A DNA stretch of 64,000 nucleotides from Cyanobacteriota bacterium (GCA_019752015.1 JAIEMQ010000006.1:421118-485117); one strand, 5' to 3'; counted from the first letter of the stretch, positions 1-64,000 are shown. Made by a program: numbers and translations. The notes: a model not told the origin generated them from the sequence alone.

Positions 1-2
1 CG

Positions 3-635
3 CCGGTCGAGCGCTGGATCGAGCGCTTCGCCGCGGTCTACACGCCGGTCGTCACGTTTGCGGCGATCGCGGTCGTCGTCGGGCCGCCGCTGCTATTTTC
101 TCTGACCGGCCTCCGGCCGGTCGATAGTGGCGAGTGGGGCGTGTGGTTTTATCGCGGGCTGATCTTCCTGGTGCTGGCCTGCCCGTGCGCGCTCGTGATC
201 TCGACGCCCGTCACCGTCGTCGCCGCGCTCACATCCGCCGCACGACGAGGTGTGCTGTTCAAAGGCGGGGGACCACTTGAGCGAGTCGCCCAGGCGAAGT
301 CGGCCACGTTGCAGGCGGTGCGCGAGGCCGGAGTCAATGTGCAATGCCGGACGCAGACTCAGACTCCAGGAGAGCCTGCCTCGCCGGAGCCTTGGCGAAG
401 GCGGGACGTGGTGCTGACGTGTGATCACGACGAAGACATCCAGTTTCTGGTCAGCCACTCGAAGAGGGCCTTGCGCGTCATCAGGCAGAACGTCTCGATC
501 GCGCTGGCGACGAAGTTTGCGTTCCTGGCGTTTGCAGTGTTCGGCGCAGCGCCGTTGTGGCTGGCGGTTGTCGCGGATACAGGCGCGACGGTGATCGTGA
601 CACTGAACGGTCTCCGTCTGTTACGCGCTGACTAG
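3..635 (+). pseudogene. P1B-type heavy-metal ATPase, C-terminal remnant with internal deletions (5' end off-window)
   Basis: The frame of ORF 141..635 is open from nt 3 (PVERWIERFAAVYTPVV...). The CPC transport motif (ACPCALVISTP, Cys-Pro-Cys at 180-188) and the last-TM signature (WLAVVADTGATVIVTLNGLRLLR) are present. DKTGT, TGD and GDGxND motifs are absent. Only ~70 aa lie where ~300 aa of P/N domain are expected. Confidence 0.6.
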
Positions 636-657
636 GACTAGGGGGAACATGCGCTCG

Positions 658-927
658 GCGTCGTGTCTTTCACGAGCGGATCATCGGTCGCGGCCTCCGC
701 GGACTGCCGGCAACGCTGACGCGTTGCCGCTTCTCCTCTCGGAGCGCGGGAAACCGCACCTCACTCGCCGGATTGCGCGGCTTCGCTGTGAACGCGTGAT
801 TCCGAATTCGCCTTCGCTGGAGCGGAATCACGCGTGCAATCCGTCTCGTTCGGCTCGGTTTCGCGCCTTCGCTGAGTCCGCGCTCCTCAAGTCGGCCGCG
901 CCCGATGATCCGCTCGTCGCACGACGC
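658..927. repeat. Long imperfect palindrome (~270 bp), copy 1 of a repeated hairpin (MITE/REP-like) element
   Basis: gcgtcgtg (658-665) pairs with cacgacgc (920-927). Inner arms gggaaaccgcacctcactcgccggattgcgcg...gcgtgattccg / cggaatcacgc...ggtttcgcgcc are centred near the gaattc at 806-811. An extra perfect 8-bp hairpin ggcaacgc-tga-gcgttgcc sits in the left arm. Confidence 0.8.
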
Positions 928-1104
928 CTCGCCCCGTAGTTTGAGGCAAGGTCCGATAATGTGTGGAGATGGCATGGAGCTGCGGCAGCCAGCGCGACCC
1001 TGTGATGGTTAGATTTTCACATTCGGCTTCGTCGTCTGTGCCTTCTTCCTATGGTGGAACCGGCCGACGTACTACAAAGGAGAGTGAAGGGAGCCCGCGA
1101 GGCG

Positions 1105-1276
1105 CCACGACGAGCGGGTCACCGGGCGCGGCCGACTTCGAGGGATGCGGACGAAGAATGCTGAAACCGCGTCGAGTGAGACGAATTGCACGCATGATTC
1201 CGGAGTCCCCTGGGTCCGTCGGAATCATGCGTCACAGTGAAAGCGCGCAATTCGGCGAAGGAGATGCGGTTTCCCG
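1105..1276. repeat. Copy 2 of the same palindromic element, inverted relative to copy 1, right arm truncated
   Basis: The segment cggccgacttcgaggg...gaaaccgcgtcgagtgagacgaattgcacgcatgattccg...cggaatcatgcgtcacagtgaaagcgcgcaattcggcgaaggagatgcggtttccc aligns by eye at roughly 75-80% identity with the reverse complement of copy 1. Confidence 0.75.
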
Positions 1277-1293
1277 GGCCTTATTCTACGTGC

Positions 1294-1968
1294 ATGATGA
1301 AGCTCGTTTATGCGTTGGCCGTGATTGGCGCGCTGGCCGCAGGCCGCCTCGAACAGGCGAAACCGGCGCTCGACTCGTTGTCCTGGATGTCCGGATCGTG
1401 GACGGGAACGACTGCCGGCGTCGACATGGAGGAGCACTGGACGGCTGCGAAAGGCAACTCGATGATCGGCATCCATCGCGACGTCGCCAAGGGACGCACC
1501 GTCTCCTTCGAGTTCCTGCGGATCGAAGTGCAGAAGGATCAGATCGTCTACTTGTCGATGCCGAACGGCCGCTCACCCGCGACGCCGTTTCCGCTCAAGG
1601 AAGTCTCGGGCACGCGCGTCGTGTTTGAACATCCGACCCACGATTTCCCGCAGCGCATCATCTACTGGAAAGACGGCAACGACCTTCGCGCGCGCATCGA
1701 GGGGACGATGAACGGGAAGGCTGGAAGCGAAGAATGGAGATGGAGTCCCGGCGGCCTGAAGTGCCCGCCGGGCCTGGTGGGTGTTACTGCTGCGCCTGCG
1801 GACGGCGCTGACGCGGACCGCGGTTGTCGCGCGATTCCTTCAGCTTCGCGAGCTGCTCGGCCGTCAGGATCTGCATCGACTCCTTGCGGAGCTTCGCCTG
1901 CAGAATCGCCACTTCGGCTTCGGCCGCGGCCACTTCCTGGCTCCTGGCGCGAATCGCGTTTTCGTTGA
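1294..1968 (+). CDS. Exported DUF6265-like protein; the last ~65 codons are probably a non-native read-through tail
   Basis: ATG at 1294 gives signal-like MMKLVYALAVIGALAAG. It then reads SWMSGSWTG...EEHW...VFEHPTHDFPQRIIYW...RARIEGTMNGK, a family recognised from memory. There is no stop before 1968, so the 3' 185 nt are antisense to the convergent Spy-like gene. Confidence 0.6.
   Translation: MMKLVYALAVIGALAAGRLEQAKPALDSLSWMSGSWTGTTAGVDMEEHWTAAKGNSMIGIHRDVAKGRTVSFEFLRIEVQKDQIVYLSMPNGRSPATPFPLKEVSGTRVVFEHPTHDFPQRIIYWKDGNDLRARIEGTMNGKAGSEEWRWSPGGLKCPPGLVGVTAAPADGADADRGCRAIPSASRAARPSGSASTPCGASPAESPLRLRPRPLPGSWRESRFR
1747..1772. terminator. GC-rich hairpin between convergent genes (bidirectional terminator-like)
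   Basis: CCCGGCGG (1747-1754) and CCGCCGGG (1765-1772) form a perfect 8-bp stem with a 10-nt loop. It lies 12 nt downstream of the Spy-like stop, at the point where DUF6265 homology ends. Confidence 0.4.
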
Positions 1969-2284
1969 TCGCGTCGGCCTCGAGCAACTGGCGCATCCCC
2001 TGGTGCGCGGCGCCGAGCTTGTCGGCGGCCGCCTTGAACTCAGCCTGGCGCGCGTCGCGGATCTTCTTCAACTGCGCCTTCTGATCGTCGCTGAGATCGA
2101 GGCTGCGGAATTCCATTCCGCCCGGTCCGCCCGGGCCGCGACGCATGCCCGGTCCGCCGGGTCCGCGCATCCCCTGACCTCCGCGCTGTCGCGGCTGGTC
2201 TTGCGCCATCACCATCGGCGCTGCCGCCGCCATCGTCACCACCGCCAGCGCGGCTGCGAGAGAAGCCTTGAATCGTGTCGTCAT
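1784..2284 (-). CDS. Spy/CpxP-family periplasmic protein (LTxxQ repeats)
   Basis: ATG at 2284 is preceded by GGAGGA. The signal peptide is MTTRFKASLAAALAVVTMAAAAPMVMAQ. Two LTxxQ-type motifs are present (LDLSDDQKAQL, LTAEQLAKL). The mature N-terminus is Gly/Pro/Arg-rich. Confidence 0.85.
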   Translation of the reverse strand: MTTRFKASLAAALAVVTMAAAAPMVMAQDQPRQRGGQGMRGPGGPGMRRGPGGPGGMEFRSLDLSDDQKAQLKKIRDARQAEFKAAADKLGAAHQGMRQLLEADAINENAIRARSQEVAAAEAEVAILQAKLRKESMQILTAEQLAKLKESRDNRGPRQRRPQAQQ

Positions 2285-2419
2285 GAAACTGTTCCTCCAG
2301 TGAACTGCTACTGGCTTAGTAGACGGGATTATTGAGGCAACGCTGTGGCCGCGGTGTGATAAATCCGTGGCAGCTTCCAGACTGGTTTTCCCGCCCAAAA
2401 TCTGTGGAAGACTTAACAC

Positions 2420-3130
2420 GTGTCACGGGTCCTGGTCGTTGAAGACGAAGCGCACATCCGCGAGCTGATCCAGCTCCACCTCGGCCTCGAGGGTCTCGAC
2501 ATCGAAGCGGTGGGCGACGGCCAGAAAGCGCTCGTTCGCGCGGGCTCCGCGCCCTTCGATCTCGTCATACTCGACTTGATGTTGCCCGGTGTCGACGGCA
2601 TTTCGATCGCGCGCGCGATCCGGCGCGAGGGTCCCAACCAGGACGTGCCGATCCTGATCCTCACGGCGCGCAGCGAGGAGAGCGACAAAGTGCTCGGCCT
2701 CGAGAGCGGCGCCGACGACTACCTGTCGAAGCCCTTCGGCGTGCGCGAGCTGGTCGCCCGCGCGCGCGCGTTGCTGCGCCGTCCTCGCCGATCACAGTTA
2801 CAGGCGGAAGCCGCAACGGGCGGCGAGCGGCCGCTCGAGATCCACGGGCTCCACATCGATCCGTCGCGGCGTCTCGTGAAGATCAAGGGCGAGGCGATCG
2901 ATCTCACCGCGCAGGAATTCCGGTTGCTGCTGGTGCTCGCGTCGCACCCCGGCATCGTGTTCAGCCGCGAAGCGCTGCTGACGCGCGTCTGGCCCGATCA
3001 CACCTTCGTCACCGAGCGCAGCGTGGATTCGCTCGTCAAACGCTTACGGCGTCGAATCGAGAAGGACCCCGCCGATCCCCAGATCATCCTGACGGTGTGG
3101 GGCAGCGGTTATAAGTGCGCGGATGTCTAA
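2420..3130 (+). CDS. OmpR/PhoB-family response regulator
   Basis: The receiver reads VLVVEDE...DLVILDLMLPGVDG...LTAR...DDYLSKPF. A C-terminal winged helix follows (LTAQEFRLLLVLASHPGIVFSRE...VWGSGYK). Confidence 0.95.
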   Translation: MSRVLVVEDEAHIRELIQLHLGLEGLDIEAVGDGQKALVRAGSAPFDLVILDLMLPGVDGISIARAIRREGPNQDVPILILTARSEESDKVLGLESGADDYLSKPFGVRELVARARALLRRPRRSQLQAEAATGGERPLEIHGLHIDPSRRLVKIKGEAIDLTAQEFRLLLVLASHPGIVFSREALLTRVWPDHTFVTERSVDSLVKRLRRRIEKDPADPQIILTVWGSGYKCADV

Positions 3131-4688
3131 GCGAGCCTTTGCCAAGTCGCTGTATTGGCGTATCGGCTTCGGATTCATTTTCTTTCTCGCCGTCACGCTG
3201 ACGCTCCAAGTCGCGCTGTTCATCTGGGTGGCCGGTGAAACAGAAGGCGGCATGCCCGAGCGCATGGGCCGCGACTTCGCCGAGCTCGTGGCCTCTGAAT
3301 TCGAAGCCGCGCTGGCGCGCGATCCGAAACTCGATCTGCGCGCGTATGCCGAGCGGCGCGTGAAAGAGCTGCATCGTCCGGCGGCAATCATTTTTCAGGA
3401 CGGGACCGCGATCGCCCCCCCAGGCACTGAAGTCCCGCGCGGGATGCGATTCCCCGGCGGTCCTTTCCGTCGTCGTGGGCCCGGTGCCCCCGATCGAGGC
3501 GGCGATCGTCCCGGTGAGCGTCACGGACCGCCGCCCGATGATCGCTTCGGCGGGCCTCCGCCCGACGGCGGCGGGCCGCGCATGTTCGGACCACGCCGCG
3601 GGCCGGTGATGGCGCCGATTCAGCACAACGACGCCATCGTCGCCGTCGTCTGGGTGCCGCCGCTGACCGGACTGCGCCGATTTGCGGAGGCGGTTGGCGG
3701 ACCGCTGGCGTTCGGTGTGGTGCTGCTGTTAATCGCGGGCACGGTCGTGGCGGCGCTCGTCATTTTCCGGCCGGCGCAGGCGCGCCTGCGCGCGCTCGAG
3801 GACGCGGCGAATCGATTCGGCGAGGGCGATCTCACCGCGCGCGCGCCCGCCATTGGCGGCGACGAAGTGGCGGCGGTGGCGGACGCGTTCAATCGCATGG
3901 CGTCGGATCTCTCGGCGCGCCAGGCGCAGCTGGTCGAAGCCGATCGCGCGCGTCGTCAGCTGCTTGCGGATGTGTCGCATGAGTTGATGACGCCGCTGAC
4001 GGCGATCCGCGGCTACGCGGAAACGCTGGCGCTGCCGCAATTCATCCCGCCGTCCGCTGAAGGCCAGCGCGCCGTCAAGGTGATCCAGGAGGAAGGCGAG
4101 CGGATCGAGCGATTGGTGAAAGACCTGCTCGACCTCGCGCGCTTCGAAGCCGGCGGATTGTCGCTCGATCTCGAGAATGTCGACGTCGATGAAATCTTCG
4201 AGCGCGTGTCGGAGCGCCACGCGAAGGCGGCCGAGGACAAGGGCGTGACGATCGCGATCGATCCGCACGACGAGGACATCCGCATGGTGGCCGATCCGAT
4301 GCGGCTCGAACAGGCGATGCAGAACCTGGCCGCCAACGCGCTTCGTCATACGCCGCCGGGCGGCAGCGTGCGGCTTGGCGCATTCCGCGAAGACGGCAGG
4401 GTTCGATTGACCGTGACCGACAACGGGGTGGGGATTCCCGTTGAACACCTGCCGCACGTGTTCGATCGCTTCTACAAGGCCGATCAGTCCCGGTTGCAGT
4501 CAGGAGGATCCGGTCTTGGCCTGTCGATCGTGAAAGCGATCGTCGAGCGGCACGGCGGCACGGCGTCCGTGCGCAGCCGTCAGGGCGTGGAGACGGTGTT
4601 CGAGCTGTCGTTTCCCAGCCTGTCTCGCCGTAGCGCGGCACGCGCGGAGGCGGATCGCGAGCGCAGCAACATCGAAAAAATGCCCTGA
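3123..4688 (+). CDS. HAMP-domain sensor histidine kinase
   Basis: The ATG overlaps the regulator stop (ATGTCTAA). There are two TM segments and an H-box LADVSHELMTPLTAIRGYAE. N/G boxes are QNLAANALRHTP, DNGVGIP and GGSGLGLSIV. The periplasmic loop is Gly/Pro/Arg-rich. Confidence 0.95.
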   Translation: MSKRAFAKSLYWRIGFGFIFFLAVTLTLQVALFIWVAGETEGGMPERMGRDFAELVASEFEAALARDPKLDLRAYAERRVKELHRPAAIIFQDGTAIAPPGTEVPRGMRFPGGPFRRRGPGAPDRGGDRPGERHGPPPDDRFGGPPPDGGGPRMFGPRRGPVMAPIQHNDAIVAVVWVPPLTGLRRFAEAVGGPLAFGVVLLLIAGTVVAALVIFRPAQARLRALEDAANRFGEGDLTARAPAIGGDEVAAVADAFNRMASDLSARQAQLVEADRARRQLLADVSHELMTPLTAIRGYAETLALPQFIPPSAEGQRAVKVIQEEGERIERLVKDLLDLARFEAGGLSLDLENVDVDEIFERVSERHAKAAEDKGVTIAIDPHDEDIRMVADPMRLEQAMQNLAANALRHTPPGGSVRLGAFREDGRVRLTVTDNGVGIPVEHLPHVFDRFYKADQSRLQSGGSGLGLSIVKAIVERHGGTASVRSRQGVETVFELSFPSLSRRSAARAEADRERSNIEKMP

Positions 4689-7600
4689 AGGAGATCGGTG
4701 TGATCGGCGAGCACGTCGAACAGCCCGCCGCGATCGATCCGCAGGATCACGCTGTCGCTGTTCGCCGTCACCGTCGCGTCCATCGGCGATCCGGCGAGCG
4801 TTTCATACATGCCGATGACGTCACCCGCGTCGGCGATTCCTGTTTGCGCGGCGTCTTCAACGCGCAACGTTCCCGACAGCACCACCAGGATCGACGCCTC
4901 GGTTCCTTTCGCGATCGCCTCCTTGCCCGCAGCGAGTCGCAGCTCTCTCGCGACCGATGACAGCCGCCACAGCTGCGCCGCGGTCGCGTGAGCGAGCAGC
5001 GGGCTCGACTGCAACAGCAGCGCGCGATCGAGCGGCCGCAGGTCCGCCGCCGCCTTCATGTCGGCCGGTAACGTGCCCGGAATCAACGTATGCCCGGTCG
5101 ACAGGTTGTGCGTCGCGATCAGCATCCGGAAAATGCCCTCCGCGAGCTCGACGTTCTCCGATAGCAACGCGAGGAATTCATCGGCCGTCAGCGACAGCGT
5201 GATCGATCGATCGGCGGCGGTGATGCGCTCCGGCATCGGCGATCCTTCGAGCAGCTGCTCGAAGCCAAGCGCCGCCGGCGCATTAATAAACGGAGCCTGG
5301 CTCGCCGTAGCGTCCTCGCGAAGGCGGCTGTGACTGACGCGGCCGTCGAGCAGGAACTGGATCGACTGGACGTTCTCGCCCTTTTCGAAGACGACGCGGC
5401 CCTGTTCGTAGCGGACCTGCCGCCCCAGCCGCGCCAGCCGGAACATCTCGTCGATGTGCGTGAAGTCGAACAGCGGCACACGCCGCAACCGATCGGCCAG
5501 TTCCGCCGCGGGCAGCGCCTCCTGCCACAGCTCCTTGCGCCGCTCGGCCTTGACGCGGTGCGCCGCCAGCGCCCACGACGCGGCCTCGAACACATGCTGA
5601 TCGCGGATGTCGCGATGCGCGAGCACGTGCTCGATGTCGTCGGCCAGCGACCACAGGCCTTTCGATTCGACCAGCATGATTGCTGCCGACGCGATCGATT
5701 GATCCTCGTCGTGCAGCAGCTGCGCGACGGTGTCTTCCACATCGCGCGTGCGCGTGCGGTAGATCACGTTGCCTTTGCGGATCCGCTCTTCCGCCGGCAT
5801 GTCCTCGACCAGCAGCATGACGCGCTTGCGCACGTCGCCGCTCAACAGGTTATCGAGATACTCGACCGCGCGCGACCCGAGCTTGACGTCGGGATCCTTG
5901 ATCGCGTGACGCACCGCCGCGATGTCCGACGGCGGATGGATCAGCGCCAGCAGGTTGAACATGCGGTTGCTGGCGCGCGCATATTTCTCCGCGAGCGCGC
6001 GGCCCAGCAGCAGGCTGGTGTCCAGACCGCCGGCCACGAACAGGTTGTGATGCAGCGTCAAGGCGTTGAAGGCGCGCGCCGCCTCGGCGGTGATGTGCCG
6101 GGACACGATCGTCGGATCGATCGTGAGGTCGGGATGATCGCGATGGATGCGATCGAGCGCCATCATCGCCTTGAAGCGCACGAACCCGTCGCTGTCGTCC
6201 AGCGCCGTGGTCAGCGCCGCCACCGATGCCGGCACCGGCAGCAGCGCCAGCGTGGACGGCACGTGACGCCGGATCCAGGGGTCCTCTTCCTGGTCGGCCA
6301 TGAAATAGGTCAGCGGCGCGATCACCGCTTCGCCGTAGCCGACGAGCACGGATCGGGCCACCGACTTCAACCGCCGGTTGCGCAGCAGCGAGACGAGCGG
6401 CGGCAGGAAGAGGAAATCGCCGGCGCCCAGCGTGCCGGCGCTTTCGATCGCCGCCCGCGCCACCTCGAGGTTGGCGTCGTACATCAGCGGGATGAGCAGC
6501 GGACGGAATTCCGGACTGGTGATGTCGCCAAGCGCGCGCGCCACTTGCAGCCGCCACTGCGCGCGCTGTTCCCGAACGTCCGCGGAGTAACGCTGCAGCG
6601 TTTCTTCCGCGATCCGCACGTCGGCGGCATTCGGACTCGATGCGAGCGCGGCCGCCGCGACGATGGCCAGTGCCGGATCGTCGCCCTTGATGAACGGCCG
6701 CATCACGTCGGCCGCGGCGCCACCGCGCAGCACGGCGAGCGCCGAGACCGCGGCGATCCGAACCGCGCTGTCGCTGTCTTTCAGCGATCGCTCGACGCCG
6801 GGCACCCACCGATCGGCGAGTTTCCTGTCCACCGTCTCGGCGATCCGCAGCGCCCGCGCGCGCACCGCCGCGTCGCCGTGCGCGAGCAGCAATGGCGTGA
6901 CGAGGTGGCGCTTCTCCATCGCATCGAGCAGATCGATCGCGTACAGCACCCGCCGTGAATCGGGATGCGCCAGCTCGCTGACCAGCGTTTCAACCGTCGC
7001 TGGATCCGGATCCTTCAACCGCAGCGTGGCCGGTTCGACCACCCGCTGTTCGATGCTGCGGCGGAACGATCGCAGGTATTCGCGCCGCGCCGCCATTGCC
7101 GTCAGCACCCACAGCCCGACCATGGTCAGGCTTGCGTAGCTCAGTTGCTGCCAGTCGAGGCCGGCGCCCCAGTCCTTGATCAGCACCAGGATCAGCAGCG
7201 CGCCCATCCCCTTGGCAAAACGATCCATCGTCACGTCGATGAACGGCTTGGCCCGGTACTTGAGCTCGGAGGGCAGCGGCAGAAACAGCACTTCACGCGA
7301 GGTCTTGTCCACGGTGTAGCGCAGCGAGGTGTCGAGGATGCGCGCCAGGCCCGGCGCCCACAGCGCGCGGTTGAACAGCATGATCACCGCGGTGGTGCCG
7401 AGGCTCATCGGCAGGATCAGCAGGGCGAAGCCGATCCCGAGCACGCGATGAATGCGGCTGGTCAGCCCGACCTGGATCACGAACCCGATCAGCGACAGAT
7501 AGACCGTGACCTGCGCGAGGAATGCGGCGATCGCATCCGAGTTGGTGGCGCCCTTCGCTTCGGCGGCCGCCATGTTCAACTGCTGCTCGATGATCGCCGC

Positions 7601-8350
7601 GCCGATCGCCGCAAACGCGATCACCATCGCGATCACCTGCAGGTGCCGCGACGATCGCAGCAGCGCGATCGCCTCGCTGCCGCTGGTGCCCTTCTCCTCG
7701 CCGGTCTGCGTGGCGTCGCTGCGGCCCGCGCTCTCTTCACGCCGCAGCACGAACGTGACGATGGCGACGCAGACCGCCATGATCGACGCGCTGACCAGCA
7801 GCATGTTCCTGGCGCCGATGTTCTCCACCAGGAACGCCGTCATCGCCGCGCCGGTCGCGCCGCCGAGACTGGCGCCGCCGCCGATGAAACCGAACACCCG
7901 CTTCGCCTGACGCGGATCGTAGATGTCGTTCGCCAGCGTCCAGAACTGGCTGATCAGCAGCACCGCCAGGATCAATCCGACAATGTAGAAGGCGACGGCA
8001 ATCCAGTCCTGCCCGATCGTCGTGAACAGGAACCAGAACCCCACGAGCAGCGCTGCCATGCCGGCCTGCGTGATCGGAATCGTGCGCCGCCGCGGCACGG
8101 CGCGCATCACCCAGATGTAGCCCTGCATGATGAAACCGATCAGCACGCCGGCGACGAACTGCACGTACGGCAGGTTGTCCGCGCCGAGGCTCGAGATGAA
8201 TTCCGATCGCGTGATCGGCTTGATGATGTTGTAGCTCGTCATCGCCAGGAATGAATACAGGAACATCAACAGCGCGGTCGTCGACTCGCCGTCGCGCAGC
8301 TGAACGATCGAGCGCAGCAGCCGGGCGATCAAAGACGGACGTCCGGGCAT
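4580..8350 (-). CDS. TLC/Npt-like (ATP:ADP-antiporter-type MFS) membrane domain fused to HEAT repeats and two C-terminal cyclic-nucleotide-binding domains
   Basis: The protein is 1256 aa. The N-terminal ~440 aa are polytopic (LLMFLYSFLAMTSYNIIKPITRSEFI...). Multiple HEAT-like units follow (LKDSDSAVRIAAVSALAVL, MYDANLEVARAAIESAG, LDDSDGFVRFKAMMAL). Two cNMP-type units lie within ~4580-5488 (VPLFDFTHIDEMFRLARL...FEKGE..., LLLQSSPLLAHATAAQLWRL...GDVIGMYETLAG). Confidence 0.8.
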   Translation of the reverse strand: MPGRPSLIARLLRSIVQLRDGESTTALLMFLYSFLAMTSYNIIKPITRSEFISSLGADNLPYVQFVAGVLIGFIMQGYIWVMRAVPRRRTIPITQAGMAALLVGFWFLFTTIGQDWIAVAFYIVGLILAVLLISQFWTLANDIYDPRQAKRVFGFIGGGASLGGATGAAMTAFLVENIGARNMLLVSASIMAVCVAIVTFVLRREESAGRSDATQTGEEKGTSGSEAIALLRSSRHLQVIAMVIAFAAIGAAIIEQQLNMAAAEAKGATNSDAIAAFLAQVTVYLSLIGFVIQVGLTSRIHRVLGIGFALLILPMSLGTTAVIMLFNRALWAPGLARILDTSLRYTVDKTSREVLFLPLPSELKYRAKPFIDVTMDRFAKGMGALLILVLIKDWGAGLDWQQLSYASLTMVGLWVLTAMAARREYLRSFRRSIEQRVVEPATLRLKDPDPATVETLVSELAHPDSRRVLYAIDLLDAMEKRHLVTPLLLAHGDAAVRARALRIAETVDRKLADRWVPGVERSLKDSDSAVRIAAVSALAVLRGGAAADVMRPFIKGDDPALAIVAAAALASSPNAADVRIAEETLQRYSADVREQRAQWRLQVARALGDITSPEFRPLLIPLMYDANLEVARAAIESAGTLGAGDFLFLPPLVSLLRNRRLKSVARSVLVGYGEAVIAPLTYFMADQEEDPWIRRHVPSTLALLPVPASVAALTTALDDSDGFVRFKAMMALDRIHRDHPDLTIDPTIVSRHITAEAARAFNALTLHHNLFVAGGLDTSLLLGRALAEKYARASNRMFNLLALIHPPSDIAAVRHAIKDPDVKLGSRAVEYLDNLLSGDVRKRVMLLVEDMPAEERIRKGNVIYRTRTRDVEDTVAQLLHDEDQSIASAAIMLVESKGLWSLADDIEHVLAHRDIRDQHVFEAASWALAAHRVKAERRKELWQEALPAAELADRLRRVPLFDFTHIDEMFRLARLGRQVRYEQGRVVFEKGENVQSIQFLLDGRVSHSRLREDATASQAPFINAPAALGFEQLLEGSPMPERITAADRSITLSLTADEFLALLSENVELAEGIFRMLIATHNLSTGHTLIPGTLPADMKAAADLRPLDRALLLQSSPLLAHATAAQLWRLSSVARELRLAAGKEAIAKGTEASILVVLSGTLRVEDAAQTGIADAGDVIGMYETLAGSPMDATVTANSDSVILRIDRGGLFDVLADHTDLLQGIFSMLLRSRSASARAALRRDRLGNDSSNTVSTP

Positions 8351-8375
8351 GGCTGAGGTGTGAGAATCTTATCCC

Positions 8376-11165
8376 GTGATCACGCTCGCCGAACGCGTTT
8401 TAGGGCTGACCGGAAAAGAGCTCCGGCGGGCGTTTCCGATCTTCGCCTATCTCTTCCTGACGACCGCGTCGAGCGTCGCCAGTAAGGCCGCGCGCGACGC
8501 GCTGTTCCTCGACAGGTACCGCGCCACCGATCTTCCGTACGTCGACATTGCCATCGCGGTCCTCGTCGGCTTGGCCGCCAGTCTCTACATCTGGTTCGGC
8601 CACCGCACCAACCTGCGCAACCTGCAGGTCGGCAGCCTGATCTTTTTCGCGATGAACTCGCTGATCTTCTGGCTGTGGCCGGTCGTCTCGGCGTACGAAT
8701 CCGGCACGCTGTTGATCCTGATCTACATCTGGGTCGGCGTCTTTTCGGTGCTCGCGCCCTCACAGGTGTGGACGCTCGCCAACTATGTGTTGACCACGCG
8801 CGAGGCCAAGCGATCGTTCGGCTTCATCGGCAGCGGCGCCATTCTCGGCTGGATTGTCGGCGGCCTCGCCACGCGCACCGGTGTGTCGCGCTTCGGCACC
8901 GAAAACATGCTCGGCTTCGTGGCGCTCGCCCTCTTCACCTGCGCGGCGATTGTCGTCGCGGTCTGGCGCGATCGCCCCGACTATGTCGGCAACGACACGC
9001 CCGCCTCCGGCAACGTCCGCGATCGCTTCCCGCTGTGGGGCGCGATGCGGCTGATTCGCGAATCGCCGTACCTCAGGGCGATCGCGGCGCTGATCCTGAT
9101 TTCGGCGTTGTCCACGACGATTGCCGGCTGGCAGTTCAAGGCGATCGCGAAGGAAGCGGTGCCGGCCACCGACGACCTGGCGATGTTCTTCGGCACCTTC
9201 AACATGATTGCCGGGCTGATGTCGCTGCTGCTGCAGTTGATCCTGACCGCGCGCGTGTTGCGGACCGTCGGCGTTGGCCCGTCCCTCTTTATCGTCCCGA
9301 CGGCGATGCTGATGGGATCGGCCGGCGTGCTGCTGCTCGGCACGCTGGTGGCGGCGGCGGCGCTGAAAGCGAGCGATCAGGTGCTGCGTTATTCGATCGA
9401 CAAGGCGACCGTCGAGCTGTTGTACCTGCCCGTGCCCGCCGCCCACACCTTCCGGGTGAAATCGTTCATCGATACCGTCGTCTACCGGCTCGGCGATGCG
9501 GCCGGCGGGCTCGTCGTTCTCCTGTTTGCCGCCGTGCTCGGCTTTTCGCCGGTCCGCATGTCGATGGTCGCCGTGGTGTTCGTCGCGATGTGGATCGCCG
9601 CGGCCTATGTGGCGCGCAAGCAATATGTCGAGAACCTTCGCGAGAGCATCCATCAGCATCGCGTCGACGCCGAGCGCGCCTCGATGCCGGTGCTCGATCG
9701 CGACACGTCCTCGCTGATCACCTCGCGGCTGAAGGGCACGCCGAAAGAAATCGCCTACGCGCTCAGCCTGTTCGAGCTCGCGCACGATCGCAAGGTCCAT
9801 CCGGCGGTGCGCGGCCTGCTCAATCACGACGATCCGGCGATCCGCCAGCAGGCGATCAGGCTGCTGGCCCGCGCCGGTGATGCGAGCGTCAAGGATCAGA
9901 TCGAAAAGCTCGTGAAGGATCCGGATCTCGGCGTCCGCACCGAGGCGTTGCTCTACCTCACCGAATTCGACGCGACCGATCCGCTGCAGCGCATCGAAGC
10001 GCTGGGCGAGTTCGAGGGCTTCTCCATCCAGGCGGCGATCGTCGCGTTCCTCGCCAAGCCGGGGCGATCGCAGAACCTCGACGCCGCGAAACTGCTGCTG
10101 TCCAGGATGGTCTACGACCAGGGCGAGCGCGGGCGGCGGGCCCGGCTCGAGGCCGCGCGGTTGATGTCGATCCTGCCCGACATGTTCGACCGCGAGCTGC
10201 GTGCGCTGGTCGACGACGACGACATCGAAGTCGCCAGGACGGCGATCGCCGCCGTCGGCGCGCTCAAGAAGCGGGCGGTGATCGGCGACCTGATCGATCG
10301 CTTGAACGAGCCGGCGCTGAACGACACGATCGTGAAGGCGCTATCCGGCTTCGGCGATCGCGTCGTCGGCACCTTGCGCGACTACCTGACCGACGACAGC
10401 ATGAAAGCGGACGTCCGGCGCGAGATCCCGAAGGTGCTCGAAGGCATCGGCACGCGCAACGCCCAGGCGGTGCTGGTCGAAAGCGTGCTCGATCGCGACG
10501 TGGTGCTGCGCTACCACACGATCGCGGCGCTCAATCGGCTGGGCCAGGCGCATCCGGATCGCCCGACCGATCGCAAGCTGATCGAGTCCGTGCTCGCCGC
10601 GGAGATCATGGGGCATTACCGCTCTTACCAGGTGCTCGGCACGCTCGGCGGCGCGCTGCAGGATTCGGCGGCGAGCCCGATCGAGCATGGCCTCAAGGAA
10701 TCGATGGAGAAGGAGTCGGAGCGAATCTTCCGGCTGCTCAAGATCCTGTATCCGCAATACGACATGCACAGCGCCTACGTCAGCCTGCAGTCGTCGGATC
10801 CCGTCGTGCACGACAACGCCGTCGAGTTCATGGATTCAGTGCTGCCGCCGGAGGTGCGGCAGGTGATCATCCCGCTGTTCGATCGAGATGTGTCGGTGGA
10901 TGTGCGCATCGCGACGGCGAACCGGATGCTCGGCTCCGCAATCGGCGATCGCGAGGAGGCGATCGAGGTGATGGCGCTCAGCCAGGATCCGTGGCTGCGC
11001 GCCTGCGCGGCGTATGCGATGGGCGAGATGCGACTGACGCGGTTCGCGCCGACGCTGGATCAGTGGGCGGAGGACGCCGATCCGCTGCTGCGCGCGACCG
11101 CCATCGATGCGCGCGAAAAACTCCGCCACGCGGCGACTGCCGCCGCCGGCGTCGACGCGCTATAG
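8376..11165 (+). CDS. Paralogous TLC/Npt-like membrane domain fused to HEAT repeats (no cNMP domain)
   Basis: The protein is 929 aa with a GTG start. The N-terminus is alignable with the divergent neighbour (FAYLFLTTASSVASKAARDALFL versus LYSFLAMTSYNIIKPITRSEFI). HEAT-like units include LNHDDPAIRQQAIRLLARAGD, VKDPDLGVRTEALLYL and LSQDPWLRACAAYAMGEM. Confidence 0.8.
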   Translation: MITLAERVLGLTGKELRRAFPIFAYLFLTTASSVASKAARDALFLDRYRATDLPYVDIAIAVLVGLAASLYIWFGHRTNLRNLQVGSLIFFAMNSLIFWLWPVVSAYESGTLLILIYIWVGVFSVLAPSQVWTLANYVLTTREAKRSFGFIGSGAILGWIVGGLATRTGVSRFGTENMLGFVALALFTCAAIVVAVWRDRPDYVGNDTPASGNVRDRFPLWGAMRLIRESPYLRAIAALILISALSTTIAGWQFKAIAKEAVPATDDLAMFFGTFNMIAGLMSLLLQLILTARVLRTVGVGPSLFIVPTAMLMGSAGVLLLGTLVAAAALKASDQVLRYSIDKATVELLYLPVPAAHTFRVKSFIDTVVYRLGDAAGGLVVLLFAAVLGFSPVRMSMVAVVFVAMWIAAAYVARKQYVENLRESIHQHRVDAERASMPVLDRDTSSLITSRLKGTPKEIAYALSLFELAHDRKVHPAVRGLLNHDDPAIRQQAIRLLARAGDASVKDQIEKLVKDPDLGVRTEALLYLTEFDATDPLQRIEALGEFEGFSIQAAIVAFLAKPGRSQNLDAAKLLLSRMVYDQGERGRRARLEAARLMSILPDMFDRELRALVDDDDIEVARTAIAAVGALKKRAVIGDLIDRLNEPALNDTIVKALSGFGDRVVGTLRDYLTDDSMKADVRREIPKVLEGIGTRNAQAVLVESVLDRDVVLRYHTIAALNRLGQAHPDRPTDRKLIESVLAAEIMGHYRSYQVLGTLGGALQDSAASPIEHGLKESMEKESERIFRLLKILYPQYDMHSAYVSLQSSDPVVHDNAVEFMDSVLPPEVRQVIIPLFDRDVSVDVRIATANRMLGSAIGDREEAIEVMALSQDPWLRACAAYAMGEMRLTRFAPTLDQWAEDADPLLRATAIDAREKLRHAATAAAGVDAL

Positions 11166-11265
11166 CCACAGATTAGACAGCCACAGATTAGACACAGATT
11201 AGGCACAGATTAATCTGGCTTTTAATCATGGTTCTCGGTTCTCCGTTCTGGGTTCTCGGTTCTCG
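11166..11265. repeat. Left arm of nested inverted tandem arrays flanking the GxxExxY gene
   Basis: ccacagattagacag ccacagattagaca cagattaggca cagattaatctg is followed by ggttctcg gttctccg ttctgg gttctcg gttctcg. The array starts immediately after the TAG stop at 11163-11165. Confidence 0.85.
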
Positions 11266-11392
11266 TACGCGCGTTTTGCGACGTTCCTTCCGCGATCGGA
11301 TTGCAGGAATTGCGCGCTTGTAACGCGTTTCAACTCGCTTCGCTCCAGTTCTCGAACGAAATCGCACAAAAGCGGTTCGGCGCGCGCCTTGA

Positions 11393-11785
11393 ATGATCTT
11401 TGGCATGACCATTCCCTCTGGCGACCCACGGACCTATCAGATCATCGGCGCGGCGATGGAGGTCCATCGGACCCTGCATCGCGGTTATCTCGAAAGCGTC
11501 TACGGCGACGCGCTTGCCGTTGAATTCGAGCTGCGAGGAATCCCATTCAGGCGTGACAAGACATGTCAGTTGTTTTACAAAGGCAGGCCGCTAACCGGCC
11601 ACCATCGTCTCGATTTTGTGTGTTTCGACGATGTTGTCGTCGAAATCAAAGCGCAGTCCTCAATCGGTCCCGCCGAAGAGGCACAGGTGCTGAACTACCT
11701 GGCGTTAACGCACAAGCGAATTGGCTTGTTGCTGAACTTCGGCGAACGCTCGCTCGTGCAGAAGCGATTCATTCTTGACCCGTGA
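11393..11785 (+). CDS. GxxExxY protein (PD-(D/E)XK-like superfamily)
   Basis: YQIIGAAMEVHRTLHRGYLESVYGDALAVEFELRGIPF contains the eponymous G-YL-E-SV-Y motif. The protein also reads ...VVVEIKA...QVLNYL...GLLLNFG. An alternative ATG lies at 11405. Confidence 0.85.
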   Translation: MIFGMTIPSGDPRTYQIIGAAMEVHRTLHRGYLESVYGDALAVEFELRGIPFRRDKTCQLFYKGRPLTGHHRLDFVCFDDVVVEIKAQSSIGPAEEAQVLNYLALTHKRIGLLLNFGERSLVQKRFILDP

Positions 11786-11868
11786 AACGAAACAGAACCT
11801 GAACCGACGAACCAGAACCAAAAAAGAGCAGAACCTAAATCTGTGTAAATCTGCGTCTAATCTGTGGC
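11786..11868. repeat. Right arm: reverse-complement arrays in mirrored order
   Basis: The sequence is aacgaaacagaacctgaaccgacgaaccagaacc...agcagaacc, then taaatctgtg taaatctgcg tctaatctgtggc. These are the reverse complements of the GGTTCTC units (inner) and the CACAGATTAG units (outer). Confidence 0.85.
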
Positions 11869-11876
11869 TTGTCTTT

Positions 11877-12926
11877 TCACCGCGGCCCGATCGCCTCTGC
11901 GGCCGGTGAGTCCGGCCACTTCGGAATCGGCCGCGCCACGTATCCAGCATGCGCGAGCCGCCCCTGGAACAGCGCCGTCTGCGAGGCGGCAAACTGCAAC
12001 CGCACGATCACCCGCAGCACGATGTAGAGCTGTCCAATCGCAAACGCGAGCGCGTCCGCGCTGGCGCCGGGCGCGATCAGGTAATACAGACCGATCACCA
12101 GCAGGAACACGAGCGCGTTCAGTTTGTAAACCGCCCACACCGCAATCGGGTTCCGCCGCATGAACCGCCAGCTCGCGCCGATTGCGCCGATCATGCTGCG
12201 GCGATCCTCGACAACCGCCCGGATCTTTGCGTAATCGAACAGGATGTTGAATGCGAAGAGCGGCACCGCGAATGCGGCGTAAAGCGCCAGCCTGACGAAG
12301 AACGCGGTCCGCTCAACGGTCATGTTCGCCGTCAGGGCGGGATAGAGCTCGTCGAACAGCCACGCATGATACGGCCCGAACAGGAACCAGTACACGATCG
12401 CCATCGCGATGCCGAGCCGGATGAAGCGGACGAAGTAGATGCCGCAGGCGGAGAAGAACGCGCCCGCGCCGAGATCGCGATCGCGCGCGAGCCGATCGAG
12501 GATGCCGCCGGCAAGGAACAGCGACAGCAGCATGTAGCCGATGACGACAGTACCGATCACGATCGGCATCGGCGATCCGTCCGCAACCGCGCTGACGTTC
12601 TTCATCACCGCCGCGAAGCCGAGGATCGCCGGCACGAACGTCGCGCCCACGCCGGATGTCTGCGCCAGGAACTCGTTCCACCAGTCGTAGTTGATGCTGT
12701 CGGCAGCGGACGCCGCCGCCATGCTCGCGCCGAGATGCGCGCCGATCATCTCCTGCAGCACGAGCGCCAGCGGCAATGCGGTGAGCAGCGTCGACAGCCA
12801 CACGCCGATCACCAGCCACGGCGCCCGCTTGACCCGATTGAGGCCATCGAGAAACGCCCCCCAAGCCCCAAGCCCCAAGCCCCAAGCCCCGCCTTGCCCA
12901 CCGTAGCCTTGGCGAAGGTGGGTCAT
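11877..12926 (-). CDS. Polytopic membrane protein of unknown function
   Basis: ATG at 12926 overlaps the upstream M1 peptidase stop (ATGA at 12923-12926). Several hydrophobic segments are present (PWLVIGVWLSTLLTALPLALV, IVIGTVVIGYMLLSLFLAGGI and others). I recognised no family. Confidence 0.65.
   Translation of the reverse strand: MTHLRQGYGGQGGAWGLGLGAWGAFLDGLNRVKRAPWLVIGVWLSTLLTALPLALVLQEMIGAHLGASMAAASAADSINYDWWNEFLAQTSGVGATFVPAILGFAAVMKNVSAVADGSPMPIVIGTVVIGYMLLSLFLAGGILDRLARDRDLGAGAFFSACGIYFVRFIRLGIAMAIVYWFLFGPYHAWLFDELYPALTANMTVERTAFFVRLALYAAFAVPLFAFNILFDYAKIRAVVEDRRSMIGAIGASWRFMRRNPIAVWAVYKLNALVFLLVIGLYYLIAPGASADALAFAIGQLYIVLRVIVRLQFAASQTALFQGRLAHAGYVARPIPKWPDSPAAEAIGPR
12859..12890. repeat. 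Heptanucleotide tandem repeat (CCCCAAG)x4 + CCCC inside the CDS
   Basis: I read it directly at 12859-12890. On the coding strand it is (CTTGGGG)n and encodes GAWGLGLGAWG at codons ~13-23 of the membrane protein. Confidence 0.9.
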
Positions 12927-14941
12927 ACCAGGAACGCCCACGTCATGAGCAGATCCTGCAGCCAGACCATCCAGCGCAGCGACCATTTCGTCGCCGCGCG
13001 ATCCGCAGCCGGCGCGGTGGTCCGCGAGTTGTTCGTGTAGCTCGTATCGAGCAGCAACACGCGCTCCGGATCGATCTGCGCCGACACTGCCTTCGACGGC
13101 TTGTCGTACGTGAACACCGCCCACCGTCCCTGGCCGTTCCACTTCTCGCGCGCCTGCTCGCCGTTCTCGAACGTCACCAGCACATCGACGGGAAATTGCC
13201 CGGCCTCGAGACGACGAACCACGACGGTCGTGTGGAACTGGCCGCTGACGTCCGAAGGTTCGGTGGACAGCTGATCGACCGAGTAATCAAACCTGTTCGA
13301 GCTGTTGTAGACCTGGTCGATGAACCACTTGTGGTCCTTGCCCGTCACTTCGTCCAGCGCGGCGAAGAAATCCTGGGGCGTCGGATGCTTGTATTTCCAG
13401 CGCGTGAAGAAGATCGACAGCGTCTTCTGCATCACCTCCCACGTGTACATCCGCTCGAGGGTGTGCAGCATCAGCGCCGCCTTGTGATACGACATGTTCT
13501 GGTGCGTGCCCGGCCACAGCACCGCGGTCGGCGTCGACATCGAATCGCGATCGGGCGCGCGCCGGTAGGTGTTCATGTAATTGGTGTCGGTGGCGCGCTG
13601 CAGCCTGATGTCGGTGAATTGCCACGGGATGAAATCGCCGAAGAAGCGCTGCACCAGGTAATTCGGCTGGAGCGCTTCCCACTGCACGCGTGAATCGCTG
13701 TACTCGTTGATGCCTTCGTCGAGCCACGCGTGCTCGACTTCGTTGTTGGCGACCAGCCCGTACCAGAACTGGTGGCCGGCCTCGTGCAGCACCACGTATT
13801 CGGGATCGTTGGTGTAGCGCGGCGACAGCCAGCGCGTGCCGCCGGTGAAGATCGTCGGATACTCCATTCCTCCCGACTCGCTTTGCCACGGCGGATCGAC
13901 GATCGTCAGCTGCGGATATGGATACGCGCCGTACCACGTGCCGTAATACTGCAGCGCCGCGGCGGTGCCGGCAAAATGCCGATCGGCCAGGTATTCGTGC
14001 TCCGGCTGGATCAACAGCCGCATCTGCACCGGCGCGCGGCCGGGCATGTCGAACTGCTGCCGCTTCTCGATGAAGTCAGGGCTCGTCGTCCACGCGAAGT
14101 CGTGCACGTCGGTCTGCGTATAGCGATGCGTCGTTTGGTTACCGGAGTCCGTGCGCGACTGCTCGACGCCGGTCGCGCCGACGATCCATCCCTTCGGCAC
14201 CGTCATGCGGACGTCGTAGTTGCCGAAGTCCGAGAAGAATTCCGAGTTGGCGAAGAACTGGTGCGCGGTCCATCCCGCGTTGAACACGCCGAGCTTCGGG
14301 AACCACTGCGACACGAAAAAGTAGTTGCCGATCACGCCGGTGCGATCGAAGTTGCGCGGGAACTTGCCCTTCCACTCCACGCGCAGGCGAAGCGTCTTGC
14401 CCGGCTGAATCGCGGGATCGAGGCTGGCCGCATACAGCGTGCGATCGTCCGCGTTCTGATCGTCGGGAGAGATCGCGCGGAAGTCCGTCTTCAGCAGATC
14501 GACGCCGTCGCTGCCGTCGGGATTGACGACGATGATTTTCGTCACGTCGCTGTAGCCGAAGTCGTTTGGATCGGCGCTCGCGAACGGATCGTCGCCGGCC
14601 AGGCGCCGCTGCCTCAGCCACGTCGACTTCCGGTCGCGGAACGCATTCCAGTAGAGATGCAGCCGGATCGAATACGCCGCGACGAGGCCCTGGTTGTGCC
14701 ACGTGATGAGCTCGATCCCGGTGATGGTCCGCGTCGACGGGTCGAGCGTCACGTCGATGTCGTAGTTCGCGGTCCGCATCGAGACGGCCTGGAGCGCCGC
14801 CGGTCCCGTCGGCGGGGGAGCCGCGGCGGCCGGAGGCTGCGCCGAAACGGGAGAAGTAATGTGCAAGACCGCGGCAACGAGCGCCCCCACAGCGGTCCCT
14901 CCCCGCAGGATGTGTCGGCGGAGTCGTTTCCTGTCTGCCAC
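12923..14941 (-). CDS. M1-family zinc metallopeptidase (aminopeptidase N-like), secreted
   Basis: The zinc site is HEAGHQFWYGLVANNEVEHAWLDEGINEY (HExxH-X18-E). The exopeptidase motif is a GGMEYP variant. The N-terminus is signal-like (GTAVGALVAAVLHITSPVSAQ). Confidence 0.9.
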   Translation of the reverse strand: MADRKRLRRHILRGGTAVGALVAAVLHITSPVSAQPPAAAAPPPTGPAALQAVSMRTANYDIDVTLDPSTRTITGIELITWHNQGLVAAYSIRLHLYWNAFRDRKSTWLRQRRLAGDDPFASADPNDFGYSDVTKIIVVNPDGSDGVDLLKTDFRAISPDDQNADDRTLYAASLDPAIQPGKTLRLRVEWKGKFPRNFDRTGVIGNYFFVSQWFPKLGVFNAGWTAHQFFANSEFFSDFGNYDVRMTVPKGWIVGATGVEQSRTDSGNQTTHRYTQTDVHDFAWTTSPDFIEKRQQFDMPGRAPVQMRLLIQPEHEYLADRHFAGTAAALQYYGTWYGAYPYPQLTIVDPPWQSESGGMEYPTIFTGGTRWLSPRYTNDPEYVVLHEAGHQFWYGLVANNEVEHAWLDEGINEYSDSRVQWEALQPNYLVQRFFGDFIPWQFTDIRLQRATDTNYMNTYRRAPDRDSMSTPTAVLWPGTHQNMSYHKAALMLHTLERMYTWEVMQKTLSIFFTRWKYKHPTPQDFFAALDEVTGKDHKWFIDQVYNSSNRFDYSVDQLSTEPSDVSGQFHTTVVVRRLEAGQFPVDVLVTFENGEQAREKWNGQGRWAVFTYDKPSKAVSAQIDPERVLLLDTSYTNNSRTTAPAADRAATKWSLRWMVWLQDLLMTWAFLV

Positions 14942-14978
14942 GACGTTTCATCGTATCCGATATAATTCGAAACCTTGT

Positions 14979-15977
14979 ATGGCGATTAGAGTCTTGATGT
15001 ACGGCCTGGGTCCGATCGGTGCTGCGGTAGCGCGTCAGATCGTGTCGCGTAAAGGGTTTCAGATTGTCGGCGCCGTCGACATCGACCGCGCCAAGATTGG
15101 CCTCGATCTCGGCGACGTGATCGGCCTCGGCAAGAAGCTGAAGGTCCGGATCACCAACGACGCCAACGGCGCGATCAAGAGCGGCAAGCCCGATGTCGCG
15201 GTGCTCTGCACGAGCTCATCCCTCAAGAAGGTGATGCCGCAGATCGAAGGCGTCCTCAAGAAGAAGGTCGCGATCGTCTCCACCACCGAAGAGTTGTCGT
15301 ACCCGGTCGGCAAGAACCGCGCGCTGGCGAAGAAGATCGATGCCATGGCGAAGAAGGCCAAGGTCGCCGTCGTCGGCACCGGCGTCAATCCCGGCTTCGC
15401 GATGGACGCGCTGCCGATCACGCTGACCGGCATCTGCGAGCGCGTCGACGCCATCCGCGTCGATCGCATTCAGGACGCGCGCTCGCGCCGCCTGCCGTTC
15501 CAGCAGAAGATCGGCTCCGGCCTCAACACCGAGCAGTTCGCGGCGAAGGTGAAGGACGGCAGCGTCCGTCACGTCGGGCTCGCCGAGAGCGTGCAGATGA
15601 TCGCCGACGCGATGGGCTGGAAGCTCGACAAGGTCACCGACGACATCCATCCGAAGATCGCCGACAAGGGCGTCGAGAGCGAGCTCATCGCCGTCGATCC
15701 CGGCTACGTCTGCGGCATCATCCAGGACGGCATCGGCTACTCGAAGGGCAAGCCGGTGATCTCGCTGCACATGGAGGCGTACCTGGGCGCGCCCGAGTCG
15801 TACGACGCCGTGACCATCGAAGGCAACCCGCGCGTCACGTCGAAAGTGATCGGCGGCCTGCACGGCGACGTTGCCACCGCGTCGATCACCGTCAACAGCA
15901 TCCCGAAGATTCTGCGCGTCACGCCCGGCCTGCGCACCATGGCCGACATGCCGATCCCCAGCTGGTTTGGCGGGTAG
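14979..15977 (+). CDS. NAD(P)-dependent dehydrogenase, DapB-N-like / amine dehydrogenase family
   Basis: ATG at 14979. The Rossmann N-terminus is MAIRVLMYGLGPIGAAVARQIV...IVGAVDID. Further motifs are VVGTGVNPGF and a C-terminal GIIQDGIGY...LHMEAYLGA. Confidence 0.7.
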   Translation: MAIRVLMYGLGPIGAAVARQIVSRKGFQIVGAVDIDRAKIGLDLGDVIGLGKKLKVRITNDANGAIKSGKPDVAVLCTSSSLKKVMPQIEGVLKKKVAIVSTTEELSYPVGKNRALAKKIDAMAKKAKVAVVGTGVNPGFAMDALPITLTGICERVDAIRVDRIQDARSRRLPFQQKIGSGLNTEQFAAKVKDGSVRHVGLAESVQMIADAMGWKLDKVTDDIHPKIADKGVESELIAVDPGYVCGIIQDGIGYSKGKPVISLHMEAYLGAPESYDAVTIEGNPRVTSKVIGGLHGDVATASITVNSIPKILRVTPGLRTMADMPIPSWFGG

Positions 15978-15992
15978 ATTTAGAATAGATAA

Positions 15993-17216
15993 GTGAAGTC
16001 TGTAAGAGCCTGCCTCGACGAAGCGCGAAGCGCGAAGTCGGGCTCCGTATTATTGCTAGCCGCCACGGTGCTGCTGAGCGGCACTGTCGCGGTCACGCAG
16101 CCACGCCGCTCGGGCGCGTTCGATCAATCCATCAACCATCCGGCAATCAAATACCTCACCGCCGATACCGACACCGTGGTGGATCGGCTGAATGCGAAGC
16201 TGCGCGACGGCTCGGCGAAGCTCGTGTTCGATCCGAAGTCCGGCTACCTCAAGTCCGTGCTCGATCTGCTCGACGTGCCCGTCGAATCGCAGGTGCTGGT
16301 CTATACGCAGACCAGCCTGCAGGCGCAGCACATCAGGATGGACAACCCGCGCGCCGTCTATTTCAACGACTCGGTGTCGGTGGGCTACATCCGCGGCGCC
16401 GGCTTGATCGAAGTAATGGCGCAGGACGCGGCCATGGGATCGATCTTCTACACCGTTCGTGAGGAACCTGCCCAACAAGCCACCTTCGGACGCGATCAAC
16501 AATGCCTCCGCTGTCATCTGTCATGGGACACGCTCGGTGTGCCCGGGCTCAGCATCCTGACGACGTTCCCGCGCAAGAGCGCGATGGATTACGCCAACGG
16601 CGGCACGGTCGATCACTACAAGCCGATCGTAGACCGCTGGGGCGGGTGGTATGTGACCGGCAAGCGCGTGCCGCCCCGCCACATGGGCAACTATCCGTTG
16701 ATCGTGCCGAAAGGCATCACGGCGCCGCCGCCCGCGTATGTGTCGCTCGAGGGCCGGTTCAATCTCGACGGCTACCTGACGCCCTATAGCGACATCGCGG
16801 CGCTGATGGTGCTCGAGCACCAGGCGCACTTCAGCAACCTCGTCACGCGCGCGGCGTGGGAGACGAAGCTGGGCGAGCCGCTGCGCATTGCCGAAGCCGC
16901 CGACGCGCTCGCCGATTACATGCTGTTCGTGGATGAGGCGAAGATCACCAGCCGGATCGAAGGATCCTCCGGCTTCGCGGAAAAATTCAGCGCCCGCGGC
17001 AAGCTCTACGAGCTCGATCTCAAGACGCGCCTGCAGAAGTATCCGCTCAGCTACATGATCTTCTCACCGCAGTTCAAGTCGATGCCGGACGCGCCGAAGA
17101 ACCTGGTGATGGGGAAGATCAATCGCGTGCTGTCGGGCGAGATCAAGGACGCGAAGTACGCGCACCTCACGCCAGAACTTCGATCAGCCGTTCGAGAAAT
17201 TCTCAGCGCTCGATAG
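15993..17216 (+). CDS. Exported hypothetical protein with a single CxxCH motif
   Basis: GTG start. The N-terminus is hydrophobic (GSVLLLAATVLLSGTVAV). QQCLRCHLS is the only CxxCH. Codon usage is coding-like throughout. Confidence 0.6.
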   Translation: MKSVRACLDEARSAKSGSVLLLAATVLLSGTVAVTQPRRSGAFDQSINHPAIKYLTADTDTVVDRLNAKLRDGSAKLVFDPKSGYLKSVLDLLDVPVESQVLVYTQTSLQAQHIRMDNPRAVYFNDSVSVGYIRGAGLIEVMAQDAAMGSIFYTVREEPAQQATFGRDQQCLRCHLSWDTLGVPGLSILTTFPRKSAMDYANGGTVDHYKPIVDRWGGWYVTGKRVPPRHMGNYPLIVPKGITAPPPAYVSLEGRFNLDGYLTPYSDIAALMVLEHQAHFSNLVTRAAWETKLGEPLRIAEAADALADYMLFVDEAKITSRIEGSSGFAEKFSARGKLYELDLKTRLQKYPLSYMIFSPQFKSMPDAPKNLVMGKINRVLSGEIKDAKYAHLTPELRSAVREILSAR

Positions 17217-17724
17217 TCCAGACGTACTCGGGATGTCCGTTGCGGACATTCTCTTCGATCACGCGAGCCCCGACTTTTCGCATCGCGCCCAGCGCGCGCA
17301 CGTTCGCGACCTGCGTCTTGCCGATCAGCGTCTTGATGCCCCACTCGTTGAACAGGAAATCGAGATACGCGTCGATCGTTTTCGCAAACACCCCGGTGCC
17401 CCACAACTGCGGCGCAATCGCGAAGCCGATCTCGGCGCGATCGTGATCCTCGAAGCGGAGCGCCATGAAGAGTCCCGTTACTTCATCGTTGCCCGTCAAT
17501 AGCGTGTAGCAGGCGGCGCGGCCTTCGGCGCGGCGCGACTGGCTGAGCGCGATCCAGCTGCCGAAGTCGGCGATCGTCTCGGGCGGCGGATCGAGGTGCT
17601 TCGAGACCTCGGGCATCTGGAACAACGCCGTCAGCGCCGCCGCGTCGGAGAGGTGCACTTCACGCAGACGGATGCCGTCTCGCGTGAGTACCGGGAGACA
17701 TTCCACAGTTGCCTGGCTCACCAC
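17203..17724 (-). CDS. GNAT-family N-acetyltransferase (RimJ/RimL-like)
   Basis: The sequence reads LREVHLSDAAAL...FMALRFEDHDRAEIGFAIAPQLWGTGVFAKTIDAYLDFLFNEWGIKTLIGKTQVANVRALGAMRKVGA. Confidence 0.85.
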   Translation of the reverse strand: MVSQATVECLPVLTRDGIRLREVHLSDAAALTALFQMPEVSKHLDPPPETIADFGSWIALSQSRRAEGRAACYTLLTGNDEVTGLFMALRFEDHDRAEIGFAIAPQLWGTGVFAKTIDAYLDFLFNEWGIKTLIGKTQVANVRALGAMRKVGARVIEENVRNGHPEYVWTIER

Positions 17725-17832
17725 GGTTTCACGGCGCCGCCGAGGTATGAAGGGGGCGCGGCGCCAGGGGAGAACAGTAGTGCGGCTGGTCCCTCAGATC
17801 AAGGGGTTGGTCACGCGATTGCGCGCAAACCC

Positions 17833-18321
17833 TTAGCGCTCTCCCTCGGCCGGCCCGCGCGCGTGCATGCTTATCTGACGGATTGCACCCATGTGATACG
17901 CCAGGTGCGCAATGCTGCCAATCATGCCGCTCAGCTCGATGTCCTGCACTTCCCGCGGCGTGCGCAGCACCACCAGCCACTTGGCGGCCTCGTCGCGCAG
18001 CTTGATGCGCAGCCCCTCCCATTCGCTTTCGGTGACGATGTTCGTCTTCCAGGCGGTCGACCAGTCGGCGCTGCCGAACGGATTTTCGCCCTGGCTCCAG
18101 CGGTTCATCAGCGACAGGCCGTAAGCGAGGTGGGCGACGTGCGACGCGATCGACGAGCCGGTGCGCGTTTTCGCCGAGGCCTCCGAGGCCGGCACGCGCT
18201 CGAGCGACCGCAGCAGCCCGCGATCGCGCGCGTTCAGCATGAAGCCGCCGCGGCCGGAGACGCCGTGCATCAGCTCGCCGAATAGGTTTTCCATGATCCC
18301 CGTCAGCTGGTCGGTGCGCAT
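17833..18321 (-). CDS. DinB-family protein
   Basis: The four-helix pattern carries conserved His residues (SIASHVAHLAYGL...GSIAHLAYHMGAIRQI). Confidence 0.7.
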   Translation of the reverse strand: MRTDQLTGIMENLFGELMHGVSGRGGFMLNARDRGLLRSLERVPASEASAKTRTGSSIASHVAHLAYGLSLMNRWSQGENPFGSADWSTAWKTNIVTESEWEGLRIKLRDEAAKWLVVLRTPREVQDIELSGMIGSIAHLAYHMGAIRQISMHARGPAEGER

Positions 18322-18349
18322 GCCGTATTAAAGCTCTGCTGGCCGCCGG

Positions 18350-19663
18350 ATGTCGATTGACGTCGCGGGAAAGCCCCTATCGGTACCGCTATTACTCTCC
18401 GTTATCGTGGAGGAGATGCCGACCGCCTCGCATGACAGCACCGCGTTGGAACTCGCGCGCGAGCTCGCCGACATGCGGCTGCTCCATGACCTCAGCTCGC
18501 AGTTGATCGCTGAACAACAGATTGACTCGCTCTACGACCGGGTCGCGGGCGCAGCGATGGCGCTGATGCGATCGGATTTCTCGAGCATGCAGGTGCTGCA
18601 TCCTGATCGCAATGGCGGCGAGCTGCGGTTGCTGGCGCACCGGGGATTGACTGCCGCCGACGCCGAGCGCTGGAAATGGGTCGCGCACGACGCCGCCACC
18701 TCCTGCGGCGCCGCGCTGCGGGCCCGGACCCGCGTCATCGTGCCCGACATGGAGCAGTCTGATCTGATCGCGCCGGCGCTCCCCGCGTTTCGCCAGGCCG
18801 GCATTCGCTCCGCGCAAAGCACGCCGTTGTTCAGCCGTGACGGAGAGCTGGTCGGCATGCTCACCACGCACTGGCGGCGCGTGCACAGCCCTTCTGAGCG
18901 CGAGCTGGCGCTGTTCGACATCCTGGCGCGCCAGGCCGCGGATCTGATTCACCATCGCCGCGGCGAAGACCGGCTGCGAGAGGCGCACGACGTGCTCGAG
19001 CAGCGCGTCGCCGATCGCACGCGTGAAGTCCGCGATCTGCTCGCGCGCGTCGTCCAGGGCCTGGAGGATGAGCGGCACAGAATTGCGCGCGACATTCACG
19101 ATCATGTCGGCCAGCAGTTGACGGCCCTGCGCATGAATATTCACCTGATGGCGACCTCGCCGTCGACCGAGCAGTCCGGACGCACCCAGAGCCTCGCCGA
19201 GACGCTCGATCGGACGATCGAAGGTCTCGCCTGGGAGCTGCGGCCGCCCGAGCTCGAGCTCGTTGGTCTCGCCGGCGCCTTGTGGTCGCTGGTCGATGAA
19301 TGGACGGCGCGATTCAACGTGCCCGCCGACTGCGATCTGTCAGAGATGATGAAGGTTCGCTTCGACCGCGACACGGAATCGAACGTTTACCGCATCGCCC
19401 AGGAGGCGCTGCACAACGTCTCCAGGCACGCGCACGCCTCTCACGTCGACGTCGATCTCGTTCACGTGCCGGCCGGCTGCCTGTTGACGATTCGGGATGA
19501 CGGTGATGGTTTTCCGGCGACGGCACGCAGCACCACGGGCGGACGCCATCTCGGGCTCGTCAACATGCGCGAGCGGGCGGCGTTGATTGGCGGCACCCTG
19601 GCGATCGAATCCGGTCCGGCGGGCACGATGGTGCGACTGTTCATCCCGGAATCCAGCGACTGA
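18350..19663 (+). CDS. GAF-domain sensor histidine kinase (HisKA_3/NarL-partner type)
   Basis: A GAF-like N-terminal half (LHPDRNGGELRLLAHRGL...GMLTTHW) is followed by the H-box RIARDIHDHVGQQLTALRM. The ATPase boxes are EALHNVSRHA, DDGDGF and GLVNMRERA. Confidence 0.9.
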   Translation: MSIDVAGKPLSVPLLLSVIVEEMPTASHDSTALELARELADMRLLHDLSSQLIAEQQIDSLYDRVAGAAMALMRSDFSSMQVLHPDRNGGELRLLAHRGLTAADAERWKWVAHDAATSCGAALRARTRVIVPDMEQSDLIAPALPAFRQAGIRSAQSTPLFSRDGELVGMLTTHWRRVHSPSERELALFDILARQAADLIHHRRGEDRLREAHDVLEQRVADRTREVRDLLARVVQGLEDERHRIARDIHDHVGQQLTALRMNIHLMATSPSTEQSGRTQSLAETLDRTIEGLAWELRPPELELVGLAGALWSLVDEWTARFNVPADCDLSEMMKVRFDRDTESNVYRIAQEALHNVSRHAHASHVDVDLVHVPAGCLLTIRDDGDGFPATARSTTGGRHLGLVNMRERAALIGGTLAIESGPAGTMVRLFIPESSD

Positions 19664-19678
19664 TCGCCCGCGCGTGGT

Positions 19679-20191
19679 TCACACGTTGTCGAACCACCCC
19701 TGCAGGGCTGCGTACCTGATCACGTCGCGGCGGCTCCCCAGTCCCAGCTTCTTCATCGCATGACTCTTGTGCGCTTCGACGGTCTTCAGCGCGATCGTCA
19801 GTGAGTCGGCAATTTCCTGGTTGGCGTGGCCGAGCGCCGAGCGGCGCAGCACATCGAGCTCGCGATCCGAAAGCAACGGTCCGATCCCCGGCGGCAGGAG
19901 CGGCGGGCCCTGCGCCGCATCGAGATGGTGTTCGCCTCGCATCACCGCGTCGATCGCTTTTCGCAGCTCTTCGAACGAGCTTTGCTTGAGCACGTAGCCG
20001 CGCGCGCCGGCGGCGAACGCGTCCCGCACGTAGCCCACCTCGCGGTATCGGGAAAACACGATCACCTTGGTGCGCGCATTGACGTACCGTAATTGCCGGA
20101 TCAGCGTCAGCCCATTCACTCGCGGCATCGACAGATCGACGACCGTCGAGGTCGAACTACCGGCCCGCACAGGAGTGGAGCACATGAGCAT
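19679..20191 (-). CDS. LuxR/NarL-family response regulator lacking the N-terminal half of its receiver domain
   Basis: The C-terminal HTH is intact (LSDRELDVLRRSALGHANQEIADSLTIALKTVEAHKSHAMKKLG). The receiver starts only at ...VVDLSMPRVNGLTLIRQL...KVIVFS...GARGYVLK. There is no upstream DD acidic pocket. Upstream codons are antisense to the ferritin-like gene and the start is uncertain (20191, 20185 or 20128). Confidence 0.6.
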   Translation of the reverse strand: MLMCSTPVRAGSSTSTVVDLSMPRVNGLTLIRQLRYVNARTKVIVFSRYREVGYVRDAFAAGARGYVLKQSSFEELRKAIDAVMRGEHHLDAAQGPPLLPPGIGPLLSDRELDVLRRSALGHANQEIADSLTIALKTVEAHKSHAMKKLGLGSRRDVIRYAALQGWFDNV

Positions 20192-21008
20192 GGACAAGAC
20201 GACGGCAATCAAAGATCTGGTCGCCAATCCCCTGAGTCGCCGGACGTTCGCCAAGCGAGCCATGGCCACCGGCATGATGGCCGCGGTGGCCTCGAGCGTC
20301 GGGTTTCCGGGCGTTGCCGACGCGCAATCGCTGACCGACGTGGACATTTTGAACTTCGCGTTGAACCTCGAATACCTCGAGGCCGAGTTCTACACGGTGG
20401 CGACGACCGGACGCCGCATCGAAGATGTCGGCATCGGCGTCAGCGGCGTCGGCACGCTCGGCGGAACCGTCGGCGGCAGCGTCGTTTCGATGGACAACCG
20501 GGCAATGCAGGTGGCGCGCGATATCGCGAACGAAGAACAGATGCACGTGCGTTTTCTCCGCACCGCACTCGGCTCGGCGGCAATTGCCAAGCCGGCCATC
20601 AACCTGGCCGCCCTGGGCATTGGTTTCGGCAACGTCAACGAATTCCTGACGCTGGCGCGCGCGTTCGAAGACGTCGGCGTCACCGCCTACAACGGCGCCG
20701 CGCCGCTCATCAGCAGCCGCGCGATCCTCGCGTCGGCCGCCGGCATTGCGTTGACCGAAGCGCAGCACGCCGGCGTCCTCCGTTACCTCGTTTACGATCG
20801 CGGCATCGCGGTCCCGCAGCTCGACAACGTCGACGTGCCGCCGCTGGCCTCGCCGAACGGGCGTCTCTTCAACGTCAACAACGAAGGGCTGAGCCCCGCT
20901 CGCACCCCGAGCCAGGTGTTGTCGATCGTCTACGCCAACCGCACCGCCAGCGCGCGGAGCGGCGGCTTCTTCCCGGGCGGCTTCAACGGCACGATCACCC
21001 AGGTGTAA
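20184..21008 (+). CDS. Ferritin-like domain protein with Tat signal
   Basis: AGGAGTGGAG precedes the ATG at 20184. The twin-arginine signal is SRRTFAKRAMATGMMAAVA. The domain reads DILNFALNLEYLEAEFY...EQMHVRFL...FEDVGVTAYNGAAP...EAQHAG. Confidence 0.85.
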   Translation: MSMDKTTAIKDLVANPLSRRTFAKRAMATGMMAAVASSVGFPGVADAQSLTDVDILNFALNLEYLEAEFYTVATTGRRIEDVGIGVSGVGTLGGTVGGSVVSMDNRAMQVARDIANEEQMHVRFLRTALGSAAIAKPAINLAALGIGFGNVNEFLTLARAFEDVGVTAYNGAAPLISSRAILASAAGIALTEAQHAGVLRYLVYDRGIAVPQLDNVDVPPLASPNGRLFNVNNEGLSPARTPSQVLSIVYANRTASARSGGFFPGGFNGTITQV

Positions 21009-21205
21009 GGGCTTCACGCACGGCGCTGCGAGAAGTCCGTTGGCGGCGGCGGAGACCCGATCTCCGTCGCCGCTGTTGTTGTTTGAAGGAATGAAGTGCG
21101 AATCTATTTAGCTGCCGCCGCGATTGCAGCGTTGACGATGGCCGCGGCCGCGCAGCAGGGCGCCAAACCCGATCCGCAGTCGCGGCCTTTGCGTCCGCGT
21201 GGCAG

Positions 21206-22453
21206 TTGACCGGGCGCGATGCCAACGACGCGTTGAAGGTGGGTCCGGGACGGGGCAACTCGTCGAGCGGCGACACCCGGGTGAGAAACCTGCTGGTCGT
21301 TTCAGAAGTCGCACTCGCGCTGATGCTGCTGATCGGCGCCGGCCTGCTGACGCGCAGCCTGACCAGCCTGCGCGGTGTCGATCCCGGCTTCGATGCCGCC
21401 AACACCTGGACCGCCTCCATTGATATTCCCGATGCGAAATACCCGACGCCCGAAGTCCGCAACCAGTTCTTCGATCGCGTCATCGACAGCGTGCGGGCGC
21501 TGCCCGGCGTGCAGTCGGCAGCGCGGATCGACACGATTCCGTTCGGCGGCGGCTCGATCCAGTACGTGACCTACGACGGCCTGCCGGCGATGAAGGACTC
21601 GGAGCTGCCGGTGGTGCAGGTGCGGATGGCGTCGCCGGATTATTTCGCGACCGCGAAGATCCGCTTCGTCTCGGGCCGCGACTTCACCGCCGCGGACGCG
21701 TTCGGCACGCCGCGCGTGCTGATCGTCAGCGAGACGGCGGCGGCGAAGTTCTTCCCCGGCCAGGATCCGCTCGGCCGGCACGTCACGCTGAAGATGATGA
21801 GCGAAGAGCCCGCGGAGATCATCGGCGTGGTCAGAGAGGTGAAGATGGATGCGCTCGATGCGAGCGCGGACACCGACGCCGCGGTCTACGCGCCGGCGGC
21901 GCAGTTCGGCCTCGGCGGCTCGACGCTGGTGGTGCGGACCGCGGCAGAGCCGGCCTCGCTGACCTGTTCGGTGATCACAGCCGTGCGCGCCATCGATCCC
22001 GAGCAGCCGGTCCTCAACATCCAGACCATGGAGGAGGCGGTCGAGGAGTCGCTGGGGCAGCGGCCGCTGGCCATGCTGCTGCTGGGCGCGTTCGCGTCGC
22101 TGGCGCTGGTGCTGGCCACGGTCGGCATCTACAGCGTGCTGGCCTACACGCTGCGCCAGCGCGTGCGCGAGATTGGCATCCGCCTGGCGCTCGGCGCGCC
22201 GGTCAAGGGCTTGCTGCGGATGATCGTGATCGAAGGGCTGAAGCCGACGCTGATCGGCGTCGTCCTCGGCTTGATCCTGGCGGCCGCGCTGGTGCGCGTG
22301 ATGGCGACGCTGCTGTTCGGCGTCAGCCAGTACGATCCGCGCACCTTCTCGATCGTGGCGCTGGTGATGCTGGGTGTCGGGATCGTGGCGACGCTATTGC
22401 CGGCGTATCGCGCGACGCGCGTCGATCCGATCGTCACGCTGCGATCGGAGTAA
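21206..22453 (+). CDS. MacB/FtsX-type ABC permease corresponding to the C-terminal half of an ADOP (duplicated orphan permease) protein
   Basis: A TTG start gives TGRDANDALKVGPGRG...RVRNLLVVSEVALALMLLIGAGLL (TM). A MacB-like periplasmic domain and three TMs of FtsX type follow (REIGIRLALGA...YRATRVDPIVTLRSE). No N-terminal repeat unit is present. Confidence 0.8.
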   Translation: MTGRDANDALKVGPGRGNSSSGDTRVRNLLVVSEVALALMLLIGAGLLTRSLTSLRGVDPGFDAANTWTASIDIPDAKYPTPEVRNQFFDRVIDSVRALPGVQSAARIDTIPFGGGSIQYVTYDGLPAMKDSELPVVQVRMASPDYFATAKIRFVSGRDFTAADAFGTPRVLIVSETAAAKFFPGQDPLGRHVTLKMMSEEPAEIIGVVREVKMDALDASADTDAAVYAPAAQFGLGGSTLVVRTAAEPASLTCSVITAVRAIDPEQPVLNIQTMEEAVEESLGQRPLAMLLLGAFASLALVLATVGIYSVLAYTLRQRVREIGIRLALGAPVKGLLRMIVIEGLKPTLIGVVLGLILAAALVRVMATLLFGVSQYDPRTFSIVALVMLGVGIVATLLPAYRATRVDPIVTLRSE

Positions 22454-22461
22454 TCGACGGC

Positions 22462-22872
22462 TCAGTAATCCGGATCGGCGTTCCACAGCCACTCGACGGC
22501 GTCTTTCTCGTCGACGAAGATTTCGGCGATGGCGCTGAAGGTGGCCTGCCGGAACTTGCGCGCGAGCTGGTGCTGCACCGGCGAGGAGACCAGGTAGGCC
22601 TGGACGCGCGCAACCGGACCGTCGGTAAGCGTGGCGAACGCGGCGGTGTCCGATGCGGACGTGATGCCCCTCACATCGACCAGGACTCTGGACGCCCACG
22701 TCAGCAGGCCGCTGCTGACCAGGTGATCTCTGATCGCGCGTTGATCGTCGAGGGACGGCCACTCGCCGTTGAACGTGAAGCGCAGGAAACTCGGCGCGTC
22801 GCTCGAGTCGACCTCGATGGCGGCGTGTGGTGCGACCGCAATCGCCGGGACGATGCCGGATGCGCTGGACAC
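22462..22872 (-). CDS. Hypothetical protein (possibly STAS/SpoIIAA-like); start uncertain
   Basis: The C-terminal 130 aa of ORF 22462..23133 have coding-like composition (FLRFTFNGEWPSLDDQRAIRDHLVSSGLL...). GTG at 22872 was chosen because it is the first start past the overlap with the zinc-ribbon gene. Confidence 0.4.
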   Translation of the reverse strand: MSSASGIVPAIAVAPHAAIEVDSSDAPSFLRFTFNGEWPSLDDQRAIRDHLVSSGLLTWASRVLVDVRGITSASDTAAFATLTDGPVARVQAYLVSSPVQHQLARKFRQATFSAIAEIFVDEKDAVEWLWNADPDY

Positions 22873-22985
22873 GCACGCAGTGTAGGGCAGCTGAGGTTGA
22901 CTACAGCTCAGCCTTGGAAATAAGCCGTTCCGAAGCGCGCAATTCAGGGAACGTGATTGGCGGATTCCCTTAGCGGCGGATCGTG

Positions 22986-23186
22986 CTACGCCGGAATATC
23001 GTGCGCCAGCTTCGGCACGATCCACGACTGCAGGCAGTCGCGGCACTGCATGGTGATGTTGACGATGGTCGGATCGCGCTTGTCGGTGGCGACGCTGACC
23101 GGCCGCGCGGTGTGCGCGGCGCAGTGCGGACACGCCACCGAAGGCGGCCGATCATCGGGAATGAGGGGCTCGTCGTCGTTCGCCAT
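22986..23186 (-). CDS. Small Cys4 zinc-ribbon protein (66 aa)
   Basis: MANDDEPLIPDDRPPSVACPHCAAH...MQCRDCLQSW contains a CxxC...CxxC pair. The ATG is at 23186. Confidence 0.5.
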   Translation of the reverse strand: MANDDEPLIPDDRPPSVACPHCAAHTARPVSVATDKRDPTIVNITMQCRDCLQSWIVPKLAHDIPA

Positions 23187-23287
23187 ATCCGATTTTAGAA
23201 AATCTTTTTTCGATCGAAAAGCTGAGCGGCGGAGCGGCCGGCCCGGCACCGCCTGACGCCGCGCTACGGACGTGAGATGCTGCTGGT

Positions 23288-23728
23288 ATGAGCAGGACGA
23301 CGTATGCGTTGTGGGCGGCGGGGACGTTCGTGGCGATCGCGGTGCTGGTGGCGGCGGGGCAGCGGATTGCGCCGCCGCAGCAGGCGTCGAACAGCGCCGA
23401 ATCGCGCCACGCGTGCAAGGTCGACGCGCCCGAGGCGTTGAAGGCGGCCGGCGCGCAGTGGTGCGCGATCGGATTGTTCAAGAGCGTGACGGTCAGCAGC
23501 GATGCGGAGAACGTGATTGCGGTGCTGCAGTTTTCGCCGAACGGCGCGCAGGCGTGGCAGATCCAGAGCGGCGGTCTGATCAACGAGTTCCGCTCGCTGA
23601 CGGATCGCACGGCGATCGACGCGAAGGGGAAGAACGTGTCGGTGGACGTGCACGACGCGGCTGATAAACGCATCGCCGCCTGCGCGCGCCTCACCGCGGA
23701 GCCGATGGCGAAATGCGAGGTGAAATGA
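23288..23728 (+). CDS. Membrane-anchored or secreted hypothetical protein
   Basis: The N-terminal TM/signal is YALWAAGTFVAIAVLVAAG. Four Cys residues are present. Composition is coding-like and I recognised no family. Confidence 0.55.
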   Translation: MSRTTYALWAAGTFVAIAVLVAAGQRIAPPQQASNSAESRHACKVDAPEALKAAGAQWCAIGLFKSVTVSSDAENVIAVLQFSPNGAQAWQIQSGGLINEFRSLTDRTAIDAKGKNVSVDVHDAADKRIAACARLTAEPMAKCEVK

Positions 23729-23836
23729 TCCTCGACGCGGATTACGTGACGGCGCGACATCGGGATTGGCCGCAACTCGCGAGCGGGCGCTTCGCTCCCG
23801 CAGCAGATTGCGCGCAATCCGGATCGATCAAACCGC

Positions 23837-26467
23837 TCAACCGATGTTCAGCCGCTGCCGTTTCAGGTAGAGACCTTTCCTCGACAAGCCGAGCATGCGT
23901 GCCGCTTCATCGAGGTGGCCGTCGGTCATCGACAGCGCGCGCTGAATAGCCGCGCGCTCGACATGCTCCACAGCGGCCGATAGCGGCTGATCGATGCGCG
24001 TGATGATTTCGCTGAAGCCACGCGGCACCTGGCCGGTAGGGATGGTGCGGCGGCTGGCGACGATTGGATCCGAGAGGTGCGCGGGCATCAAGACCGACCC
24101 AGACTCCGCGAACGCCACCATGCGCCGGATTTCGTTGGCGAGTTGCCGAACATTTCCCGGCCAGCGAAACAGCACCAAGTACTCGAGCGTTTCATCAGCG
24201 ATTCGAAGCAACGGTTTGTCGTACTCGCGTCCGAACTTCTCCAGGAAATGATCGACAAGCGCCGGAATCTCCTCGCGCCGATCTCGGAGTGGCGGAATAT
24301 GGATGCGGATCACGTTCAGTCGATAGAACAGGTCCTCACGGAACCTTCCATCAGCGACCATTTGATCCAGTTTCGCGTTTGTCGCAGCAACCACCCGGAC
24401 ATCCACGAATTGCGGTTTTGAGTCGCCGAGTGGAAGAATTTCTCCCGATTCGAGGAATCTCAATAACTTGGGTTGAGTCTCAATTGCCGTCTCACCGATT
24501 TCGTCCAGGAACAGTGTGCCGCCACTCGCGGACCGGATCACGCCGGGTGCATCCTCATGTGCGCCAGTGAAAGAGCCGCGCCGGTGGCCGAACAATTGAC
24601 TATCAAAAAGCTCCCGCGGCACGGTGCCGCAGTTGAATGGCAAGAAGACGCGATCGGCGCGATGCGATGAGCGATGGAGGGCCTGCGCAAAGAGTTCCTT
24701 GCCAACGCCGGTTTCGCCTTCGAGGAGCACGGTTACACTCGAGGTAGCGACGCGTCGAATTGTTTGGATGAGTTCGAGCATCCGCTCCGATGAACAGATC
24801 AAGCCGAGTTGCTCATTGGATTGTTCCTGCCAATTCGATGTGCGCTCGCGTTCTCGCTGACTCTCTTTCGCCAAGGCGACAGCGGCGTTGGCGAGGCGTT
24901 CGATACAGAGTAGTGTGGCTCTCGTCGTCGTCGTGGCAGTTGCACTAGCTTCGATCGTGGCACGACCCTCGGAGTTGATCTCGACCTTTGTTATCGACTC
25001 GCCGGAACCTGTGGCGTCGATTAAGGTCGCTGCTTGTGATGCCAAAAGCTGCGCATTGGCTCCGCTCGCGACGAACGCTGCGATTTGTTCTGTGACTCTT
25101 GCCGCGACACTTTCAGGATCGGTGGCGTCGGGTGCGGCATTACCAGTCCCAGTGTTGAATAGTTGCAGTTTTTCACGATCGATGATCTGAGCCTCGGCGA
25201 AATTCCCAAGTATCTCGAAGCTTGTTTTAGCGCGGTCCAAGTGAGCGAAGGCCGCGGCCCTACAGTCATGAGCGACCAAGCCGCCGATGACTCTAAATAT
25301 TTCCGCAAGAACGTCCAACGGCGGCTGCGGCATTATGGAAAGGGCAGCTGCAACTGCTGACATCCCGATATTTGGCTCCCCGGTTAACCCAAGCCCTTCG
25401 GCAATGAGCGCATGCATTCGAGCGAGGAGATTGCGATCCGCCATCTTTTGAATTCTAGGTAACGCTTCTTGTGCAACACGAAGGCCCAAACTTGCTTGAT
25501 TGGATCTATAGAGCCATCGAACTCGTGTGACGAGCGACCAAAGACCATGATAGGAGTCGTGGAGATTTGACTCATCCAAAAGCGTTCGGATAGAGACATC
25601 CCATTTTCCGGCCTCCTCGAGTCTGTCCTGACAGAGGCTTAGCAGCATCAAAGTATCTCGCAATGCGATCTTGGCACTGCCGCGGTCTCGAGCCGCGGTA
25701 AGAGCTTTCTGAAGCCGCTTCTCTGCTTCAGCGAACTCAGCTTGATTAATCAAGATGTACCCAAGAAGAATCGGGAGATTGGATCTTGCGACACTTACAT
25801 CGGCATCTTGTTCGAGCTCAAGTCCGTGACGGAGGGCTTCGGTGAAATCGCCTTCAGCCGCAGCGAGCGCGACCTCGAGATACATTAGATCGTGGCGGTA
25901 TGCGAGGTTCGGGACCTTGGGGAGAAGAGCGCGTGCGGTTTGGAGGTGCTTGCGGGCTGCGGGGAAAATAGCCAACTTCGCGAAGAGCTCTGTCAAGGCG
26001 AATTGAAACGTAAGGGCTATTGATGGATCGCCGATTTGATAAGTTTTGCGCCGGAGCGACGCCACACTGGCATCTGCGTCTTGGGGGCCCAGCCAATGGA
26101 TTTGATGCCGGAAGAAGTTCACGCGTAGGTTGCATTCGCTCCAAAGCTCGCCGGAATTCACGGCAAGTTCGATGCCGCGCCGAAATGATTCCGAGCCTTT
26201 TTCGTTATCTCCCTTCCGGAAGTAGCACTCGCCCAACGTCTGATGCGTGCAGCATCGTTGTTGAATTGAAAGATTGCGGTCTTGAAGGACGCTATGCGCC
26301 TGGCGCAAAGCGTCGTCCCACTCACCTCTTCGAGCAAGCAATTCGACGAGAAGTACTCTCTCGCCGGCTTGAAGCAATCGCCGTTTAGACTCTTCCTGGA
26401 GGGAATCCAGCGCCTGTTTGTAACGACCTTGATCATACAGTGCGCCGATATCTGGTAGGGACGCCAT
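23837..26467 (-). CDS. Sigma54-dependent transcriptional activator with a long TPR-like N-terminal domain
   Basis: Walker A is GETGVGKE, the GAFTGA variant is GSFTGA, and Walker B is LFLDEIG. Other matches are ESGEILPLG, FREDLFYRLNV, WPGNVRQL and a C-terminal Fis-type HTH (RALSMTDGHLDEAARMLGLSRKGLYLK). The N-terminal ~500 aa are helical-repeat-like with no receiver. Confidence 0.9.
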   Translation of the reverse strand: MASLPDIGALYDQGRYKQALDSLQEESKRRLLQAGERVLLVELLARRGEWDDALRQAHSVLQDRNLSIQQRCCTHQTLGECYFRKGDNEKGSESFRRGIELAVNSGELWSECNLRVNFFRHQIHWLGPQDADASVASLRRKTYQIGDPSIALTFQFALTELFAKLAIFPAARKHLQTARALLPKVPNLAYRHDLMYLEVALAAAEGDFTEALRHGLELEQDADVSVARSNLPILLGYILINQAEFAEAEKRLQKALTAARDRGSAKIALRDTLMLLSLCQDRLEEAGKWDVSIRTLLDESNLHDSYHGLWSLVTRVRWLYRSNQASLGLRVAQEALPRIQKMADRNLLARMHALIAEGLGLTGEPNIGMSAVAAALSIMPQPPLDVLAEIFRVIGGLVAHDCRAAAFAHLDRAKTSFEILGNFAEAQIIDREKLQLFNTGTGNAAPDATDPESVAARVTEQIAAFVASGANAQLLASQAATLIDATGSGESITKVEINSEGRATIEASATATTTTRATLLCIERLANAAVALAKESQRERERTSNWQEQSNEQLGLICSSERMLELIQTIRRVATSSVTVLLEGETGVGKELFAQALHRSSHRADRVFLPFNCGTVPRELFDSQLFGHRRGSFTGAHEDAPGVIRSASGGTLFLDEIGETAIETQPKLLRFLESGEILPLGDSKPQFVDVRVVAATNAKLDQMVADGRFREDLFYRLNVIRIHIPPLRDRREEIPALVDHFLEKFGREYDKPLLRIADETLEYLVLFRWPGNVRQLANEIRRMVAFAESGSVLMPAHLSDPIVASRRTIPTGQVPRGFSEIITRIDQPLSAAVEHVERAAIQRALSMTDGHLDEAARMLGLSRKGLYLKRQRLNIG

Positions 26468-26898
26468 AGAATCCCCCTGTTTTCTCGACGTTGACTCACT
26501 TTGCTCCGGCTAACTCCAGCGCGATGTCGTAAGCTTAATGTGAATTCAATTTCGATGGGTTGACTCCGCCCGGAATAAGCTTCGAATCTGGCGATCAGCG
26601 GGCGGAAACGACCGACAAGAAATGAGATGCCTTAAGCAAGATCCTACCGATGTACGCAATTCTTGCGTCACGAAACACAAAGTTCATGACGTTCGGTCTC
26701 GACTAAGCGTCATGAAACTTGGTAGGACCGCCGCACGTCGGCCGTTTCATCGACGTCGCCTTTGACAAGACGCCGCCATTCGACGAGTACGGCGACCGCG
26801 ATCTTTAGCCGCGTCATACTGACCATTGAAGCGCTGACGCTCAGTTAATTGCGTTAGCTGCCGAACGACGGGCGCCGACATAGTCACTCGAATAGAAA

Positions 26899-29238
26899 CT
26901 AGTGAATGAGCGGTCGATCTGATTGCGCCGCGTTTTCATTTGCGATCGTGAGTCCAAGAATCTCTCGAAGTTGCAGAGAGTTCACGATTTCAGCAACTTC
27001 GATATCCGTGCGCTTTGGAGCTTTGGTCGAGATAGTTGGTGCCAGTCCTGCAGCCACGAGATGCTTATGCGCGGCGGCGATGATCACATCATTTGCAGCA
27101 AGTCTGATCACATGACCAGTGTTGTTTGCGGCGGCTGCAATCGCACGCTCCAGTGTGGTTTGCATCGAATCGAACTGCGCTGGCACACTCGGATCAACAT
27201 GAAACCTTACGCGAACAACCGTTGTGCGTTCTGGTGCGTTCTTGTCAAGACCACGAGTACGCCCGGACAGCAGCGCGTCCAGGATTGAATAAATAGCCTC
27301 TCGGTCTTGGGCTCTCGTTCCATCGACGGCCATTAGTTCGTCATGAGCGATCGAAGACGAGAGCGCGCTCGCCAGAACGGGAGCGATCGACTGAATCAAT
27401 ACTCTCTGTTCGAGCCCTATCTCGGCTCCTGCCGCTGAATAAAAGGTGAGAGTGCCGACCAATATCTCGCCATCGATCAATGGGACGCTAGAGCCCAGGG
27501 CGACGCCGGCGCTGCGAGCCACGTCTGGCGGCAGATCGAGCGTTGCATCAGAATTCCAAATCGGCGTGCGATGCGCGGCCACCCACCCCGACAGTTTTTC
27601 GCCGAGGTGGACTTCCGAACCATCGACCAGGATCGCGAGGTGCCCGTCAGCAAAACGGCACTCAAGAGATCGCTGATTGTTAGCGAAACAATATATTGCC
27701 AACGTCGAATAGTTCGTCAACTTGCTAAGCTGGCTTGAGATGAGCAATCCCAAGTCGCCGATGGACGTGCCGGCCGGTGAGGGCCGAACGGAACGCAGAA
27801 GAGAGAGAGCCTTTAGTGGTAGACGCGCATCGACGTCTCCAAGATGACTGGTGGCAGGTTCGGTAGTGACACGGAGTTTAGTGGCGAGATTCTCAATCGC
27901 TTCGGATTCGCTCGCGCTAGTTGCGGCAATCTCTGAGAGCTTTCCCTGCGCTTCAATGAACCTGTCGACAATCAGCGGGTCGTACATCGTCCCACGTCGC
28001 TGCAGAAGGACTGCGATGGCGTCATCCTTGGAAAGCGCAGGCCGATAAGGTCGATCTGAAGTCAAGGCGTCAAAGCAATCAACGACAGAAAGGATACGCG
28101 CCCCCAGCGGAATCGCGACTCCTTTCAGCTTGTCGGGATACCCGCTTCCGTCCCAGGCCTCGTGGTGGTGCCGCACGATCGGCACGACTGGATACGGGAA
28201 GTGAATGGAGCCAAGAATCTCCGCGCCGATATTTGCGTGCTGCTTCATTACATCAAATTCATTCGGAGTAAGTTTTCCAGGCTTGTTCAGAATGAATTCT
28301 GGTATGGCCAGCTTGCCCATGTCGTGTAGTAGAGCCGCTGCCTCGATCGCTTTGATCTGCAAGTCGTCATTGACGCCCACTGCTTTCGCAAGGCCAACTG
28401 CAAGTCGCTGAACTCTACGAATGTGACCATGCGTGATCTGATCCTTAGCGTCGATCGCCATGGCCAGCGTTTCGATCGTCGACAAATACATTTTGTTCAC
28501 TTGCGTCAGGTGCTGGTTGGCATCCTCGATTCGACCAAGCGAAGTCTTGAACGTGAGATAGGAGATTAACAGCAGGGGGACGATCATTCCCAAGGTTGTG
28601 ATGTCTATCTCGCGCGTCTGAGTGACCAGCAGGCCCGCGACAGAAGCACCGCCGAAATAATTGACGCCAAGCCAAAAGAAGTTGTCGCGCCAGATTGGAT
28701 ATGGAGGTCGCCCTTGCTCAAGAGCCAAAGCGAACGTTACCAGCCAGCTATTGACGACAAAATAGGCGAGCGTGAATAGAAACAGTGGGAAAAGAATGCG
28801 TCCTAGCGGCGTGTGCTCAATTGAGTACGGCTGAATCCCCGAAACAGCAAAAAAGACTTGCGCCGCGAGCCATGTCGAAAGCGCTGCTAACGAAACGTTA
28901 AAGATGACTCGGAATGGTTCTCGAGCATGATGACCAAGGCGAAGCGAAATAATCAGCGCGTCCAATAGAACGGTGATCGTTCCGGCCGCCGGTCCGAACA
29001 ACAGCACTGACGCAAATACGAACGTGTCAGAAACTGAGAGGCGTGCGTTGATTTTGGGAATGCGAACGGTGAAAGAACCGGTCAGCAGTGTTAGCGCGGC
29101 CAAAATTAGCCACTGAAAATTAACCTGCTGAACGAAGACCTGCGCAAGTGACTGTAAGGCGATCGTCAACCCGATCGCCGACACAATCGCGACGTAGGCC
29201 CTACCTCTAGAGGAGAGGTTACGGAACTGTTGAGACAT
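26899..29238 (-). CDS. Polytopic membrane HD-GYP phosphodiesterase-type protein with a C-terminal GAF-like region and a possible degenerate GGDEF region
   Basis: About 7 N-terminal TM segments are present. The HD motif is AALLHDMGK and the GYP motif is RHHHEAWDGSGYP (28135-28170). The GAF-like part reads SGWVAAHRTPIWNSD...VPLIDGEILVGTLTFYS. The tail has RLAANDVII where R-GGDEF is expected. Confidence 0.85.
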   Translation of the reverse strand: MSQQFRNLSSRGRAYVAIVSAIGLTIALQSLAQVFVQQVNFQWLILAALTLLTGSFTVRIPKINARLSVSDTFVFASVLLFGPAAGTITVLLDALIISLRLGHHAREPFRVIFNVSLAALSTWLAAQVFFAVSGIQPYSIEHTPLGRILFPLFLFTLAYFVVNSWLVTFALALEQGRPPYPIWRDNFFWLGVNYFGGASVAGLLVTQTREIDITTLGMIVPLLLISYLTFKTSLGRIEDANQHLTQVNKMYLSTIETLAMAIDAKDQITHGHIRRVQRLAVGLAKAVGVNDDLQIKAIEAAALLHDMGKLAIPEFILNKPGKLTPNEFDVMKQHANIGAEILGSIHFPYPVVPIVRHHHEAWDGSGYPDKLKGVAIPLGARILSVVDCFDALTSDRPYRPALSKDDAIAVLLQRRGTMYDPLIVDRFIEAQGKLSEIAATSASESEAIENLATKLRVTTEPATSHLGDVDARLPLKALSLLRSVRPSPAGTSIGDLGLLISSQLSKLTNYSTLAIYCFANNQRSLECRFADGHLAILVDGSEVHLGEKLSGWVAAHRTPIWNSDATLDLPPDVARSAGVALGSSVPLIDGEILVGTLTFYSAAGAEIGLEQRVLIQSIAPVLASALSSSIAHDELMAVDGTRAQDREAIYSILDALLSGRTRGLDKNAPERTTVVRVRFHVDPSVPAQFDSMQTTLERAIAAAANNTGHVIRLAANDVIIAAAHKHLVAAGLAPTISTKAPKRTDIEVAEIVNSLQLREILGLTIANENAAQSDRPLIH

Positions 29239-29347
29239 CCGTGACGGCTGTAAGCATACAGCCTCGACTACTTATTCGCCCCAAATGATCAGCTTTGCCA
29301 TTGCTATACCCCCGTGAAAAATGCTGATTGATTGAGCAACAGTGTGC

Positions 29348-31129
29348 CTAATTGCCCCACACAATAATGTCCGTCGAATTGCCCCAAACGATGATGTCGT
29401 TTGAATTTCCCCACACGATGATTTCAGCGCCGCAATTTCCCCACACGATGATGTCGTTCGCTGAATTTCCCCAAACGATGATGTCTTGGGCATTGGTGTT
29501 GCCCCACACGATGATGTCTTGGCTGGTGGTGCCGTTACCCCAGACGATGATGTCGTTGGTATTACCCCAAACGATGATGTCTTCGGCTTTCGTGCCGTTA
29601 CCCCAAACGATGATTTCGCCCCAAGCGATGTCGTTACCCCAGACGATGATGTTTCCCCACACGATTATTTGTGCGGAAGTTCCGTCTGCCTTGGGCACTG
29701 AAAACGAGAAGGCCGTGGTTTGCTCGCCCCTTACAGGTCGAAGACTGGGCAGTTCATCGAGGTCTGCGAGATCCAAGCTTCCAGCGCCGCTGGTAAGTAA
29801 TCCTGCAGTGGGGATGTAGTCAGCGCTTGCTTGAAGCGCGATCTTCACTTGCAGTGGCGTCAGGTCCGCGCGGCCATCGAGCAACAGCGCTGCGGCTCCA
29901 CTTACAACGGCCGCCGACATGCTCGTGCCACTCATCGAGAAGTAATCGCGCGCACCAGGGCCGTCGATGAAGCGATCCGGGAACATTCCGACTAGTGTTG
30001 ACCCCGACGCCGCTGTCGAGATGATCTTCGAACCCGGCGCGACGAGATCCGGCTTGACGATGTGATCCACCATCGTCGGACCCTTCGAACTCCACGGTGC
30101 CACTTCGTCGTCGCTCGGATCCGCGGTGCCCTGCGTGCGCAGCGCGCCGACCGTAATCGCAAACGGCGAAATGCCAGGCGACGTCACGCTGCCGAACACC
30201 AGCTTGCCTTCCGGCGTCTGGCCGTAGTTGCCCGCCGATGCCACGACGACGATGCCCGCTTTCACCGCGCGCTCGACGGCGAGACAAATCGGATCGTCCT
30301 TGTAGCTCTGCGTCGGCGCCGCACCCAGCGACAGGTTAATGACGCGGATGCCAAGCTGATGGCGATACTTCGTCGCGAAGTCGATCGCTTCGATTACGTC
30401 CGCCGCTTCGCCCGATCCATCAGCGCCCAGCACTTTCAGGTTGATCAGGTGCGCCGCCGGCGCCATGCCGGAATCCGCGCCTTCAACACTGTTACGGAAG
30501 CCGCGCGCCGCGATGATGCCGGCGATGTGCGTGCCGTGGCCGTAGAAGTCCTCGCCGTGCCCGCGGCGATCCGTGAAGTCCACACTGGCAATCACGCGGT
30601 TCTGCAGCGCCGGATGATTGACCGCAATGCCGCTGTCGATCACCGCCACGCCAATGCCGCTGCCGGTGACCTTGCCAAGCGACTTGATCGCGCCCGACCA
30701 CGCCGCATCCGCGCCCGTCACGTCCGTCGTCAACGCCATCGCCGAATGCACGATCGGATTGCCCGACAGCGCCTCGACCTCGAGGTCCTGCGACAACGCG
30801 TCGAGCGCCTGGCGCGACACCATCACAACGGCGCCGGACGAGAGCGTCTTCTTGATACGAAGGCGATGGCGCTGCGCGAGGCGATCGATGCGCTCGACCG
30901 AACCGGAGAGGATGACCTCGACGTCGCCGCCGGATCCCGATTCCAGGTGCGTCCTGAGATCCGACGACAGCCGCGCGCGCCGGGGGCCCGCTTCCGCCGA
31001 AGCGGCAAGCGGAATCTGCAGCACGACGGCGGCCACGACAACGGCGGCGACGTGCCAGATCACCCGCAGCTCGCGGTGCCACCGCGGCGGATGAGTAATC
31101 GACTGTTGAATCGACGGTGACGACGGCAT
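29348..31129 (-). CDS. Secreted S8 (subtilisin-family) serine peptidase with a C-terminal IIVWGN repeat tail
   Basis: ATG at 31129 follows GGGGAGAG. A TM/signal is present (VIWHVAAVVVAAVVLQIPLAASA). The catalytic triad contexts are VIDSGIAVNHP, HGTHIAGII and SGTSMSAAVVSGAAALL. Confidence 0.9.
   Translation of the reverse strand: MPSSPSIQQSITHPPRWHRELRVIWHVAAVVVAAVVLQIPLAASAEAGPRRARLSSDLRTHLESGSGGDVEVILSGSVERIDRLAQRHRLRIKKTLSSGAVVMVSRQALDALSQDLEVEALSGNPIVHSAMALTTDVTGADAAWSGAIKSLGKVTGSGIGVAVIDSGIAVNHPALQNRVIASVDFTDRRGHGEDFYGHGTHIAGIIAARGFRNSVEGADSGMAPAAHLINLKVLGADGSGEAADVIEAIDFATKYRHQLGIRVINLSLGAAPTQSYKDDPICLAVERAVKAGIVVVASAGNYGQTPEGKLVFGSVTSPGISPFAITVGALRTQGTADPSDDEVAPWSSKGPTMVDHIVKPDLVAPGSKIISTAASGSTLVGMFPDRFIDGPGARDYFSMSGTSMSAAVVSGAAALLLDGRADLTPLQVKIALQASADYIPTAGLLTSGAGSLDLADLDELPSLRPVRGEQTTAFSFSVPKADGTSAQIIVWGNIIVWGNDIAWGEIIVWGNGTKAEDIIVWGNTNDIIVWGNGTTSQDIIVWGNTNAQDIIVWGNSANDIIVWGNCGAEIIVWGNSNDIIVWGNSTDIIVWGN
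29351..29668 (-). repeat. 12 in-frame copies of the hexapeptide IIVWGN (one is DIAWGE) with 0-6-residue spacers
   Basis: The tail reads IIVWGN IIVWGN DIAWGE IIVWGN GTKAED IIVWGN TND IIVWGN GTTSQD IIVWGN TNAQD IIVWGN SAND IIVWGN CGAE IIVWGN SND IIVWGN STD IIVWGN*. The units differ at synonymous third positions. Confidence 0.95.
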
Positions 31130-31169
31130 GACGAGTCTCTCCCCGGAAGGCTCTCGTTGATTCGGTGCG

Positions 31170-31382
31170 CTACCCGATCGCGCGCATTTCCTCGACCGAA
31201 TCGAGCAGCACGCGCTGCGATCCGCCGAGCGTCCGGATGGTGCGAAGGCGGCCATCGCGAATCCGGTAGTAAACAGTGCGTCTCGACACTCCCAACAGCT
31301 GCGCGGCCTGCTCGATGCTTACGCTGCGACCGACCTGCGGGTGGAACTCGGGCTGGCTATACGTCAGAGGTTGAACATCCAT
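31170..31382 (-). CDS. Excisionase-type (HTH_17/MerR-like) DNA-binding protein
   Basis: The HTH reads SIEQAAQLLGVSRRTVYYRIRDGRLRTIRTLGGSQRVLLDSVEE. GAGGAG lies 9 nt upstream of the ATG. Confidence 0.8.
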   Translation of the reverse strand: MDVQPLTYSQPEFHPQVGRSVSIEQAAQLLGVSRRTVYYRIRDGRLRTIRTLGGSQRVLLDSVEEMRAIG

Positions 31383-31410
31383 GCGAAGTTGCTCCTCGGT
31401 GCCCCCCTAA

Positions 31411-31428
31411 AGGCAGGGGTAGTGCCAA
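31411..31428 (-). promoter_or_regulatory. Candidate sigma54 (-24/-12) promoter
   Basis: The minus strand reads TTGGCACTACCCCTGCCT. GG lies at 31426-31425 and GC at 31414-31413, so the G-to-G offset is 12 as in the TGGCAC-N5-TTGC consensus. It is ~30 nt upstream of the HTH gene ATG (31382). Confidence 0.5.
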
Positions 31429-31630
31429 CTTCGGGTGGGTTTTGGGCGTCTCCTCTAAGTGATTGCGTAAACAGGGTTTGTTGGTCTACGATGCGGCAGC
31501 TGGACTACCCCCCAGCCACCAGCAATCGAGCCAAGGCGTTGCCCCGGTTGGGCTATAAGCGGGGCGTTTCGCAGGTTCTGCGTGCAGATCGCAAAATTTG
31601 CGGTGTTTCCGCGCAGGGAAAAAACGGCCA

Positions 31631-33406
31631 ATGGATTGGCCGACAGGACAACAAGTGAACCGACAACCGCGGGCATTGCTGAGCGTTCTGCTGATCGGGG
31701 TGATCGGCTTTGTCGGCTGGCGCTGGTACAACAGCGCGAGTACCGAGCAGGACAACGCCACCGAAGTCGTGGTCTCCGAGCAATCGACGCGCGGCGGCAG
31801 TATTACTGTCTCCCTGCGGAGCGAGCCCCGCTCCTTCAACCGGCTGGTCGATCGCAGTGTGCCGGTCGACATGTTTACCTTCCTGACCAACAGCAAGCTG
31901 GTCAGGGTCAATCGAGCCACCCAGGAGCTCGAGCCGGGCATCGCGGAGAAGTGGACCGTCTCGCCCGACAACCGGACCTTTACCCTGACGCTGCGGGACG
32001 GCGTCACCTGGTCCGACGGCACGCCGTTCACCTCGGCGGATGTGGTCTTCACCTTCCAGGCGATCTACGACCCGAGGGTCGAAAGCCTGCTGGCCAGCTC
32101 GATGATGATCGGCGGGAAGCCCGTGACCGTGACGGCCCCGGACCCGAAGACCGTCACGCTGACCATGCCGGCGCCGTTCGCGCCCGGCCTCGAGCTGCTC
32201 GACAACCTGCACCTCGTGGCGAAGCACAAGTACGAGGCGGCCCTCAAGGCCGGGAAGTTTGCCGAGGCGATCGGCGTGGCCACGCCGCCGCCGGATCTCG
32301 CCACGCTCGGCCCGTTCGTGCTGAAGTCCTACGTCCCCGGCCAGCGCATCGTGTTCGATCGCAACCCGCGCTACTGGAAGACGGACACCGCCGGCTTCCA
32401 GCTGCCGTACCTCGACCAGGTGATCCTCGAGATCGTGCCCGATCAGAACGCCGAGCTCGTGCGCCTGCAGTCCGGCCAGTTCGACATGCTGCAGCAGAAC
32501 ATCCGTCCCGAAGACATCGCCACGCTGCGCCCGCTCGAGCAGCAGGGCAAGGTGCGGCTGATCGACGTCGGCGCCAGCCTCGATCCCGATGCGTTCTTCT
32601 TCAATCTACGCTCGCCGTACTGGGCGAAGGACCCGCGCCGCGACTGGATTACGCGCAAGGAATTCCGCCAGGCCATTTCGCACGCAATCGATCGCGAGGC
32701 CTTCGCCAACACCGTGTTTCTGGGCGCAGGCGTGCCGGTGTGGGGGCCGATCACGTCCGGCAACCAGAAATGGTTTTCACCGAACATCCAGCGCTATGGC
32801 TACTCGCAGGCGCGCGCCAAAGAGATCCTCGCCGGCCTCGGCCTGATCAATCGCGACGCCGATGCATGGCTCGAGGATGCGAGCGGCACCGAGGCGCACT
32901 TCACGACCATTGCCTACCGAGGCAACTCGTCAATCGAGCGCGGCGGCGCGGTCCTCCGCGATGAGCTGAAGAAAATCGGCATCCGCATGGACGTCGTCCC
33001 GCTCGAACAGGGCGTCGTGATCCAGCGCATGATCAAGGGCGATTTCGAGTCGATCATGTTCCTCTACACGCAGAGCAATCTCGATCCGGCGATCAACTCG
33101 GACTTCTGGTTGAGCTCCGGCTCCGCGCACATCTGGAACATGAACCAGCCGAAGCCGGCAACCGACTGGGAAAAACAGATCGACGATCTGATGGTCACCG
33201 TGACGAGCGCCGGCGATCAGGCGGAGCGGAAGCGCGCCTTCGACGGGATCCAGAAAATCTTCGCGGAGAATCTGCCCGTGCTGTATTTCGTGACGCCTCG
33301 ACTGTACATGGCGACCAGCACGCGCGTGGGTGGACTGACCCCCGCGACCCTGCGGCCGCAGCTGCTGTGGAATGCGGAGCGCATGACGGTGAGGCAGGGC
33401 CGCTAG
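31631..33406 (+). CDS. ABC transporter substrate-binding protein, family 5 (peptide/nickel type)
   Basis: A membrane-anchor-like ALLSVLLIGVIGFVGW is present. Other matches are WSDGTPFTSADVVFTF, LVRLQSGQFDM and a length of ~590 aa. The start is either 31598 or 31631. Confidence 0.85.
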   Translation: MDWPTGQQVNRQPRALLSVLLIGVIGFVGWRWYNSASTEQDNATEVVVSEQSTRGGSITVSLRSEPRSFNRLVDRSVPVDMFTFLTNSKLVRVNRATQELEPGIAEKWTVSPDNRTFTLTLRDGVTWSDGTPFTSADVVFTFQAIYDPRVESLLASSMMIGGKPVTVTAPDPKTVTLTMPAPFAPGLELLDNLHLVAKHKYEAALKAGKFAEAIGVATPPPDLATLGPFVLKSYVPGQRIVFDRNPRYWKTDTAGFQLPYLDQVILEIVPDQNAELVRLQSGQFDMLQQNIRPEDIATLRPLEQQGKVRLIDVGASLDPDAFFFNLRSPYWAKDPRRDWITRKEFRQAISHAIDREAFANTVFLGAGVPVWGPITSGNQKWFSPNIQRYGYSQARAKEILAGLGLINRDADAWLEDASGTEAHFTTIAYRGNSSIERGGAVLRDELKKIGIRMDVVPLEQGVVIQRMIKGDFESIMFLYTQSNLDPAINSDFWLSSGSAHIWNMNQPKPATDWEKQIDDLMVTVTSAGDQAERKRAFDGIQKIFAENLPVLYFVTPRLYMATSTRVGGLTPATLRPQLLWNAERMTVRQGR

Positions 33407-33413
33407 GCCGCGG

Positions 33414-34379
33414 ATGGGACGCTATCTCCTGACGCGTCTCGCCTTCGCGCTCGTTCTGGTCTTCGTTGTTTCGTCCGCCGCGCTGTTACTGACGCGACTC
33501 GCCCCCGGCGACTTCGCGACGATGCAGGGTGTTGATCTGAGCGTCGAGCAGCGCGAGCAGCTGCGCGAGCGGCTCGGGCTCAATCGATCGTTCGCGGCGC
33601 AGTACCTGTCGTGGGCCTCTCACGCGATCCGCTTCGACTTCGGCCAGTCGATGTTGTATTCGCGCCCCGTCGGCGGCCTCGTCAAGGAACGCGCGCTCAA
33701 TACCGCCGTTCTCGCCATCATGGCCTTGCTGTTCGCGACGGCCATCGGCATCCCGCTCGGCATTTACTCAGGTACGCGATCCGGAATCGGCAGGTCGCTG
33801 ATCCGCGTCCTTTCCGTGATCGGCGTGTCGGTGCCGCCGCTCATCGGATCGCTGGCGCTGGTGTTTCTGGCCGCGCGCACCGGCTGGTTCCCCGTCGGCG
33901 GCATGACGTCGGCGGCGGGGATCGATCTGACGTGGTCGCAATGGATCGCCGATCTCGCCCGGCACGTGCCGCTGCCCGCGCTGGCGCTGGCGATTCCAAT
34001 GGCCGCGGCGCTCGAGCGGCTGCAATCAGAAGCGATCGAGTCGGCGTCGCGCGAGCGCTTCGTGGCGGCCAGCCGCGCGCGCGGCGTCGATCGCGCGCGA
34101 TCGATCCTTCGCCACGCCTGGCCGGTCTCGCTTCGCCCGGTCCTCGGGCTCTACGGCGTGATGATCGGCACGCTCTTCAGCGGCTCCTTCGTCGTCGAAG
34201 TGGTGACGTCGTGGCCGGGGCTCGGCCGGCTGATGTTCGATGCGCTGAAAGCGCGCGACTTGTTTCTCGTCGCCGGCTGCGCCGCGACCGGCGCGCTGTT
34301 TCTCGCGGCCGGCACGCTGATCGCCGATCTGCTGCTGGCCTGCACCGATCCGCGCGTGCGGGCGGGAGAGCGCGCGTGA
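33414..34379 (+). CDS. ABC transporter permease (DppB/OppB type)
   Basis: The N-terminus is MGRYLLTRLAFALVLVFVVSS. An EAA-like region is present (ESASRERFVAASRARGVDRARSILRHAWP). There are six predicted TM segments. Confidence 0.9.
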   Translation: MGRYLLTRLAFALVLVFVVSSAALLLTRLAPGDFATMQGVDLSVEQREQLRERLGLNRSFAAQYLSWASHAIRFDFGQSMLYSRPVGGLVKERALNTAVLAIMALLFATAIGIPLGIYSGTRSGIGRSLIRVLSVIGVSVPPLIGSLALVFLAARTGWFPVGGMTSAAGIDLTWSQWIADLARHVPLPALALAIPMAAALERLQSEAIESASRERFVAASRARGVDRARSILRHAWPVSLRPVLGLYGVMIGTLFSGSFVVEVVTSWPGLGRLMFDALKARDLFLVAGCAATGALFLAAGTLIADLLLACTDPRVRAGERA

Positions 34380-35305
34380 TCCGGCGCGCCGGCATTTTTC
34401 TCGCCGCGCTGATCCTGTTCTCGCTGATCGCGCCGTGGCTGGCGCCGTACGACGCCGGCAGGAAGTTCGACGATTTCCTGCACGCGCCGCCCATGCCGCC
34501 GCATCTCGACGGTCTCGCGCCGGTCGTGCATCCGCTGGTCCTCGCGGATCGCCTCGAGCAGCGCTTCGAGGCGGATCGATCGCGCACGGTCAGGCTGCCG
34601 TGGGTCCAGCACGACGATGCGACGCCGGTGTTCCTGCTGGGCGCCGACGACTTCGGCCGCGACGTGTTGTCGCGACTGCTGTTCGGCGCGCGCACCTCGA
34701 TCGGCTTGTCGCTCGTGGCCACGCTCGGCGCCGTGCTGATCGGCGCGCTCGCCGGGGCATGGGCGGGTTATCGCGGCGGCTGGATCGATGAAGCGATCAT
34801 GCGCGTCGCGGATTTCGTGCTCGTGTTGCCGGTGATCTACGTGGTGCTGGTGCTGCGAGCGGTGCTGCCGCTCGTGCTGCCGGCATCAACGGTGTTCGTG
34901 CTCGTCGCGTGGATCTTCATCGTGGTCGGCTGGCCGTTCGTCGCAAAGGGCGTGCGCGCGATCGTCGCCGTCGAGCGCGGCCGCGAGTACGTGCAAGCGG
35001 CGCAATCGCTCGGCGCCAGCCCGCTCCGCATCCTCGTCGTCCACTTGATTCCCGCGTGCGCCGGACACTTGCTCGTGCAAGCAACGCTGCTGCTGCCGGC
35101 CTTCATTCTCGCCGAGGCCACGCTGTCGTTCATCGGTCTCGGTTTCCCCGATCCGGTTGCGAGCTGGGGAACCATGCTGGCTGGTGCCGGAAACTACAAC
35201 GCAGTCGCAAGATTTCCATGGACGCTCGCACCCGCCGTCGCAATTTTTGCGATCGTCCTCCTCACCAATCTTCTCGCCTCACAACAAACCCCAATTCGCG
35301 ATTGA
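34376..35305 (+). CDS. ABC transporter permease (DppC/OppC type)
   Basis: The GTG overlaps the upstream stop (GTGA at 34376-34379). The sequence reads LLGADDFGRDVLSRLLFGARTSI...REYVQAAQSLGASPLRILVVHLIP. Confidence 0.9.
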   Translation: MIRRAGIFLAALILFSLIAPWLAPYDAGRKFDDFLHAPPMPPHLDGLAPVVHPLVLADRLEQRFEADRSRTVRLPWVQHDDATPVFLLGADDFGRDVLSRLLFGARTSIGLSLVATLGAVLIGALAGAWAGYRGGWIDEAIMRVADFVLVLPVIYVVLVLRAVLPLVLPASTVFVLVAWIFIVVGWPFVAKGVRAIVAVERGREYVQAAQSLGASPLRILVVHLIPACAGHLLVQATLLLPAFILAEATLSFIGLGFPDPVASWGTMLAGAGNYNAVARFPWTLAPAVAIFAIVLLTNLLASQQTPIRD

Positions 35306-35360
35306 TCTTCATCGACGACGATGGCATCGTCGTCGTGTGGTCAAGAAAGGATTGTGTGTC

Positions 35361-35665
35361 ATGAAGAAGGTGCCGGTTGGATTGGCACTACGCGATCGCC
35401 TTGGTGAGAACGGTGTGCGGGACTTGAATGAATACGTGGAAGAGCACATGGAGACGTGGAAGAGCACATGGAGTCTGGGAGGGCCGGCGTGGTGAATGCA
35501 ATAACGGAGCGCTTCGATTATCGGATCAACGAGTGTGCGAAACGCGAAGACATGCTGATCGGATTCGCCCGTCTCGAAAAGCTGATGGCCGATACGAGAT
35601 TCGAGATCCTTCGCTGGTCGTTCGTCTTTTGGATCGGCCAGATCGCGATGCTTCTGCTCAAGTAG
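35361..35665 (+). pseudogene. Small tail-anchored coiled-coil protein (DUF1640-like) disrupted by a 20-bp tandem duplication
   Basis: ORF 35361..35495 and ORF 35456..35665 are in different frames. Removing one 20-bp unit fuses them into a 95-aa ORF, MKKVPVGLALRDRLGENGVRDLNEYVEEHMESGRAGVVNAITERFDYRINE...WSFVFWIGQIAMLLLK. Confidence 0.7.
35434..35473 (+). repeat. Perfect 20-bp tandem duplication ACGTGGAAGAGCACATGGAG x2
   Basis: I read it directly: 35434-35453 is identical to 35454-35473. Confidence 0.98.
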
Positions 35666-35695
35666 CCGGCGGCGCAGGCTGATAAGATCCGGCGG

Positions 35696-36100
35696 ATGTC
35701 GCCCACAAGCGAACGAATCCTGCTCGGCCCCGGCCCGAGCGTAATGTCTCCTCGTGTGATGAAGGCGCTGTCGGCGCCGATGTTGAGCCATCTCGATCCG
35801 CAGTTCGTCGCGATCATGGACGACGTGCGCGCGCGGCTTGGCCGCGTGTTCCAGGCGCCGGAAGGATCATTGGCCTTCGCGGTGTCGGGTACCGGCACGT
35901 CCGCCATGGAAACGGCGATCGCGAATCTCGTTGGTCCGGGCACGCGTGTGCTCTCGGTCGTCAGCGGCTATTTCGCCGATCGGCTCGCTCAAATGGCGGC
36001 GCGCTACGGCGGGAGCGTCACGCGTGTTGAAGCCGAGTGGGGCCGCGCGATCGATCCGGAACAGGTGCGCCAGGCCTTGAAGGCGTCCGGCGCCGAGCTC
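35696..36100 (+). pseudogene. Class V aminotransferase (serine-pyruvate / AGXT-like), N-terminal ~135-aa stump
   Basis: The stump reads RILLGPGPSVMSPRVMKALSAPMLSHLDPQFVAIMDDVRARLGRVFQ...AVSGTGTSAMETAIANLV...WGRAIDPEQVRQALKASGAEL. Homology then stops. The PLP-lysine region is absent. The frame runs on into the M48 gene. Confidence 0.65.
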
Positions 36101-36217
36101 GATGTGGCGGGGATTGGCCGGATGGGGACGAGCGTCTCAAGAACTGGTCGATCTGCTGGCGGGCGCCCTGGGAACGGCCCTGAATTGGCTGGTACAGGGG
36201 TTGCACAAGACGGGGGC

Positions 36218-37693
36218 ATGAGCAAAGCACGCTGCTTGTTTCTGGCGGTCCTGGTTTGCTTAATAAGCGCTCTGTCCGCGGCCTGCGCGACCAACCCGGT
36301 GACGGGCAAGAAACAAATGACGCTCCTCAGCGAGGCCGAGGAGCTCGCGATCGGCCAGCAGCAGGATCTCGAAATCCGCAGGGAGATGGGCGTCTACGAC
36401 GACCCCGAGCTGCAACGTTACGTCAACGACATCGGCCAGGAGCTGGCGCGGCGTTCGCATCGCCCCAACCTGCCCTGGTCTTTCACCATCGTCGACAGCC
36501 CGGCGATCAACGCGTTCGCGCTGCCTGGCGGCTATATCTATCTGACGCGCGGCATCATGGCGTATCTCGACGACGAATCCGAGCTTGCCGGCGTGCTCGG
36601 TCATGAGATCGGCCACGTCACCGCGCGCCACGCGGCGCAGGCGTACACGCGGCAGGCGCAGGCGAACCTCGGCATGACGATCCTCAGCATCTTCGTCCCC
36701 GGTACTCGGCCGTTCGCCAATCTCGGCGTGAGCGGCCTCGGCGTGCTGTTTCTCCGGCACGGACGCGAGGCGGAGCTCGAAGCGGATTCGCTCGGCGTCC
36801 AATACGGATCCGGCGCCGGCTACGATCCGGGCGGCGTGCCGCGATTTCTTTCCACGCTCGCGCGCATCAGCGCGATGAGCGAGCGCGGCGTGCCGAACTG
36901 GCTGTCGACGCATCCCAATCCGGGCGTGCGCGTCGCGAAAGCGGAGCCGCTCGCCGGCAAATTCGCGTCGGCTGATGCCAGGACCGTCAATCAAGATCAG
37001 TACCTCGAGCGGATCAGCGGTCTCACCTTCGGGGACAACCCGAAGGACGGCATCGTCCGCGGCAGTGAATTCCTGCAGCCGTTGCTGCGGATCGGGGTGA
37101 AATTTCCCGACGGATGGGAGCTGACGAATACGCCCGATGCGGTGATGGCGCAGGAGCCGGGCACGCAGCATTTCATGGTGCTGCAGGAAGTCGAAGCGAG
37201 CGCGCAACAGGGCTACGCCGCCCGGGGCGCGCGAACGCTCGCGGATGTGGCGGTCACGGCAATGCGAACCAGCGGGTTCACCGCGATCGACGGCACTCTG
37301 CAGCAGATCAACGGCAACGACGCCTACATCGGCCGCTATCGCGGCAAGGCGAAGGATGTCGGCGACGTCGAGATGCGCGCGGCGCACATTCAGATTGGCC
37401 GCCAGCTTTACGTCGTTGCCGGGTTCGCGCCAAAGGCCGCATTCGAGCGGATCGACCCGGCGTTTCGGTCGTCGCTGCAAACGTTCCGGCAGCTGACCGT
37501 GCAGGAGGCGTCGAACATCCGGCCCAACAAGATCGATTTCTACGTCGTGCGCCGCGGCGATTCCTGGCAGTCGATCGCCGCGCGGCAGAGCAAGGGCTAC
37601 GTCAACGCCGCCACGCTGGCGATCATGAACGACCGCGAGGTCAACGTTCAGCCGCAGGCCGGAGATCGAATAAAGATCGTCGTCGAAGGTTAA
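36218..37693 (+). CDS. M48-family zinc metalloprotease lipoprotein with a C-terminal LysM domain
   Basis: ATG at 36218. The lipobox is LISALSAAC and the zinc site is HEIGHV. Also present is INAFALPGGYIYLTRG. The LysM-like end reads YVVRRGDSWQSIAARQ...GDRIKIVV. Confidence 0.85.
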   Translation: MSKARCLFLAVLVCLISALSAACATNPVTGKKQMTLLSEAEELAIGQQQDLEIRREMGVYDDPELQRYVNDIGQELARRSHRPNLPWSFTIVDSPAINAFALPGGYIYLTRGIMAYLDDESELAGVLGHEIGHVTARHAAQAYTRQAQANLGMTILSIFVPGTRPFANLGVSGLGVLFLRHGREAELEADSLGVQYGSGAGYDPGGVPRFLSTLARISAMSERGVPNWLSTHPNPGVRVAKAEPLAGKFASADARTVNQDQYLERISGLTFGDNPKDGIVRGSEFLQPLLRIGVKFPDGWELTNTPDAVMAQEPGTQHFMVLQEVEASAQQGYAARGARTLADVAVTAMRTSGFTAIDGTLQQINGNDAYIGRYRGKAKDVGDVEMRAAHIQIGRQLYVVAGFAPKAAFERIDPAFRSSLQTFRQLTVQEASNIRPNKIDFYVVRRGDSWQSIAARQSKGYVNAATLAIMNDREVNVQPQAGDRIKIVVEG

Positions 37694-37702
37694 GATGAGC
37701 GG

Positions 37703-38569
37703 GTGGTCAGAATGATCGCCAGAGCGATCGCGGCCGCCGCGCTGCTCGGCTTCGCTTACCTTGCCTACGTCTACCTGACGCTGCCGGACGTTCGTCCGCT
37801 CGCTACTGAAAACCCGAAGACCACCGCCTTCATGGAGCTGCGCAAGGAAGAAGCGCGCGATGAAGGACGCCAGAAATTCGCGATCCGGCAGCAGTGGGTT
37901 TCCTACGGCCGCATTTCGCCGTTCCTGAAGCGCGCCGTGATTGTGACCGAGGATGCCGCGTTCTTCGATCACGACGGCATCGACATCAACGAGATCAAGG
38001 CGTCGCTCGAGAAGAACTGGGAGGACGGGCAGTTCCTCCGCGGCGCCAGCACCATCACGCAGCAGCTCGCGAAGAACCTCTACCTTTCACCGTCGCGAAA
38101 TCCCATGCGCAAGGTCAAGGAGCTGCTGATCACGCGGCGGCTGGAAGCGGCGCTGAGCAAGCAGCGCATCTTCGAGATCTATCTCAACATGATCGAGTGG
38201 GGCGACGGCATTTTCGGATGCGAAGCCGCGTCGCGAGCGTATTTCGGGAAGTCGTGCGCGAGCCTGGATGTGCCGGAAGCGGCGCTGCTCGCCGGCGCGA
38301 TCATCAACCCGCGCGAGCACAGTCCCGCGAAGCCGACTCGCCGATTGCTCCGCCGCCAGCAGATCATCCTGCGGAGGATGCAGTTCAAGCCGCCCGCACC
38401 CGCCGCTGCCGCGCCGCTCGACGAATCGCCGGCGGTCCCGCAGAATCAATCGGCGCCGATCGACAATCCGTTGATCCCGGTGCCGTCACCCTTCCCGACT
38501 CCGGAGAAACCGCCGGCGAACCGAAGCGGCAACGGCAGTCCTCCTGGAGTCATCCCGCCCCGACAGTGA
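37703..38569 (+). CDS. mtgA: Monofunctional peptidoglycan glycosyltransferase (GT51)
   Basis: GT51 motifs are EDAAFFDHDGID, RGASTITQQLAKNLYL and RKVKELLITRRLE. There is a single N-terminal TM and a Pro-rich tail. Confidence 0.85.
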   Translation: MVRMIARAIAAAALLGFAYLAYVYLTLPDVRPLATENPKTTAFMELRKEEARDEGRQKFAIRQQWVSYGRISPFLKRAVIVTEDAAFFDHDGIDINEIKASLEKNWEDGQFLRGASTITQQLAKNLYLSPSRNPMRKVKELLITRRLEAALSKQRIFEIYLNMIEWGDGIFGCEAASRAYFGKSCASLDVPEAALLAGAIINPREHSPAKPTRRLLRRQQIILRRMQFKPPAPAAAAPLDESPAVPQNQSAPIDNPLIPVPSPFPTPEKPPANRSGNGSPPGVIPPRQ

Positions 38570-38742
38570 ACAGGCGCCTGCTGATCGCGCAAGCGTTGTT
38601 GTGGGCCGCACTCTCAGTTCCTTCATGGGCCATCGTCGCGAAGCTCGGCGGAGCGACCGGCGTGCTCGCGTACGGTTTGGCCTCGGCAGTCGGCCTCGGG
38701 TTGGTGCTATGGCTCGTGCGGCTGGGGCCGGCCGCGCGATAA
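38566..38742 (+). CDS. 58-aa two-TM ORF, either separate or the frameshifted 5' part of the next gene
   Basis: The GTG overlaps the mtgA stop (GTGA). It encodes VNRRLLIAQALLWAALSVPSWAIVAKLGGATGVLAYGLASAVGLGLVLWLVRLGPAAR* and ends inside a G/C run where the next ORF's frame opens. Confidence 0.35.
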   Translation: MNRRLLIAQALLWAALSVPSWAIVAKLGGATGVLAYGLASAVGLGLVLWLVRLGPAAR

Positions 38743-39719
38743 CCGCGACAGCGATCGTGCCGATGCTGATCGTCGTCACGCTGTTTGCGGTGCGGTATCC
38801 GCGCTATGACGTCGAGACCGCTGGCGCCGGCAGTGATGATGACGATGCACACAATGTTGGGGTGACGGCGGTGCTGGCAGGGGAGTCGCCGTACGACCGG
38901 CAGACGTATCTCGGCAACGCCTTGCACCAGTTGCCGGGTTCCTATGTGATCGCCGCGCCGTTTGTCTTGATCGGCACGAGCGCACTGCAAAATCTTGTCT
39001 GCCTGCCGCTGTTCTTCGTCTCGATCCGTTCGCGCTCGCGCGATCCGCGCACGGCGCCGGTGCTGGCGTGGCTGGTGGTGTTGCTGTCGCCCGCCGTACT
39101 GCATCACGTCGTAACCGGCTCCTCCTATTCCTGGAATGCGATCTGGGTGTTGCTGGGTATCTCGTGGATCTGGCAGCGCCCGCGGAGCCTCGCGGCGGCG
39201 TTGTTCTGCGGTGTGGCGATGTGCTCGCGGCCGAACTTCCTGCTGCTCCTGGCGCCGCTTTACGCCGCGATGGCGCGCACGCATCCACGCCACTTTGCAG
39301 TGCGCGCGGTTGGCCTTGCTTCGGTCACCGCCGCCACGCTCGCGCTCCCGTTCTATTTTGCGAGCACGAGCTTCGGGCCGCTCGAAGGCTTTGGCGTCCT
39401 CAATCAGTTCGACGACGTCATTCCGGGAGCCGGATTGATACTTCTCGCCGTCACGACGATCGCGGCTGTCGCGTTGTCACGGACGCCTGTCGATTTCGAA
39501 GGATTGATGCTGCAGTGCGCCGCGATTCAGGCGATTCCGGTTGTAGCGGTGATGTTGATTGCCGCGGCCGTCGACGGGATCGATCGAACGTTCGAGCTGT
39601 CTGCTTATGCCGCGTTCGCGTCGTGGTTCGTCGTGAGGGGCGTGGTCCCGACGATCGATCGCGCGATCAGCTCACCCGCTTCGCCCCGACAAAGCGGCTC
39701 GCCCAGTACTGCTGGCTGA
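38709..39719 (+). CDS. Polytopic membrane protein, GT-C-like glycosyltransferase fold suspected
   Basis: About 9 hydrophobic segments are present. The first extracytoplasmic loop is acidic (GAGSDDDDAHNVG...GESPY). I recognised no named family. The start is uncertain. Confidence 0.5.
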   Translation: MARAAGAGRAITATAIVPMLIVVTLFAVRYPRYDVETAGAGSDDDDAHNVGVTAVLAGESPYDRQTYLGNALHQLPGSYVIAAPFVLIGTSALQNLVCLPLFFVSIRSRSRDPRTAPVLAWLVVLLSPAVLHHVVTGSSYSWNAIWVLLGISWIWQRPRSLAAALFCGVAMCSRPNFLLLLAPLYAAMARTHPRHFAVRAVGLASVTAATLALPFYFASTSFGPLEGFGVLNQFDDVIPGAGLILLAVTTIAAVALSRTPVDFEGLMLQCAAIQAIPVVAVMLIAAAVDGIDRTFELSAYAAFASWFVVRGVVPTIDRAISSPASPRQSGSPSTAG

Positions 39720-40278
39720 GACTTTCCACGCGCACCACGCCGCGCTCGCTCGGCGCGTGGATGAATTGATCGCCGCCGATCACGATGCCGACATGCGATG
39801 CACCCGGCGCGACCGTCGAGAAAAACACCAGGTCGCCCGGCTCCAGCCGATCACGGCCGACGGTCTTGCCGACGCGGAACTGATCGCGCACCTGGCGCGG
39901 CATCGCCACGCCGTGCTGCTCGTAGACGTATCGCACGAAGCCGCTGCAATCGAAGCCTGACGGGTCGATGCCGCCATCCCGATATGGCGCGCCTCGCAGC
40001 GACAGGGCGGTGCCTGACAGCGCGTAGCCATCCGTATTGCCGCCGCTCGGGATCGCCGGAGTCGATCGCCCCGGCCTCGACGGCGGCGGAACCACCGGCG
40101 CGGTCGCGGGCGGATTGGCGGCAACCGGCGGCGCGGACGGATCCGCCGGCGCGGGGAGCGCGGTCGTTCCACCGCCTCCGCCGGGGATCGGAAACGGCCG
40201 CGGCGTATAGACGACGCCGGAGCTCGCGCATGCGGCCAACGATCCCGCGGCGATCACGACGACGATGAAGCGGGCCAT
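39667..40278 (-). CDS. NlpC/P60 (C40) peptidoglycan endopeptidase lipoprotein
   Basis: ATG at 40278. The lipobox is AAGSLAAC. The catalytic Cys context is GFDCSGFVRYVY and the His context is ASHVGIVIGGDQFIHAP. The linker is Pro-rich. Confidence 0.9.
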   Translation of the reverse strand: MARFIVVVIAAGSLAACASSGVVYTPRPFPIPGGGGGTTALPAPADPSAPPVAANPPATAPVVPPPSRPGRSTPAIPSGGNTDGYALSGTALSLRGAPYRDGGIDPSGFDCSGFVRYVYEQHGVAMPRQVRDQFRVGKTVGRDRLEPGDLVFFSTVAPGASHVGIVIGGDQFIHAPSERGVVRVESLSQQYWASRFVGAKRVS

Positions 40279-40348
40279 CAGCGACCAGTATCGGCACTCC
40301 TTGCCGAATTGTGTAGTCCTGCGCGATTCATGGCACAATGCAGCGTAA

Positions 40349-40888
40349 ATGGAGCAAACGCTCCTCCTCAACGCAACCTACGAGCCGCTGAAAGTCGTTC
40401 ACTGGCAAAAAGCGGTGACGTTGTGGTGTCAGGGCAAGGTCGAGATCATCGCGCATCACGACCGCGAGGTCCGTGCTGTCTCGTTTTCCTTCAAGCTGCC
40501 GTCGGTGATCCGGCTGCTCCGGTACGTCCGGATCAAAAAACGCTTCGATTATGTGCCCTTCTCGCGCGCCAACATCTACGCGCGAGACGAGTTCAAATGC
40601 CAGTACTGCGCTGAAGTCTTCCCCACACCAGAGCTCACCTTCGATCACGTGATACCGGTGTCGCAAGGCGGCCGCAAGGACTGGGAGAACATCGTCACCT
40701 GCTGCGTGTCGTGCAACCGCCGCAAGGGCGGACGCACGCCCGAAGAAGCGCGCATGCGCCTGATCCGGCCGCCGCGGCGGCCGATGTCGGCGCCGGCGAT
40801 CCGCATCACGATCGGTTTGCGCAGCGCGCCCGAAAGCTGGCGTGACTATTTGTACTGGAACCTCGAGCTCGACGAGGACGACGGTTAA
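40349..40888 (+). CDS. HNH endonuclease
   Basis: The HNH region reads CQYCAEVFPTPELTFDHVIPVSQGGRKDWENIVTCCVSCNRRKGGRTPEEA. Confidence 0.9.
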   Translation: MEQTLLLNATYEPLKVVHWQKAVTLWCQGKVEIIAHHDREVRAVSFSFKLPSVIRLLRYVRIKKRFDYVPFSRANIYARDEFKCQYCAEVFPTPELTFDHVIPVSQGGRKDWENIVTCCVSCNRRKGGRTPEEARMRLIRPPRRPMSAPAIRITIGLRSAPESWRDYLYWNLELDEDDG

Positions 40889-40917
40889 CGCCCGCGGAGC
40901 TGGGCCAGACTAAATAG

Positions 40918-41904
40918 GTGCCCGTACTCACGAGCCTCGAGCCAGTTCGCGTCGTCGAAGGCGGACGCCTCTGGCTGCGCGGCGACGGTTTTCCCCAACC
41001 TGATTCCACGGCCGGCCTCGTCACGATCGGCGGCGTGTCCGCGCGGATGTCGTTTGCCGCGCCCGATCGCATGGCGGTGGTCGTCCCGGCGGGGCTCGAG
41101 GGCGGCGAGACGCCGGTGAAAGTGTCGTGGCTCCCCGGCGCCACCTTGTATGCGCGCGTCGGCGCCATGCTCGCGACCGGCCTTCATCAAGTCGACAATC
41201 CGGTCTTCGGCAGCGACGGCAATCTTTACGTCACCTACAGCGGCACGCGCGGGCAGGAGGCGACGGTGTCGATCTTCCGCATTGCCGGCAACGGCGCGCG
41301 CGAGCCGTTCGTGCACGGCCTCGTCAATCCGACGTCGATGGCGCTCGGCCCCGACGGTCTGCTGTACGTGTCGTCGCGTTTCGAAGGCCGCGTCTATCGC
41401 GTGTTCGATGACGGGCGGTACGAAGTGATGGCGTCGGACCTCGGCGTGGCGTGCGGGCTCGCGTTCGGCGCCGACGGATCGTTGTACGTCGGCGATCGCG
41501 CCGGCAGCATTTTCCGCATCGATCGCAAGGGCCGCACCGAGACGTTTGCCAACGTGCCGTCGAGCATCGCCGCGTTTCATCTCGCCATGTCGCCGGCCGG
41601 CGATCTCTATGTGTCCGCGCCGACGCTGGCTTCGTATGATTCGGTCCGGCGGATCGATTCCGAAGGCGGCGTGCATCCGCTGAACATTCCGTTCGGGCGT
41701 CCGCAAGGGCTCGCGTTCGATCGCCAGGGCGTGCTGCACGTCGTCGAAGCGCTGGCCGGATCGACCGGCGTGTATGCGATCAGGTCCGATCGCGAACCCG
41801 AGCTGGTCCTCGCCGGAGCGGGACTGGTGGGCCTGGCCTTCGGGCCGGCGGGAGAGCTGGTCGTGGCATCGAGCGATTCGGTCTTCTCCTTTCCCCCGGC
41901 ATGA
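40918..41904 (+). CDS. IPT/TIG domain plus NHL/SMP-30-like beta-propeller repeat protein
   Basis: The N-terminal Ig-like part reads RLWLRGDGF...VTIGGVSA...VVVPAGLEGGETPVKV. Repeated units follow (GPDGLLYVSS, GADGSLYVGD, SPAGDLYVSA, DRQGVLHVVE). Confidence 0.75.
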   Translation: MPVLTSLEPVRVVEGGRLWLRGDGFPQPDSTAGLVTIGGVSARMSFAAPDRMAVVVPAGLEGGETPVKVSWLPGATLYARVGAMLATGLHQVDNPVFGSDGNLYVTYSGTRGQEATVSIFRIAGNGAREPFVHGLVNPTSMALGPDGLLYVSSRFEGRVYRVFDDGRYEVMASDLGVACGLAFGADGSLYVGDRAGSIFRIDRKGRTETFANVPSSIAAFHLAMSPAGDLYVSAPTLASYDSVRRIDSEGGVHPLNIPFGRPQGLAFDRQGVLHVVEALAGSTGVYAIRSDREPELVLAGAGLVGLAFGPAGELVVASSDSVFSFPPA

Positions 41905-42161
41905 TCCTGTTCGTCAACGGCGTTCTGCTCGCGCTGGCCGCGATCTCGCTTGGCCTCCGCGCCACGTCGTTGTTGATGCCGCGCATCGACCCCTACGTGC
42001 GCTTCGTCACGTCCGCGATCGTCGGAACCATTCTCGTCCTCGCGGCGCTGCAGCTCTCCGATCGCTACGGCGTGTTCGATCTTGGACTGGGCCTGCTGTT
42101 GTCGCTGTCGCCCGTCGGCATTTTCGATCTCCTGAAATGGTGGTATCGCCGGAAGCGCTGA
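41901..42161 (+). CDS. Small three-TM membrane protein
   Basis: There is an ATGA overlap with the upstream gene. The sequence begins MILFVNGVLLALAAISLGL and has a basic C-terminus, WWYRRKR. Confidence 0.55.
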   Translation: MILFVNGVLLALAAISLGLRATSLLMPRIDPYVRFVTSAIVGTILVLAALQLSDRYGVFDLGLGLLLSLSPVGIFDLLKWWYRRKR

Positions 42162-42673
42162 CGGCGTCGCGGTGGCTGATCGACAACGCCGATCTGCTGC
42201 CGCCGGGCGGGCGCGCGCTCGATGTCGCCTGCGGCAAGGGCCGTCACGCGGTCTGGCTCGCGCAACGGGGATTCGACGTCCACGCGATCGATCGCAATCC
42301 CGACGCAATCGAGCACCTGAAAGCGATCGCCGCCTCGATGAATCTCGATCTCCGTGCAAGCGTGATCGACCTCGAGACCGACCCGCCGCCGGGCCTTGGC
42401 AGTTCGGAGTACGACCTCGTGCTTGGTTTCAACTACCTGCATCGTCCGTTGATGCCCGCGTTGCGCGCCGCCGTGAAGCCCGGCGGGCGCGTTTTCTATG
42501 AGACTTTCACGACCCGGCAGGCGGAGCGCGGTCACCCGCGGAACCCGGCGTTTCTGCTCACCGCCGGCGAGTTGCCGGGATTGATGGCGCCGTTCGAGGT
42601 CCTGCGCGCCCGCGAAGGCGAGTTCGACGGACGCTTCCTCGCGTCGATCGTCGCCGCACGCCTCGATGCATGA
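42137..42673 (+). CDS. Class I SAM-dependent methyltransferase
   Basis: Motif I is ALDVACGKGRHAVWLAQRGFDVHAIDRNP. Further matches are DLVLGFNYLHR and KPGGRVFYETF. The gene overlaps the upstream ORF by 25 nt. Confidence 0.8.
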   Translation: MVVSPEALTASRWLIDNADLLPPGGRALDVACGKGRHAVWLAQRGFDVHAIDRNPDAIEHLKAIAASMNLDLRASVIDLETDPPPGLGSSEYDLVLGFNYLHRPLMPALRAAVKPGGRVFYETFTTRQAERGHPRNPAFLLTAGELPGLMAPFEVLRAREGEFDGRFLASIVAARLDA

Positions 42674-42719
42674 TCGCGATGCGGTACAGCTTCCAAGGTG
42701 CCGAAGTAGAATCCGGCGA

Positions 42720-44753
42720 ATGTGGAGAAAGCTGGCACTTGGTCTCGTTCTGGTATGTGCGCCGGTTCTGCTGAGTAGCCAATCAAACGCGGACAGCAAA
42801 TGGCCGGCCTACGGCGGCGATCTCGCCAACAGCCGGTACGCGCCGCTCGATCAGATCGACGCGGCCAACTTCAGCAAGCTGGAAGCCGCCTGGCGATTCA
42901 AGACCGATAACCTCGGCCCGCGTCCCGAATACAAATTCGAATCGACGCCGTTGATGGTCAACGGCCGCGTATTTACGACAGCCGGCACGCGTCGTGCGGT
43001 CGTGGCACTCGATGCGGCCACCGGCGAAATGCTGTGGATGCACAGCGAGCAGGAAGGCAAGAGAGGACAGGCGGCGCCTCGTCAACTGTCAGGACGCGGC
43101 GTCGCGTACTGGAGCGACCCTTCGACTTCGCTCAGGGCGGGCGGCGGCGATGAGCGCATCCTGTACGTAACGCCGGGGTATCGACTCGTCGCGCTCGATG
43201 CGCGCACGGGTCGGCTCGTGCCCGGCTTTGGCTCGAACGGCATCGTCGATCTGAAAAAGGATTTCGATCAACAGATCGATCCCGAGAGCGCACCGGTCGG
43301 GCTCCACGCCACGCCGCTCGTCGCCAAAGACGTTGTGATCGTCGGCGCGGCGTTCGATACCGGCGCGAATCCATCGAGCAAGACCAACGTCAAGGGCTAC
43401 ATCCGCGCGTTTGACGTGCGCACCGGCAAACGGCTCTGGATCTTTCACACCGTACCGCGGCCGGGAGAGTTCGGCTACGACACGTGGCTGGAAGATTCCG
43501 CGTCGTATACGGGCAACACCGGCGTGTGGGCGCAGATGTCGGCCGACGAGGAGCTCGGCCTCGCATACCTGCCGACCGAATTGCCGACCCACGACTATTA
43601 CGGTGGATTCCGGCCCGGCAACAATCTCTTCAGCGAGAGCATTGTCGCCGTCGATCTGCGGACTGGCGAGCGCAAGTGGCATTACCAGCTCGTGCATCAC
43701 GGCATCTGGGACATGGACATTCCCGCGCCGCCGATTCTTGCGGACATCACCGTCAACGGACGCACGGTCAAGGCGCTGGCGCAACCGACGAAGCAGGCAT
43801 TCCTCTACGTGCTCAATCGCGTGACGGGCGAGCCGATCTGGCCGATCGAAGAGCGCCCGGTGCCGAAAGGCGACACGCCGCGCGAGTGGTATTCGCCGAC
43901 GCAGCCGTTTCCGACGAAGCCGCCTGCCTACGACGGCCAGGGACTGAGCATCGGCGATCTGATCGATTTCACGCCGGAGCTTCGCGCCGAAGCGGTGAAG
44001 ATCGTGTCGCGCTACCGGCTCGGTCCGATCTTCACGCCGCCGTCGGTGAGCCGCGCCGAAGGTCCGATCGCGACGCTGACCATGGGCGCGCAGGCGGCAG
44101 CGACGAACTGGCCGGGAGCTTCGTACGATCCGGAGACGCACACCGTGTTTGTCGCGTCGCAAACCGCCGTGGCCACGCTTGGCTTGATGCCCGCTCCGCC
44201 GGGGCGATCCGATCTGCCGTACTTCCAGGGAACGATCCTGTCGGGCGCGCGATTGACCGGGGGCGCGGGCTCCGGGGCCGGCGCGCCGGCCACGCCGGGC
44301 GCGGCCGAACAGGCGAGCGCCGCCCTGAATGTGCAGGGACTGCCGATCATTAAGCCGCCGTACAGCCGCATTACCGCGATCGATCTCGATCGCGGAGAGT
44401 TTCGCTGGCAGGTGCCATTCGGCGCGACGCCGGACCTCATCCGCAATCACCCGGCATTGAAGGGTCTCAATCTTCCGCCGCTCGGCAGGCCCGGCAATAA
44501 CTCCGGCACGCTCGTGACGCGCACCTTGCTGGTGGCGGGCGAGAGCAATTTCGGTCCGACGCCCACGCGCGCGAGGGGCGCGATGCTGCGCGCGTTCGAC
44601 AAGTCCTCCGGCCGTGAAGTCGGCGCGGTCTATCTGCCGGCGCCGCAAAGCGGCTCGCCGATGACTTACATGCTTGGTGGCAGGCAGTACCTGGTGGTCG
44701 CGATCAGCGGCAGCGGTTACCCGGGCGAGCTCGTGGCCTTCAGGTTGCCCTGA
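42720..44753 (+). CDS. PQQ-dependent dehydrogenase (quinoprotein, 8-bladed propeller)
   Basis: The signal peptide is MWRKLALGLVLVCAPVLLSSQS. The domain reads WPAYGGDLANSRYAPLDQI...STPLMVNGRVFTTAG...ALDAATGEMLW...HHGIWDMD. Confidence 0.85.
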   Translation: MWRKLALGLVLVCAPVLLSSQSNADSKWPAYGGDLANSRYAPLDQIDAANFSKLEAAWRFKTDNLGPRPEYKFESTPLMVNGRVFTTAGTRRAVVALDAATGEMLWMHSEQEGKRGQAAPRQLSGRGVAYWSDPSTSLRAGGGDERILYVTPGYRLVALDARTGRLVPGFGSNGIVDLKKDFDQQIDPESAPVGLHATPLVAKDVVIVGAAFDTGANPSSKTNVKGYIRAFDVRTGKRLWIFHTVPRPGEFGYDTWLEDSASYTGNTGVWAQMSADEELGLAYLPTELPTHDYYGGFRPGNNLFSESIVAVDLRTGERKWHYQLVHHGIWDMDIPAPPILADITVNGRTVKALAQPTKQAFLYVLNRVTGEPIWPIEERPVPKGDTPREWYSPTQPFPTKPPAYDGQGLSIGDLIDFTPELRAEAVKIVSRYRLGPIFTPPSVSRAEGPIATLTMGAQAAATNWPGASYDPETHTVFVASQTAVATLGLMPAPPGRSDLPYFQGTILSGARLTGGAGSGAGAPATPGAAEQASAALNVQGLPIIKPPYSRITAIDLDRGEFRWQVPFGATPDLIRNHPALKGLNLPPLGRPGNNSGTLVTRTLLVAGESNFGPTPTRARGAMLRAFDKSSGREVGAVYLPAPQSGSPMTYMLGGRQYLVVAISGSGYPGELVAFRLP

Positions 44754-44791
44754 GTCGCTCGCGCGTCGCGAAGTAGAATCGCAACTGTCTA

Positions 44792-46279
44792 ATGAGGCAA
44801 CTCTTCCAGCGCAAACCGATCGCGGAGCTGCTTGTTGATGAAGCGGACTCGTCACGATCGCTGAAGCGCGTGCTCGGCGCCGGCGATCTGATCATGCTCG
44901 CGATCGGCGCGGTGATCGGCGCCGGCATTTTCGGCGCGATCGGCACCGCGGCGGCGGGGCAGGTCGGGCCGAATGGCGAAGTCATTCGCTATGCCGCCGG
45001 TCCGGCGCTGGTCTTCTCCTTCATCCTGCTCGGCGGTGCCTGCGCGCTCGCCGGCTTGTGCTACGCCGAGCTGGCATCGATGATTCCGCAGGCCGGCGGC
45101 GCGTATGCGTATTCATACGCGGCGCTCGGCGAGCTCGTGGCGTGGATCATCGGCTGGGACCTGATTCTCGAATATGCGATCGGCAACATTGCCGTCGCGA
45201 TCTCGTGGGGCGATTACTTCACGACGTTGCTGCGCAGCGTCGGCATCGATCTCCCGGTGTTCCTGACGACGGCGTATCGGACGGCGATGCTCAGCCCGAA
45301 CCCGGACGTGCATGGATTGCTCGAGACCGCGCCGCGGTTCCTGGGCATGCCGGTGCTGTTGAATGTGCCGGCGTTTGCCATCGTGATGTTCGTGACCTGG
45401 CTGCTGCTGCGCGGCGCGAAAGAAAGTGCGCGGGCCAACGCCGTGATGGTCGTGGTGAAGCTCGCCGTGCTGGCGCTGTTCATCGGCGTCGGCATGGCGA
45501 ACATCAATCCGGCGAATTACACGCCGTTTGCGCCTGGCGGCTTTACCGGGATTCACCAGGGAGCGGCGATTGTGTTTTTCGCCTACATCGGCTTCGATGC
45601 GATCTCGACGGCCGCCGAAGAAACCTACAACCCTAAACGCAACCTCCCGCGTGGTATTCTCGGCGGCCTCGCCATCTGCACGCTGATCTACGTGATCGTC
45701 GGCGCTGTCATCACCGGCATGGTGCCGTACACCGAGTTGGGCGTCGCCGATCCGCTGGCGCGCGCGCTCGAGCTGATCGGTTACACGCGAGTCGGCGCCA
45801 TTGTCGCGTTCGGCGCCACGGTGTCGATGGCGGCGGTGCTGCTGGTCTTCCAATACGGCCAGCCGCGCATCTTCTTCGCCATGGCGCGCGACGGCCTGAT
45901 GCCGGAATGGGTGGCCCGCGTTGATCCGAAGACGCGCGTTCCATACCGGGCGACGTTGTGGATTGGCGTGATCGTGGCGGCGGCCTCGATGCTCGGTGAT
46001 GCGGGTGAGACCTATAACCTGACCAACATCGGGACCCTGTTCGCGTTCGCGCTGGTGTGTGCGGGCGTCATGGCGTTGCGGATTATGGAGCCAGACCGTG
46101 AGCGGCCCTTCAAGGTGCCGTCTGTCTGGATAATTGCTCCGCTTGGCGTCGCGGCCTGCGCGTTCATCATGAAAGGCCTGCCGCGGGAGACCTGGATCCT
46201 GTTTGGCTGGTGGCTCCTGATCGGGATGACGATTTACCTCGGTTACGGTTACCGGCACAGCAAGCTTCGCCGACCGTAG
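44792..46279 (+). CDS. APC-superfamily amino-acid permease
   Basis: The N-terminal signature is LKRVLGAGDLIMLAIGAVIGAGIFG. There are ~12 TM segments. Also present is FFAYIGFDAISTAAEE. Confidence 0.9.
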   Translation: MRQLFQRKPIAELLVDEADSSRSLKRVLGAGDLIMLAIGAVIGAGIFGAIGTAAAGQVGPNGEVIRYAAGPALVFSFILLGGACALAGLCYAELASMIPQAGGAYAYSYAALGELVAWIIGWDLILEYAIGNIAVAISWGDYFTTLLRSVGIDLPVFLTTAYRTAMLSPNPDVHGLLETAPRFLGMPVLLNVPAFAIVMFVTWLLLRGAKESARANAVMVVVKLAVLALFIGVGMANINPANYTPFAPGGFTGIHQGAAIVFFAYIGFDAISTAAEETYNPKRNLPRGILGGLAICTLIYVIVGAVITGMVPYTELGVADPLARALELIGYTRVGAIVAFGATVSMAAVLLVFQYGQPRIFFAMARDGLMPEWVARVDPKTRVPYRATLWIGVIVAAASMLGDAGETYNLTNIGTLFAFALVCAGVMALRIMEPDRERPFKVPSVWIIAPLGVAACAFIMKGLPRETWILFGWWLLIGMTIYLGYGYRHSKLRRP

Positions 46280-46432
46280 TCAGATTCTGCGCTTTGTAAC
46301 GAAGACTGACATCGCACCCCCGGAAAACGATTCAGATCCTGCATTGGGCGCTCGCCCCAGGATCGAAGAAAGCTCCAGCCGCGTTACAATAGGGGATTGC
46401 AGATCCCGGCGTGGGTCTCGCAGTAACACCCA

Positions 46433-49267
<2,835 letters not shown>

Positions 49268-49548
49268 AACTGTTGCCTAAGTGAAACTTATAAAACTGGT
49301 GCCTGGCACCAACTTGAGCGTTGAAATTGGTGCCAGGTGCCGATTTCAACGTGCGGTAACCAACGACGACCGTGCGGTAAAAATGCCACGGTTCGGGCCT
49401 TTGCCTCTGTGGCTGCCCAAACACAACCGATACTCAACCGACCGCAGCTGTTTCTTGTAAGTGTTGCAGCGTAGGCACTTAACACGTTTGACCCGATCGA
49501 TGATTACGGGCATCGACTTTGCTTCAGCCTAGGGCACACGCCAAGTCG

Positions 49549-50454
49549 ATGGATTCTCAACGGACTCTCAAACGTCAGATCTCGTGCGCGGGCATCGGGC
49601 TGCACTCCGGCCACAAGGTGACGCTCACCCTCAAGCCCGCGGCCGCGGACACCGGCATCCGGTTCCGCCGCACCGACCTCGGCGTCGAGATTCCCGCGTC
49701 GGTCCAGGAAGTATCGAGCGTGCAGCACGCGACCGTGCTCGGCAAGTCGGGCGCGACTGTTGAGACCGTCGAGCACCTGCTCGCCGCGCTGGTCTCGGCC
49801 GGCGTCGACAACGTCGTCGTCGAGCTCAATCATCGCGAAGTGCCGATCATGGACGGCAGCAGCGCGCCGTTCCTGTATCTGCTGCAGGAAGCGGGCATCA
49901 AGAAGCTCGCGGCCAACCGCAAATATCTCAAGATCCTGAAGCCGGTGCAGATTGCGACGGGCGACAAGCGCATCGCGATCTATCCCTCGGATCACTTCAA
50001 GGTCAGCTACACCATCAGCTTCGATCATCCGCTGCTGCGGCACCAGTCGCGCACGGAGCGCATCACCGAAACGTCCTTCGCGGATCACATTGCCGGCGCG
50101 CGCACCTTCGGCTTCCTGAAGGAAGTGGAATGGCTGCGCCAGAACGGCCTCGCGCTCGGCGGCTCGCTCGAGAACGCGATCGTGATCGGCGACACCAGCG
50201 TGCTGAACGCGCTGCGTTTCGAAGACGAATTCGTCCGCCACAAGATTCTCGATGTGGTCGGCGACCTGGCGCTGGTCGGCTATCCGATCGTCGGCCACGT
50301 CGTCGCGCACCGCGCCGGCCATGCGTTGCACACGCAGCTGGCGTCGGAGATTCTCGCGGACCAGGACGCGTGGTGCCTCGTCGAGGCGCCGGCGGCGGTG
50401 CCCGAAGCGGCGTTCGATGCCGTGGGCGTGGCGGGGACCGCACGCGCGCACTAG
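49549..50454 (+). CDS. lpxC: UDP-3-O-acyl-N-acetylglucosamine deacetylase
   Basis: The sequence reads RTLKRQISCAGIGLHSGHKVTLTLKPA...GIRFRR...TVEHLLAAL...DNVVVELNHREVPIMDGSSAPF...HKILDVVGDLAL. ATG at 49549 is preferred over TTG at 49519. Confidence 0.95.
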   Translation: MDSQRTLKRQISCAGIGLHSGHKVTLTLKPAAADTGIRFRRTDLGVEIPASVQEVSSVQHATVLGKSGATVETVEHLLAALVSAGVDNVVVELNHREVPIMDGSSAPFLYLLQEAGIKKLAANRKYLKILKPVQIATGDKRIAIYPSDHFKVSYTISFDHPLLRHQSRTERITETSFADHIAGARTFGFLKEVEWLRQNGLALGGSLENAIVIGDTSVLNALRFEDEFVRHKILDVVGDLALVGYPIVGHVVAHRAGHALHTQLASEILADQDAWCLVEAPAAVPEAAFDAVGVAGTARAH

Positions 50455-50460
50455 ATCCCG

Positions 50461-50492
50461 AGATCAACAGATCAACAGATCAACAGATCAAC
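50461..50492. repeat. (AGATCAAC)x4 octanucleotide tandem repeat
   Basis: I read it directly. A degenerate unit, agatcccg (50453-50460), overlaps the last two bases (AG) of the lpxC TAG stop at 50452-50454. Confidence 0.95.
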
Positions 50493-50527
50493 CGATTCTT
50501 TCTCCTCACCTCCAACGTGAACGCATA

Positions 50528-50555
50528 GGGCCGCGGCCGACGCGGTCCTTTTTTT
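50528..50555 (+). terminator. Rho-independent terminator downstream of lpxC
   Basis: GGGCCGCG-gccga-CGCGGTCC forms an 8-bp stem with one G-U pair. It is followed by TTTTTTT (50549-50555). Confidence 0.8.
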
Positions 50556-50580
50556 GTACCGCGGATCTATCATGTGCTCC

Positions 50581-52704
50581 ATGAAGCAGCCCCTGTACGC
50601 CGCTGTTCTCATCGCGTGCCTCGTTGCGCCTGGCCTCGCGGTGGATTCGCCGCGCGGCAGCCTGACCATCGAACGCATCTCGCGGATCAAGTATCCGTCC
50701 GCCCCGGCGTGGTCGCCGGACGGCAGGCAGATCGCGTTCTTGTGGGATTCATGGGGCAAGCAGGATCTCTACGTCGTCACGCCAGGCCAGCAGCCAATCG
50801 CGCTGACCGATTTTCCAGTCGATCCCGATATCCTGACCTCCGATATCAATTCGTTCACATGGGTGTCTGCAAACGAGATCCTGTTCTCACGGGACGGCGG
50901 GCTCTGGACCGTGGCACCCGTCCCCGGCGCGAAGCCGTCGCGTTATGGCGGCGGGCTCGGCGATGCCGGCACCTTCACGCTGTCGCGCGATCGCAAACTG
51001 ATCGCGTTCACGCGCGGGGGGCAGTTGTGGGCGGCGTCGTTGAAGGACAAGACGCAGCGGCCGGTGACCGGCATTGCGCCGATGACCGCCCGCAATCCGG
51101 TGTTCTCCTTCGACAGCGAGTGGCTCGCGTTCATTTCAACCGGCACCGGCCTGCCCGCGGATCCGGGACTGCTGCCGTTCAACGGCGACATGACCCGCAT
51201 CATCGGCAACAGCAACGGCGTGGTGGCCGGCGGCGCCGTCGATCGGAGACTTGGCGTGGTGTCCGCGTTCGGCGGCGACATCACCTGGATCCCCGTCGCC
51301 GGCAATCCGTCAGCCGTGCAATTCACCGCGGATGGCTCGCTGCTGTGGGCCGAAGGCTCGGCCACCGGCAAGACGCGCGAGATCAAGACGTGGCGCGCCG
51401 GGGTGACACGGACGCTGTGGAAGGATACCGACGAGCGCTGGTTCTCGCCGACGGGCCGCGATTCGAAAGTGCTGGTGTCGCCGGATGGCAAGTCCGTCGC
51501 GTTCATCAGCGATCGCAGCGGCTGGATTCACATTTACGTGATGCCGGTGGACGCGACGAGCGAGGCGCAAGCCAGGCAGCTCACGTCGGGCGGTTTTCTC
51601 GCGGGACTTGGCAGCTGGTCGGCCGACAGTGCGCGCATTGCCTACCATCGCAGTGAGGCCGGCAATCAATACGAACGCTTCATCAACGTGGTTGACGTCC
51701 GCAGCGGCCTCCACCAGCCCGTCGTGACGACGCGCGGTGTCAATTACGACCCGTCATTCTCGCCCGACGGTTCGCAGCTCGTCTTCCATCGCACCGACAT
51801 CGAGAACTCACTCGACCTCTACACCGCGGCCGTTCGCACGAACGCGACGCCGGTGCGGTTGAGTTACTCGATGCCGGCGGAAATCAGCAGCACGGACTTC
51901 TCACCCGTCACGGCGGTGTCGTTCCCGAGCCGTCTGGACAAGAAGCCGGTGCCCGGCACGCTGATGGTGTCGAAGACGATCGATCGCACGAAGAAGAATC
52001 CCGCGCTCGTGTGGATCCACGGCTCGGGATCGGATCAGAATTTCCTCGGCTGGCATCCTGGCAGCTATCGCATGTATTACTCGCTCTGCCAGTACCTCGC
52101 GCAGCAGGGCTACGTGATTCTCACTCCTGACTATCGCGGCAGCTCCGGCTTCAGTCGCGACTGGTCCACCGGCGTGCACATGGGCCTCGGCGTCAACGAC
52201 ACCGCCGATGTCGCGGCCGGCGCCGACTACCTGAAGACGCTCGATTACGTCGATGCGAATCGCATCGGCGTGTTCGGATTGAGCTACGGCGGATTCCTGA
52301 CGCTGCAGGCGATGAACACCGATCCGACGTTGTGGCGCGCCGGCGTGAATGTCGCCGGCGTCGTCGACTGGGCGACCTACGGCGCGGGCTATACGACGCC
52401 TCGACTCGGCACGCCGGTGCAGAATCCGGAGATCTACAAAATCTCAGCGCCGATTCTGCACATGGAAAAACTCGAACGGCCGCTGTTGATCCTGCACGGC
52501 ACCAACGATCGCAACGTGTCGTTCGCCGATTCGCTGCGGTTGTTCGACGCGCTCATCAAGCTCGGCAAGCCGTTCGAGTCGCAGATCTATCCGGGCGAGA
52601 TCCACTTCTTCCGCCGCGACATCGTGCTGCGCGACGCCTGGCGCCGCATCGAGGAGTTTTTTGACCGGACGGTGAAGAACGGCCCCGTCATGACGAGCCA
52701 GTAG
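50581..52704 (+). CDS. S9-family serine peptidase (beta-propeller plus alpha/beta hydrolase)
   Basis: The signal peptide is MKQPLYAAVLIACLVAPGLA. TolB/DPP-like propeller repeats are present (SPDGRQIAF, SPDGKSVAF, SPDGSQLVF). The nucleophile is GLSYGG, followed by LILHGTNDRNV and GEIHFF. Confidence 0.9.
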   Translation: MKQPLYAAVLIACLVAPGLAVDSPRGSLTIERISRIKYPSAPAWSPDGRQIAFLWDSWGKQDLYVVTPGQQPIALTDFPVDPDILTSDINSFTWVSANEILFSRDGGLWTVAPVPGAKPSRYGGGLGDAGTFTLSRDRKLIAFTRGGQLWAASLKDKTQRPVTGIAPMTARNPVFSFDSEWLAFISTGTGLPADPGLLPFNGDMTRIIGNSNGVVAGGAVDRRLGVVSAFGGDITWIPVAGNPSAVQFTADGSLLWAEGSATGKTREIKTWRAGVTRTLWKDTDERWFSPTGRDSKVLVSPDGKSVAFISDRSGWIHIYVMPVDATSEAQARQLTSGGFLAGLGSWSADSARIAYHRSEAGNQYERFINVVDVRSGLHQPVVTTRGVNYDPSFSPDGSQLVFHRTDIENSLDLYTAAVRTNATPVRLSYSMPAEISSTDFSPVTAVSFPSRLDKKPVPGTLMVSKTIDRTKKNPALVWIHGSGSDQNFLGWHPGSYRMYYSLCQYLAQQGYVILTPDYRGSSGFSRDWSTGVHMGLGVNDTADVAAGADYLKTLDYVDANRIGVFGLSYGGFLTLQAMNTDPTLWRAGVNVAGVVDWATYGAGYTTPRLGTPVQNPEIYKISAPILHMEKLERPLLILHGTNDRNVSFADSLRLFDALIKLGKPFESQIYPGEIHFFRRDIVLRDAWRRIEEFFDRTVKNGPVMTSQ

Positions 52705-53867
52705 TGCCGCCGCGCCACATCGCGTTTCTGGTCACGCGAGCGGCGCTCGTCGTGACCGGCTTCGTCGCGCTCTCGCTGTTTCCCGTGCACCCGGTGGAGT
52801 CCTGGCAGGGCCTGGCCTTTCCCGGCAGCAACTGGATCGACGGATGGGTGCGATGGGACTCGTTCTGGTACGAATCCATCGTGGACGCGCATCCGCGATT
52901 CGTTCCCGGGCATCTCTCCAACGCAAACTTTTTTCCGTTCTATTCGTGGGTGGCGTGGGTGGTGGCATGGCCGCTGCGCGCGTTCCTCGATCTCGAGCAC
53001 GCCTTCTTCATCGGCGCGCTGATTGTGTCGTCGGTGTCGTTCGTGCTCGCGCTGACCGCCGTCGATCGGATCGCGACGAACATTGCCGGACGGGAGGTCG
53101 CGGCGCGGACGGTGTGGTTGATCGCCGTGTTTCCGTTCTCGTTCTTCCTCACCGCCGTCTACGCGGACGCGCTGTATTTCTGTCTGTGTGCGTGGTCGCT
53201 GGCACTCGCGCTCGAGCGGCGCTGGTACCTGGCCTGCGCGCTCGCGGCCATGGCGGCGATGACGCGCATTCCCGGCGTCGCGTTGTTTCCAGCGCTCGGC
53301 CTGGAGTACCTGCGGCAGCGGGAGTGGAAATTGAAGATCAGCCGCGAGGCGATCATCTGCGCCGCCATCCTGGCACTCGGGCCGATCGTGATCGGCTCGT
53401 ACTACGAATGGCGCTACGACAACCCGCTCGAGTTCGTGCGCGCGCGCCAGGAGTTGTGGAATCGCGCATCGGGCAGTGCCGGATACGTTCGCGACTACAA
53501 CTATTTCTTCCAGCCGCCGATCTTCGGATGCAGCGGCGTTGCTGAATGCGTCAAGGACTTTGCGCCGACGCGCGCGCTGCTCGGTGTCACCTACCTGGCG
53601 TTGTTGCCGCTGACGATCGTGATCACGATCGTGACCGCGCGCACGCTCGGCGTCGCCCTCGTCGCATGGACGCTGCTGTCGATCGTGATGGCACTCCCGA
53701 ACGGCTTCGATGGCATCGGCCGCTTTACTGCGGTGTTGTTTCCGGTGTTCATCGCGCTGGCGATGCGGCTCGGCGATCGCCGGGTATTCGGCATCGTCTG
53801 TATCGCCTGTGTGCCGTTCCTGCTGCTGTTCTTCGCTCAGTTCGCGCGCTGGCGCCAGGTGCTGTAG
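52704..53867 (+). CDS. Polytopic membrane glycosyltransferase, PIG-V/mannosyltransferase-like (GT-C)
   Basis: The GTG shares one base (G at 52704) with the upstream TAG stop at 52702-52704. The first loop motif is WVRWDSFWYESI. There are ~9 TM segments. Confidence 0.55.
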   Translation: MPPRHIAFLVTRAALVVTGFVALSLFPVHPVESWQGLAFPGSNWIDGWVRWDSFWYESIVDAHPRFVPGHLSNANFFPFYSWVAWVVAWPLRAFLDLEHAFFIGALIVSSVSFVLALTAVDRIATNIAGREVAARTVWLIAVFPFSFFLTAVYADALYFCLCAWSLALALERRWYLACALAAMAAMTRIPGVALFPALGLEYLRQREWKLKISREAIICAAILALGPIVIGSYYEWRYDNPLEFVRARQELWNRASGSAGYVRDYNYFFQPPIFGCSGVAECVKDFAPTRALLGVTYLALLPLTIVITIVTARTLGVALVAWTLLSIVMALPNGFDGIGRFTAVLFPVFIALAMRLGDRRVFGIVCIACVPFLLLFFAQFARWRQVL

Positions 53868-54640
53868 GCCAGATGCTTGTCGGCGGGGTAGCGGGGTGAC
53901 TTGAAGAGCCCCCACTTCGCGAGCCGGAATTGCGCGGCCGTGTTCAGGCAGCCGAACCCATACTTCACGCTGCGCGAAAAGTTGATCGACGAGGCGTCCG
54001 GCGCGTAACTCGTCGGGCACGACACTTCGCCAATCTGGAAGCCGAGCCACACCGTCTCCGCCAGGATCTGGTTGTCGAACACGAAGTCATCCGAATTCGC
54101 CTGCAGCGGCAGCGCCTGCAGCAGGTCGCGCGAAAACGCGCGATAGCCGGTGTGAAACTCCGAGACCTTCGTGCCGAGCAGGACGTTGCCGAACAGGGTC
54201 AGGAACCGGTTGGCGACATACCGCCACAGCGGCATGCCGCCCATCAGCGCGCCGCCGCCCAGGATGCGCGATCCGAGCACGCATGCATACAAGCCGCTCC
54301 CGACCATGCTCACCATCGCCGGGATCAACTTCGGGGTGTATTGGTAGTCCGGATGCACCATGACGACGATGTCGGCGTCGTGCTCGAGCGCGAGCTGATA
54401 GCACGTCTTCTGGTTGCCGCCGTAGCCGCGATTCTTCGGGTGGCGATGCGCGATCACGCGATCCAGGCCCTGGGCCAGCGTCATCGTCTGGTCCCGGCTT
54501 GCATCGTCGACGACAATCACCAGGTCGACGACGTCGTGCGAGACCACTTCGCGCCACGTCTTCTCAATCGTGTGCTGTGCGTTATAGGCGGGCATCACGA
54601 CGACGACCTTTTGCTTACTGATTGGCTTCTTGGTGGGCAT
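53837..54640 (-). CDS. GT2 glycosyltransferase, polyprenyl-phosphate sugar synthase type
   Basis: ATG at 54640. The sequence reads VVVVMPAYNAQHTIEKT...VIVVDDASRDQT...HPKNRGYGGNQKTCY...DADIVVMVHPDYQYTP. Confidence 0.85.
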   Translation of the reverse strand: MPTKKPISKQKVVVVMPAYNAQHTIEKTWREVVSHDVVDLVIVVDDASRDQTMTLAQGLDRVIAHRHPKNRGYGGNQKTCYQLALEHDADIVVMVHPDYQYTPKLIPAMVSMVGSGLYACVLGSRILGGGALMGGMPLWRYVANRFLTLFGNVLLGTKVSEFHTGYRAFSRDLLQALPLQANSDDFVFDNQILAETVWLGFQIGEVSCPTSYAPDASSINFSRSVKYGFGCLNTAAQFRLAKWGLFKSPRYPADKHLAYSTWRQRAN

Positions 54641-54669
54641 CCGTTGTACGGACTCTATAATAGGCCGCG

Positions 54670-55881
54670 GTGCTGTGGATTCTTGCAAGCGTCGCGATCG
54701 CGCTGCTCTGTTACGAAATCCCGACGCTGCTGTTCTCCGTCCTGCGGCCTCTCCTCGCCAACCCGAACGCCCTGCAGACCGATTTCCACTATTACTACGA
54801 AGCGGCGCAGCGTTTGTCGGCTGACCAGACCCAGCTCTATCGAGCCGGCGATGATGTGATCGCCGGCTTCACCTATCCTCCTCCCGCGATCGTACCGTTT
54901 GTGCTGTTGTCCCGGCTGCCGCTCGGCGTGGCGCTGCTGCTGATGACGATCGCGTCTTACGCAGCGCTGATCCTGGCCGTTCGGTTGTGGTGGTCATATC
55001 TCGGACGGCAGGGCATCACGCTGGACCGCCGCGCGCGAACCGCGATGCTGCTGATCGCGATCGCATCCGGACCGGCGTACATGAATGCGGTGTTCGGGCA
55101 AGTGAACGCCTTCGTCCTCTTGAGCGCGGTGATGTTCGTATCGCTCGCGCCACCGATCGCCGGCGTCGCGCTGGCGGCCGGAGCGTGGCTGAAGATCTAT
55201 CCGGTGTTCCTGGCCGCACTCGCCGGATGGGACGCGAAGGCATGGCGCGCGATCGCCTTCGCCGTTCTGGCAGCGGTCGTGATCCCAATCGTGCTGCTCT
55301 GGATTGTGCCGCCGGAGTCGTACGAATCGTTCGCGGCGATCTTGCGCGGGCGGGCCGGCGTCACCGCCATCCACATCACCAATCAGTCGCTGGTCGCGTT
55401 TCTGGAGCGCTCACGCTACGCGCCGGAGATGTTCCTCAACTGGACCGGTCAGCAAGCCGTCGCAGTGACGTCACCGGTGCGCGCGATCCAGGTGCTCGTC
55501 TCGGCGGCACTCGTCGTGAAGTTGTGGCTGGACAGCCGGAACGACCGCGCATTGTTTCCTGCAAGCGCCGCGTCAATGATGGCACTCGTCGCCGTGATTG
55601 CGCCGCTCGGCTGGGGCCACACGTATGTGATGGTGTTGCCGCTCGTGATGCTGCAATTGATGACGATGCAAAACGCATCGCCCCCAATCGCCGTCACGAT
55701 CTTCTTGTGCGTCGCGGCGTTGATGATTCCGGCGGGACGGCATCTGCCCATCGACAGCGCGCCGGCGTGGCTGCAGAATGTTGTGTATTCCCGCTATCTG
55801 TTGGCGACGCTGGTCTTAATCATCGTCTCAACCGTTCGAATTGGTCGGACGACCAAATCTACGATCATTGCTTCTGCTTGA
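54670..55881 (+). CDS. Polytopic membrane protein, DUF2029/GT87-like glycosyltransferase
   Basis: GTG start. The first loop reads DFHYYYEAAQRL...FTYPPPAIVPFVLL. There are ~10 TM segments. Confidence 0.55.
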   Translation: MLWILASVAIALLCYEIPTLLFSVLRPLLANPNALQTDFHYYYEAAQRLSADQTQLYRAGDDVIAGFTYPPPAIVPFVLLSRLPLGVALLLMTIASYAALILAVRLWWSYLGRQGITLDRRARTAMLLIAIASGPAYMNAVFGQVNAFVLLSAVMFVSLAPPIAGVALAAGAWLKIYPVFLAALAGWDAKAWRAIAFAVLAAVVIPIVLLWIVPPESYESFAAILRGRAGVTAIHITNQSLVAFLERSRYAPEMFLNWTGQQAVAVTSPVRAIQVLVSAALVVKLWLDSRNDRALFPASAASMMALVAVIAPLGWGHTYVMVLPLVMLQLMTMQNASPPIAVTIFLCVAALMIPAGRHLPIDSAPAWLQNVVYSRYLLATLVLIIVSTVRIGRTTKSTIIASA

Positions 55882-56040
55882 CTCTCACACTCGAGGGGCG
55901 TAGTAAATGGGGTACGGGAGGTGGAAATGCACGACCCACCGGACCAGACCCGCGCGTGACCGTGGAACCTAGGCCCGGGCACGCGCTTATACAGGATTCA
56001 GTAAAGTAGCAAGTCAGAATTCAAGCAAGTCGCAAGTGCA

Positions 56041-56069
56041 AGAACAAAAGTCCCGGATGCACCTGGGAC
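56041..56069 (-). terminator. Rho-independent terminator for the DUF4139 gene
   Basis: The minus strand reads GTCCCAGG-tgcat-CCGGGAC followed by TTTTGTTCT. Confidence 0.6.
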
Positions 56070-56085
56070 GCGCTTCACGCGCAAT

Positions 56086-56127
56086 GAAACGCCCGAAGCC
56101 AATTCCGGCCCGGGCGTTTCGCCTTTT
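56086..56127 (+). terminator. Perfect 10-bp hairpin with a short T tract (candidate terminator for the plus-strand GT genes)
   Basis: GAAACGCCCG (56086-56095) pairs with CGGGCGTTTC (56111-56120). GCCTTTT follows. Confidence 0.45.
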
Positions 56128-56128
56128 A

Positions 56129-56168
56129 GGTCTTGAGGACTTGAGGTCTTGAGGACTTGAGGTCTTAA
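56129..56168. repeat. (GGWCTTGA)x5 alternating octanucleotide array
   Basis: The array is ggtcttga ggacttga ggtcttga ggacttga ggtcttaa. The last unit contains the TAA stop (56165-56167) of the minus-strand DUF4139 gene. Confidence 0.95.
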
Positions 56169-57661
56169 TACGTGACTCGCACGCGGTACTTCAACACCGA
56201 CGTGGCATCCGCGGCGACCGGCACCTTGAATTGCGCGGCCCAGGCCGACGTCTTCGTCCACTGATGCGATGACGTGATCATCCGCCACGTGCCGCCCACA
56301 GGCTCGTTGACTTCCACGTTCACCGCGGTCGCCTTGTGATTGCGGAGCGTGATCTCATACTCGAACTCGTAGACGTTGGTCGCGATCTTCGTGAAGTCGG
56401 TCTGGTTGCGCTCGCAGATCACGTCGAACGCGTTGCCGATCTTGACGTTGAGCGTTTCATCCTTCGGCGTGTGATTGATGCGGTCCTCGCCGACGAATTG
56501 CACGCCGCCCTTCGAGTCCTGCTGATAGACGCGCAGCACGCCGGCCGGCATCGGCATGCCGAGACCCGACTTCTCGTCGTTCTTGAACTCGTAATAGACC
56601 TGCACCAGGTCCTTGATCGGGGAGCCCGGGTGCTGCACATTGCGGTAGTAATACTGCTGTCCTTCCACCACATAGCGCTTGATGGTCGGCACGTCGGTCC
56701 CCTCGAGCAGGCTGACCTGCTTCGTCTGCGCGTTGTTGATGGTGGTCTTCCGTCCCATCGTGTAGAGGTGATAGTCGGAGAACGCTTCCTGCGCCATTTT
56801 CTCTTCGCGCGCGACCGCCGGTGATGCGGCCGCCATGTCGGCCAGCCGGGTGAGCTGCTGGCGCACGCGATTCAGATCGCCGGCCACCAGCTGCAGCTTC
56901 GCGTTCTTGAACGCGGTGCCGCTGTTGTTGGTGAGCGTCACCCAGCCGTTGAGATCCGCCGTCTTGTCGTCGCGGCCCACCGTCAGCACGTAGTCGGCGT
57001 TCCACGCGAGGCTGCGCGCGAGATACGACGCTTCCACGCGATGCCGCGCGGCGCCGTCGTTCTGCGTCGTCCAGATCAGCGTCGGCCTGGAATAGAGCGT
57101 ATCGGGCAGCTCGGGGAAGCGGATGTGATCGGCGCCGAGGCCGGTCACGATCTCGTTGCCGATCTTCCAGACCGGGCCGTTGTTGTAGCTGAGGAGCAGC
57201 GCTTTCACTTCTTCCTGTCGCGTCGTGCCGTTGTCGTTGCGATTGCGCATCAGCGTCACTTCGCGGCCGACGTATTTGCGAAGCAGCTTGTCCGGGTCGA
57301 GCAAGTCGTACTCGTAGTTCTGCTCGAGGACGCTGACCTGCGACGGTTCGGTGAGCGATCGGAAGTGCACCGTCGCGGGATTGACGGTCGCCGCGATGTC
57401 CATGAACCGCAGGTTGCCGATGCCGCGCGCGAGCTGCAGGTTGCGGACGTCGCGGACCAGCGCGATGTCGGAGTTGTAGACGGTGATCGAGACTTCCGAC
57501 TGATCGTTGATCGTCGTCGTCAGGTCCTGATCGGATTGCGCCTCGTTGACGGGCGGTGTGGTCTCCGGTTCGGCGCCGGCGAACAACGACGCCGCATTGG
57601 AACCCGCGAGCGTAACGAGGCTGGCCACGACCGCGGACGTAAGCAAAGTGCGTAGCGACAT
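56165..57661 (-). CDS. DUF4139 domain protein (MuiA-like), secreted
   Basis: A signal peptide is present. The sequence reads ITVYNSDIALVRDVRNLQLARGIGNLRFMDIAATVNPATVHF...LEQNYEYDLL...WNADYVL...LNGWVTLTNNSG, a family recognised from memory. Confidence 0.75.
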   Translation of the reverse strand: MSLRTLLTSAVVASLVTLAGSNAASLFAGAEPETTPPVNEAQSDQDLTTTINDQSEVSITVYNSDIALVRDVRNLQLARGIGNLRFMDIAATVNPATVHFRSLTEPSQVSVLEQNYEYDLLDPDKLLRKYVGREVTLMRNRNDNGTTRQEEVKALLLSYNNGPVWKIGNEIVTGLGADHIRFPELPDTLYSRPTLIWTTQNDGAARHRVEASYLARSLAWNADYVLTVGRDDKTADLNGWVTLTNNSGTAFKNAKLQLVAGDLNRVRQQLTRLADMAAASPAVAREEKMAQEAFSDYHLYTMGRKTTINNAQTKQVSLLEGTDVPTIKRYVVEGQQYYYRNVQHPGSPIKDLVQVYYEFKNDEKSGLGMPMPAGVLRVYQQDSKGGVQFVGEDRINHTPKDETLNVKIGNAFDVICERNQTDFTKIATNVYEFEYEITLRNHKATAVNVEVNEPVGGTWRMITSSHQWTKTSAWAAQFKVPVAADATSVLKYRVRVTY

Positions 57662-57674
57662 CTGAAACCACTCC

Positions 57675-57699
57675 TTGAAAACGGGCCGGTGATCGGCCC
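57675..57699 (-). terminator. Hairpin plus T-rich tract after the anti-sigma gene
   Basis: The minus strand reads GGGCCG-atcac-CGGCCC followed by GTTTTCA. Confidence 0.5.
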
Positions 57700-57751
57700 T
57701 TTCACTTGGAACGGAGTGGCGCGGATTTCTTGCAGCAGCGGGATTTCGGGC

Positions 57752-58843
57752 CTAGTAGGGCACCCAGGTGCTTCCGGCATCGCTGGTGCGGAAGCGGCGG
57801 CCGGAGACGGTAAACACCACCGCGTTTCGCGCGTCGGTAGCGGCAATACTCGCGAGATCGAGCGGTTCGGCGAGGCCAATGTCGATGAACGTGGCCCCGG
57901 CATCGGTCGTCAACAACACACGGCCTTCGCGTCCGGCGAACCACGCCACCGCACGTGAGGGCGCGGCTCCGGCCACGATTCCGTCAGCCGCATTCTGCCG
58001 TTTGACCGCCCACGTCTTACCGCCATCGTCGGAGCGCTCGATGCGATCGCCGACGATGCGCCAACCGAGCGAGGGGTCGAGCGTGTTCACTTCGATGATG
58101 GCGTTCGCCGCAGCGCGTTTTTGCAGCGCGCCTATCTCTGCCGGCGCACGGGAGGACGATTCCAGTCTCGCACCGGCTGCAGACGGTGAAGCAGGCGGTG
58201 ACGGAGGTGCCGGTGTCGCAGGTACTGCTGCGGCATCCGCAAGCGCCGAGCGTTCCTCCGCCAGACGCTGCGGTGTCTCTTTTTTCGCTTCGCTCTCGCG
58301 GATGGCTTGCTGCCGCGCATCGCGGGCGGCGGCAGCGAGCTCGTCGCGCCGGGCGAATTGTTCGGGTGCTGCCGCAGGCGGCGGGGGAGTGGCGGTGACC
58401 GCGACTGTTGACTCAGGCCGCGCGGGCTCTTTCGCGGTTCGTTCGAGCGTCGTTTGTCCTTGGTCGGGCACCACCATCCACAACGTCACGGCCGTGACTC
58501 CGGCAGCGAGCGGCGCGAGCCACCACTTCCATAGCGAGAAGGTGCCTTGGGTGCCTGGGGTGCCTACGGTGCCTGGCGTGCTTGCGGTGCCTGGGGTGCT
58601 TGCGGTGCCTGGCGTGCTTGCGGTGCTTTCGTTCCCGCGAGCCAGTGCGGCAACCAGCGCCTGACATCTCGAGCAGTTCGAGAGGTGGTCTTCGCAGGCC
58701 GCGGCAGCGGTCGCGTCGAGCTCGTCATCCGCCCAGGCGCCGAGCGTCTCGGCATCGATACATGCCCCCGCCGGCGGAGTGCCGGCGGCGCGCAGCTCAT
58801 GCTTCAGCGCCTGTTCCAGGATGTGATCGCGATCGCGGCTCAC
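57752..58843 (-). CDS. Anti-sigma factor (zf-HC2) with TM segment and C-terminal BNR/Ycf48-like repeats
   Basis: The GTG overlaps the sigma gene stop (GTGA at 58840-58843). The zinc-finger motif is HLSNCSRCQ. The TM segment is WWLAPLAAGVTAVTLWMVV. SxDxGxTW-type units are SDDGGKTW, TTDAGATF and TSDAGSTW. Confidence 0.85.
   Translation of the reverse strand: MSRDRDHILEQALKHELRAAGTPPAGACIDAETLGAWADDELDATAAAACEDHLSNCSRCQALVAALARGNESTASTPGTASTPGTASTPGTVGTPGTQGTFSLWKWWLAPLAAGVTAVTLWMVVPDQGQTTLERTAKEPARPESTVAVTATPPPPAAAPEQFARRDELAAAARDARQQAIRESEAKKETPQRLAEERSALADAAAVPATPAPPSPPASPSAAGARLESSSRAPAEIGALQKRAAANAIIEVNTLDPSLGWRIVGDRIERSDDGGKTWAVKRQNAADGIVAGAAPSRAVAWFAGREGRVLLTTDAGATFIDIGLAEPLDLASIAATDARNAVVFTVSGRRFRTSDAGSTWVPY
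58541..58626 (-). repeat. In-frame GGTGCC-based 9/18-nt tandem repeats encoding (TASTPG)n
   Basis: Three 18-nt units lie at 58568-58621 (ggtgcctggSgtgcttgc). Three 9-nt units lie at 58541-58567. The protein reads STASTPGTASTPGTASTPGTVGTPGTQGT. Confidence 0.9.
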
Positions 58844-59724
58844 GAGAGTTCCCTGCTTAGTGAACGATCGAGTCCGGGTTTCTTGCGATCCGTGTCCAGC
58901 CATTCGCCAAGGTCGAGATTGCCGGCGTCGTCGACGATCGACGCAAAGCACTCGTCGATCTCGGCCTTGGCGAATCCCTTGTCATCGCGGAGCCGTTTCT
59001 CGACGTCTTCGCGGATTGCCTTGCGCGTCCTGGCGAGATGCCGCGACACGGTCGCCTCGTGCTCGCGTGTCAGCGTGCCGATCTGCGCGAGCGTCATGTC
59101 CTGCGCATAGTAGCAGGCCAGGCGCAGCCGATCGCGCGGCTCGAGCGCGGCAATCGCCGCCGCCAGCACCGCGCGCATCGCCGCGACGAATCGCGCACGG
59201 TCCGGATCGATCGACGGTTGTGTCGCGCGCAACGGCGCCGCCGACCGCTCGTCAGGCAGGGGATCGAACCGCCGCGTCTCGCGATGACGATCGATGAATC
59301 GCTGCGCGACGAGCGATCGCAGCCAGGTCCCGAGGCTGCTCCGTCCGTGGAAATAGCGGAACACCGACTGGCGGATGCCGTCTTTTTCCTTGAGGCCGAA
59401 CAGCTCCGCATACAGGGCCTCGGCGATCTCGCGCGCGCCGCCGGCGGGATCCATGGCATCAGCGGCGCGATACATGCCGGCGCGGAATTCCCTGACAAAG
59501 TGATCCCACGCGTCCTCGCGGCCCATCGCGCACGCGCACGCCAGCGCCAGGTCGCTCAAATGCAGCGAGCCGTAGTAACGATCGAGATCGCTCTCGGACG
59601 GCGTGCGCCCGGCAAAGGCCTTCTCCGCGCTCCGCTCGAGCGCATTTGAAAACACCTCCGGCGGAACTTTCCAGCGATCGGCCTGCGCTCGCTCACGCAG
59701 CCGATCGAGCCTGTCCCGATTCAT
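58840..59724 (-). CDS. ECF-type sigma-70 family RNA polymerase sigma factor with an extended N-terminus
   Basis: Region 4 reads LEPRDRLRLACYYAQDMTLAQIGTLTREHEATVSRHLARTRKAIRE. Region 2-like sequence is LYAELFG...FRYFHGRSSLGTWLRSLVAQRFIDRHR. Confidence 0.85.
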   Translation of the reverse strand: MNRDRLDRLRERAQADRWKVPPEVFSNALERSAEKAFAGRTPSESDLDRYYGSLHLSDLALACACAMGREDAWDHFVREFRAGMYRAADAMDPAGGAREIAEALYAELFGLKEKDGIRQSVFRYFHGRSSLGTWLRSLVAQRFIDRHRETRRFDPLPDERSAAPLRATQPSIDPDRARFVAAMRAVLAAAIAALEPRDRLRLACYYAQDMTLAQIGTLTREHEATVSRHLARTRKAIREDVEKRLRDDKGFAKAEIDECFASIVDDAGNLDLGEWLDTDRKKPGLDRSLSRELS

Positions 59725-59775
59725 TCGACTCTTATTGTGACGCTATTGACGGCTGGAAAGACGAGGCAGGCTGCC

Positions 59776-59820
59776 GGAAAGACAAGGGCGGGAACGACTC
59801 GAATCGGGCCGTCCCCGCCC
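59776..59820 (-). terminator. Rho-independent terminator after the TonB-dependent receptor gene
   Basis: The minus strand reads GGGCGGGGAC-15 nt-GTTCCCGCCC (10 bp with one G-U pair) followed by TTGTCTTTCC. Confidence 0.6.
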
Positions 59821-59835
59821 CGTGAGATCCGCGCG

Positions 59836-62800
59836 TTAGAACTCGTACCTGAGCGCGAACTGCATGCAGCGTCCCGCCTGCGCGTCGCAGGTGGCGAGCG
59901 TGCCGTTGTAGCGGCCGAAGCCGGCCAGATCGGGCGTGTTGGTCAACTGCGCGACGTCGAACTTGGCCGCGTTGGTGGCGTTGAACACGTCCCATCGGAA
60001 ACGCAACCGGTGGTCGGCAATGCCGAGCCTGAACGCCTTGCTCAGGCTGACGTCGATGTTGAAGTAGCCGTCGCCGCGGAAGATGTTGCGCAGCCCCTGT
60101 TCTCCCGGCAGCGCCCGCCGGAAGAACGTGATCGCTTCGGCGGCGTTTGCGAATGGGCTCGGCCGCCCGTCGACCGCGTTCTCGACGGTCTTCGTCTCCG
60201 GCAACCGATTCGGATCGACCAGCATCGCGTTGCCCTGCAGGTTCCAGTTCGTCGCCCAGCACGAGCGGCAGTTGGCGACGTTGAACGGGAAGCCGCTGGT
60301 CCATCGCAGCAGGCCGGCGAACGACCAGTTGCCGATGACCTGATTGACCGCGTTGCCGACGCCGCCGCCGAACCGCCTGCCCTGGCCGAACGGCAGCTCC
60401 GCGAGCCAGTTGGTGTTGATCTGGTGGCGCACGTCGAAGTCGGACGTGCCGTAGTTCAACTCCGGATTGAACGAGTTGACCAGGAAGCCGGTGCTGCCGC
60501 CGTTGCTGAAGTTGCCGAAGCCGCTGCCGCGCTCGACCTGCGAGCCCATGTCCAGCGACTTCGACAGCGTGTAGTTGACGTCGAATTGCAGGCCGTCCGC
60601 GAACCGGCGTCGCAGCGTCACGTTCAAGCCGTTGTAGTTCGATCGGCCGATCGAGCTGATGGCGGCGAGCGAGTCGTACTGGTCGGCGAAGTACGCATAC
60701 GGACCGAACTTGCTGCACGCCGGCGAGCACGCCGTGTCCATGTCATAGAGCGCGGTGATCCAGTCGGGGCCGTTCTGCATGTAGGCACGCGTGATCGCCT
60801 GCGTTGCGGTCAGGCCGCCGCCCGCGGCGCCAGGAAAGATGTTTTCCCAGTACGCCACCGCCGGCAGCCCCGCGTATGCGCCCGCCGGCGAGTTGCCAGT
60901 GATGCCCGCGGCCTGCGCCGCGCGGATGATCGCCTGCGCGGCGGTGAAGTAGTCGGTGCGCGACGCCGGATCGACCAGATTGAGCGGCATGGCGAGGTCG
61001 CGCCGCACCAGCATGTCGCGGCCGAAGCGGCCGATGTAGCCGGCCTCGATCGTGAAGTTGCGGCTGATGTCGTAGCCGATGATCGCGCTCGCCATGTGCG
61101 CTGACGGCGTCACCAGCGTGTCGTCAATGCTCTGCGTGATGATGCCGGCGCGCGACGGCGGCGTCTGCGGGAACCCGCCGGCCGGTGCCGCCGGAATCGT
61201 CGGCGGCATCGTCGTCAGGTTGGTGAAGCGAACGGCCGGGTTGGTTTCATAGGCGAGGCCAAACGGGCTGCTGATCTGCGTCGACATGCCGAACGCGAAG
61301 CCTTCGTCGAAGTTGGTCGCGAGGCCGACGCCAACGCGATCGAACACCTTCGAGTAGCCGCCGCGCAGGACCAGGCGCTCGGTCGGTGTCCAGGCCATCG
61401 CGAAGCGGGGCGCGATGTTGTTCTTGTCCCATGCGTAGAAACCCGGCTTGTTGTTCTTCGGGCCGGCCAGATCGAACGTGACCTGCGGGCTCGCGCTCGA
61501 TGGAATGCCCGCGGCGGCATTCGCCGCGCGCTGATCGAACCACGCCCCCATGCTGACCGTGGGCGCCACCTGGAAGCCGTTCACCTCGTACGGCGGCGAA
61601 TAGAGGCTGTAGCGGACGCCCGCGGTCACGGTGAGATTCGGCCGCACCTGCCAGGCGTCCTGGATGTACCACTCGTACTCGTCCGACGCGATCGTCCGCG
61701 ACACCGCGGTGCCGTTCGCCTGCGGCGTGCCATCGAGGTTGTAGTTGGCGCGCTGCGTGGACTGCGACAGGACGCCAAGGATATTCAGCCACGCGTCGGC
61801 GTAGCCGGCCTGGAACGCGGTGGCCACCGCCGGCAGACTGCAGCCGGGGACGGTGCAGAACGCGCTGCCCGGCATGTTGCGGCGCCCGATGCCGGCGACC
61901 CATGACGGGTTGACGGTCGCGCTGAGATACGACGACTGAAAGCGGTTCTTCGGCACCCGCGTGAAGCGGATGTTGGTGCCGGCCTTCAGGGTGTGGCGGC
62001 CCTTGAACCACGACAGGTCGTTGACCAGATTGTGCGTCGGCGTCTGACGCGTGTCGGTGAACGTGGTGCCGCCATCACCCTTGCCGTCAAACGGCGTGAT
62101 GAAGCGGAACGTCACGTAGTTGCTGTCGGTGACGCCGGCGTTGTTCTCGTCGATCTTCGTAAAGCCGTAGCGGAAGCTGTTGGTCAGCGTCTTCGACAGC
62201 ACCGCGTCGTAGCCGAGCGCCCCGCCCCAGTTGTTGAACAGGCGTTGCCGCCGCGGCGGCGTGCCGGGGAACGTCACCGAGTTGTTGATGGTGTCGTCCT
62301 GTTTGCCGACGCGCGCGAACAGGCTGTGGTTGTCGGCGGCCTTGTAATCGATGCGGCTGACGACGTTGAAGAAGTCGTTCGCGATCGGCGCCGCGAAGCG
62401 ATAGTCCATCAGGTTGCGGTTGTCGCGTCCGGGATCGTTCGGCGCCGGATACTTGTTGAAGTACTCGAGCGCGGCTCGGCTCGGCCCGATGCCGAGCGGA
62501 TCGATCGCCGCGATTTCCGCCGGCGTCATGCCGTACCAGCCGGCCGGCACGGAGTTGGTGTTGGCGATGCCGCGTACGGTGCCGCCCGGACACAACGCCG
62601 CCGACGCGCACTGGTAGATCAGCACGCCGTCGCGGAACGAATTCGACGGGACGTTGCGGACGACCGGCGCTTCACTCTGCTCCTTCAACTGCTCGAGGTT
62701 GCCGAAGAAGAAGATCTTGTTGCGGCGAATCGGTCCGCCGAAGGAGCCGCCGTAGATGTCCTTATTCAGCTTTGGCGCCTTGCTCTCCTGGCCCGCGGCC

Positions 62801-63663
62801 TTCTGCGCCAGCTCGAGGAAGTATTCGTTGGTAGACGTCGCGGTGCGTCGGAACGTCCAATACCCGGAGCCGTCGAACTGGTTGGTGCCGCTGCGCGTCA
62901 CGAGCGAGACCTGCGGGCCGCTCGAGCGTCCCATCTCCGCGTTGTAATTCGACGTGCTGACGCGGAATTCCTGCAGCGCTTCCTGCGTCATGCGGATCGC
63001 GGACGTATACGCGGTCGCCATCTGCGGATCGTTGACGTCGATGCCGTCGAGGGTGACGCTCTGCTGGTCGGCGCGCGCGCCCGCCACCGCGCCGTAGCGC
63101 GGATCGACCGTGGCGGGATTGCTCGTCGGGATGAAGATCGCGCCCGGCTGCAGGCTGAGCAGGTGGACGACATTCTGCGCTTCCACCGGCAGGCTGCGAA
63201 TCTGCTCGCGCGACATCACGTTGCCGACGCTCGCATCGGTCGTATTCAAATGCGTCGTCTCCGACACGACGCTGACCACCTCGGCGATGCCACCGACTTC
63301 CAGCACGACGGTTTCGCGCGCCACCGTGTCGACCTGCAGGTTGACTCGTTCGACCTGCGCAGTCTTGAAACCGGCGAGCTCGACCTTCAGGGTATAGACG
63401 CCCGGTTGCACGTTGCTCAAGCGGAAGGTGCCGCGCTCATCGGTGGTCGTCACTTGCGACGCGCCGGTGGCGACGTGCGTCGCTGTCACGGTCGCGCCAG
63501 GAATGACCTGTTTCTGCGCATCCGTGACTTCGCCGACCAGCGCGGCCGTTCCGGTCTGGGCATTTGCGGCGCGCGCCGCGATCAATGGAAGCAAGAACAC
63601 ACAAACGGCCAGCGTCCACACGTGCAGCCGGCACTTGCGAGGGTTTCTCACGGCATCCTCCAA
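59836..63663 (-). CDS. TonB-dependent outer-membrane receptor with an N-terminal carboxypeptidase-regulatory-like domain
   Basis: A signal peptide is present. The CarboxypepD_reg-like part reads GEVTDAQKQVIPGATVTATHVATGASQVTTTDERGTFRLSNVQPGVYTLKVELAGF. The protein is 1275 aa with a beta-barrel and ends ...FALRYEF. Confidence 0.9.
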   Translation of the reverse strand: MEDAVRNPRKCRLHVWTLAVCVFLLPLIAARAANAQTGTAALVGEVTDAQKQVIPGATVTATHVATGASQVTTTDERGTFRLSNVQPGVYTLKVELAGFKTAQVERVNLQVDTVARETVVLEVGGIAEVVSVVSETTHLNTTDASVGNVMSREQIRSLPVEAQNVVHLLSLQPGAIFIPTSNPATVDPRYGAVAGARADQQSVTLDGIDVNDPQMATAYTSAIRMTQEALQEFRVSTSNYNAEMGRSSGPQVSLVTRSGTNQFDGSGYWTFRRTATSTNEYFLELAQKAAGQESKAPKLNKDIYGGSFGGPIRRNKIFFFGNLEQLKEQSEAPVVRNVPSNSFRDGVLIYQCASAALCPGGTVRGIANTNSVPAGWYGMTPAEIAAIDPLGIGPSRAALEYFNKYPAPNDPGRDNRNLMDYRFAAPIANDFFNVVSRIDYKAADNHSLFARVGKQDDTINNSVTFPGTPPRRQRLFNNWGGALGYDAVLSKTLTNSFRYGFTKIDENNAGVTDSNYVTFRFITPFDGKGDGGTTFTDTRQTPTHNLVNDLSWFKGRHTLKAGTNIRFTRVPKNRFQSSYLSATVNPSWVAGIGRRNMPGSAFCTVPGCSLPAVATAFQAGYADAWLNILGVLSQSTQRANYNLDGTPQANGTAVSRTIASDEYEWYIQDAWQVRPNLTVTAGVRYSLYSPPYEVNGFQVAPTVSMGAWFDQRAANAAAGIPSSASPQVTFDLAGPKNNKPGFYAWDKNNIAPRFAMAWTPTERLVLRGGYSKVFDRVGVGLATNFDEGFAFGMSTQISSPFGLAYETNPAVRFTNLTTMPPTIPAAPAGGFPQTPPSRAGIITQSIDDTLVTPSAHMASAIIGYDISRNFTIEAGYIGRFGRDMLVRRDLAMPLNLVDPASRTDYFTAAQAIIRAAQAAGITGNSPAGAYAGLPAVAYWENIFPGAAGGGLTATQAITRAYMQNGPDWITALYDMDTACSPACSKFGPYAYFADQYDSLAAISSIGRSNYNGLNVTLRRRFADGLQFDVNYTLSKSLDMGSQVERGSGFGNFSNGGSTGFLVNSFNPELNYGTSDFDVRHQINTNWLAELPFGQGRRFGGGVGNAVNQVIGNWSFAGLLRWTSGFPFNVANCRSCWATNWNLQGNAMLVDPNRLPETKTVENAVDGRPSPFANAAEAITFFRRALPGEQGLRNIFRGDGYFNIDVSLSKAFRLGIADHRLRFRWDVFNATNAAKFDVAQLTNTPDLAGFGRYNGTLATCDAQAGRCMQFALRYEF

Positions 63664-63758
63664 GAAGGGTCAACCGGGCAGTTGGTCCCTGCCCAACAGC
63701 GTTTCCGAACGATTAGTCACGTCGCGGTGCGGGCCTTAAAATGGCCTTGTCTTTTGCC

Positions 63759-64000
63759 CATGTCAAGCGACTTGAAGAGCTGGCTGGCTTGCATCGTCAT
63801 CACTGCCGCGACAGCGGCGGCAACGGCCCGCGCGCAGCCAGTGTTTCGATCGGGGGTCGACCTCATCACCGTCGATGCGGCGGTGCTGGACGGCGACGGC
63901 CGGCCAGTGCCGTCGTTGAGCGCGGAGGACTTCCGCATCGACATCGATGGCCGGCCGCGGCGTGTTGTCTCTGCACAGTTTGTTGACCTGAGCGCGCCGA
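63759..64000 (+). CDS. VWFA-related secreted protein, N-terminal fragment (3' end off-window)
   Basis: It is not in the ORF track because there is no stop in the window. ATG at 63759 gives MSSDLKSWLACIVITAATAAATARAQPVFRSGVDLITVDAAVLDGDGRPVPSLSAEDFRIDIDGRPRRVVSAQF, the typical N-terminus of the acidobacterial VWFA-related family (from memory). Confidence 0.7.

Follow-up and report, generated by a model that had tools for sequence, protein, structure and literature searches.

A subtilase, a MASE9-type sensor and a sigma-54 activator in Vicinamibacterales: a predicted switch for extracellular proteolysis

The window analysed here, a stretch of 64,000 nucleotides (JAIEMQ010000006.1:421118-485117) whose source organism is a soil acidobacterium of the Vicinamibacterales, contains four consecutive minus-strand genes which probably form a switch for extracellular proteolysis, driven by sigma-54 and an enhancer-binding protein (EBP) and wired to a membrane sensor. 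A preliminary description, made from the sequence alone, had proposed a self-contained, sigma-54-dependent and possibly c-di-GMP-linked circuit controlling a secreted protease. The comparative pattern supports a sigma-54-dependent, c-di-GMP-linked protease circuit, and it comprises the gene and domain content, a conserved promoter architecture, phylum-wide linkage and matched swaps of sensor output and EBP input. The module's gene combination was not recognised in the preliminary description, and our search of the literature on the repeat motif, MASE9 and the gene combination likewise found no prior description of it.

Gene and domain content of the locus

The four open reading frames lie at 31382-31170, 31129-29348, 29238-26899 and 26467-23837, with intergenic gaps of 40, 109 and 431 bp, exactly as first described. 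Profile searches with domain HMMs bore out the initial domain calls, with the exception of a GGDEF-like part that had no Pfam match (see below). The first gene after the promoter (31170-31382, minus strand) encodes an HTH_17/excisionase-fold DNA-binding protein of 70 aa, and its excisionase-type HTH was recovered with HTH_17 (E 3.5e-10) and with the TIGR01764 excisionase family (4e-10). The protein is 87% identical to its orthologue in locus L001, the gene is restricted to the window's closest clade (L001-L007), and the HTH resembles the Fis-type HTH of the EBP. A true excisionase (Xis) was considered and rejected, as the fold is matched but no integrase adjoins. Hence, given also the sigma-54 promoter and the conserved chromosomal site, the product is regarded as a small DNA-binding protein and not as a demonstrable excisionase.

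The second gene (29348-31129, minus strand) encodes a predicted secreted subtilase (S8) of 593 aa, consisting of a signal peptide (residues ~1-46), an I9-like prodomain (~50-125), a catalytic domain (156-437, window 29819-30664) and a C-terminal tail (window 29351-29677). The subtilase call agrees with a Peptidase_S8 (PF00082) match at E 1.9e-50; the catalytic residues D165/H198/S403 and the oxyanion N301 are invariant in 41 homologues, and AlphaFold2 models prodomain and catalytic domain at pLDDT 80-97. The tail is composed of 12 tandem D/E-I-I-V-W-G-N units with an irregular spacing of 6-12 aa, and the protein terminates in ...WGN. This repeat tail is present as initially reported but is not unique to the protein, as it is found in 67 of 75 family proteins; 35 of 88 proteins terminate directly after a unit. 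Unit identity amounts to 83% within a protein and to 59% between proteins, and paralogues in one genome differ too. The window tail displays no Pfam match at E<=1 (Hexapep, LbR_Ice_bind and RTX included), and a Foldseek search of the tail model against the PDB returned nothing below E 0.1. Tails of relatives with regular 6-, 7- or 9-aa periods score above threshold for Hexapep, LbR_Ice_bind and RTX, all of which are families of beta-solenoid repeats. Modelled by AlphaFold2 within the full S8 and with an alignment, the tail has a pLDDT <40 and no confident fold; as a single sequence, it yields an all-beta model with a pTM of 0.69. The tail is probably beta-solenoid-like. No propeptide gene is present at the locus, the sole short ORF (29300-29271) being an out-of-frame repeat relic. 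An association of the presence or absence of a tail with HD-GYP (p = 7e-4) was withdrawn because the supposedly tail-less proteins have W-less hexapeptide tails; with a motif-agnostic tail detector the tail-less group is nearly empty (p = 1.0).

The third gene (26899-29238, minus strand) encodes a membrane protein of 779 aa which is a predicted c-di-GMP phosphodiesterase. Its parts are a MASE9-like 7-TM domain (residues 1-235, window 28534-29238), HD-GYP (257-421, window 27976-28470), GAF (493-626, window 27361-27762) and a C-terminal extension (640-779, window 26902-27321). The proposed membrane HD-GYP protein was confirmed by HD_5 (PF13487; 2.6e-39), the motif HHEAWDGSGYP and about seven hydrophobic segments. 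The metal-ligand and GYP residues H272, H305-D306, H334, H358-H359-E360 and G366-Y367-P368 are invariant among 16 orthologues, and we infer phosphodiesterase activity. The MASE9 (PF20972) score of 19.9 bits does not reach the cutoff (24.3), and orthologues score weakly as well; a homologous stand-alone MASE9 paralogue in L019 reaches 25.5 bits. The GAF-like part does match GAF_2 but falls slightly under the cutoff (27.2 vs 28.6 bits). The part initially called degenerate GGDEF-like displays neither a PF00990 match nor a GG[DE]EF motif, and BLASTP gave no alignment with the real GGDEF domain of L020; slight, indirect support for the call comes from an hhalign match to GGDEF (E 3.4e-4, probability 38%) and from orthologues in which this position is taken by a GGDEF domain, either real or decaying, the start motif DxxTGLxN being kept in L008 and L021. 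On these sequence comparisons the extension is best read as a decayed GGDEF remnant. A low-GC spacer of 431 bp (26468-26898; 0-120 bp in relatives) precedes the EBP gene. It has no Rfam match and no sigma-70-like site on its minus strand, and its length makes a single obligatory transcript of all four genes less likely in the window.

The fourth gene (23837-26467, minus strand) encodes the sigma-54 EBP of 876 aa, with a TPR input (residues 1-~530, window 24878-26467), an AAA+ domain (557-723, window 24299-24799) followed by a lid domain, and HTH_8 (833-872, window 23852-23971). Matches to Sigma54_activat (PF00158; 5.6e-64), AAA_lid_14 and HTH_8 (2.6e-10) are in accordance with the original assignment, and the activator set of motifs is complete (GETGVGKE, GSFTGA, LFLDE, REDLFYRL), GSFTGA being a variant of the GAFTGA loop in which F and T are retained. 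The input had been called TPR-like, and its ~530 N-terminal residues do match consensus TPR proteins (E 2.6e-26). EBPs of the window's clade contain no known c-di-GMP-binding domain.

A divergent Opp-type peptide ABC importer (31631-35305, plus strand) comprises an SBP_bac_5 gene (SBP; ORF listed at 31598-33406, with its start probably at ATG 31631 or GTG 31655), a permease (33414-34379) and an OppC-type permease (about 34376-35305). As this importer belongs to the neighbourhood, the module is not strictly self-contained, and that part of the preliminary description needs correction. No rpoN was found among the window ORFs scanned, and an Rfam search of the window and the intergenic regions gave no match. 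Two ORFs (23152-23817 and 22462-23133) were dismissed as further module genes, their translations looking off-frame and matching no family.

Upstream region and linkage across Acidobacteriota

A sigma-54-type promoter, TGGCACtacccCTGC (TGGCAC-N5-CTGC), lies at 31427-31413 on the minus strand, with GG at 31426-31425 and GC at 31414-31413. The -24/-12 spacing is canonical, and the -12 element is CTGC where the canonical one is TTGC (TGGCAC-N5-TTGC). Transcription is predicted to start near 31401, and the start is followed by the RBS GAGGAG and the ATG of the HTH gene at 31382. It had been claimed as the only correctly spaced element of its type, and TGGCACtacccCTGC is the sole exact TGGCAC-N6-TGC in the window; given a chance expectation of 0.65 on average (P>=1 = 0.48), the window alone is at chance level, and the significance of the site derives from its conservation in related loci. 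The element is kept at the orthologous position in 10 of 10 related loci, with ~0.007 per locus expected, and across 11 aligned loci TGGCA and GC are invariant while the spacer varies. It is oriented towards HTH/S8 and not towards the SBP gene, and it directly precedes S8 in L008 and L021, where the HTH gene is missing.

Further upstream on the minus strand (31570-31602), the tandem palindromes CGCAAATTTTGCG (31602-31590) and CGCAGAACCTGCG (31582-31570) are located ~150-170 bp from the -24 element and are a candidate enhancer (UAS) for the EBP; GCA-N5/6-TGC pairs occupy the corresponding position in L002, L003, L005, L006 and L007. Between palindromes and promoter, alignment columns define the conserved minus-strand blocks GGGGCAACGCCTTGGC (31530-31545), containing an IHF-site-like CAA-N4-TTG box, and CGCATCGTAGACCAA and CAATCACTTA (31456-31495), of which CAATCACTTA is an IHF-site-like CAA-N4-TTA box that precedes the -24 element by about 30-40 nt. 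Palindromes and CAA-N4-TTR boxes sit at distances that would suit UAS (80-200 bp) and IHF sites. In 13 S8 loci of the Terriglobia type the same CAAT-N-ACTTA box also stands upstream of the -24/-12 element, and here two GGGACA-N3-TGTCCC palindromes, a CAA-N4-TTA box and TGGC-N8-TGCA follow one another before S8; sites outside the close clade rest on positional consistency in the alignments. The succession of putative palindromic sites, IHF-like boxes and the -24/-12 element is the classical layout of a sigma-54 promoter. In this GC-rich DNA a generic sigma-54 score, applied to the upstream regions of all S8 genes, did not set them apart from coding controls, and outside the close clade it was no higher than in these; no conserved -24/-12 element was found before the HD-GYP gene in Terriglobia-type loci. 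A terminator-like hairpin (31642-31625) was discounted, as its position falls within what is probably the 5' end of the SBP gene.

The preliminary description made its case dependent on synteny in related genomes. The order HTH-S8-HD-GYP-EBP with divergent Opp genes was found in all five (5/5) long contigs with S8 homologues at 46-66% identity, and S8, HD-GYP, EBP and SBP co-occur at 13 genome loci in at least three gene orders, these loci being MAG contigs that are phylogenetically non-independent and the family HMMs being built from five sequences. The same parts appear in shuffled orders across Acidobacteriota and across its classes, and a divergent or co-oriented SBP/permease is conserved beside the module. 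With HD-GYP as anchor, the 19 loci flanked by 5 kb or more on each side display a tailed S8 in 12 cases, an EBP in 13 and at least one partner in 16; about a third of the family loci are without one or more partners. The conserved core is S8 plus the MASE9 sensor: a MASE9-type gene directly follows S8 in at least 41 of 71 loci, and in 14 loci a stand-alone MASE9 paralogue does so. The sensor's output may be HD-GYP, a hybrid HK, PAS-GGDEF-EAL or none, and the EBP input is paired with it: PilZ with HD-GYP-GGDEF, REC with HK, and TPR with a GGDEF-less HD-GYP, with a GGDEF(-GAF) input in L024 and L052. The proposed c-di-GMP link gains support from sister lineages, in which an intact GGDEF on the HD-GYP orthologue and PilZ or GGDEF on the EBP suggest such a connection.

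Proposed circuit and alternative explanations

Based on this dataset, we infer all functional steps from comparative genomics. The TPR-EBP would bind the tandem palindromes ~150 bp upstream, and DNA bending at the IHF-like boxes would aid it in opening the -24/-12 promoter, which is predicted to be sigma-54-dependent and would drive the HTH and S8 genes, with possible read-through into the HD-GYP and EBP genes. The S8 protein would be exported by Sec, lose its prodomain and bear the beta-solenoid-like repeat tail. The MASE9-HD-GYP-GAF protein may sense a cue from the envelope or membrane that is linked to the protease or to what it produces, and lower c-di-GMP, which would feed back on the activator, while the divergent Opp system would import the released peptides. 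The physiological role may be peptide scavenging or matrix remodelling.

An unlikely alternative is that S8 produces or processes the cue read by MASE9, for instance through cleavage of some envelope protein or extracellular precursor. The protease would then be both the output of the pathway and one of its upstream parts, and feeding would not be its main role. Secreted subtilases generate signals elsewhere, as PopC does in Myxococcus and as in Phr processing in Bacillus. S8-MASE9 is the most conserved adjacent pair and persists while the sensor output is swapped, the stand-alone MASE9 paralogues follow S8 as well, and MASE9 has been suggested to bind a ligand within the membrane (Galperin and Chou). 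However, the module encodes no substrate candidate, the consistent presence of an Opp importer suits nutrition at least equally, and this explanation overlaps with the switch proposed above to such an extent that sequence alone hardly tells them apart. Alternatively, the genes may be independent neighbours, S8 and Opp forming a peptide-nutrition locus which the HD-GYP and EBP genes just happen to adjoin, and the EBP regulating other targets or the divergent Opp operon. The Vicinamibacterales module resides at a conserved chromosomal position, with the same M48, DHDPS, M1 and DAP_DH neighbours, so its synteny is partly just inherited, and the 431-bp spacer fits separate genes. Nevertheless, the linkage of the parts through at least three gene orders and across classes, the co-variation of sensor output and EBP input, and the orientation of the -24/-12 element make mere neighbourhood quite improbable.

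The protease might even carry its own signal. We consider it very unlikely that its C-terminal array of nearly identical hydrophobic units is cut, possibly by S8 itself, into numerous copies of one short peptide specific to the lineage, which MASE9 senses inside the membrane and/or which Opp imports for binding by the TPR-EBP in a sigma-54-driven positive loop; if true, Acidobacteria would possess a quorum-sensing-like system encoded at a single locus, and MASE9 would gain its first ligand class. The tail would be highly improbable as a multi-copy precursor of short hydrophobic peptides (such as xxDIIVW) acting as an autoinducer which MASE9 senses in the membrane and/or which is imported by Opp and bound by the TPR-EBP in a positive loop. 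Such a precursor would account for units that are uniform within a protein and divergent between proteins and same-genome paralogues, for termini directly after a unit, for a variable spacing that poorly suits a regular solenoid, and for the lack of a tail fold in the alignment-based AlphaFold2 model. I-I-V-W matches the preference of subtilases for hydrophobic residues at P4 and P1, and the combination of a secreted S8 with Opp and a TPR receptor parallels RRNPP logic. On the other hand, the regular-period tails of relatives match known beta-solenoid repeat families, the tail alone is modelled all-beta, and the TPR input is confined to one clade, the others having PilZ or REC, which do not bind peptides. 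Recent acquisition as a mobile island, in place of a native circuit, is scarcely credible. GC drops from 0.65 to 0.50-0.58 over the genes for the EBP and the HD-GYP protein and over the tail (about 23.9-29.8 kb), the HTH_17 protein matches an excisionase family, and IS21 and integrase fragments follow the EBP gene in L001. However, orthologues are found at the same position on the chromosome, their identities following those of the neighbours (S8 66%, HD-GYP 67% and SBP 67% to L001), the HD-GYP gene is low in GC in every lineage regardless of host GC, no integrase adjoins the module, and the HTH gene and most of S8 lie outside the low-GC block.

Relation to known systems

The sigma-54-driven switch that we favour shares elements with several described systems. 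[quoted passage not shown] The window protein has the domain order, the seven hydrophobic segments and the intact HD-GYP residues in common with these proteins; it differs in having no recognisable GGDEF and a MASE9 score below the Pfam cutoff, whereas Terriglobia orthologues possess the full architecture, GGDEF included. Partnership with a subtilase would place MASE9, an orphan sensor domain, in a biological setting for the first time.

Known c-di-GMP-responsive EBPs include FleQ of Pseudomonas, VpsR of Vibrio and EpsI/Nla24 of Myxococcus, which bind c-di-GMP in or near the AAA+ or REC domain and control flagella or exopolysaccharide. An AAA+ EBP that integrates c-di-GMP signalling into transcription would be the common element. 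In contrast to them, sister lineages use a fused PilZ or GGDEF and the window a TPR domain, and the proposed target is a subtilase gene. The lineages may offer a natural co-swap series, in which PilZ or GGDEF accompanies c-di-GMP, REC accompanies phosphorelay, and TPR accompanies a possibly different route. In RRNPP signalling, Rap/NprR/PlcR act with Phr peptides and Opp, the regulators being HTH-TPR or phosphatase-TPR proteins. Both combine a secreted subtilase and an Opp importer with a TPR-containing regulator in the cytoplasm, whereas here that regulator belongs to the sigma-54 AAA+ activators, a small propeptide gene is lacking, and TPR occurs in one clade only; the likeness is one of analogy, not of membership.

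Acidobacteria rank among the most abundant bacteria of soils and are major degraders of protein; to our knowledge, almost nothing is known about the regulation of their secreted enzymes. The module would represent a concrete circuit of predicted enhancer, sigma-54 promoter, activator and second-messenger enzyme. LapG, a cysteine protease whose control is post-translational and works through sequestration, cuts an RTX adhesin that is a separate protein. LapD/LapG and the present module both combine a c-di-GMP circuit, an extracytoplasmic protease and a repeat-rich (in LapG's case beta-roll) protein; here the protease is an S8, its proposed control is transcriptional (sigma-54), and the repeats reside on the protease itself. 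Serralysin and AprA are metalloproteases with a C-terminal RTX beta-roll, exported by type I secretion and devoid of a signal peptide. Common to both is a protease domain followed by short tandem repeats, which form a beta-solenoid in serralysins, whereas the window S8 has a Sec signal peptide, an irregular tail spacing and no repeat-family match. The 9-aa repeats of one S8 homologue match the RTX model, and the tails may represent a widespread, previously undescribed C-terminal repeat appendage on proteases.

Gene content and conservation of the module

The four consecutive minus-strand open reading frames of the preliminary description were confirmed, with gaps of 40, 109 and 431 bp, and its domain assignments were borne out by profile searches. 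The first gene (31382-31170, minus strand) encodes a protein of the HTH_17/excisionase family. The second (31129-29348, minus) encodes a Peptidase_S8 subtilase (S8) with a signal peptide (ASA|EA site), an I9-like prodomain with a confident AlphaFold2 model, and a triad D165/H198/S403 which, together with N301, is invariant in 41 homologues. The product of the third gene (29238-26899, minus) contains an HD_5 domain with the motif HHEAWDGSGYP, a near-threshold GAF domain and a weak MASE9-like membrane domain, with approximately seven hydrophobic segments. The fourth gene (26467-23837, minus) encodes a sigma-54 enhancer-binding protein (EBP) with Sigma54_activat, AAA_lid_14 and HTH_8 domains, in which the motifs GETGVGKE, GSFTGA and LFLDE and the R-finger region were found; its N-terminal input region, described as TPR-like, matches consensus TPR proteins over about 530 amino acids (E 2.6e-26).

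Among 48 module-linked EBPs (EBP genes of loci L017-L152), the sigma-54 contact loop reads GAFSGA instead of GAFTGA in 14, and GSFTGA in 3, including that of the window. The small HTH protein carries a Fis-type helix-turn-helix like that of the EBP (HTH_8 27.5 bits; 89% positives over 18 residues), and one may speculate that it competes with the EBP at the enhancer. Immediately before the HD-GYP start codon there is a perfect 7-bp hairpin (GGCTGTA-TGCT-TACAGCC, 29240-29262, minus) with no T-run behind it; this structure could influence translation or the read-through from S8.

The best homologues of the protease are named as Acidobacteriota, order Vicinamibacterales. Synteny in related genomes, singled out in the preliminary description as a check, holds in 5/5 long contigs with S8 homologues (46-66% identity). 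All keep the order divergent peptide importer (Opp) operon (SBP_bac_5 and permeases), (HTH), S8, MASE9/HD-GYP/GAF and EBP. Identities to the orthologues in the closest relative, L001, are 87% (HTH), 66% (S8), 67% (HD-GYP), 67% (substrate-binding protein, SBP) and 46% (EBP); the module genes are therefore considered orthologous and vertically inherited. The distance between the HD-GYP and EBP genes is 0-120 bp in most relatives, the 431-bp spacer of the window being an exception. In another related locus (L002, 14164-19703), two tandem EBP genes with TPR input follow the HD-GYP gene, the first copy being fragmented in an apparently frameshift-prone long-read assembly.

Scanning species-representative genomes with the protease alignment yielded 80 further loci, nearly all labelled Acidobacteriota (two are MAGs under other taxon labels), with groups from Vicinamibacterales, Terriglobia, Blastocatellia/Pyrinomonadaceae and Bryobacteraceae. 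Module parts were identified by HMMs from orthologue sets, the resulting counts being lower bounds; S8, HD-GYP, EBP and SBP are all present in 13 loci. Two alternative orders occur: EBP on the minus strand followed by HD-GYP, permease, SBP, ATPase, S8 and a short MASE9 protein; and SBP and HD-GYP on the minus strand followed by S8, a MASE9 protein and EBP. In the reverse direction, a metagenome scan was anchored on the HD-GYP protein. In the 19 family loci that extend 5 kb or more in each direction, a tailed S8 was found in 12, an EBP in 13, an SBP in 8, and any of these in 16. Linkage that outlasts rearrangement argues for function, beyond inherited gene order alone, with the caveat that the loci are phylogenetically non-independent.

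Upstream region and putative sigma-54 promoter

A -24/-12 element (TGGCACtacccCTGC, 31427-31413, minus) precedes the HTH start codon by about 30 nt and is followed by a GAGGAG ribosome-binding site. It had been put forward as the sole correctly spaced sigma-54 site of the window, and it is indeed the single exact occurrence of TGGCAC-N6-TGC. However, Markov simulations yield a mean of 0.65 matches per window (P(>=1) = 0.48), so that one match is at chance level and the window alone is no proof of a promoter. The case for a promoter rests on conservation: in 10/10 related loci, the first module gene is preceded, at the same position and in the same orientation, by a match to TGGCA[CT]-N7-GC, a relaxed form of the motif that is expected by chance only about 0.007 times per locus. 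In alignments of these regions TGGCA and GC are invariant, and the spacer and flanks vary. In L008 and L021, where the HTH gene is missing, the element precedes the S8 gene by 40-66 nt.

Further upstream, the window contains two tandem palindromes, CGCAAATTTTGCG (31602-31590, minus) and CGCAGAACCTGCG (31582-31570, minus), for which equivalent GCA-N5/6-TGC pairs were found in relatives, and two conserved CAA-N4-TTR boxes similar to the consensus for IHF. The same layout precedes S8 in 13 Terriglobia-type loci, where two GGGACA-N3-TGTCCC palindromes come first, followed by a CAAT-N-ACTTA box and then by TGGC-N8-TGCA, the latter 70-90 nt from the S8 start codon. Judged by sequence, palindromes, box and element have the textbook geometry of a putative enhancer, IHF site and -24/-12 promoter. 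In these GC-rich genomes, a generic sigma-54 score did not distinguish upstream regions from coding sequence; hence, sites outside the close clade rest on positional consistency within the alignments. A terminator-like hairpin with a T-run (31625-31642, minus), obtained in a consensus scan, is probably no terminator, because it lies inside what is probably the 5′-terminal part of the divergent SBP gene (likely start at 31631 or 31655).

Sensor, activator and protease as a possible pathway

In at least 41/71 loci, the next gene after S8 codes for a protein with a MASE9-type membrane domain, and the stand-alone MASE9 protein of L019 scores above the Pfam threshold. Ligand binding within the membrane has been suggested for MASE9 (Galperin and Chou, bioRxiv 10.1101/2021.11.05.467447). 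The outputs attached to this domain are HD-GYP-GAF (with or without GGDEF), a hybrid histidine kinase (HisKA-HATPase-REC), PAS-GGDEF-EAL, or none. The EBP varies along with them. A C-terminal PilZ domain is found on EBPs with an HD-GYP-GAF-GGDEF sensor (L017, L019, L020, L038, L079, L107, L108, L116, L121), and an N-terminal receiver domain on EBPs with a kinase-type sensor (L076, L084), as predicted beforehand; in L070, receiver-type EBPs adjoin an HD-GYP-type sensor. An N-terminal GGDEF(-GAF) is found in L024 and L052, and the TPR input in the clade of the window, whose HD-GYP protein no longer has GGDEF. The strongest evidence for a single sensor-messenger-activator pathway, which would end at the S8 promoter, is this co-variation; it also lends independent support to the proposed c-di-GMP link.

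The loss of GGDEF can be followed among HD-GYP orthologues. The domain is intact in Terriglobia (2e-39 in L020); L008 and L021 keep the DxxTGLxN start motif with the active site gone; in the window and L001 the region is barely recognisable; and L004, L005 and L009 are without any C-terminal extension. In the window protein, the C-terminus gave no GGDEF match by BLASTP and no Pfam match, and profile-profile comparison with GGDEF yielded E 3.4e-4 at a probability of 38%. The "degenerate GGDEF-like part" of the preliminary description thus fails as a member of the GGDEF family, but in view of the orthologue series a decayed GGDEF remnant is plausible.

The C-terminus of the window protease consists of 12 D/E-I-I-V-W-G-N units spaced by 6-12 residues. 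Such a tail is common within its family and nothing unusual there: W-G units occur in 83 of the best 120 homologues, and a motif-agnostic detector found repeat tails in 67/75 complete proteins. An association between tail and HD-GYP was withdrawn because of this latter count; relatives scored as tail-less turned out to carry W-less hexapeptide arrays, as in Blastocatellia-type relatives (e.g. DGVITG, DGVLVG, DAILAS). Tail periods vary between 6 and 12 residues; unit identity is 83% inside one protein and only 59% across proteins; paralogues within one genome have different units; and 35/88 proteins end directly after a unit. Regular tails match beta-solenoid families above threshold (6-aa Hexapep, 7-aa grass ice-binding beta-roll, 9-aa RTX), whereas the irregular tail of the window matches none of these. 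In AlphaFold2 with alignment its pLDDT is <40; modelled alone it is all-beta (pTM 0.69), with no significant PDB match and weak matches nearly all to beta-helices. We interpret the tail as a beta-solenoid-like appendage, with anchoring, matrix or substrate binding, and self-association as candidate roles; a cleavable peptide array is a less likely alternative. A mini-ORF (MAKLIIWGE*, 29271-29300, minus), located 48 nt past the end of the S8 gene and out of frame with it, contains a segment (LIIWGE) resembling a tail unit and probably represents the remains of a longer array, not a gene.

We hypothesize that the TPR-EBP, bound to the palindromes, would activate the sigma-54 promoter, so that the HTH protein would be made together with the pre-pro-subtilase, for which export by Sec is predicted. 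The MASE9-HD-GYP-GAF protein may turn a protease-linked envelope cue into c-di-GMP hydrolysis, feeding back on the TPR-EBP by a coupling that is putative in this clade, and Opp would import peptides released by the protease. Every component belongs to a known family, and the logic is similar to that of c-di-GMP-responsive EBPs (FleQ, VpsR, EpsI/Nla24), of LapD/LapG and, by analogy only, of RRNPP peptide signalling. In the searchable literature, no description was found of the S8-MASE9-EBP module, which the preliminary description likewise did not recognise as a described system, nor of the repeat tail of this S8 family.

Base composition and surroundings

The HD-GYP gene has a GC content of 0.54-0.58 and a GC3 of 0.58-0.68 in all five lineages compared (window 26899-29238; L001 7394-9733; L003 12281-13690; L004 11987-13933; L005 11929-13779), against 0.61 to 0.68 for the host and a GC3 of 0.72-0.90 for neighbouring genes. 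The EBP gene is low in GC in the window (0.56), not in L001, L003 and L005. Since the HD-GYP gene is low in GC in every lineage, the low-GC block is poor evidence for recent transfer, and protein identities indicate vertical inheritance.

The flanks of the window consist of ordinary chromosomal genes, and Rfam gave no match. Genes with profile matches to Peptidase_M1 (12923-14941) and DAP_DH (14859-15977) have counterparts in L003 and L004 directly next to the EBP gene; in the window they are about 8 kb further off, which implies an insertion. The stretch in question (16000-23836) looks like an insertion relative to the relatives and contains a GAF-histidine kinase, a NarL-type response regulator, a MacB/FtsX permease and a part without convincing genes. 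Long minus-strand ORFs in 22460-23836 had no family match, their translations being rich in Ala, Arg, Cys and His, and GC skew is strongly positive there (0.1-0.18). In L001, IS21 IstB and phage-integrase fragments are located directly downstream of the EBP gene (12663-13242), which may mark this side of the module as a hotspot of rearrangement. Elsewhere in the window, a divergent pair of genes (4580-8350, minus; 8376-11165, plus) encodes very large proteins of unusual architecture, which combine an MFS/TLC ATP-ADP-transporter-like membrane part with HEAT repeats and, in the minus-strand protein, two cyclic-nucleotide-binding domains.
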